Source: Vibrio celticus
GTDB taxonomy: Bacteria > Pseudomonadota > Gammaproteobacteria > Enterobacterales > Vibrionaceae
NCBI RefSeq assembly: GCF_024347335.1
Contig: NZ_AP025464.1
Span: forward strand, 982,517-1,006,516
Direction of reading: 5' to 3'
Length of the DNA: 24,000 nt
In this document: positions 1 through 24,000 of the stretch, piece after piece
Numbering within the stretch: the first letter of the stretch is position 1
How the letters are laid out: the number at the start of each line of letters is the position of its first letter
Made by a program: the position numbers and the translations under genes
The notes under the pieces: model-generated
What the model was told of the DNA's origin: nothing
Databases searched by the model: none
What the model saw: the letters and a program-made list of their open reading frames with translations, nothing else

Positions 1-621
1 AATCACATTCGATTCAGTGATATTGACCGAAAGCAGCATGAAGCTGAGATGTTGGAAATCCTAAAAGCACTGGCAAGCTGCATTAAGGCGGGTAAAATTC
101 GCCATGTCGGGCTTTCAGATGATTCTACTTGGGGCATTAACACATACCTCAAGCTGAGCGAGAAACACGATTTGCCACGTATGGTTTCGATCCAGAATGA
201 ATTTAGCCTACTGCACGCAAAAGACTGGCCATATTTGATTGAAAACTGTGTGCATGAAGATGTCGCTTACCTGCCATGGTCGCCTTTAGCTGCAGGCATG
301 TTGAGTGGAAAGTACATCGATGGCGCAAGACCGGAAGGCAGCCGTTGGACTTACATGCAACGTAAAGGCATCTTCCGTGACACTGAATCTGCCAACGAAG
401 CGGTTAAAGGCTATGTTGAAGTGGCTCATGCTCACGGGTTCACTCCAAGCCAACTGGCATTAGCTTGGTGTAATCAAGTTGATGGGGTGACGTCCACCAT
501 CATTGGTGCTACCACCATGGAGCAGCTAAAAGAGAACGTAGCCGCTTTCAGTAAACCGTTATCAGAAGAGATCCTGACTGATATCAACACGGTCTTTAAG
601 CGCTATCCTGCTCCGTATTAG
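1..621 (+). CDS. tas: Aldo/keto reductase, Tas-like, C-terminal part (5' end lies outside the window)
   Basis: Frame 1 is open from nt 1 (NHIRFSDIDRKQHEAEMLEIL...) to TAG at 619-621. The sequence looks like an AKR-family C-terminus (LPWSPLAAGMLSGKY, IIGATTMEQLKENV). A hairpin terminator follows. Confidence 0.8.
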   Translation, partial: NHIRFSDIDRKQHEAEMLEILKALASCIKAGKIRHVGLSDDSTWGINTYLKLSEKHDLPRMVSIQNEFSLLHAKDWPYLIENCVHEDVAYLPWSPLAAGMLSGKYIDGARPEGSRWTYMQRKGIFRDTESANEAVKGYVEVAHAHGFTPSQLALAWCNQVDGVTSTIIGATTMEQLKENVAAFSKPLSEEILTDINTVFKRYPAPY

Positions 622-661
622 GCTGCAGTTCAGCTTAACTTAGGTGAGTGAATCCCATAAG

Positions 662-690
662 AGCGCGCTATTTAGTGCGCTTTTCTTTTT
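662..690 (+). terminator. Rho-independent terminator after the aldo/keto reductase gene
   Basis: A 7-bp stem pairs agcgcgc (662-668) with gtgcgct (675-681), including one G-U pair. The loop is tattta and the trailing tract is tttctttttt. Confidence 0.6.
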
Positions 691-740
691 TAAGTGGATC
701 GCTTTTGCTTTTATATGGATCGCATTGAGTCATCACGCTT

Positions 741-767
741 TTGGTTCGCCAACCTTTGCTCTATAAT
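741..767 (+). promoter_or_regulatory. Candidate sigma70 promoter for the methyltransferase gene
   Basis: There is an exact TATAAT at 762-767, 28 nt upstream of the ATG at 795. TTGGTT at 741-746 gives a short 15-bp spacer. An AGGA ribosome-binding site lies at 784-787. Confidence 0.35.
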
Positions 768-794
768 GCGCGGGCTTATATCTAGGATAAAAAC

Positions 795-1529
795 ATGATT
801 TCAAAAAACCAATTAAAACTCCTTCGTGCTTTGGGCCAAAAGAAACAACGTAAAGCCCACAGCCTGTTTCTAGTTCAAGGTGAAAAGAACGTTCTTGAGC
901 TGTTCAATAGTGACTTAGTGGTGAAGAACGTCTTTGCTACCGCTGATTTCTTATCTGAAAATCATGCTTCACTGATTGAGTTTGATTGTGTTGAAGCCTC
1001 GCTGGATGATCTAACCAAAGCGAGCACTTTGGTCAGTAACAATGCCGCGATTGCGGTTGTTGAGATCCCAACCTTTGAACTACCAGAAGCGACAGGACTG
1101 ATGATTGCACTTGATGGCGTTTCAGACCCGGGCAACCTAGGTACGATTATTCGTGTAGCAGACTGGTATGGCATCAAGCATATCGTTGCGAGCAGCGATT
1201 GCGCAGACCCATATAACCCTAAAACGATCAGTGCAACTATGGGCAGCTTTGGCCGCGTGCACGTAAGCCAAACAGACTTACCCGCTTACTTAGAGCAAGC
1301 GAACCTGCCTGTTTACGGTGCTTTCTTAGAAGGAGAAAGTGTTCATAAGACTGAGTTTACTGCTAACGGTATTTTGTTGATGGGCAGCGAGTCTCACGGC
1401 ATCCGTGAACACGCGGCTAAATACGTGACTGATAAGATTACGATTCCAGCATTCGGTGGCGCAGAGTCTTTGAACGTTGCAATGGCGACAGGTATTATTC
1501 TCGACAACATGCGTCGTCAGCACAGCTAG
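795..1529 (+). CDS. TrmH/SpoU-family RNA 2'-O-methyltransferase
   Basis: The 244-aa ORF has an N-terminal substrate-binding-like region and SpoU motifs (LDGVSDPGNLGTIIRVADWYG, LLMGSESHGI, IPAFGGAESLNVAMATGIIL). Confidence 0.85.
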   Translation: MISKNQLKLLRALGQKKQRKAHSLFLVQGEKNVLELFNSDLVVKNVFATADFLSENHASLIEFDCVEASLDDLTKASTLVSNNAAIAVVEIPTFELPEATGLMIALDGVSDPGNLGTIIRVADWYGIKHIVASSDCADPYNPKTISATMGSFGRVHVSQTDLPAYLEQANLPVYGAFLEGESVHKTEFTANGILLMGSESHGIREHAAKYVTDKITIPAFGGAESLNVAMATGIILDNMRRQHS

Positions 1530-1570
1530 ACCTCTAAGCTAACTAGCCAATCGACAGTGTTCAGATATTA

Positions 1571-1606
1571 AAAAAGGCGTATTGATTAAATCAGTACGCC
1601 TTTTTA
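1571..1606. terminator. Bidirectional rho-independent terminator between convergent genes
   Basis: The sequence is aaaaaGGCGTATTGATTaaaTCAGTACGCCttttt. A long stem is flanked by an A-run and a T-run, and it lies between the stops at 1529 (+) and 1625 (-). Confidence 0.8.
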
Positions 1607-1624
1607 TTAAGTTCTTTTCAACAA

Positions 1625-1948
1625 TTACTTTTCTAGCATTGCCAACTTATCAGCGACACCATTCCACTTTTCAGCTTCTTCCATTGGTGCTTTTACTTCC
1701 GTTTGTACAGGCCAAATCTCAGCAAGTTCTGCGTTCACTTCGATGAAGATCTTTTGATCTTCTGGCAGTTCATCTTCTTGGAAGATTGCTTGAGCATCAC
1801 ATTCAGGTACACACAAGCCACAATCAATACATTCGATTGGGTTGATTACCATGAAATTTGGGCCTTCATGGAACGCATCTGCGGGGCACACTGCCACACA
1901 GTCTGTGTATTTACATTGAATACAATTATCGCCTACGACAAATGCCAT
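1625..1948 (-). CDS. fdxA: 7Fe ferredoxin (Azotobacter FdI type, one 3Fe-4S and one 4Fe-4S cluster)
   Basis: The 107-aa ORF begins [55 protein letters not shown]. This is the CxxCxxxCP / CxxCxxCxxxCP cysteine pattern, and the length is typical of FdxA. Confidence 0.9.
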
Positions 1949-2201
1949 GATGCTCTGCTCTATAAGTTAGTCAAAATTGAAGAATGGGGATAATACTCAT
2001 CCCAAAGCAAAATTCAACATCATACGGCTCTAATATCGTATCTATTTGCTCCATGTTTCCAAATTAGTATGACAGATAAATCAATTTCTCGTAAAATGCG
2101 CGCCATTGTGAGCTTATCGCTTCTTTGAGCATCAGCGTTTTCATCAAACTCTGTATTAAGAAACGATCTAGCTAAGACACCTATAAAAACGAGACATCGA
2201 A

Positions 2202-3833
2202 ATGATACGTTTAACCGAAATTAAACTCCCTCTAGACCATGAAGAGTCAGCGATTCAAGACGCTATTGAAGCGAAACTTGGTATTAACTCTGATCAGGTA
2301 CTCTCTTTTAATATCTTTAAACGTGGCTACGATGCTCGTAAGAAATCAAAGATCTTACTTATCTACACGCTTGACGTTCTCGTTGAAAACGAAGCTGAGT
2401 TGTTAGAACAATTCATTAGCGACCCGCACGTAAAAGTGACTCCTGATATGGAGTACAAGTTTGTTGCTAAAGCGGTTGAGAACCAAACTGAGCGCCCTGT
2501 GGTTATCGGTTTTGGCCCTTGTGGTCTATTCGCTGGCCTAGTGCTTGCTCAAATGGGTTTCAACCCAATCATCGTTGAGCGCGGTAAAGAAGTTCGTGAA
2601 CGTACTAAAGATACCTTTGGTTTCTGGCGTAAGCGTACACTGAACACTGAATCAAATGTGCAGTTTGGTGAAGGCGGAGCAGGTACATTCTCGGACGGTA
2701 AGCTATACAGCCAAGTTAAAGATCCAAAGCACTACGGCCGTAAGGTAATCGAAGAATTCGTTGCTGCTGGCGCACCAGAAGAAATTCTATACGTAAGTAA
2801 GCCACACATCGGTACCTTTAAACTGGTTACCATGATCGAGAAGATGCGTGCTTCCATCATTGAACTTGGTGGCGAAATCCGTTTCAGCACTCGTGTAGAC
2901 GACGTTCATATGGAAGATGGTCAAATCACTGGCCTAACGCTTTCTAACGGTGAAGAGATCAAATCTCGTCACGTGGTATTGGCTGTTGGACACAGTGCTC
3001 GTGACACGTTTGAAATGCTGTACGATCGTGGCGTTTACATGGAAGCGAAGCCTTTCTCTGTTGGTTTCCGTATCGAACACAAACAATCGATGATCGATGA
3101 AGCTCGTTTCGGTAAGAACGCAGGCAACCCAATCCTAGGTGCTGCGGACTACAAACTGGTTCACCACTGTAAGAATGGCCGCACTGTATACAGCTTCTGT
3201 ATGTGCCCAGGCGGTACTGTAGTTGCTGCAACGTCTGAAGAAGGCCGCGTTGTAACTAACGGAATGAGCCAATACTCTCGTGCAGAGCGTAACGCAAACA
3301 GTGCAATCGTTGTAGGTATCGACCCAGAACGTGATTACCCAGGTGATGCATTGGCTGGTATCCGTTTACAACGTGAATTAGAAAGCGGTGCTTATGTTCT
3401 TGGTGGCGAAAACTACGATGCACCAGCACAGAAAATCGGTGACTTCTTGAAAGGTCGCGATCCAAGTGCAATCGGTGAAGTACAACCGTCATTCACGCCG
3501 GGTATCCACCTGACTGATATTTCAAAAGCGCTGCCTGATTTTGCTATCGAAGCGATTCGTGAAGCAATCCCAGCGTTCGAGAAGAAGATCAAAGGTTTCT
3601 CTACGCCAGACGGCCTACTTACCGGTGTTGAGACACGTACGTCTTCTCCTGTATGCATCAAACGTGGCAAAGACTTCCAAAGCATCAACCTTAAGGGCTT
3701 CTTCCCCGCTGGTGAAGGTGCAGGCTACGCAGGCGGTATCCTGTCTGCTGGTATCGACGGCATTAAGGCCGCAGAAGCGCTAGCACTATCAATGGTAGAA
3801 CAGAACCAAGCTGAGAAGATTGAGATCGCTTAA
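2202..3833 (+). CDS. FAD-dependent oxidoreductase (COG2509-type, uncharacterised dehydrogenase)
   Basis: The 543-aa ORF has a Rossmann dinucleotide motif (VVIGFGPCGLFAGLVLAQMG...IIVERG). Its C-terminal region (FFPAGEGAGYAGGILSAGIDG) is typical of this family. Confidence 0.8.
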   Translation: MIRLTEIKLPLDHEESAIQDAIEAKLGINSDQVLSFNIFKRGYDARKKSKILLIYTLDVLVENEAELLEQFISDPHVKVTPDMEYKFVAKAVENQTERPVVIGFGPCGLFAGLVLAQMGFNPIIVERGKEVRERTKDTFGFWRKRTLNTESNVQFGEGGAGTFSDGKLYSQVKDPKHYGRKVIEEFVAAGAPEEILYVSKPHIGTFKLVTMIEKMRASIIELGGEIRFSTRVDDVHMEDGQITGLTLSNGEEIKSRHVVLAVGHSARDTFEMLYDRGVYMEAKPFSVGFRIEHKQSMIDEARFGKNAGNPILGAADYKLVHHCKNGRTVYSFCMCPGGTVVAATSEEGRVVTNGMSQYSRAERNANSAIVVGIDPERDYPGDALAGIRLQRELESGAYVLGGENYDAPAQKIGDFLKGRDPSAIGEVQPSFTPGIHLTDISKALPDFAIEAIREAIPAFEKKIKGFSTPDGLLTGVETRTSSPVCIKRGKDFQSINLKGFFPAGEGAGYAGGILSAGIDGIKAAEALALSMVEQNQAEKIEIA

Positions 3834-3876
3834 GCGCTTTCGATAAAGTAAAGCTAGATAGCGAACAACCAAAACT

Positions 3877-3912
3877 AAAAATCCAGTGTCTTGTCGACAC
3901 TGGATTTTTTTA
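3877..3912. terminator. Bidirectional rho-independent terminator
   Basis: The sequence is aaaaATCCAGTGTCttgtcGACACTGGATttttttt. The 10-bp perfect stem lies between the convergent stops at 3833 (+) and 3958 (-). Confidence 0.8.
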
Positions 3913-3957
3913 TTACATAAAGGTATCCAGAGTTATTAAGTCACGACTTCGTCAGCG

Positions 3958-5216
3958 TTACTTACAAGTCTCTTTTGACCAATTCACACCATCATCTGAA
4001 CACTCAAATAGACTTGTTCCATTTTGGTAATGATAACCTTTAGTCCAGCTACCATGAGAATCTCTAGACGTTATCGTTTGAGTATAATCAAACGGCGTAT
4101 TTTCAATGTACGCATACTTATGTCGGCTCCAGCTGTCAGAACCATATGAACTGTTGTCATTAAAATCTACCGATAGGTAGTTGAGTGCATCAAAGTCGCT
4201 GCGCGACACACTATCCAATGAATCACCGAGATTAACCCACTCTGGATGTGGTGCGTTATTCTCAAAATTAAATTTCGCTTGTACTTGGGTAAACTGATCT
4301 TTGTAGTCACCGACAAGATCTGCCGACAAGGTTTGCATGAATCCAGCACCGACATTTTGACGTGAACAACTGTCCCAATCAGGTTGTTTAGACCAACCAC
4401 GGTTCAACACACCAAAGGTCGTGAGTGAGTTAGGTAAAACCTGTTGCTTGATGGTCTCTTTCACCGAACATGAATATTCCGTTCCATCACTATCCAATGA
4501 GAACCAAGCTTCTTTGTCATATTCCAAGCCATTTTTCTTTTGGCTATTACGCTCAATATGCTTATTTAACGCCAGTTCGGTCTGCAAATCAGCGGACACT
4601 TCATGTTCAATAACAATTAGCTTGTCCGCGGTCATTACTGTTTTAACTTTATACCACTTATTAATTTCGTTCTTCTTAGTGTAATCCCAATGCTCCCAGT
4701 AATAATCAACATAGGCTTGCTGGGCTGTTGGGTTCTCTTTTTGAATCTCTTTCGTCTCTTGATAGGACTTTTTAATGGCAGGCATCATCTTCTGCGCTAA
4801 ATCGTAGAGCTCAGTGTTTTGATCTTTAACGAAATCACCATACAAGTCCTCGACTGCGATGTTGTATCGGTTCGCAATTCGGAAGTCATGCTCTTTCACA
4901 TTTTGGATAATGCTATTTTGGGTATTCACGGCTTGCTTCAAAGCAGAGCAACTGTTTAAACCACCTTTATACAAGTCGGCTTGGATCTCATTCCATAACA
5001 CGGTCGTAAGTGGCGTAGTCGACTTAATTTCTTGCTCAGAACTCACCGTCATGACTGGCGGAAATATTAACTGATAAGGTTCAGTAATCGGTGAGTTTGG
5101 GCTGTCTGCATCAATAGCGCCTACTGGCACATTCAATACGATGGGTGCATAGTCCATACAGTCTGAGTTAGAGCCCGTCAAAGATAGCTCATAGCTGCCC
5201 TCATGGTCCGTGACAC
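3958..5216 (-). pseudogene. Lipoprotein gene, C-terminal portion (separated from its 5' end by IS insertion)
   Basis: The ORF track starts at a TTG at 5181, but the frame stays open up to the IS boundary (…VTDHEGSYELSLTGSNSD…). There is no start codon or signal peptide of its own. It continues the frame of 8417-8628 once the IS and one target duplication are removed. Confidence 0.85.
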
Positions 5217-5382
5217 CAGGGCAAGATCATGAAAACCCCTTATGAAATAAGGGATGACGTGAAGTCATATTTTCACTAATTAGATACTGAAGTCACAATA
5301 ATCTCAATACATCCAAGATCGATTTGATGATCAGATTTAGGTGTGATCATATACTGTTTTTTAACAGCAGATATTTAGCCTA

Positions 5383-6295
5383 ATGAACGGATTAAGCCTT
5401 TTGGACCATATTTCAGTTATTCGAGACCCTCGCCAAGCCTGGAAAATAGAGCACACGCTAACCGACATTATCTTCTTAACAATTGCAGCAGTGATTGCTG
5501 GTGCTGAAGGTTGGGAGGATATTGAAGATTTTGGTGAAGATAACTTGGAATGGCTTAGACAGTATGGTGATTTCAAACAAGGCATACCAGTACACGATAC
5601 CATTGCCCGAGTTATCAATCTTATTTCCGCCAAGCAACTGCAACGATGCTTTACTGCGTGGATGAAAGACTGTCATGAGGTGACTGAGGGTGAAGTGATT
5701 GCTATCGACGGCAAAACTCTCAGAGGCACATACAACAAAGACAAGCGTTGTGGTGCAATCCATATGGTTAGTGCGTTTAGTGCTGCAAATCAAGTTGTGT
5801 TAGGGCAGGTTAAAACAGCAGACAAAAGCAATGAAATCAAAGCGATCCCCGAACTGCTTGAAATGCTTTCCTTACGAGGTTGCTTAGTGACGATTGATGC
5901 TATGGGATGCCAGAAGGATATAGCTGAAAAGATAGTCGGCCAAGATGCAGATTACCTCTTAGCGGTAAAAGGTAATCAAAAACGATTGGAGCAAGCGATT
6001 AGCCAAGTCTTTAATTCTAGTATGCTTAATAGTTTTGAAGGTGATAAATACGTCACTCAAGAGAAAGGACATGGTCGTACAGAAACGCGTTTGAGTATGG
6101 TTGTTCACAATACAGATTTCTTAGGCGATATAGCGCTTGATTGGGCGGGACTCTCCACCATTGGTATGGTCGTTTCAATTCGTCAAGAAGGTGATAAGCC
6201 AGCAGAAACAATGCAAATCAAGCACTACATAAGCTCAGCAAAACTGACGGCTAAAGCTTTACTAGAGAGCACGCGAGCACATTGGAGCATTGAAA
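5383..6295 (+). CDS. ISAs1-family transposase, exon 1 (interrupted by the intron)
   Basis: The N-terminus is MNGLSLLDHISVIRDPRQAWKIEHTLTDIIFLTIAAVIAGAEGWEDIEDFG, followed by AIDGKTLRG and TIDAMGCQKDIA, all typical of ISAs1 transposases. Family-like sequence ends at …RAHWSIE and the reading then runs into intron sequence. Confidence 0.85.
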
Positions 6296-6863
6296 GTGTG
6301 CCGCAGGCACATAGGTTAGCAGCATAAGGATGTGTTTCTAGTCTTGAGCATAAGCTCATGAAGAGATGGTGGTAGGTCCACCGAAGTCTGCTGTCGGAAG
6401 CTGGCTTCAAACCACTTCAAGTGGCTGTCATTAAGAGTGATGGTCATAAGCGTTGAAGTAAAAGTACGAACTCAAGTTCGGCAGGTAGGGTACAAAGAGA
6501 TGAGTTATAGCGAACCTATGTTGACGCGTCGTAATCCAGAGACTGACATCAAAATCGAGGGCGTTTCTATCTCTCGAGATAAGTTTGCAGGTTAATTCCG
6601 AATGCTGTGTAAGCGGTGTCCGGCGTATAGTGGGCATGACTTTGTATCGGGCTCTTTGTGGGAACTGCGGGAACCAGTCATCACAATGCTAAGGAAGAAG
6701 TACAAGTAACTGAATTTATGAGTATGAGAGTACCGATGTGTGATACTGGGACGGAGCAACTCGTAGTAGTGTTGAAGTGTTTGTAATGAACATGGAGCGA
6801 AGGGGTTGCGTCAAGCTGCTTGCATGTTTAGCTCAACTACCAAATGGTAGGAGGAAGCTATAG

Positions 6864-8111
6864 ATGGAAGCAAAACCATTTACCATTTCAAAGTGGGCAG
6901 TGAAGCACGCCTACGAATTAGTTAAAGCTAATAAAGGAAGTGCAGGAGTTGATAATCAATCTATTGAAGGTTTCGAAAGAAATCTAAAAGGTAATCTTTA
7001 TAAGATCTGGAATCGATTATCTTCTGGCACCTATTTTCCACCTCCAGTTAAAGCGGTAAGTATACCGAAGAAAAGTGGAGGAGAACGGATTTTAGGTATA
7101 CCAACGGTAAGCGATCGGATCGCACAAATGGTCGTAAAACTTGAATTTGAGCCAAAGGTTGAGCGGATCTTTTTGCCAGACTCATATGGGTATAGACCTA
7201 ATAAATCAGCGCTTGATGCTATAGGTGTCACTCGTAAGCGATGTTGGAACTATAACTGGGTACTTGAGTTTGATATTAAAGGGCTGTTCGATAACATTCG
7301 GCATGATCTGTTACTTAAAGCGGTATATAAACACACCAATCTCACTTGGGTAAGGTTGTATATAGAGCGCTGGCTAGTAGCACCGATGCAAATGGAAGAT
7401 GGCGACCTCAAAACTAGGCAGATGGGGACACCGCAAGGTGGCGTTATTAGCCCTGTATTAGCGAACCTATTTCTACATTATGTTTTTGATAAATGGCTAC
7501 AAAAGCATTTCCCCAAAACATTATGGTGCCGTTATGCTGATGATGGTTTGGTTCATTGTAATACTGAAAGCGAAGCTCAGCAGATGCTTGAGGCTCTGAA
7601 AGCTCGTTTTGAGGATTGTGGACTTGAGCTCCACCCCACAAAAACCAAAATAGTATATTGTAAAGATGGGAGTAGAAAAGGTGATTCGGAACATACCAGT
7701 TTCGACTTTCTTGGCTATACCTTTATGCGTAGGGTTTGCAAAAACTGGAAACGCAATAGCTTATTTTTAAGCTTCTCGCCGGCAGTGAGCAAATCAGCAT
7801 TAAAATCAATGAGATTGAAAATTAGAAAGTTACGAGTGCGGATGAAAACAGAACTTAGCATAGCGCAAATGGCTAAGTGGTTAAACCCAATGATAAACGG
7901 GTGGATCAACTACTATGGTCGCTACTATCGCTCGGCACTGTATGGCATGTGCAGGCACGTAAATAAAGCTCTGGTTCGTTGGGCGAGACGAAAGTTTAAG
8001 CCATTACGACGTCACAAAACACAAGCAATGAGATTCTTGGAAAGGATTTCAGAGCAGAACCCCCACTTGTTTGCCCATTGGAAGCAAGGAATGTTAGGTG
8101 CGTTTGCTTGA
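6864..8111 (+). CDS. Group II intron-encoded reverse transcriptase/maturase (no endonuclease domain)
   Basis: The 415-aa ORF has RT motifs (KKSGGERILGIPTVSDRIAQ, YGYRPNKSA, FDIKGLFDNI, GTPQGGVISPVLANLFL, RYADDGLVHC). It also has a maturase X region (INGWINYYGRYY). The protein ends soon after the X domain and has no HNH or Zn-finger segment. Confidence 0.92.
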   Translation: MEAKPFTISKWAVKHAYELVKANKGSAGVDNQSIEGFERNLKGNLYKIWNRLSSGTYFPPPVKAVSIPKKSGGERILGIPTVSDRIAQMVVKLEFEPKVERIFLPDSYGYRPNKSALDAIGVTRKRCWNYNWVLEFDIKGLFDNIRHDLLLKAVYKHTNLTWVRLYIERWLVAPMQMEDGDLKTRQMGTPQGGVISPVLANLFLHYVFDKWLQKHFPKTLWCRYADDGLVHCNTESEAQQMLEALKARFEDCGLELHPTKTKIVYCKDGSRKGDSEHTSFDFLGYTFMRRVCKNWKRNSLFLSFSPAVSKSALKSMRLKIRKLRVRMKTELSIAQMAKWLNPMINGWINYYGRYYRSALYGMCRHVNKALVRWARRKFKPLRRHKTQAMRFLERISEQNPHLFAHWKQGMLGAFA

Positions 8112-8114
8112 TGG

Positions 8115-8185
8115 GAGCGGTATGAATTGAGAGGTTCACGTACCGTTCTGCGAGAGGCTGTGGGGGAAGCTCCCACGGTCTACTC
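8115..8185 (+). ncRNA. Group II intron domains V and VI
   Basis: Domain V is 8115-8148, GAGCGGTATGAATTGAGAGGTTCACGTACCGTTC. It has a 10-bp lower stem containing the AGC triad, a 2-nt bulge (8137-8138), a 4-bp upper stem and a GAGA tetraloop. Domain VI is 8152-8185, a long helix with unpaired A8182 as the candidate branch point. Confidence 0.85.
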
Positions 8186-8188
8186 ACC

Positions 8189-8406
8189 ATCAGATGCACT
8201 GGCGATTAGACGTAGGTTTTAAAGAAGATGAATGTCGGATTCGTCGAGAGCAAGCTGGTGAGAATTTAGCAGTTATAAGACATATAGCTTTAAATCTGCT
8301 GACGGAAGAAACCAGCTTCAAAGCAGGGATCAAAAGAAAGCAGAAAAAAGCAAACCGTAGCAATAGCTACCTTTCGCAAGTCCTTGCAGTACAAGGGGCT
8401 TCGTAA
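8189..8406 (+). CDS. ISAs1-family transposase, exon 2
   Basis: It reads (N)[37 protein letters not shown]…, the conserved ISAs1 C-terminal block. The stop at 8404-8406 lies inside the right inverted repeat. Exons 1 and 2 total 1131 nt, giving 376 aa. Confidence 0.85.
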
Positions 8407-8416
8407 TCTTGCCCTG

Positions 8417-8628
8417 TCCGTGACACTGCTAGGCTCACCTTCATCTAATACGCCATTATAATTGATATCTAGAAACGCGGTCGCCCCGGAAATATACCCG
8501 TCAATGGCGACACCTTGTAAGGTTCTCGTTTGAGGAGCAGGAGCACTTGTGTTGCTACCACCGCCTCCTCCGCCACAAGCCGTAAGGCAACCAGCTATAA
8601 GTGCGATAGAAATAAGCCTAAGTTTCAT
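8417..8628 (-). pseudogene. Lipoprotein gene, N-terminal portion (signal peptide and lipobox)
   Basis: The ATG at 8628 has an AGGA ribosome-binding site. The sequence MKLRLISIALIAGCLTAC-GGGGGGSN… has lipobox LTAC. Native sequence runs to …EGEPSSVTD and then enters the IS inverted repeat. The remaining residues of the 112-aa track ORF are encoded by the IS. Confidence 0.85.
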
Positions 8629-8825
8629 TCGATTAGATCCTAATGAAATACATTATAAATGGAATTGTCATTGGGGGGATGACCGGAAATGACTGTGATA
8701 GTCATAGCCAGCCATAATAGCGATTGGCATTAGAAAGAAACACGAAAGGGTGATAGCCGATTCGTGCATGTTTTCATTTTGAACAGAAACTAAAAGATAG
8801 GGAAATGGGGTTAAAAATGGACTAA

Positions 8826-10290
8826 TTACTTCTCGTTCGAAGCTATCCAAAGCTTATAAAAATCACTATAACCGGTTTGGTTAATCTCTACGCCATGAAC
8901 CTCAACACTGTTAAAAACCTTCTCTTTACCGTGAAATAACGGACAAAGTAACTTCTGTTGATAAAGCGAACCTTCAATCTCTTTCAGCTCGCTCATTGGG
9001 TCCTCGCCACTCACAGCAGCTCTAACTCTCTCGCAATGCGCCTTCATCTCAGAATTGTTGAAAATGAATCTGAGCCCAGAGGAAGCAAGTAGCCAATCGT
9101 AAAGGCCATAATCGGCTGGCTGTTCGATAACTTCTTCAATGAATAACAAGTCTGCCGACTCACTCATGGAGCTAGGGTCACTAATATTAGGAAGCTCAAT
9201 GACTTCAATCGTCACGCCAGTCTTTGCAATCGTTTGTTGCAGCCAGTCAGCCATCTCTTGAAGTAAAGGAATCGTCATTCTAGGTCGTGTTAACACAACA
9301 GTGCCGGTCAAAATAGGAATGGGATTGCTGCGTATTAATTTACTCGGCGAGAAAGACAGATCATCCGTCACCATATCAGCATCAAACTCTTTACTGCTGG
9401 ACTTGATAAACGATACCAGCCTGTCGAGTTCTTCAGGGGTGATGCCCGAGTTTTCTCTACGATTAACCGCAACATACGAAAGCGCATTGATTGTGGTTTC
9501 TTCAGCGACGCCAGATTGATTAAAACTCAGGGTGTGGTCATTTAAATCTTCTATGTCGGTGAGCGTTATCTGTTCTAACAAGGCATTTTGAGCAAAGTAA
9601 CCTCGGTGACGTTTAAGAACCAAGCGCTCTTCGCTCCAATCATCCAATGAGAAAGGACCGGTTCCGATATAGGCACTGCGCCCGCTCGAAAAATAAGTAC
9701 GCTTGCAACGATAAATAGACGCGTGAGGACTACTTAATGCATAGAGAAACATTGGGTTTGCGTGTGTTAGTTCAATAGTCAGTTGTTTATCACCCACCAC
9801 TTGAACATCACTGACCTGATCAAATAAAGATTGTACTGGCCCTTCGATATTTTTTAGCTGCAACAAACATTGAGCAACATCTTTGGCCGTTAAAGTTTCA
9901 CCGTCATGGAATAACACATTCGGTCTCAACCAAAAATGCAGAAGGCGTCCTTCCATCTTCCAATGGTGCGCGAGGCTCGCTTGAGGATTTCCCTCATGAT
10001 CTTGGACGAGTAACGTATTGTAGACACTTCTTAAGATGTGATGTTCGGCGGTTCGGTATGTTTTGGCTGGATCAAGGTTATCAACCCACGGATATTGAGT
10101 GATCAGCAAATGGTCATGTTGTTGATTGAACAAACTATGTTTTTCAGTCGCTAGCGTCAGTGCCTTTATTGCAGCATCACCATAGCTTTCTAGAAGACGA
10201 GGAATAACGTTAAAGCACCCTTGTTCTAACTGAAGCGCTAACACCTGTTCTAATGCTTCGGGAACGCTGACCAAAATTCTAAACTGGCTA
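8826..10290 (-). pseudogene. sgrR: SgrR-family transcriptional regulator, C-terminal solute-binding-like part (5' end removed by IS insertion and inversion)
   Basis: The frame is open up to the IS boundary (SQF-RILVSVPEALEQ…). The sequence resembles a family-5 periplasmic-binding-protein-like domain as found in SgrR. There is no HTH domain here. The missing N-terminus is at 15734-15934 on the other strand. Confidence 0.8.
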
Positions 10291-11677
10291 CATAGACAGG
10301 ATCTTAAGCTCTAAGCTATTTATTTAGATAGAAAAAAGGCTTCATTTATGATCAGATAATCGTCGCCAAACAAACCACCCATATCAACCGTGAAGCCGAT
10401 GACGATTATCTCCCTACAAAAGCAGTTTAAGCAATTCTTTAATGCTGATAGCCTTCAAAAAATGGCGAAAAGTACAGGACTTATGAAGCGATGTCGGGCT
10501 ATCTTACCCGACCAGCTAGTAGTAAGCCTAGTGGCCGCTTTGAGCAAAGGAAACTGCTCATCTATTGCCGATTTACTAAGGCAATTCAATGGGATGTGCT
10601 TAAGCGCTAAAAATACTGTGGCTTATAAGCCCTACCATAACCAGTTAAGAAAAGAAGAATTTCCGATATTCATGCGCCAATTGGCCATGCGAGCGATAGC
10701 TCAGTTTGCTCGCCAGCAGAGTGCCAACCTACCAGATAAACTCGCCACCTTTGATGATGTGCTGCTTCAAGATGGTAGCTCTTTCCACATTCATCGTGAC
10801 CTTTCGAACGTTTACCCGAGCCGATTTAAACGCAATCCAGCCGCAGTTGAATGCCATATGACAATGTCTTTAAAAAGCTTTTCTCCAGTCGCAATGAGCA
10901 TCAGCGCTGATACAGCATCAGAAAGAGACTTTTGCCCGCCCCAAAACAATGAGTAACAAATTGTTGTTGGCTGACGCAGGGTACCCTGACTTCCAATTCT
11001 TTACTGAGCTTGAACTGTATGGTGGTTTCTATATTTTCGAGGAGCAAAGTCCCTGAATCCTCATGTTATAGAAGCGAGAAACGGTCAGGGCCGGCATTTA
11101 TCTAAACTAGAAGGAAAGAAGCTCAAAGACATCACTCGAGGTACTAATCGCTCACAGGTACTCGACCTTAAAGTTCGTAGTGGTAAGCAAGAATTTAGAG
11201 TGGTAAGACGTTGGTTTGCCGAAGAAAAGCGATTCTGTATTTGGTTAACTAACTTGCCTTCAGGTACCTATACTGCTGATGACATAATGGCGATCTACCG
11301 CTGTCGATGGCAGGTGGAGTTGCTTTTTAAAGAATTAAAATCTCACACAAACTGGCAACGATTTGTCACCGCACAAAAGGCCATCGTTGATGGGCTTATC
11401 TGGGCCAGTTTACTCTCGCTGATCATCAGGCGCAGTACTGCGCTTCAGATAATGCCATCGGTCTCGCTGTTTAAGGCGGCAAAAAATGTGGATGTGTGGC
11501 TGTTGCCCATATTTGAATGTATCAGCCACAAGGCATGGTCAGAAATAGGTAATAAACTGGAATGGGCCTCTAGCTATATATTTAAGAACGCACAAAAGTC
11601 CGCCCAGAGGAAGTCAAAGAAAAACATCACGTTAGACGGGATTTATGCTGGTCTTAATGCTTAAGGTTCAGTCTATG
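10291..11677 (+). mobile_element. IS4-family insertion sequence, copy A (1387 bp)
   Basis: The ends are CATAGAC…GTCTATG. It is nearly identical to the reverse complement of 15935-17320; I found 2 substitutions and 1 single-nt indel. The flanking 10-mers are aaactggcta on the left and tagcggccat on the right. Confidence 0.9.
10390..11664 (+). pseudogene. IS4-family DDE transposase, copy A, broken by two frameshifts
   Basis: The first D (LLQDGSSF) is in frame 1 and ends at TAA 10954-10956. The second D (MSNKLLLADAGYPDF) is in frame 2 and ends at TGA 11054-11056. The YREK motif (YRCRWQVELLFKELK) is back in frame 1. The shifts map to a C4/A4 run near 10939-10946 and a T4 run at 11034-11037. Confidence 0.8.
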
Positions 11678-11991
11678 TAGCGGCCATAGCTTCCCTCCCA
11701 AATATTAATCATTTGAAAATGCGTTACCCTAACTCTTTTAAAGGGTCGTATTACGTCAAATGAGTAATAAAAATCAAGTTACATCACTGCTGTTAATTAT
11801 TTTTAGTTTAATCATTTGCCTAAATAGCTAGATTAGCAAGTCTGGCTCTCAATTTATCTCAAAGTTTTTACGACCACTGTTTATTAAGGCTACTTTTATA
11901 AGAGCTAGAATTAGCGTTATAAGAACTGGGCTAACCTTAAAGTGATGAGTTAATCGGTTTGTGGCTTTGTTGAATGTCGTGAGAGGGTAGA

Positions 11992-12828
11992 ATGAGAAAG
12001 TGTCGATGGTTAGTCTTATTAGTCTGTTTTGTATTCGCTGGTTGCGGGACTAAACTTGCCTACAACAATATAAGCTGGTTTGCGGTTAGCTATATTGAAG
12101 ACTTTGTTTCTCTATCCAACAGTCAAGAATCAGAGCTCGAAGAGCGCCTCGACTTATTACAGCAATGGCACAAAGAAACTCAGCTACCTCTGTATATCTC
12201 GCAATTAGAAGCGATTCAGAACGTAGATCGGTCGGATATGAATCCCGCTTTTATTGTGGGTCAAAGTGAAGAAACTAAAGAGCATATTCGCTCAATCGTT
12301 AATAAGTTCGCTCCAGATATTTACGCCTTGAGTATGCAGCTTAGCCCTGAGCAAGACAGAGAATTTTTAAAGAACTTTCGTGAAAAGCAGCAAGACTATT
12401 ATGAAGAAAGGTTGTCGTTGAACGATGAAGATTCGAGAGAGCGATACAGAACTAGAATAGAAGAGCGGGCAGAGCGGTGGTTAGGTTCGGTGTCTAAAGA
12501 ACAAAAACAGATTATTCTGGCTTGGTCTCAAGAGTGGGTAAACACCAATAACAGCTGGCGACAATATCAAAACAACACCTATCAAGAGCTAACGACGCTG
12601 ATGGCAAAGAAGAGCGACCTGCATATTGCTCAGCCGATTATCATGAAATTGCTTTTAAACAATGAAGCTTATTATCCTGATGAACTTGAGTCACAACTCA
12701 ACCAAAATATGGAAACATCAGCCAAGTTTTTAGTAGATATCGCCGCGACCAGCAGTAACAAGCAGTGGGCGTATTTTATGAATGAATTAGAAAGCCTCAA
12801 AGGAACGTTGAAGTCATTGCAAGAGTAG
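11992..12828 (+). CDS. Putative lipoprotein of unknown function (DUF6279-like)
   Basis: The 278-aa ORF has a signal peptide with lipobox FAGC (MRKCRWLVLLVCFVFAGCGTK). The rest is a charged, helical-looking body. The family name is from memory and unverified. Confidence 0.7.
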   Translation: MRKCRWLVLLVCFVFAGCGTKLAYNNISWFAVSYIEDFVSLSNSQESELEERLDLLQQWHKETQLPLYISQLEAIQNVDRSDMNPAFIVGQSEETKEHIRSIVNKFAPDIYALSMQLSPEQDREFLKNFREKQQDYYEERLSLNDEDSRERYRTRIEERAERWLGSVSKEQKQIILAWSQEWVNTNNSWRQYQNNTYQELTTLMAKKSDLHIAQPIIMKLLLNNEAYYPDELESQLNQNMETSAKFLVDIAATSSNKQWAYFMNELESLKGTLKSLQE

Positions 12829-12840
12829 AGCGTCCCTTTT

Positions 12841-12872
12841 AAAGGCTAGCGGTTATTGTCGAGCTAGCCTTT
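12841..12872. terminator. Hairpin between convergent genes (possible bidirectional terminator)
   Basis: The sequence is AAAGGCTAGCggttattgtcgaGCTAGCCTTT. It has a 10-bp perfect stem and a 12-nt loop. There is no long U-tract beyond the stem, so confidence is modest. Confidence 0.4.
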
Positions 12873-12900
12873 CATCCCACTTTAAGGTGAATTTCGGAAC

Positions 12901-13524
12901 CTAACCCCTGTTGCTCATCAGTAGTTTTGGAATCGAACCTTTGGCTGTCTTCGATATTTTCTGCATCAATTGGAAGCTCGGCTGTTGAATACCGTGGTCA
13001 CTCTGCAGCTCATCGATCATTAATAACCACAACCTTGCTGTCATTTCTGAATCGGCTAATGCTCGGTGGAAAGTGCCGTCGTTATCTATTTGCTTGAATC
13101 GAACTAGGTCGCCCAACTTATGGGTCGGAGCGTCTTGGATTAGCCGACGAGCAATCAACATTGAGCATGCAAACTGTCCATTGTAATCACGCCCAATATT
13201 GTCTAATTCTGCGTCGAGAAAGCGTTTATCAAACGAGGCATTATGAGCCACAAGCTGACTGTCTTGAATAAAGCCTGCAAACTCATCCATCACTTCACTG
13301 CAACTGGCCGCGGTACTTAGCATTCGGTTAGTAATGCCGGTGTAGCTTTCAATGAAGCCACTCACACGAAACCCTGGGTTCATGAGTTGTTGGAAGGTGT
13401 CGACGACTTCGCCGTTAACGAGTTTTACCGCACCGATCTCAATCGCTCGATCGCCCATATTGGGTGATAAGCCTGTGGTTTCGAAATCGAGAACGATAAC
13501 GGAATCTGCGGAGTTTGAAGCCAT
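12901..13524 (-). CDS. DEDDh 3'-5' exonuclease, DnaQ/epsilon-like
   Basis: The 207-aa ORF has Exo I (VLDFETTGL), Exo II (LVAHNASFDKRFL) and Exo III (HRALADSEMTARL) motifs. An AGGAA ribosome-binding site precedes the ATG. Confidence 0.88.
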   Translation of the reverse strand: MASNSADSVIVLDFETTGLSPNMGDRAIEIGAVKLVNGEVVDTFQQLMNPGFRVSGFIESYTGITNRMLSTAASCSEVMDEFAGFIQDSQLVAHNASFDKRFLDAELDNIGRDYNGQFACSMLIARRLIQDAPTHKLGDLVRFKQIDNDGTFHRALADSEMTARLWLLMIDELQSDHGIQQPSFQLMQKISKTAKGSIPKLLMSNRG

Positions 13525-13594
13525 CGTGTTTCCTAATTGCTGTTTGGGAGTATCGCTTTATATGGGGCGTTTGGTGTTGCTATGGGTAAATCCG

Positions 13595-13996
13595 TTATTT
13601 GCTAGTGCCGATAACAAGCTCAGTGTACCCCGTTGAATCGTCATGCTCTCTGTTGAAGGTCAAAGTATCGTAGCGGTGAACGATCAGTTCAGCCGTGGTT
13701 GCGATAATCGTCCCTTCAAGCAAATGCCCACCAATCACATTGCCATTTTCATCAGCAACGGATATATGAACATGCTGGTGGTTTGGGGTTAGCGTTGCCA
13801 TCACCGAGACTATTTCGAACGGAGCTTGGACGAGCTTGGTGTTGTTCGCATTAGCTAGACGAATATTGAGCTGAGAGACACAACCAACACAAGACGCGAT
13901 AGAGCCTGCCGAGATGTTGTGTGTGGTCACTAACCTTTGGATCTCAAGCTTTAGGTCTTGCCCGCGGGTTAATCTCGTTGCGATAGGAGTGATCAT
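13595..13996 (-). CDS. PPC (DUF296) domain protein
   Basis: The 133-aa ORF has the PPC-like pattern (…ISAGSIASCVGCVSQLNIRLA…HVHISVADENGNVIGGHL…). A GAGG ribosome-binding site precedes the ATG. Confidence 0.75.
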   Translation of the reverse strand: MITPIATRLTRGQDLKLEIQRLVTTHNISAGSIASCVGCVSQLNIRLANANNTKLVQAPFEIVSVMATLTPNHQHVHISVADENGNVIGGHLLEGTIIATTAELIVHRYDTLTFNREHDDSTGYTELVIGTSK

Positions 13997-14031
13997 CTTA
14001 TTGCCTCAGCGTTATATGTATTTCAAAGAAC

Positions 14032-14059
14032 AAAACGAAGCCACATAGGGCTTCGTTTT
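14032..14059 (-). terminator. Rho-independent terminator downstream of the rhlE-like gene
   Basis: The sequence AAAACGAAGCCacatagGGCTTCGTTTT has an 11-bp stem and a 6-nt loop, with T-rich sequence on both sides. Confidence 0.6.
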
Positions 14060-14129
14060 ATTTTCATTTTGGCTAACGCGACTTTTCTTTTGGTTAATGC
14101 AACTTTGCATTTTCTGTCGCTGAAATTAC

Positions 14130-15326
14130 TTAGTCTTGTTGCTGTTCTCTTTTCTTCTTAGGAACGAAGTTCAATACTGAGATTGGCACTTCTTTGCGTG
14201 GTTCGAAACCTTCAACAACGCGACGTTCAATCAAGTGACCCAGACGCTTTTCAATAATGCACAGGTTTTTGAAGTTATCTTTCGATAGGAAAGAGATCGC
14301 TTCGCCAGATGCATCAGCACGGCCTGTACGACCAATACGGTGAACATAGTCATCTGCAGGGAAAGGCATGTCGTAGTTCACTACGCGGCTTAGGTTGTCG
14401 ATATCGATACCACGAGCAGCAACCCCCGTCGCGACTAAGTATTTTAGGCGGCCTTTCTTGAAGTCAGCCAAGATCTTTTCACGAATTGCTTGGCTACGTC
14501 CACTGTGGAAAGCTTCAGCTTGAATGCCACGTTTCTCAAGTTGAGCAACCAACTTAGCCGCGCCATGTTTAGTTTCGATAAATATAAGCGCTTGGTCCCA
14601 GTTACCTTCGGTAATCATGTGGCTCAATAGTGCTGACTTACGGTCTTTATCTACGGTTACCAACCATTGCTCAATGTTCGCTTTAGAAGCGTCAGTTTTG
14701 GCAATTGAAATCTCTTCTGCTTCACTGATAGCACTTTTCGCTAGCGCACGCACTGGCGTTGAAAGCGTTGCTGAGAACAGTAAGTTTTGGATGTCTTGTG
14801 GTAAACGAGCAATGATCTTGTTGATGTCTTCAATGAAACCCATGTCTAGCATGCGGTCTGCTTCATCTAGAACCAGTACTTCCACTTCATCAAAGTGAAC
14901 AGCACGTTGACCGTACATGTCGATCAAACGACCTGGTGTTGCCACAAGAATGTCGACACCTTCAATCAAGCGATCTTTCTGGTGTTGGTAAGATACGCCA
15001 CCGTACATCGCTAGTGATGTTAGGTTTAGGAACTTCGCGTACTTAGTGATGTTCTGTTCAACCTGAATCGCAAGCTCACGAGTTGGTGTCAGAATAACAG
15101 CGCGAATACGTTTTTTACGTTGTGTTTCACCTTTACTTAGCATTTCTAAGATAGGGAGAACAAAGCTCGCAGTTTTACCTGTACCTGTTTGTGCTGCCGC
15201 AATAAGGTTCTTACCAGAAAGTACAATCGGAATTGCTTTTTCTTGAATAGAGGTTGGCTTTTCATAGCCTTGTTTTGCAACGGCTTTAACAATAGGTGAG
15301 CTTAATCCAAGCTTGGAAAATGGCAT
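14130..15326 (-). CDS. rhlE: DEAD-box ATP-dependent RNA helicase, RhlE-like
   Basis: The 398-aa ORF has a Q-motif (GYEKPTSIQ), motif I (AQTGTGKT), DEAD (VLDEADRM), SAT, and motif VI (HRIGRTGRA). Confidence 0.9.
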   Translation of the reverse strand: MPFSKLGLSSPIVKAVAKQGYEKPTSIQEKAIPIVLSGKNLIAAAQTGTGKTASFVLPILEMLSKGETQRKKRIRAVILTPTRELAIQVEQNITKYAKFLNLTSLAMYGGVSYQHQKDRLIEGVDILVATPGRLIDMYGQRAVHFDEVEVLVLDEADRMLDMGFIEDINKIIARLPQDIQNLLFSATLSTPVRALAKSAISEAEEISIAKTDASKANIEQWLVTVDKDRKSALLSHMITEGNWDQALIFIETKHGAAKLVAQLEKRGIQAEAFHSGRSQAIREKILADFKKGRLKYLVATGVAARGIDIDNLSRVVNYDMPFPADDYVHRIGRTGRADASGEAISFLSKDNFKNLCIIEKRLGHLIERRVVEGFEPRKEVPISVLNFVPKKKREQQQD

Positions 15327-15733
15327 AAGTTTCTCGGTATGATTTGGCTAAATAGCGATGGAAAGGTTTAACAATCTTATACAAGGATAAGATTAATGGC
15401 GGCATTCTACCATGTTGCTTGTATACCGCTAGTAACATAGACACTTTAGTTGGATAATACTGGCTCAATAGCACAACGATAAGGCAGGAATGTAGAGCAA
15501 ATAACAAATAGCAAATCCGGTGGAGGATTAATCTCCCACTTATTTTTGCCACTGAATATGCACGATCAGTGATTATTTTGTTTGCTAAAAGAGGTGTTTA
15601 TCAATTAAGTTGGATCTTGATATTATTTATATCAACAGTTTCATACAGCATATTCCAACTTGAATGAGTAAATAGACCTCCCATTTGGGTTACAGCTATT
15701 CTCGTTCCACTAGACGCTTGATTCGGATATCCA

Positions 15734-15934
15734 TTGAACGACGCTAACTTACGTAGACTTCAGCAGCTTATTGCAAAGTATGAATTAGGTGAAGAGTATC
15801 ACCTAACGATCGATGATCTAGAGCACTCGCTATCGACTTCTCGCAGAAACACTTCGATCATTCTTAAATGCTTATCGGAATATCGCTGGATTTGTTGGAT
15901 TCCGTCCAAAGGAAGAGGGAAGCTTAGCCAGTTT
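15734..15934 (+). pseudogene. sgrR: SgrR-family regulator, N-terminal DNA-binding (SgrR_N/HTH) part
   Basis: The only possible start is TTG at 15734, because an in-frame stop lies at 15719-15721. The sequence NDANLRRLQQLIAKYELGEEYHLTIDDLEHSLSTSRRNTSIILKCLSEYRWICWIPSKGRGKLSQF resembles the SgrR N-terminal domain. The frame then runs into the IS end, and the tail HRLNLKH* is IS-encoded. This fragment and the 10280-8826 part total 1656 nt, giving 551 aa in frame. Confidence 0.8.
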
Positions 15935-17320
15935 CATAGACTGAACCTTAAGCATTAAGACCAGCATAAATCCCGTCTAACGTGATGTTTTTCTTTGACT
16001 TCCTCTGGGCGGACTTTTGTGCGTTCTTAAATATATAGCTAGAGGCCCATTCCAGTTTATTGCCTATTTCTGACCATGCCTTGTGGCTGATACATTCAAA
16101 TATGGGCAACAGCCACACATCCACATTTTTTGCCGCCTTAAACAGCGAGACCGATGGCATTATCTGAAGCGCAGTACTGCGCCTGATGATCAGCGAGAGT
16201 AAACTGGCCCAGATAAGCCCATCAACGATGGCCTTTTGTGCGGTGACAAATCGTTGCCAGTTTGTGTGAGATTTTAATTCTTTAAAAAGCAACTCCACCT
16301 GCCATCGACAGCGGTAGATCGCCATTATGTCATCAGCAGTATAGGTACCTGAAGGCAAGTTAGTTAACCAAATACAGAATCGCTTTTCTTCGGCAAACCA
16401 ACGTCTTACCACTCTAAATTCTTGCTTACCACTACGAACTTTAAGGTCGAGTACCTGTGAGCGATTAGTACCTCGAGTGATGTCTTTGAGCTTCTTTCCT
16501 TCTAGTTTAGATAAATGCCGGCCCTGACCGTTTCTCGCTTCTATAACATGAGGATTCAGGGACTTTGCTCCTCGAAAATATAGAAACCACCATACAGTTC
16601 AAGCTCAGTAAAGAATTGGAAGTCAGGGTACCCTGCGTCAGCCAACAACAATTTGTTACTCATTGTTTTGGGGCGGGCAAAAGTCTCTTTCTGATGCTGT
16701 ATCAGCGCTGATGCTCATTGCGACTGGAGAAAAGCTTTTTAAAGACATTGTCATATGGCATTCAACTGCGGCTGGATTGCGTTTAAATCGGCTCGGGTAA
16801 ACGTTCGAAAGGTCACGATGAATGTGGAAAGAGCTACCATCTTGAAGCAGCACATCATCAAAGGTGGCGAGTTTATCTGGTAGGTTGGCACTCTGCTGGC
16901 GAGCAAACTGAGCTATCGCTCGCATGGCCAATTGGCGCATGAATATCGGAAATTCTTCTTTCTTAACTGGTTATGGTAGGGCTTATAAGCCACAGTATCT
17001 TTAGCGCTTAAGCACATCCCATTGAATTGCCTTAGTAAATCGGCAATAGATGAGCAGTTTCCTTTGCTCAAAGCGGCCACTAGGCTTACTACTAGCTGGT
17101 CGGGTAAGATAGCCCGACATCGCTTCATAAGTCCTGTACTTTTCGCCATTTTTTGAAGGCTATCAGCATTAAAGAATTGCTTAAACTGCTTTTGTAGGGA
17201 GATAATCGTCATCGGCTTCACGGTTGATATGGGTGGTTTGTTTGGCGACGATTATCTGATCATAAATGAAGCCTTTTTTCTATCTAAATAAATAGCTTAG
17301 AGCTTAAGATCCTGTCTATG
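15935..17320 (-). mobile_element. IS4-family insertion sequence, copy B (1386 bp), inverted relative to copy A
   Basis: It is the reverse complement of copy A apart from c16999 (Asn to Asp), g16062 (synonymous) and a T3 run at 16959-16961 where copy A has A4. In the element's own orientation the flanking 10-mers are tagcggccat on the left and aaactggcta on the right, the swap of copy A. Confidence 0.9.
15948..17221 (-). pseudogene. IS4-family DDE transposase, copy B, broken by three frameshifts
   Basis: It has the same two frameshifts as copy A. An extra 1-nt deletion in the A-run splits the first ORF into 102-aa and 94-aa pieces. Confidence 0.8.
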
Positions 17321-17494
17321 ATGGCCGCTATTCCTGATCATACAAGCGATTTAGAATATGAGCTTTGTTATTTTGACGATGGATCAATAACCACAATCAC
17401 GATATTCGTTCACAATCGACAGGAAGCGATGACTTGGTATCTTAGCGAAGGAAAACATATCAACGATCTTTATTCGATAAGACCCGATGAATAA
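17321..17494 (+). CDS. Small hypothetical protein (57 aa), below the ORF-track size cutoff
   Basis: It reads ATGGCCGCTATT…GATGAATAA, giving MAAIPDHTSDLEYELCYFDDGSITTITIFVHNRQEAMTWYLSEGKHINDLYSIRPDE. The start codon lies inside the IS target duplication. The pre-insertion upstream sequence, now at 11688-11700 in reverse complement, reads GGGAGGGAAGCT-ATG, a good ribosome-binding site. There is no homology support. Confidence 0.35.
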   Translation: MAAIPDHTSDLEYELCYFDDGSITTITIFVHNRQEAMTWYLSEGKHINDLYSIRPDE

Positions 17495-17634
17495 TGCTTT
17501 GGTATAGAGGACTAGGTCGATAAACCTAAGAGAAGAAACTTGAGTGGCATTTTGTGGAACACCCTTTACTGCAATGCCATTAATTAGCAATGTCATTAAT
17601 TAGACATATCGCAGCAAAGGGGTTCAGTCTCGAA

Positions 17635-19014
17635 TTACTTCAGGATTCGGGCGCGGAATTGACGACCCTTCATTTTACCTGATTCGATTTTGTTCAGTGC
17701 TTTCTTAGCCACAGATCTTTCTACCGCTACGTAAGCACGCATTGCGAACAGATTGATCTTACCTACTGATTTACCATCAATGCCGCCTTGGCCCGTCAAT
17801 GCGCCAAGAATATCACCAGCACGAAGCTTAGCTTTCTTACCGCCATCAATCTGGATGGTAACCATGTTCGAGTAGTACGGCTTAGCAATTGGTTTTGCTG
17901 GAAGCTCAGATGGCTCGATTGGCATGTCCATGTACTCATCGATTTGAGCAACACGGTACATCTCTTTTTCGCTAAAGAAGCTGATCGCTACTCCTTTGCT
18001 TCCTGCACGACCAGTACGACCAATGCGGTGTACGTGAACTTCAGGGTCGCGAGACAATTCAAAGTTGAACACAGCATCTAGGTTATCAACATCAAGACCA
18101 CGAGCCGCAACGTCTGTCGCCACTAGAATCGAGATGGTTTTGTTTGAGAACTGAACCAAAGCTTGGTCACGTTCACGCTGTTCCATGTCACCATGAAGTT
18201 CGATAACGCTGAAACCACGGTGGCTTAGCTCATCGTTTACGTTCTGCACTTCTTTCTTAGTGTTACAGAACACAACCGCAGATTCCGGTTGATGATGAAG
18301 TAACAGCAACTCTAGAGCGTCATCACGAGCTTCAGAACCTTCTAACTTGTAGAAGTGTTGTTGGATGCTTGAGTGGTCATGTGTTGATTCAACCTTCACC
18401 ATTTCTGGATTGCGCATGATGCGGTCTGCAACAGATTTGATCTGTTTAGGGAAAGTCGCACTGAATAGTAGAGTTTGGCGTTCTTTTGGCGCCGCTTCAA
18501 TCACAGCATCCAAAGCGTCTTGGAAGCCCATTTCTAGCATGCGGTCAGCTTCATCTAACACAAGTGTGTTCAGCTCAGACAGGTCAATACGACCTTTCTC
18601 TAGGTGATCAAGAATACGACCAGGTGTGCCTACAAGAATGTGTGCGCCATGCTCTAGTGAACCAATCTGAGGGCCCATTGGCATACCGCCACATAGTGTC
18701 AGCACTTTAATGTTGTGAATACCACGAGCAAGAGTACGAATCTCTTTTGCTACTTGGTCTGCAAGCTCACGAGTCGGACATAACACTAAAGACTGAACAC
18801 GGAAACGCTTAACGCGTAGGTTCTGCAGCACGCCTAAACCGAAAGCAGCTGTTTTACCTGAACCCGTTTTACCCTGACCGATAACGTCCTTGCCATTTAG
18901 GATAGTAGGAAGACTTAACGCTTGGATCGGCGTCATTTCAGTATAACCAAGAGAATCTAACGTGTTTAGAAGCTCTGGTTTAAGGGCGATTGAAGAGAAT
19001 TTTGAAGTGCTCAA
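17635..19014 (-). CDS. dbpA: ATP-dependent RNA helicase DbpA (DEAD-box with C-terminal 23S rRNA-binding domain)
   Basis: The 459-aa ORF has GYTEMTPIQ, GKTGSGKT, VLDEADRM, SAT and HRIGRTGRAG motifs. The DbpA-type C-terminal domain reads IQIDGGKKAKLRAGDILGAL…FRARILK. The start is apparently TTG at 19014. Confidence 0.9.
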   Translation of the reverse strand: MSTSKFSSIALKPELLNTLDSLGYTEMTPIQALSLPTILNGKDVIGQGKTGSGKTAAFGLGVLQNLRVKRFRVQSLVLCPTRELADQVAKEIRTLARGIHNIKVLTLCGGMPMGPQIGSLEHGAHILVGTPGRILDHLEKGRIDLSELNTLVLDEADRMLEMGFQDALDAVIEAAPKERQTLLFSATFPKQIKSVADRIMRNPEMVKVESTHDHSSIQQHFYKLEGSEARDDALELLLLHHQPESAVVFCNTKKEVQNVNDELSHRGFSVIELHGDMEQRERDQALVQFSNKTISILVATDVAARGLDVDNLDAVFNFELSRDPEVHVHRIGRTGRAGSKGVAISFFSEKEMYRVAQIDEYMDMPIEPSELPAKPIAKPYYSNMVTIQIDGGKKAKLRAGDILGALTGQGGIDGKSVGKINLFAMRAYVAVERSVAKKALNKIESGKMKGRQFRARILK

Positions 19015-19195
19015 TGGAAATATCCAACTGGTGAAAAACAGAGTGCATTATGAGTGTTTTTGAAAATTATTCCACCTTAATCACAGTTTTGAACGAACAA
19101 ACAACCATAACAAATATTTATCAGTTGGCAGTGTTAATTACAATTAAAATACGGGATACCATAAAAGTGTAATTTACCCCTGAGGATTGAACAGT

Positions 19196-19618
19196 ATGAA
19201 AAGATCACCGTTACAAAAAGGCTTCACACTTTTGGAACTGATCGTCGTTATTGTCATACTCGCCGTTATCGCTGTGGTCGCCGCTCCACGCTTTTTGTCT
19301 ATTGCAGATGATGCAAGAGAAGCGACTAGCCGAGCACTGTTTGACAACTTCCGTGCCGGAGCAGAGATCTATCAAGGAGCTTGTTTAGCTCGAGGCGGAG
19401 ATGTAACCGAATTGCGAGGACAGGATACTTCAGATTTCAATATCGACGGCATTTACTCGAACTTCTCGGGCAGTTGCTACCCAGTGCGTAATAGCAATGC
19501 AGGTGTGCGTAGAGATATTAACAATGCGAGAGGCTGTTACGAACTGTTCCAAGACATCGTCAACAGCGATCATTTCGAAGATGTTAACTTTGGTAGTGGC
19601 GGCGGCTTTGTTGCGTAA
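19196..19618 (+). pseudogene. Type IV pilin-like (prepilin N-terminal methylation domain) gene, 3' end replaced by the IS inverted repeat
   Basis: The ATG at 19196 has a GAGGA ribosome-binding site. The sequence MKRSPLQKG/FTLLELIVVIVILAVIAVVAAP is a class III signal. From 19604 the last codons (GFVA*) are encoded by the IS903-like terminal repeat. Confidence 0.75.
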
Positions 19619-20657
19619 TTAAGTTTAGAGATAGAGCCACCCCGTTTCGCGTATTTCTTAGTCAATACGACAAGTTTCAGGCATACCTAACCCAGTAAGC
19701 TTGTTCAACGCTTTTATCATCGCGTAAGTTTCACCCACCTGTGCATTGTAATTTCTTAAGCTCAGTTGCCCTCCTAGCAACTGTTTAACTCGATACATCA
19801 CTGTTTCTGAGAGTGAACGTTTGTGGTATCCATACCGCTCTTTCCAATACTTATTTGAGCCGTATAATTTCTGGCAACCCACGGCGAGATTTCGAGGGTG
19901 ACTACGTTCCCAGAAGGATGCCCCTTATCTTGGGGGAATAAGCGCAATGGCTCCCTTAATCTTAATAGCAGCGTGACACGCTCTCGTGTCGTAAGCGCCA
20001 TCACCAGACACCTCAAGGATACTTCGGCGTGTTTGTTTCAGTAAGTTAGGGAGTACTTCTCCATCTGTAACCCTCGATAAACTTAGCTCGGCGGCAATGA
20101 TCTCATGAGTGTTGGTATCGACGGCAATATGAAGCTTTCGCCAGACTCTACGCTTGCCATCCGTCCCATGTTTTTTGACTTTCCATTCACCTTCGCCATA
20201 AACCTTAAGGCCAGTAGCATCAATAGCTAGGTGCTGTATAGCTCCTCTCGTTTTAGTCCTAAATGAAACCTCAACTTGCTTGGCTCTACGACTGATGCAG
20301 GTGTCATGCGGACAACTTAACGGTACATTGGCTAACCTAAATATCGAGTCGATAAATCCTTGAAGCGCTCTCAATGGCATAGAAAAAACTCGTTTCACCA
20401 TGAGTGCTGTCGTGATAGCTAAATCACTGAACCGACGCGGCCTCCCGCGCTTATTCTGTTTACTTTGCGCCCACCCGCTTATTGCTTCTTCATCAATCCA
20501 AAAGGTCAGAGAGCCACGGTTAATGAGTGATTGGTTGTATTGCTTCCAGTTGGTTGTTTTGTAACGAGGCTTAGGCATAGGGCTACGAGAGAGGGTGGAG
20601 GTAGCTGATCAGATCGTAGGTTCTTGATTTAGTTCCATTGAATTACGCAACAAAGCC
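19604..20657 (-). mobile_element. IS5-family, IS903-group insertion sequence (1054 bp)
   Basis: It has 17-bp perfect terminal inverted repeats, GGCTTTGTTGCGTAATT at 19604-19620 and the reverse complement at 20641-20657. It encodes an IS903-like transposase. The flanking 9-mers agtggcggc and caaagcatg differ, so there is no target duplication. Confidence 0.9.
19658..20578 (-). pseudogene. IS903-like transposase with an in-frame TAA stop
   Basis: The sequence reads MPKPRYKTTNWKQYNQSLINRGSLTFWIDEE…ALIPPR-TAA(19927-19925)-GASFWERSHPRNLAV…MYRVKQLLGG…GMPETCRID. Both parts are in the same frame. The total of 307 codons matches IS903 Tnp, and the stop sits where Lys is expected (IPPRKGA). Confidence 0.85.
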
Positions 20658-20913
20658 CAAAGCATGTCGAGAAAAGGTAACTGCTTGGATAATGCTGTTG
20701 CTGAAAACTTTTTTGCTTTACTCAAAACCGAGATGTATCACAACCAAAGCTTTGAAGATGCAGATGCTCTGATAGAACAAATTAAAGAATACATCGAGTA
20801 CTACAATACCAAACGTATAAAAGTGAAACTAAAAGGCCTGACTCCGATAGAATATCAAACTCAGGCCTTGAAAGCCGCTTAACAGAAATGTCCAACTTTA
20901 TGGGGTCACTTCA
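20658..20913 (+). mobile_element. IS3-family element remnant (3' end of orfB plus right terminal repeat)
   Basis: It begins abruptly at the IS903-like boundary with QSMSRKGNCLDNAVAENFFALLKTEMY…YYNTKRIKVKLKGLTPIEY, the C-terminus of an IS3 integrase-core protein. It ends …TGTCCAACTTTATGGGGTCACTTCA at 20913, which looks like an IS3-type TG…CA terminus. Confidence 0.8.
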
Positions 20914-20942
20914 TGTTGGCTGGCTTTCTTATTTCTATTTGA

Positions 20943-21377
20943 TTACTTGGTTTGAGTATCAAGCATCACTTGCCAGTATTCACACTTGGCCAAGAACTCT
21001 TTTAAATAAAGCTCTGGGTTAGCAAGCTTCTCACCGCCCTTAACATCAGCGCCAGTCACTCGCCAAAATCCACGAGTGACCAAGTTTCGATGATAAATAA
21101 AATCGTTGAGTTCATTGGTCTTCAAAGGAAGTTGCTCACCAAACGTATTTTCGTAGCGGCTCAGAGTCGAGGCTTGTTCACTTGGCTTCTCCCTTAAAAA
21201 GGTATCCAAATCCAAACCTAATGACTGTTGCTGCTCTTTTGATAGGGCTTTAGCTAATTTAGAGATCACACTGAACAGAGCCAACTCAACTTTTTGAGAC
21301 GCTAATAACGATGCACCTAATAGCGCATGCTCGTTGGAAATGTGTTGTTCTGTTGATGAAACGGTTGCTGTTGTCAC
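20943..21377 (-). CDS. Hypothetical protein (144 aa)
   Basis: The GTG start at 21377 has a GAGG ribosome-binding site 8 nt upstream. I do not recognise any family. Confidence 0.6.
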   Translation of the reverse strand: MTTATVSSTEQHISNEHALLGASLLASQKVELALFSVISKLAKALSKEQQQSLGLDLDTFLREKPSEQASTLSRYENTFGEQLPLKTNELNDFIYHRNLVTRGFWRVTGADVKGGEKLANPELYLKEFLAKCEYWQVMLDTQTK

Positions 21378-21420
21378 TGTGTTAACCTCAAATAATCATA
21401 ACGGGTGTTACTGAACTGGA

Positions 21421-21516
21421 TAGAGTCTTTTCACTAAGCTGAATCTTATTCTTGTCATTAAGAAGAATCTTGCAGCTAAGTAGAGTCTTGCAACTAAGCA
21501 GAATCTTTTAGCAGAA
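21421..21516. repeat. Array of five imperfect tandem direct repeats of about 18 bp
   Basis: The units are tagagtcttttcactaag (21421), ctgaatctt-attctt-gtcattaag (21439, 24 nt), aagaatcttgcagctaag (21463), tagagtcttgcaactaag (21481) and cagaatcttttagcagaa (21499). The consensus is nAGArTCTTnnnnCTAAG. Units 3 and 4 match at 15 of 18 positions. Confidence 0.75.
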
Positions 21517-21772
21517 CACGGTCAGCATCAATAATGGTGAAGCCTGATGCATCTTCATTCTTTTCGACTTGCACTAAACCTTTAAAACCAATCTGCGACA
21601 GCTTCTTCGCAAGTTGATCTGGTGCTGTTTCAAAAACAACATTCATAAAAGGTAAAGACTCAGCATCAACAAAACCATGCTCGTTAAACAGTTCCATTGC
21701 TTGAGATAAATGGTCTGAGTCGGTTAATTCGATAATTTCTACAACTTCTTCCAACAACATTTTCGATTCCAT
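21494..21772 (-). CDS. Hypothetical acidic protein (92 aa)
   Basis: The ORF has an ATG at 21772, with an alternative ATG four codons downstream, and a weak ribosome-binding site. I do not recognise any family. Its 3' end overlaps the last repeat unit. Confidence 0.55.
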   Translation of the reverse strand: MESKMLLEEVVEIIELTDSDHLSQAMELFNEHGFVDAESLPFMNVVFETAPDQLAKKLSQIGFKGLVQVEKNEDASGFTIIDADRVLLKDSA

Positions 21773-21978
21773 ATTCGCCAGAAAGTGACTGACACAAGCA
21801 CTTACGTTTTGCTCGCATACATCCCGATGCCCGAAGACACCCCTTTAGTAGTAGGGAGATCATAACATATTAATAATCGAAAAATATGTTTAATTTCCCT
21901 AACCTATTGGGAATATTAGAATAACAATAGAAATTGGTGAAGCATAGACAAGACCAATTCATCTTATCGAAAGCAACA

Positions 21979-22000
21979 GCCTGATTTGAGGCAATCAGGC
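21979..22000 (-). terminator. Hairpin overlapping the ABC-transporter stop codon (weak terminator candidate)
   Basis: The sequence GCCTGATTtgaggcAATCAGGC has an 8-bp stem. Only a poor T-tract follows on the minus strand. Confidence 0.3.
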
Positions 22001-23779
22001 CACCGTAGCTTGAGAATCGCCCGTTTCTACAATCGATTCTTGTAACAAGCCAGCATAAATACCATTGTGCGCCACCAGCTGTTGATGATTACCTTGCTCA
22101 ACAATTTCACCCTTTTCCAACACCAAAATCGTATCTGAGTGACGAACGGTACTCAAACGGTGTGCAATCGCAATCACGGTTTTTTCCTTGAAAAGGCGCT
22201 GCATTGCTTTTTGAATCAGGTCTTCGGTGATTGAATCTACCGAACTGGTCGCCTCATCAAGCATCATCAATTGACCACCCTGTGCAACCGCTCGAGCGAA
22301 CGAGATAAGCTGCGTTTGCCCTACAGACAAGTTGGATCCGTTCTTTTCCAAGTGGAAGTCATAACCTTGTGGCAATTGTTCAATAAACTTATCGGCATAA
22401 ACATAGCGCGCCGCCTGCTCAACCTCAGTTCTAGATAGATGCGTTTTACCCAGCGCGATATTGAATTGGATGGTCTCTTCAAATAAGTGCACGTCTTGCA
22501 TCATCATTGAGAACAAATGAGCAGAGTCTTCGCTTGAGATCTGTGACAGCTCTATTCCATTCAACAAAATGCTGCCTTCATAGTCTTGGTAGGTTTTAGA
22601 GATCAGACGCAGAATCGTCGACTTGCCCGAGCCCGTCGAACCCACAAGCGCGATTTGATGCCCTTTCTCCAATACAAACGAGACATTCTTTAGAACGTAG
22701 GGAGAGTCGTCTTTGTAGCGGAAGCTTACGTTCTTAAACTCTAGGCTCACAAACTGTTCAAGCTGTTTCTCAACCTTGTTAGATGGCAGCAGGTTGCGTC
22801 CTTCCTCTTCAGTAGGCTCAACAAACAGCTCTTCAATATGGTCAAACGCTGCAAATGAACTCTGAATCGAAGCTATCTGCGAAGTAAAGTCACGAATCGG
22901 AACAAACACTTTCTCTAAGGTGTTGATGAACGCAATCAGCACACCCAATGTGAGTGCCCCTTCTATCACTTGCTCAGAGCCATACCAGATCATAATCGCG
23001 ATGGTGATAGAGGTGATGCCAGAGATAAACGAGAACAAAATCGCATCGTATTTATTGATCTTCTTCTGCGCTCTTAAAAACTCATCGGTATAGCCTTGGT
23101 AACGTTGTTCGACTTGCTCTTCCGCTCGGTACATCTGAACGGTTTTCATGCCAAATAAGACTTCTTGCAAAAAGCCAATACCGCGAGCGAGCGAAGAACG
23201 AGTCACCTTATAGAGAGCACGAAGTCGGTTTCTCACATACACCGTCAAATACATCACTGGCGGCATAATGATCAATACAATCATCGTTAACTGCCAATCA
23301 ATGAAGAACATCATCACCAACAGAGCAATGGTATTGATGCTGTCTTTAACTAGCCCGACAACCGACTGAACAAACGTCTCGCCGATGGTTTCCAAGTCAC
23401 TGGTTAATCGTGAGAGCGTTACTCCAATCGGTGTGTTATCAAAATAGCTGCGCGGCAGTTTGAGCACGCGAGCAAACAATACTGATCGCATGTCAGTTAT
23501 CGTGTATTGACCAGTTTTACGCAGGTTGTACGAATAGGTGGTATCCACCACATAACTCGCCACCAGCACGGCAACGAGATAGAAGACGTATTCGAGCAGA
23601 CCATCCATATCCCCGTGACTCAAGTGAACATCTATCACTTGAATGATCAGCCAAGGGAACAACAAGCTCGTGATGACAGAAAGAGGAAGCATAACGATGC
23701 CCAGAATCGCAGAGCCTTTGTATTTCTTAGCAAACTTAAAAAAGTGCTTGAGGTACTTGAGATCAACACCTTTTAACAT
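21995..23779 (-). CDS. mdlB: ABC transporter permease/ATPase fusion, MdlB-like exporter subunit
   Basis: The 594-aa ORF has an N-terminal six-helix transmembrane domain. The nucleotide-binding domain has Walker A (GSTGSGKST), the signature LSVGQTQ and Walker B (LMMLDEATS). The ATG overlaps the upstream gene's stop (ATGTTAA) and has a GGAGG ribosome-binding site. Confidence 0.88.
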   Translation of the reverse strand: MLKGVDLKYLKHFFKFAKKYKGSAILGIVMLPLSVITSLLFPWLIIQVIDVHLSHGDMDGLLEYVFYLVAVLVASYVVDTTYSYNLRKTGQYTITDMRSVLFARVLKLPRSYFDNTPIGVTLSRLTSDLETIGETFVQSVVGLVKDSINTIALLVMMFFIDWQLTMIVLIIMPPVMYLTVYVRNRLRALYKVTRSSLARGIGFLQEVLFGMKTVQMYRAEEQVEQRYQGYTDEFLRAQKKINKYDAILFSFISGITSITIAIMIWYGSEQVIEGALTLGVLIAFINTLEKVFVPIRDFTSQIASIQSSFAAFDHIEELFVEPTEEEGRNLLPSNKVEKQLEQFVSLEFKNVSFRYKDDSPYVLKNVSFVLEKGHQIALVGSTGSGKSTILRLISKTYQDYEGSILLNGIELSQISSEDSAHLFSMMMQDVHLFEETIQFNIALGKTHLSRTEVEQAARYVYADKFIEQLPQGYDFHLEKNGSNLSVGQTQLISFARAVAQGGQLMMLDEATSSVDSITEDLIQKAMQRLFKEKTVIAIAHRLSTVRHSDTILVLEKGEIVEQGNHQQLVAHNGIYAGLLQESIVETGDSQATVA

Positions 23780-24000
23780 GCTACTGCCTCCGTTTCATTC
23801 TGCTGTAGCTGCCATGTATCGTAATAGTAATCACAGGTTTTCAATAATGTGGCGTGGTCGCCCTTCGCGATCACTTTACCTTCGTTCAACACGATGACTT
23901 CATCCATATATTCAAGGGCATTAACGCGGTGTGAAACCACAAGAACCGATTGATTTTCCAAGCGCTTAAACAAGCCTTCCAAGATCTTACGTTCTGTTTC
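23773..24000 (-). CDS. mdlA: ABC transporter permease/ATPase, MdlA-like partner, C-terminal end (5' part outside the window)
   Basis: The frame is open to the window edge (…ETERKILEGLFKRLENQSVLVVSHRVNALEYMDEVIVLNEGKV…). This is the D-loop/H-loop region of an ABC nucleotide-binding domain. The gene is translationally coupled to the downstream gene. Confidence 0.8.
   Translation of the reverse strand, partial: ETERKILEGLFKRLENQSVLVVSHRVNALEYMDEVIVLNEGKVIAKGDHATLLKTCDYYYDTWQLQQNETEAVAC

Follow-up and report, generated by a model that had tools for sequence, protein, structure and literature searches.

A probable class D group II intron nested in the conserved HWxIEN codons of an ISAs1-family transposase gene in Vibrio celticus

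The window, that is, the whole stretch of 24,000 nucleotides of Vibrio celticus DNA that was analyzed, contains an ISAs1-family insertion sequence (IS) whose transposase gene is split by a group II intron, and the elements of this arrangement are as follows.

5207..5216, no strand assigned: left copy of the 10-bp target-site duplication TCCGTGACAC, the same as 8417-8426
5217..8416, plus strand: ISAs1-family insertion sequence of 3200 bp, or 1307 bp when the intron is left out
5383..6295, plus strand: exon 1, transposase codons 1-304 and the first base of Asn305
6296..8188, plus strand: group II intron, very probably of the bacterial class D type, 1893 nt, with 5' GUGUG and 3' ...CUACUCACC
8189..8406, plus strand: exon 2, the remainder of Asn305 through the stop codon, with A8189 as IBS3
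8417..8426, no strand assigned: right copy of the 10-bp target-site duplication TCCGTGACAC

The IS is bounded by terminal inverted repeats of 22 nt (5217-5238 and 8395-8416), and taking out the IS together with one copy of the duplication makes a 486-aa lipoprotein open reading frame (ORF) on the minus strand whole again, the order of nesting being gene, IS, and intron from the outside in. Joining 5383-6295 to 8189-8406 gives a protein of 376 aa, which matched the ISAs1 transposase model NF033564 in a single stretch (433.9 bits, positions 1-314 of 314) and is identical at every residue to WP_261875708.1, an annotated ISAs1 family transposase from Vibrio. For annotation, this means that a single nested element, and not three pseudogene fragments, accounts for the two pieces of "partial ISAs1 transposase" and the intervening reverse transcriptase. 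A promoter scan of the IS returned one match, located within the intron ORF, with shuffled sequences giving more, and the GC skew, considered for orientation relative to replication, gave a signal dominated by the G-rich intron itself.

The preliminary description had placed the intron, in sense orientation, in the HWxIE/N codons of the transposase (a slash marks the insertion point here and below), and this placement was borne out by Rfam matches, covariation, and intron-free alleles that read as the predicted ligation product. Exon 1 ends with ...CATTGGAGCATTGAAA at 6295, the first intron letters, from 6296, are GTGTGCC, and exon 2 begins with ATCAGATGCACTGG at 8189, so that the intron interrupts the Asn codon of the conserved HW-x-I-E-N motif after its first base. 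Intron-free copies of the IS, 99.3% identical over all 1307 bp, run without a gap from ...CATTGGAGCATTGAAA into ATCAGATGCACTGG at eight independent loci. Further intron-free copies were found at 99.0% and 98.1% identity, as was one on a Proteus plasmid (94.5%). Among the intron-free copies examined, the two flanks match at four insertion sites, each having a 10-bp duplication of its own, and the flanks of four others differ. The junction in intron-free copies is GAAA/ATCAG, which is unobtainable from any shifted boundary, and the 2-nt ambiguity that the preliminary description had left is thereby settled: the exact intron boundaries are 6296/8188, its own preferred option, in which the Asn is kept and the branch A lies at -7. 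Boundaries shifted by 1 or 2 nt would replace Asn with Ser or His, mixed combinations of the two options would cause a frameshift, and none of these matched the empty sites. True splice sites at 6298/8190 (GUGCC...AU, with Ser replacing Asn) have one point in their favor, the canonical AU 3' end, and are extremely improbable given that all intron-free copies read GAAAATCAG and encode Asn, that the exact Asn-containing protein is already on record, that one assembly contig is made up of A, intron 6296-8188, and A, and that the register of EBS1 and EBS3 (see below) is compatible with 6296/8188 alone. With the boundaries at 6296/8188, the 5' GUGUG meets the GUGYG consensus, while the 3' end is CC rather than the consensus AY, which is a point against the intron reading. 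The same CC end is found in the Escherichia coli intron E.c.I2 and in a Sinorhizobium meliloti GR4 relative, whose ...CUACUCGCC is very similar to the ...CUACUCACC of the present intron, and a Methylotuvimicrobium subgroup has AC. Judged from these relatives, the "non-canonical" CC end appears to be a trait of the intron lineage; the AY 3' end of group II introns is a consensus and not a requirement.

The expected RNA core was recovered on the plus strand with two Rfam models, namely group-II-D1D4-2 (RF01999) at 6368-6486, which is a domain I core upstream of the intron ORF (93.8 bits, E = 2.9e-18, with the gathering threshold), and Intron_gpII (RF00029, domains V/VI) at 8113-8188 (55.7 bits; gathering score, 40). 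An RNAalifold consensus of 14 relatives contained 158 pairs, 93 of them compensated, and supported domains I to IV. The resulting layout of the intron is given below.

6301..6670, plus strand: domain I, RNAalifold consensus with many compensated pairs, enclosing the Rfam D1D4-2 match 6368-6486
6671..6752, plus strand: domain II, RNAalifold consensus
6756..6809, plus strand: domain III, RNAalifold consensus
6864..8111, plus strand: intron-encoded protein in domain IV, reverse transcriptase and maturase, 415 aa, YADD
8115..8148, plus strand: domain V, 34 nt, with an AGC triad, a 2-nt CG bulge, and a GAGA tetraloop
8151..8185, plus strand: domain VI, with bulged branch-point A8182, the 7th base counted from the 3' end

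Both domain V and domain VI were kept in 16 relatives, as was the bulged A, with A8182 unpaired in the consensus fold, and the textbook 34-nt domain V and bulged-A domain VI of the preliminary description are thus where it had put them. Its reading of the ORF as a reverse transcriptase/maturase without an endonuclease domain also held: the protein contains RVT_1 (E = 1.6e-43) and GIIM (E = 1.6e-15) and scored 415.5 bits against TIGR04416 (cutoff, 300), whereas a profile search of the protein revealed no HNH/endonuclease domain, just 30 residues lying past the maturase domain. The exact sequence is on record for Vibrio celticus as WP_065676566.1. It is 67% identical to the E.c.I2 protein in a gap-free alignment and 61% identical, C-terminal tail included, to the protein of the S. 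meliloti relative, and the tail (...LFAHW..G..A) aligns with both. E.c.I2 is assigned to class D in PMC3522654 Table S2, and the C-terminal extension is a class signature (PMC3552965); IIB-type exon recognition, with EBS1, EBS2, and a single-nucleotide EBS3, is present as well. With a probability that we put at about 0.92, the element is a full-length bacterial class D (IIB-like, IIB3-like) group II intron without an endonuclease, the class being taken from its nearest neighbors.

The sites through which this intron would recognize its exons are as follows.

6282..6286, plus strand: IBS2 UUGGA, positions -14 to -10, covering the Trp codon of the HW motif
6289..6295, plus strand: IBS1 AUUGAAA, positions -7 to -1
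6535..6539, plus strand: EBS2 UCCAG, pairing with IBS2
6564..6570, plus strand: EBS1 UUUCUAU, in the loop of hairpin 6555-6577, pairing with IBS1
6628, plus strand: EBS3 U, in a domain I internal loop, pairing with the first base of exon 2 (A+1)

Compensatory changes across 14 relatives were seen for all five EBS2-IBS2 pairs and all seven EBS1-IBS1 pairs, and the EBS/IBS pairing reached 89.3%, versus at most 53.5% in slid registers, a score that none of 500 shuffles attained. EBS3 was the sole alignment column complementary to the +1 base in 9 of the 9 relatives tested; outside this screen, a tenth relative (L019) fits with a G:C pair, and the E.c.I9-like intron of E. coli (L029), for which the 3' end call is provisional, does not fit. 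As predicted from these pairings, the target is read by 13 base pairs, 7 from EBS1, 5 from EBS2, and 1 from EBS3, which is also the layout and length of target recognition in RmInt1 (PMC4075523). In the present copy, 6 of the 7 EBS1-IBS1 positions are paired, with a U.U mismatch at -5. Since the -5 position was paired in 99% of the selected retrohoming events of RmInt1 (PMC4075523), the present IS type would be a suboptimal target, and the mismatch could also hamper splicing from it. The 13-bp rules, together with natural near-cognate targets (AUAGAGA, AUUGAAA, and AUCGAGA), could help in retargeting endonuclease-less introns.

The placement of such an intron in an ISAs1 element is already well documented and is not new. 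The class D introns E.c.I2 and E.c.I9 have two different target positions within the E. coli Rhs/H-rpt IS, which is of the ISAs1 family, the targets being given as "Rsh IS (=ISEc1-5)" for E.c.I2 and "Rsh IS at another position" for E.c.I9 (PMC3522654). E.c.I2 belongs to the same Rfam D1D4-2 family as the present intron, shares its termini (GUGUGCCGCAGG ... CUACUCACC), is of nearly the same length (1891 versus 1893 nt) with ~70% nucleotide identity over the full length, and likewise encodes a protein without an endonuclease. It also lies in sense orientation in the same HWxxENxLHWxLD block of an ISAs1-family transposase gene (Rhs-associated H-rpt/ISEc1), but it is inserted 21 nt (7 codons) downstream (HWRLD/V, versus HWSIE/N here), differs in EBS1 (CGUCCAG versus UUUCUAU) and EBS3 (A versus U), and has an enterobacterial rather than a Vibrio host. 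The E.c.I9-like intron of E. coli, which is of the same lineage and likewise tied to ISAs1/H-rpt elements, follows ...GGGAAAGATCACG, a sequence resembling the terminal inverted repeat of the IS, whereas the present intron sits in a transposase motif; in most genomes, mere short fragments of it are left. RmInt1 of S. meliloti (IIB3/class D) shares a protein without the DNA-binding/endonuclease region and also resides inside an IS transposase gene (ISRm2011-2), but that IS is of another family and the target differs (IBS1 GAUGAGA). The S. meliloti GR4 intron compared here (L054) falls in the same Rfam D1D4-2 group as RmInt1; with IBS1 AUCCAUA against the published GAUGAGA, it was rejected as RmInt1 and is treated as a relative only. 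Moreover, E.c.I4 occupies a specific position in several distinct IS3-family IS (IS629/IS911/ISEc16/ISEc31) (PMC3522654), a pattern that matches the present intron in three or more ISAs1 types, although the intron class and IS family are different. A megablast search of the intron against plasmids returned an 85-nt match alone, pointing to the E. coli relative. The present intron opens no new class of system; with it, the insertion positions documented for class D introns in ISAs1 elements rise to three.

The preliminary description had also proposed that a conserved multicopy IS sequence would make a good homing site, and this is supported by diverged ISAs1 elements that carry the intron at one and the same codon. 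Intron copies with 98.6 to 100% nucleotide identity lie at this codon in three different ISAs1 types: those in other IS types are 98.6 to 99.5% identical, and those that are 100% identical are in two other assemblies, probably of the same species or strain. In one comparison, the host transposase is just 48% identical to the present one at the protein level while its intron is 98.6% identical in nucleotides, and near-identical introns at the same codon of such different genes therefore point to recent spread of the intron. Descent of intron and IS together from a single ancient insertion would explain the identical position in all ISAs1 hosts, in which case the shared site would be no proof of homing, but this is very improbable in view of the disparity between intron and transposase identities and of how commonly the same IS has an empty site. 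Nor is the intron likely to be an inactive relic, past splicing or moving. Partial reverse transcriptase proteins (224 to 320 aa) annotated in Vibrio celticus indicate that some copies there are degraded, and many E. coli genomes retain mere short fragments of a related intron; in the present copy, however, the 415-aa ORF with YADD, the RNA domains, and the exon-binding sites are all whole, and copies as similar as those above exist in the two other assemblies and in different IS types. The intron is apparently functional, as far as its sequence allows this to be judged, and it illustrates clearly how, in nature, a single intron can spread through an IS family whose members have diverged strongly, via the conserved sequence of a catalytic motif.

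More tentatively, a class D sublineage may have specialized as a parasite of the whole ISAs1 family, although we consider this doubtful. Under such a specialization, EBS2 would be anchored on the HW motif of the catalytic region through its Trp codon, which is non-degenerate, while EBS1 tolerates wobble or mismatch, and a single intron could thereby enter transposase genes whose products are no more than 48% identical; overall, ISAs1 transposition would be held back across the family. Two HW motifs lie 7 codons apart in the ISAs1 block (HWxIEN..HWxLD), and changes in EBS1 and EBS3 alone could have allowed E.c.I2-like relatives to hop from one of these sites to the other. As proof of such hopping, the shared EBS2 is weakened: a similar EBS2 core is also present in relatives from IS3-family and other targets, and the sharing is thus accounted for just as well by common ancestry.

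Retrohoming is very probably how the intron reached the ISAs1-family IS of Vibrio, on the sense strand, and we propose that the IS transcript would be spliced through A8182, aided by the intron-encoded protein. The excised intron-protein particle would then reverse-splice into empty ISAs1 sites that are single-stranded at replication forks, with a nascent strand serving as primer because the protein lacks an endonuclease; in RmInt1, it is the nascent lagging strand that primes retrohoming (PMC3035460). Translation of the unspliced transcript stops 10 codons into the intron, and transposase production is therefore expected to depend on splicing, with only the spliced mRNA able to give the 376-aa transposase. 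Regulation of IS mobility by splicing has silencing as its rival: the chances are about even that the intron, its identity not being at issue, silences the IS through poor exon ligation, so that essentially no transposase would come from the present copy and the intron-bearing IS would depend for its movement on transposase that intron-free copies provide in trans. For RmInt1 (class D, in ISRm2011-2), splicing efficiency measured as ligated exons was ~0.07%, and its authors saw little chance of transposase translation (PMC3035460); the -5 mismatch in EBS1-IBS1 points in the same direction, as do the intron-free copies with an identical transposase in Vibrio genomes, which could act in trans. 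Against silencing, the exons are fully open and encode a protein identical to that of active-looking copies, a state that is consistent with recent insertion and favors neither silencing nor regulation by splicing. On balance, the intron is probably not neutral for the present IS copy but strongly down-regulates it.

The group II intron at positions 6296 to 8188 is a new member of a well-known kind, the class D group II introns in IS transposase genes, and occupies a new insertion position. Joining 5383 to 6295 with 8189 to 8406 yielded a 376-aa protein that matched the whole ISAs1 transposase model NF033564 in one stretch (433.9 bits) and was exactly WP_261875708.1, the product of an uninterrupted gene named "ISAs1 family transposase [Vibrio]." A 1,307-bp IS, 99.3% identical and gapless over the junction, was found at eight independent loci, three of them within one complete Vibrio assembly (GCA_024347435.1), and two more intron-free copies showed 99.0% and 98.1% identity; the junction 30-mer was exact in all 10 copies and in a 94.5% identical intron-free copy on a Proteus terrae plasmid (junction ...CATTGGAGCATTGAAAATCAGATGCACTGG). 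Moreover, the intron formed a separate contig in one draft assembly, made of A, 6296 to 8188, and A. The preliminary description had left a 2-nt ambiguity, preferring 6296/8188 over 6298/8190; since the empty sites, WP_261875708.1, and the draft contig agree on the former, the intron is 6296 to 8188, and none of the shifted boundaries yielded the GAAA/ATCAG of the empty sites (slashes mark insertion points). The intron begins with GUGUG, carries its branch A8182 at -7, and ends in ...CUACUCACC. This CC end, previously termed noncanonical, is kept among the relatives and appears as a conserved trait rather than an anomaly. The Proteus copy, a Vibrio-type IS on an enterobacterial plasmid (NZ_CP073357.1), had a 1-nt deletion (GGTGCATCCATATGG versus GGTGCAATCCATATGG, at 3540 to 3550 of locus L001), and the gene table of the plasmid, from which pseudogenes are omitted, has no entry for it.

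Features of the intron and its host element (all plus strand)
5217 to 8416: ISAs1-family IS, with inverted repeats and a 10-bp target duplication
About 6301 to 6670: domain I (consensus fold)
6368 to 6486: group-II-D1D4-2 (Rfam, 93.8 bits)
6535 to 6539: EBS2, UCCAG, pairing with UUGGA at -14 to -10
6564 to 6570: EBS1, UUUCUAU, in the loop of hairpin 6555 to 6577, pairing with the last seven exon-1 bases, AUUGAAA
6628: EBS3, U, complementing the first exon-2 base
About 6671 to 6752: domain II (consensus fold)
About 6756 to 6809: domain III (consensus fold)
From about 6818: domain IV (consensus fold)
6864 to 8111: ORF of the 415-aa intron-encoded protein, with RVT_1 and GIIM domains, between the two Rfam matches
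8113 to 8188: Intron_gpII, domains V and VI (Rfam, 55.7 bits)
8115 to 8148: domain V, a textbook 34-nt hairpin

The proposed sense-orientation group II intron with a reverse transcriptase/maturase ORF was borne out by these two Rfam models, both above their gathering scores, and by a full-length match of the ORF to TIGR04416 (415.5 bits). As also described, domain search found no endonuclease domain in this ORF, and only 30 residues lie C-terminal to the maturase domain. The exact protein sequence is annotated in Vibrio celticus. Three partial V. celticus reverse transcriptase proteins of the same 90% cluster (WP_261875679.1, WP_261875684.1, and WP_261875695.1; 224 to 320 aa) occur on a 3.62-Mb contig, and thus some intron copies of that genome appear degraded.

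The 5' 575 nt of the intron, aligned with 13 relatives, gave a consensus fold of 158 pairs, 93 of which were retained via changes on both sides, so that covarying domains I to III fold upstream of the ORF; domain V and the bulged A8182 of domain VI were seen as the preliminary description had them. Across 14 relatives spanning seven target types, the 12 EBS1 and EBS2 pairs were paired in 89.3% of cases versus at most 53.5% in slid registers, with compensatory change in 12/12 pairs and a score attained by none of 500 shuffles. The column of U6628 was the sole alignment column complementing the first exon-2 base in every relative tested (nine relatives). The resulting 7+5+1 layout equals that experimentally determined for RmInt1 (PMC4075523).

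The closest characterized relative is E.c.I2 of Escherichia coli (1,891 nt, ∼70% nucleotide identity, same termini), whose protein is 67% identical, gap-free. E.c.I2 and E.c.I9 were assigned to class D by Leclercq and Cordaux, who give "Rsh IS (=ISEc1-5)" as the target of both introns, each at its own position (PMC3522654). Both positions were confirmed here on sequence: E.c.I2 lies at HWRLD/V, 21 nt downstream of the window intron's site, and adjoins an intact sister IS copy, while the second, E.c.I9-like intron adjoins sequence like the IS terminal inverted repeat. Full-length E.c.I2-like copies were present in 209 of 5,426 complete E. coli genomes, with flanks annotated by NCBI as "ISAs1 family transposase." An intron of Sinorhizobium meliloti GR4 from the same Rfam family shares the C-terminal protein tail (61% protein identity) and a close 3' end, ...CUACUCGCC; its IBS1 is unlike the published one of RmInt1, which makes it a relative of RmInt1 rather than RmInt1 itself. 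Nearest neighbors, domain content, and IIB-type exon recognition indicate class D for the window intron.

Three near-identical intron copies in ISAs1 elements
Window IS: motif HWSIE/NQMHW; IBS1 AUUGAAA; pairing with EBS1 UUUCUAU 6/7, U.U at -5
Second Vibrio-type ISAs1: motif KHWNIE/NQQHW; intron 99.5% nucleotide identical to the window's; IBS1 AUCGAGA; C.U at -5
Vibrio breoganii ISAs1: motif DHWGIE/NSLHW; intron 98.6% nucleotide identical to the window's; IBS1 AUAGAGA; pairing 7/7, one G.U wobble

EBS1 and EBS2 are identical in all three copies, so the V. breoganii-type IS is the best-matched target and the window IS a near-cognate one. Between the host transposases of V. breoganii and the window, identity is only 48%. 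These comparisons indicate that the intron has been recently mobile and has spread among diverged IS elements. A Pseudoalteromonas relative (protein 80% identical) occupies the same site, with an EBS1 change matching its target. The site recurs because HW-x-[I/V]-E is nearly invariant (112 of 114 full-length homologues), in line with the earlier suggestion of a conserved multicopy IS sequence as homing site. Further relatives reside in IS3-family transposases at W..D/ITY or in other repeats, and hence the lineage overall is not limited to ISAs1. The more distant relatives L018 and L024 (protein 62 to 70% identical) lie in IS3-family-like transposase sequence at ...W-x-x-D/I-T-Y, where the first catalytic Asp is located, showing the same habit of insertion into conserved catalytic-motif codons. 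In five of seven target types (relatives' alignment A1, exon columns 3 to 7), IBS2 includes UGG as its bases -13 to -11; this triplet is a Trp codon in the ISAs1 targets and the translated target of L024, and L018 has the same GTGTGG. Such a nondegenerate codon may turn these motifs into stable homing anchors. Related introns at L007, L011 to L014 (Methylotuvimicrobium buryatense 5G), L017, and L020 (protein 77 to 79% identical; the L017 match is partial) all lie within one short repeat, CGCTGAAAATCTTGGA/AACGGAGCG..AGCGAAGTGAAGATTTTTAGTCCCC, with unrelated sequence farther upstream in each of the six loci that extend that far.

Read unspliced, translation stops 10 codons into the intron, and full-length transposase therefore needs splicing. 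By analogy with what is established for group II introns and published on RmInt1 (PMC3035460 and PMC8914252), the IS transcript would be spliced with assistance from the intron-encoded protein, and the intron-protein particle would reverse-splice into empty sites transiently single-stranded at replication forks; cDNA synthesis would be primed by a nascent strand, given the protein's lack of an endonuclease. Exon ligation by RmInt1 is only about 0.07% (PMC3035460), and the U.U mismatch at -5 could lower splicing further. The window IS copy may thus be silenced and reliant on transposase from intron-free copies.

The ISAs1 element sits in a minus-strand lipoprotein-like gene (3958 to 5216 and 8427 to 8628); deleting 5217 to 8416 together with a single copy of the 10-bp duplication restored an ORF of 486 aa, whose product has a signal peptide and a lipobox and matched no Pfam family. 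In draft assemblies, the same locus is broken at flanking IS elements. An IS4-family IS of about 1.4 kb is present twice in inverted orientation (10291 to 11697 and 15915 to 17320; 99 to 100% identity), each time with its transposase divided over two ORFs. The pair encloses an RhlE-like helicase and a DEDD exonuclease (11698 to 15914) in a composite-transposon-like layout. An IS5-family transposase ORF at 19925 to 20578 (minus strand) matched NF033579 (274.7 bits) over positions 1 to 212 of 289 and, given this partial coverage, is probably truncated or split.

What the first reader, a model, noticed from the sequence alone, without database searches (positions are those of the whole stretch)
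8826..17330. 4.26-kb chromosomal inversion between inverted IS4-family copies, proven by swapped target-site duplications, splits sgrR onto both strands
Copy A (10291-11677, +) is flanked by aaactggcta on its left and tagcggccat on its right. Copy B (15935-17320, -), read in its own orientation, is flanked by tagcggccat on its left and aaactggcta on its right. Each 10-bp duplication is therefore shared between the two copies rather than within one copy. This is the expected product of homologous recombination between inverted copies after two independent insertions. Consistent with this, the SgrR-family N-terminal domain (15734-15934, +, ending …GRGKLSQF) and the rest of the gene (10280-8826, -, starting RILVSVPEALEQ…) join in frame to 551 aa once segment 11678-15934 is flipped back. 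The flip reverses the DUF6279-like lipoprotein, exonuclease, PPC and rhlE-like genes relative to the flanks. The copies are still nearly identical, so the segment may continue to flip within a population.
Basis: seen in the sequence. Interest (0 to 1): 0.8.

Follow-up and report, generated by a model that had tools for sequence, protein, structure and literature searches.

The report
IS-bounded 4.3-kb chromosomal inversion in Vibrio
Two nearly identical copies of a jumping gene (an IS4-family insertion sequence) sit in opposite orientation in a Vibrio celticus chromosome, and the 4.3 kb between them has been flipped, splitting an already broken regulator gene across both strands. It is a clean, real example of a well-known kind of rearrangement.

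Summary
Two IS4-family copies lie at 10291-11677 (+) and 15935-17320 (-). They differ by 2 substitutions and 1 indel, and each carries one copy of AAACTGGCTA and one of TAGCGGCCAT.

IS-free relatives settle the history. Vibrio coralliirubri (L005/L006) and other Splendidus-clade strains (L001-L004, L008) have each 10-mer once. They have the rhlE-like/PCC/exonuclease/DUF6279 block in the opposite orientation. Where the gene is present, it is an intact 551-aa SgrR-family gene. The rejoined window halves match that protein at 97% identity with no gaps.

So the inversion is real, derived, and bounded by the IS copies. The most likely route is two insertions followed by homologous recombination. 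A one-step duplicative inversion leaves the same footprint and cannot be excluded, but IS4 elements are cut-and-paste.

The regulator is inactivated by the IS insertion in either orientation, so nothing suggests a functional switch.

One extra: both target sites carry AGCTTCCCTC just beyond the duplication. Sixteen insertion sites of this IS group show an AGCTT target-arm preference, which partly explains this.

This is a textbook phenomenon and a new instance of it. Interest is low.

The parts
8826..10280 (-). 3' part of the SgrR-family gene (codons 68-551 plus stop). It has no promoter or native start.
   Evidence: Collinear with L005 12066-10192. The 482-aa ORF from the internal TTG equals WP_065677711.1 of Vibrio celticus.
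10281..10290 (+). Target-site duplication 'a' (AAACTGGCTA), left flank of IS copy A
   Evidence: Single copy in IS-free L005 at 10192-10201.
10291..11677 (+). IS4-family insertion sequence, copy A (1387 bp). It has imperfect terminal inverted repeats, CATAGAC...CTTAAGC. The transposase frame is broken between about 10930 and 11036.
   Evidence: PF01609; NF033592, 238.8 bits against a cutoff of 115. YREK motif YRCRWQVELLFKELK at 11296-11340.
11678..11687 (+). Target-site duplication 't' (TAGCGGCCAT), right flank of copy A
   Evidence: Single copy in L001 (13639-13648) and L005 (5313-5322).
11678..15934 (.). The inverted segment (4257 bp)
   Evidence: blastn: window 11678-15438 matches L001 13648-9889 reversed, while both flanks match forward. 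The converse holds with L005.
11688..11697 (+). AGCTTCCCTC, native sequence next to duplication 't'. Its reverse complement, GAGGGAAGCT, is the Shine-Dalgarno region of the 57-aa ORF. That region is now separated from the ORF.
11992..12828 (+). DUF6279 lipoprotein gene (inverted)
12901..13524 (-). RNase_T-type 3'-5' exonuclease gene (inverted)
13595..13996 (-). PCC (PPC) domain protein gene (inverted)
14130..15326 (-). RhlE-like DEAD-box helicase gene (inverted)
15734..15934 (+). 5' part of the SgrR-family gene (codons 1-67, TTG start), carried with its upstream region inside the inverted segment
   Evidence: Collinear with L005 9773-10201.
15915..15924 (-). AGCTTCCCTC, native sgrR coding sequence (encodes part of GRGKL) next to duplication 'a'
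15925..15934 (-). Target-site duplication 'a' (AAACTGGCTA on the minus strand), right flank of copy B
15935..17320 (-). IS4-family insertion sequence, copy B (1386 bp). It has the same frame breaks as copy A plus a 1-nt deletion in an A run.
17321..17330 (-). Target-site duplication 't' (TAGCGGCCAT on the minus strand, ATGGCCGCTA on the plus strand), left flank of copy B
17321..17494 (+). Conserved 57-aa ORF. Its ATG lies inside duplication 't', and the IS cut it off from its ribosome-binding site.
   Evidence: 57-aa gene called in relatives; translation, upstream GGGAGGGAAGCTATG in L001
17635..19014 (-). dbpA-type DEAD-box helicase gene. This is the unrearranged right flank.

Best explanation
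The window comes from chromosome 2 of Vibrio celticus. It holds a real, lineage-specific inversion of 4257 bp (11678-15934), and both breakpoints are copies of one IS4-family insertion sequence in opposite orientation.

Most likely history:
1. One copy inserted into codons 65-68 of an SgrR-family regulator gene and duplicated AAACTGGCTA.
2. A second copy inserted in inverted orientation about 4.3 kb away and duplicated ATGGCCGCTA. This was probably a local hop, with the donor site restored from the sister chromosome. The target was the start codon of a 57-aa ORF between the DUF6279 gene and dbpA.
3. Host (RecA-type) homologous recombination between the two 1.39-kb inverted copies flipped the DNA between them. 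Each IS now carries one duplication from each site.

The insertions, the duplications and the inversion are shown. The order of events and the recombination step are inferred.

The regulator was inactivated by the insertion itself. The inversion only moved its first 67 codons and promoter 5.4 kb away onto the other strand, and reversed four housekeeping-type genes.
For: The IS copies and the exchanged 10-bp flanks are confirmed.

IS-free V. coralliirubri L005/L006 have each 10-mer once. They carry an intact 551-aa gene and have the segment in the opposite orientation to its flanks. The same orientation and a single-copy TAGCGGCCAT occur in L001-L004 and L008.

The rejoined protein is 97% identical to P0001 with no gaps, and SgrR_N spans the junction.

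The element is IS4 family and has the Y(2)R(3)E(6)K motif. It makes 10-bp duplications elsewhere too: L010, L011, L020 and L031. IS4-family elements are described as cut-and-paste with duplications of about 10 bp (PMC2266710). This favours separate insertions plus recombination over a replicative one-step event.

Three independent draft assemblies of V. celticus break at the same IS junction, AAACTGGCTA|IS left end (L017-L019).
Against: No genome with the un-inverted two-IS intermediate, or with only one of the two IS copies, was found.

The footprint is identical to that of a one-step duplicative inversion.

Both copies share the same three homopolymer frame breaks, so they are each other's close relatives. 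That fits a local duplication of either kind.

As written, neither copy encodes an intact transposase. The second insertion would therefore have needed transposase in trans, or the frame breaks are sequencing errors.

The orientation across a 1.4-kb repeat rests on an assembly I could not check against reads.
Confidence: 0.7

Rival explanations
1. One-step duplicative inversion. A single resident IS copy at either site attacked the other site on the same chromosome 'in trans'. This could be truly replicative, or could use ends from two sister chromatids. In one event it copied the IS, inverted the DNA in between, and left the new 10-bp duplication in inverted orientation.
For: The predicted footprint is exactly what is seen: copy A flanked by a/t', copy B flanked by t'/a. 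It is the diagnostic used for IS26 and Tn4401 inversions (PMC4471558). The two copies share three private-looking frame breaks and differ at only three positions. No intermediate state was found.
Against: The element is IS4 family with the YREK motif. This family is described as cut-and-paste (PMC2266710), with no Shapiro intermediate. From my own knowledge, duplicative inversions by IS10/IS50-type elements are rare. Three differences between the copies need time, or different source copies.
Confidence: 0.2
2. Assembly artefact. Both IS copies are real, but the assembler chose the wrong orientation for the segment between two inverted repeats, or picked one state of a mixed population.
For: Short reads cannot orient a segment bounded by 1.4-kb inverted repeats. 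All four IS/flank junctions are the same in both orientations (my analysis). The draft assemblies break at the IS.
Against: The contig runs through both IS copies, and the source record appears to be a 2.02-Mb replicon. The copies are resolved as distinct sequences with three differences. Homopolymer-length noise among IS copies of this genome hints at long-read data, and such reads would span the whole 7-kb structure.
Confidence: 0.05
3. The IS-segment-IS unit is a composite transposon (like Tn5 or Tn10) that inserted here as one piece.
For: Two inverted IS4-family copies flanking 4.3 kb have the architecture of Tn5 and Tn10.
Against: The outer flanks do not match: AAACTGGCTA on the left against ATGGCCGCTA on the right. 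The four inner genes are native at this very position in seven IS-free relatives. The inner segment also carries the missing 5' end of the interrupted gene.
Confidence: 0.01

Closest known systems
Chromosomal inversions made by homologous recombination between inverted IS copies. From my own knowledge these are widely reported, for example for IS481 in Bordetella pertussis and for IS1/IS150 in E. coli evolution lines. The logic that IS ends then map to distant loci is used in PMC12065110.
   Same: Two inverted copies of one IS lie at both breakpoints. Each IS lacks a matched duplication but shares its flanks reciprocally with the other copy. IS-free relatives are collinear with the opposite orientation.
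   Different: Nothing in kind. This one is small (4.3 kb), in V. celticus chromosome 2, and involves an IS4-family element not named here. The recombination step itself is inferred.
Intramolecular replicative transposition 'in trans' by IS26 or Tn4401, giving an inversion plus a new IS copy (He et al. 2015, PMC4471558)
   Same: Identical end product and identical pattern of inverted target duplications.
   Different: Those elements are replicative (IS6 and Tn3 families). This one is IS4 family, described as cut-and-paste (PMC2266710).
IS4-family elements of the ISApu2-like group (NCBI name for P0101, about 52% identical; the closest intact relative is P0023 from V. aestuarianus, 94%)
   Same: Single DDE transposase of about 422 aa, YREK motif, CAT... 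termini, 10-bp duplications, and target-arm preference, as reported for some IS4 subgroups (PMC2266710).
   Different: Both window copies have the transposase frame broken in homopolymer runs. ISfinder was not available, so the subgroup and formal IS name were not assigned.
Tn5/Tn10-type composite transposons
   Same: Inverted IS4-family copies bracket a few kb of passenger DNA. In principle the outer (left) ends could mobilise the unit.
   Different: It did not arrive as a unit: the outer flanks are unmatched and the passenger genes are native. No evidence that it moves.

Membership tests
IS4 family insertion sequence | DDE transposase matching IS4-family profiles | tested here: met
   PF01609 at E = 5.7e-18. 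NF033592 at 238.8 bits against a cutoff of 115. Both were run on a conceptually frame-repaired translation. Intact 422-aa homologs are named IS4 family.
IS4 family insertion sequence | Y(2)R(3)E(6)K motif after the catalytic E (PMC2266710) | tested here: met
   YRCRWQVELLFKELK, read directly in the ORF at 11296-11340.
IS4 family insertion sequence | Target duplication of about one helical turn (about 10 bp) | tested here: met
   Both 10-mers are single copy in IS-free relatives. Matched 10-bp duplications flank related copies in L010, L011, L020 and L031.
IS4 family insertion sequence | Single uninterrupted transposase ORF | tested here: not met
   In these two copies the frame is lost between about 10930 and 11036, with a stop at 10954-10956. 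This stretch includes the LLLADAGY region. Copy B has a further 1-nt deletion. All the changes are in homopolymer runs. Other V. celticus copies vary at the same run, so sequencing error is possible. This concerns the integrity of these copies, not the family assignment.
IS4 family insertion sequence | Cut-and-paste chemistry through hairpin intermediates | not testable with these tools
   Known for IS10/IS50. Stated as a family trait in PMC2266710.
Inversion by homologous recombination between inverted IS copies | The same IS, inverted, at both breakpoints, with reciprocally exchanged target duplications | tested here: met
Inversion by homologous recombination between inverted IS copies | Collinear IS-free relatives carry the segment in the other orientation | tested here: met
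   L001-L006 and L008.
Inversion by homologous recombination between inverted IS copies | Existence of the two-IS un-inverted intermediate, or recA dependence | not testable with these tools
   All four junctions are identical in both states. The drafts break at the IS, and the complete V. celticus genome is not readable through the tools.
Replicative intramolecular transposition in trans (IS26/Tn3 type) | New duplication in inverted orientation on the two IS copies, with an inverted segment between them | tested here: met
   Same footprint (PMC4471558).
Replicative intramolecular transposition in trans (IS26/Tn3 type) | The element belongs to a replicative family | tested here: not met
   It is assigned to the IS4 family, described as cut-and-paste (PMC2266710). 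The mechanism of this particular element is untested.
SgrR-family transcriptional regulator | SgrR_N winged-helix domain followed by an SBP_bac_5 solute-binding domain, about 550 aa | tested here: met
   PF12793 (aa 10-106) and PF00496 on the rejoined 551-aa protein. It is 97% identical to P0001, which has the same domains.
SgrR-family transcriptional regulator | Ortholog of E. coli SgrR with a divergent sgrS small RNA | tested here: not met
   Rfam gathering-threshold scan of the window found only the two group II intron matches. Neighbours differ from the E. coli locus.
Composite transposon inserted as a unit | Matched target duplication at the two outer ends, with foreign passenger DNA | tested here: not met
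   The outer flanks are AAACTGGCTA and ATGGCCGCTA. The passenger genes are native in relatives.

The most novel reading that the evidence does not exclude
An IS4-family element normally classed as cut-and-paste made this inversion in a single duplicative intramolecular step. It was guided by a strong asymmetric target-arm motif (N10 followed by AGCTTCCCTC), present at both sites in the same register and orientation relative to the IS right end. If so, this IS group would have both an unexpected replicative-like pathway and unusually long target recognition. Alternatively, the pair now acts as a nascent composite transposon or as a flip-flopping segment in the population.
Probability: 0.12. Interest if true: 0.45.

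Novelty: new member of a known kind. Interest (0 to 1): 0.2.

Why it matters
It is a tidy, fully reconstructable example of how IS elements reshape a Vibrio chromosome. The ancestral state can be read from sister species, both target sites are known to the base, and the gene that was lost is identified.

It matters mainly for annotation. The two sgrR-like fragments are one pseudogene, and the four genes between them are inverted rather than differently organised. It is also a reminder that exchanged target duplications do not by themselves distinguish recombination from one-step transposition.

The modest new information is the AAGCT-N10-AGCTT-like target preference of this IS group.

Tried and rejected
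1. Window's own genome and other copies of the same IS variant. I tried exact look-ups of the 188-aa IS ORF and of P0074 and P0148. None is on record. I therefore could not tabulate duplications for other V. celticus copies, nor test whether the copy-specific variants pre-exist.

2. Genome and metagenome scans with the IS right end. These found only 84-89% relatives in other species, and no V. celticus.

3. Microhomology or template-switch origin using the shared AGCTTCCCTC. Rejected. The junctions lie exactly at the IS ends, and a true 10-bp duplication of the second site exists 10 bp away from the shared motif.

4. The relatives, not the window, are inverted. Rejected. At least three lineages share the other orientation, and the gene is intact there.

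5. Composite transposon insertion. Rejected on unmatched outer flanks.

6. Site-specific invertase switch. The segment holds only four Pfam-assigned housekeeping-type genes and no recombinase.

7. GC skew across the segment. Too noisy to date the inversion.

8. The P0007 look-up. P0007 is not the window's own fragment. It is a 77%-identical ortholog called short. It did supply another IS-free synteny example.


Full report
**Observation**

The repeat finder reports one inverted repeat, split by a 1-nt indel: 10291-10652/16959-17320 and 10651-11697/15915-16961. No other long repeat occurs in the 24 kb. Aligning 10261-11720 with the reverse complement of 15892-17350 shows two elements of 1387 and 1386 bp. 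They differ by two transitions and one base in an A run.

The element ends are CATAGACAGGATCTTAAGC... and ...GCTTAAGGTTCAGTCTATG. These are imperfect terminal inverted repeats.

Flanks read directly:
- Copy A: AAACTGGCTA|IS|TAGCGGCCAT.
- Copy B, in its own orientation: TAGCGGCCAT|IS|AAACTGGCTA.

**The split gene**

Joining 15734-15934(+) to the reverse complement of 8826-10280 gives 1656 nt in frame, which is 551 codons plus a stop. Pfam finds SgrR_N over residues 10-106, across the junction at residue 67/68, and then SBP_bac_5. The joined protein is 97% identical over all 551 residues, without a gap, to an intact protein of Vibrio coralliirubri, P0001. Intact 551-aa orthologs are recorded in V. 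tasmaniensis, V. artabrorum, V. gigantis, V. crassostreae and V. splendidus.

The 482-aa ORF left in the window is WP_065677711.1 of Vibrio celticus, seen on a 2,016,907-bp contig. The window is therefore from V. celticus chromosome 2.

**Comparison with relatives: the decisive test**

An exact look-up of the RhlE-like protein returned four IS-free loci, L001-L004. Their gene order is FAD-oxidoreductase(+), DEAD(+), PCC(+), RNase_T(+), DUF6279(-), 57-aa ORF(+), DbpA(-).

blastn of the window against L001:

| Window | L001 | Direction |
|---|---|---|
| 1-3913 | 5969-9884 | forward |
| 11678-15438 | 13648-9889 | reversed |
| 17321-19091 | 13639-15409 | forward |

L001 13639-13648 is therefore matched by both copies of TAGCGGCCAT.

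The V. coralliirubri loci L005/L006 carry the intact regulator gene. blastn of the window against L005:

| Window | L005 | Direction |
|---|---|---|
| 8416-10290 | 12066-10192 | reversed |
| 11678-15494 | 5313-9128 | forward |
| 15505-15934 | 9773-10201 | forward |
| 17321-19602 | 5322-3042 | reversed |

Both 10-mers are single-copy there, at 10192-10201 and 5313-5322. The un-interrupted sequences read ...TTCTAAACTGGCTAAGCTTCCCTCTTCC... and ...CAGGAATAGCGGCCATAGCTTCCCTCCC.... L008, a third lineage, agrees.

From this I conclude three things:
- The two 10-mers are genuine target duplications.
- The inversion is in the window's lineage.
- Flipping 11678-15934 restores the ancestral order, with sgrR-like(-) divergent from rhlE-like(+).

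**The element**

The frame-repaired translation matches PF01609 and NCBIfam NF033592 'IS4 family transposase' at 238.8 bits against a cutoff of 115. It contains YRCRWQVELLFKELK, the Y(2)R(3)E(6)K signature of the family (PMC2266710). Intact homologs are 422 aa. The closest is 94% identical, from V. aestuarianus, and ISApu2-type elements are about 52% identical.

Related copies (84-89% DNA identity) in other vibrios and in metagenomes carry matched 10-bp duplications. These are L010 AACGCTTATT, L011 TGTATCACTA, L020 ATTGCCAATC and L031 TGAGGTGTTT. The family-typical duplication is about 10 bp (PMC2266710).

In both window copies the transposase frame is lost between about 10930 and 11036, with a stop at 10954-10956. 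Copy B has one more 1-nt deletion. Every one of these changes sits in a homopolymer run. ORF fragments from other copies in the V. celticus genome imply T5 and T6 at a run that is T4 here. The breaks may therefore be long-read consensus errors in a multi-copy repeat rather than real decay. I cannot decide which.

**Mechanism**

*What is shown.* There were two transposase-made insertions, each with an exact IS end and a 10-bp staggered duplication. The DNA between them is reversed.

*What is inferred.* How the reversal happened is inferred. Homologous recombination between two inverted copies after two separate insertions gives A = a/t' and B = t'/a. So does a single intramolecular transposition 'in trans', the footprint used to diagnose IS26 and Tn4401 inversions (PMC4471558). 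The swapped duplications therefore do not prove the two-step route, contrary to the finding's title.

*Why I favour two steps.* I put the two-step route at about 0.7, because IS4-family elements are described as cut-and-paste (PMC2266710). A plausible path is a local hop with sister-chromatid repair of the donor site, followed by RecA recombination across 1.39 kb of 99.8% identity. That needs nothing unusual. I give the one-step route about 0.2, an orientation error in the assembly about 0.05, and the remaining alternatives about 0.01 each. All four IS/flank junctions are the same in both orientations. Draft assemblies that break at the IS (L017-L019) confirm the insertion but not the orientation.

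*Rejected routes.* A composite-transposon insertion is excluded by the unmatched outer flanks and the native passenger genes. A microhomology or template-switch origin is excluded by the exact IS ends and the true duplication.

**Consequences**

The regulator is broken by the IS in either orientation. The inversion only moves codons 1-67 and the promoter region to 15734-15934 on the other strand.

The second insertion hit the start codon of a conserved 57-aa ORF (17321-17494). It separated that ORF from its ribosome-binding site, GGGAGGGAAGCT, which now lies at 11688-11699 in reverse complement.

No junction differs between the two orientations, so nothing suggests a phase-variable switch. Further flipping is plausible from repeat length and identity, but it is untested.

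**The shared 10-mer**

Exact AGCTTCCCTC occurs only twice in the window. Both occurrences are at +11 to +20 from an IS right end, and both are native sequence in the IS-free relatives.

Across 16 right flanks of this IS group:

| Position from IS right end | Commonest base | Count |
|---|---|---|
| +11 | A | 14/16 |
| +12 | G | 9/16 |
| +13 | C | 7/16 |
| +14 | T | 8/16 |
| +15 | T | 10/16 |

L031 reads AGCTTAACTC at these positions. Left arms mirror the pattern, with T at -11 in 8/11 and G at -13 in 6/11.

The group therefore prefers roughly AAGCT-N10-AGCTT. This kind of target-arm specificity is noted for some IS4 subgroups (PMC2266710). It explains the first five shared bases. The remaining CCCTC is either coincidence (about 1 in 1000) or finer specificity. 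A census of the copies in the V. celticus genome would settle it.

**Verdict**

The finding is correct and cleanly documented. It is a new instance of a textbook process, not a new kind of thing.

Noticed in passing
window 11688-11697 and 15915-15924; L005 5323-5332 and 10182-10191: The 10 bp just beyond each target duplication, on the IS right-end side, are identical (AGCTTCCCTC). They are native in IS-free relatives. Sixteen insertion sites of this IS group give an AGCTT right-arm and ..GCT left-arm preference. This explains half of the match.
   Followed up: partly
window 5217-8415: An ISAs1-family element (transposase 5383-6327 plus a C-terminal remnant at 8194-8406; ends CAGGGCAAGAT.../...ATCTTGCCCTG). 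It is inserted with a duplication of TCCGTGACAC into the 486-aa lipoprotein gene downstream of the regulator. That gene is split into 8290-8628 and 3958-5181.
   Followed up: partly
window ~6297-8190: A group II intron lies inside the ISAs1 transposase gene, so this is a mobile element nested in a mobile element. RT/maturase is at 6864-8111 (TIGR04416). Rfam D1-D4 matches 6368-6486, and domain V/VI matches 8113-8188.
   Followed up: partly
window 10927-11040 and 10644-10660 / 16950-16965: All transposase frame breaks are single-base changes in homopolymer runs. ORF fragments from other V. celticus copies imply T5 or T6 where these copies have T4. This suggests residual long-read consensus errors in repeats rather than real pseudogenisation.
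   Followed up: partly
window 15494-15505 vs L005 9128-9773: A 223-aa nitroreductase gene lies between the rhlE-like gene and the regulator in V. coralliirubri. It is absent from the window, and also from L008.
   Followed up: no
window 3914-10280 plus 15439-15934 vs L001 9884-9889: The whole block carrying the SgrR-family gene and the 486-aa lipoprotein gene is absent from strains L001-L004. Those strains share an identical RhlE-like protein with the window. This is a presence/absence polymorphism at the same spot.
   Followed up: no
window 17321-17494 (+): A conserved 57-aa ORF of unknown function. Its ATG lies in the target duplication. It is intact but now directly abuts the IS left end, without its Shine-Dalgarno sequence.
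   Followed up: partly
L016 2960-4348 (Vibrio thalassae); also L012, L027, L029, L032: Full-length related IS copies whose two 10-bp flanks do not match (for example ATTATCGTTT against TGGGGCGGAT in L016). This hints at further IS-mediated rearrangements, or at chimeric contigs, elsewhere.
   Followed up: no
window 19092-24000: Collinearity with L001-L004 and L008 ends at 19091, and with L005 at 19602. The region to the right of dbpA differs between strains.
   Followed up: no
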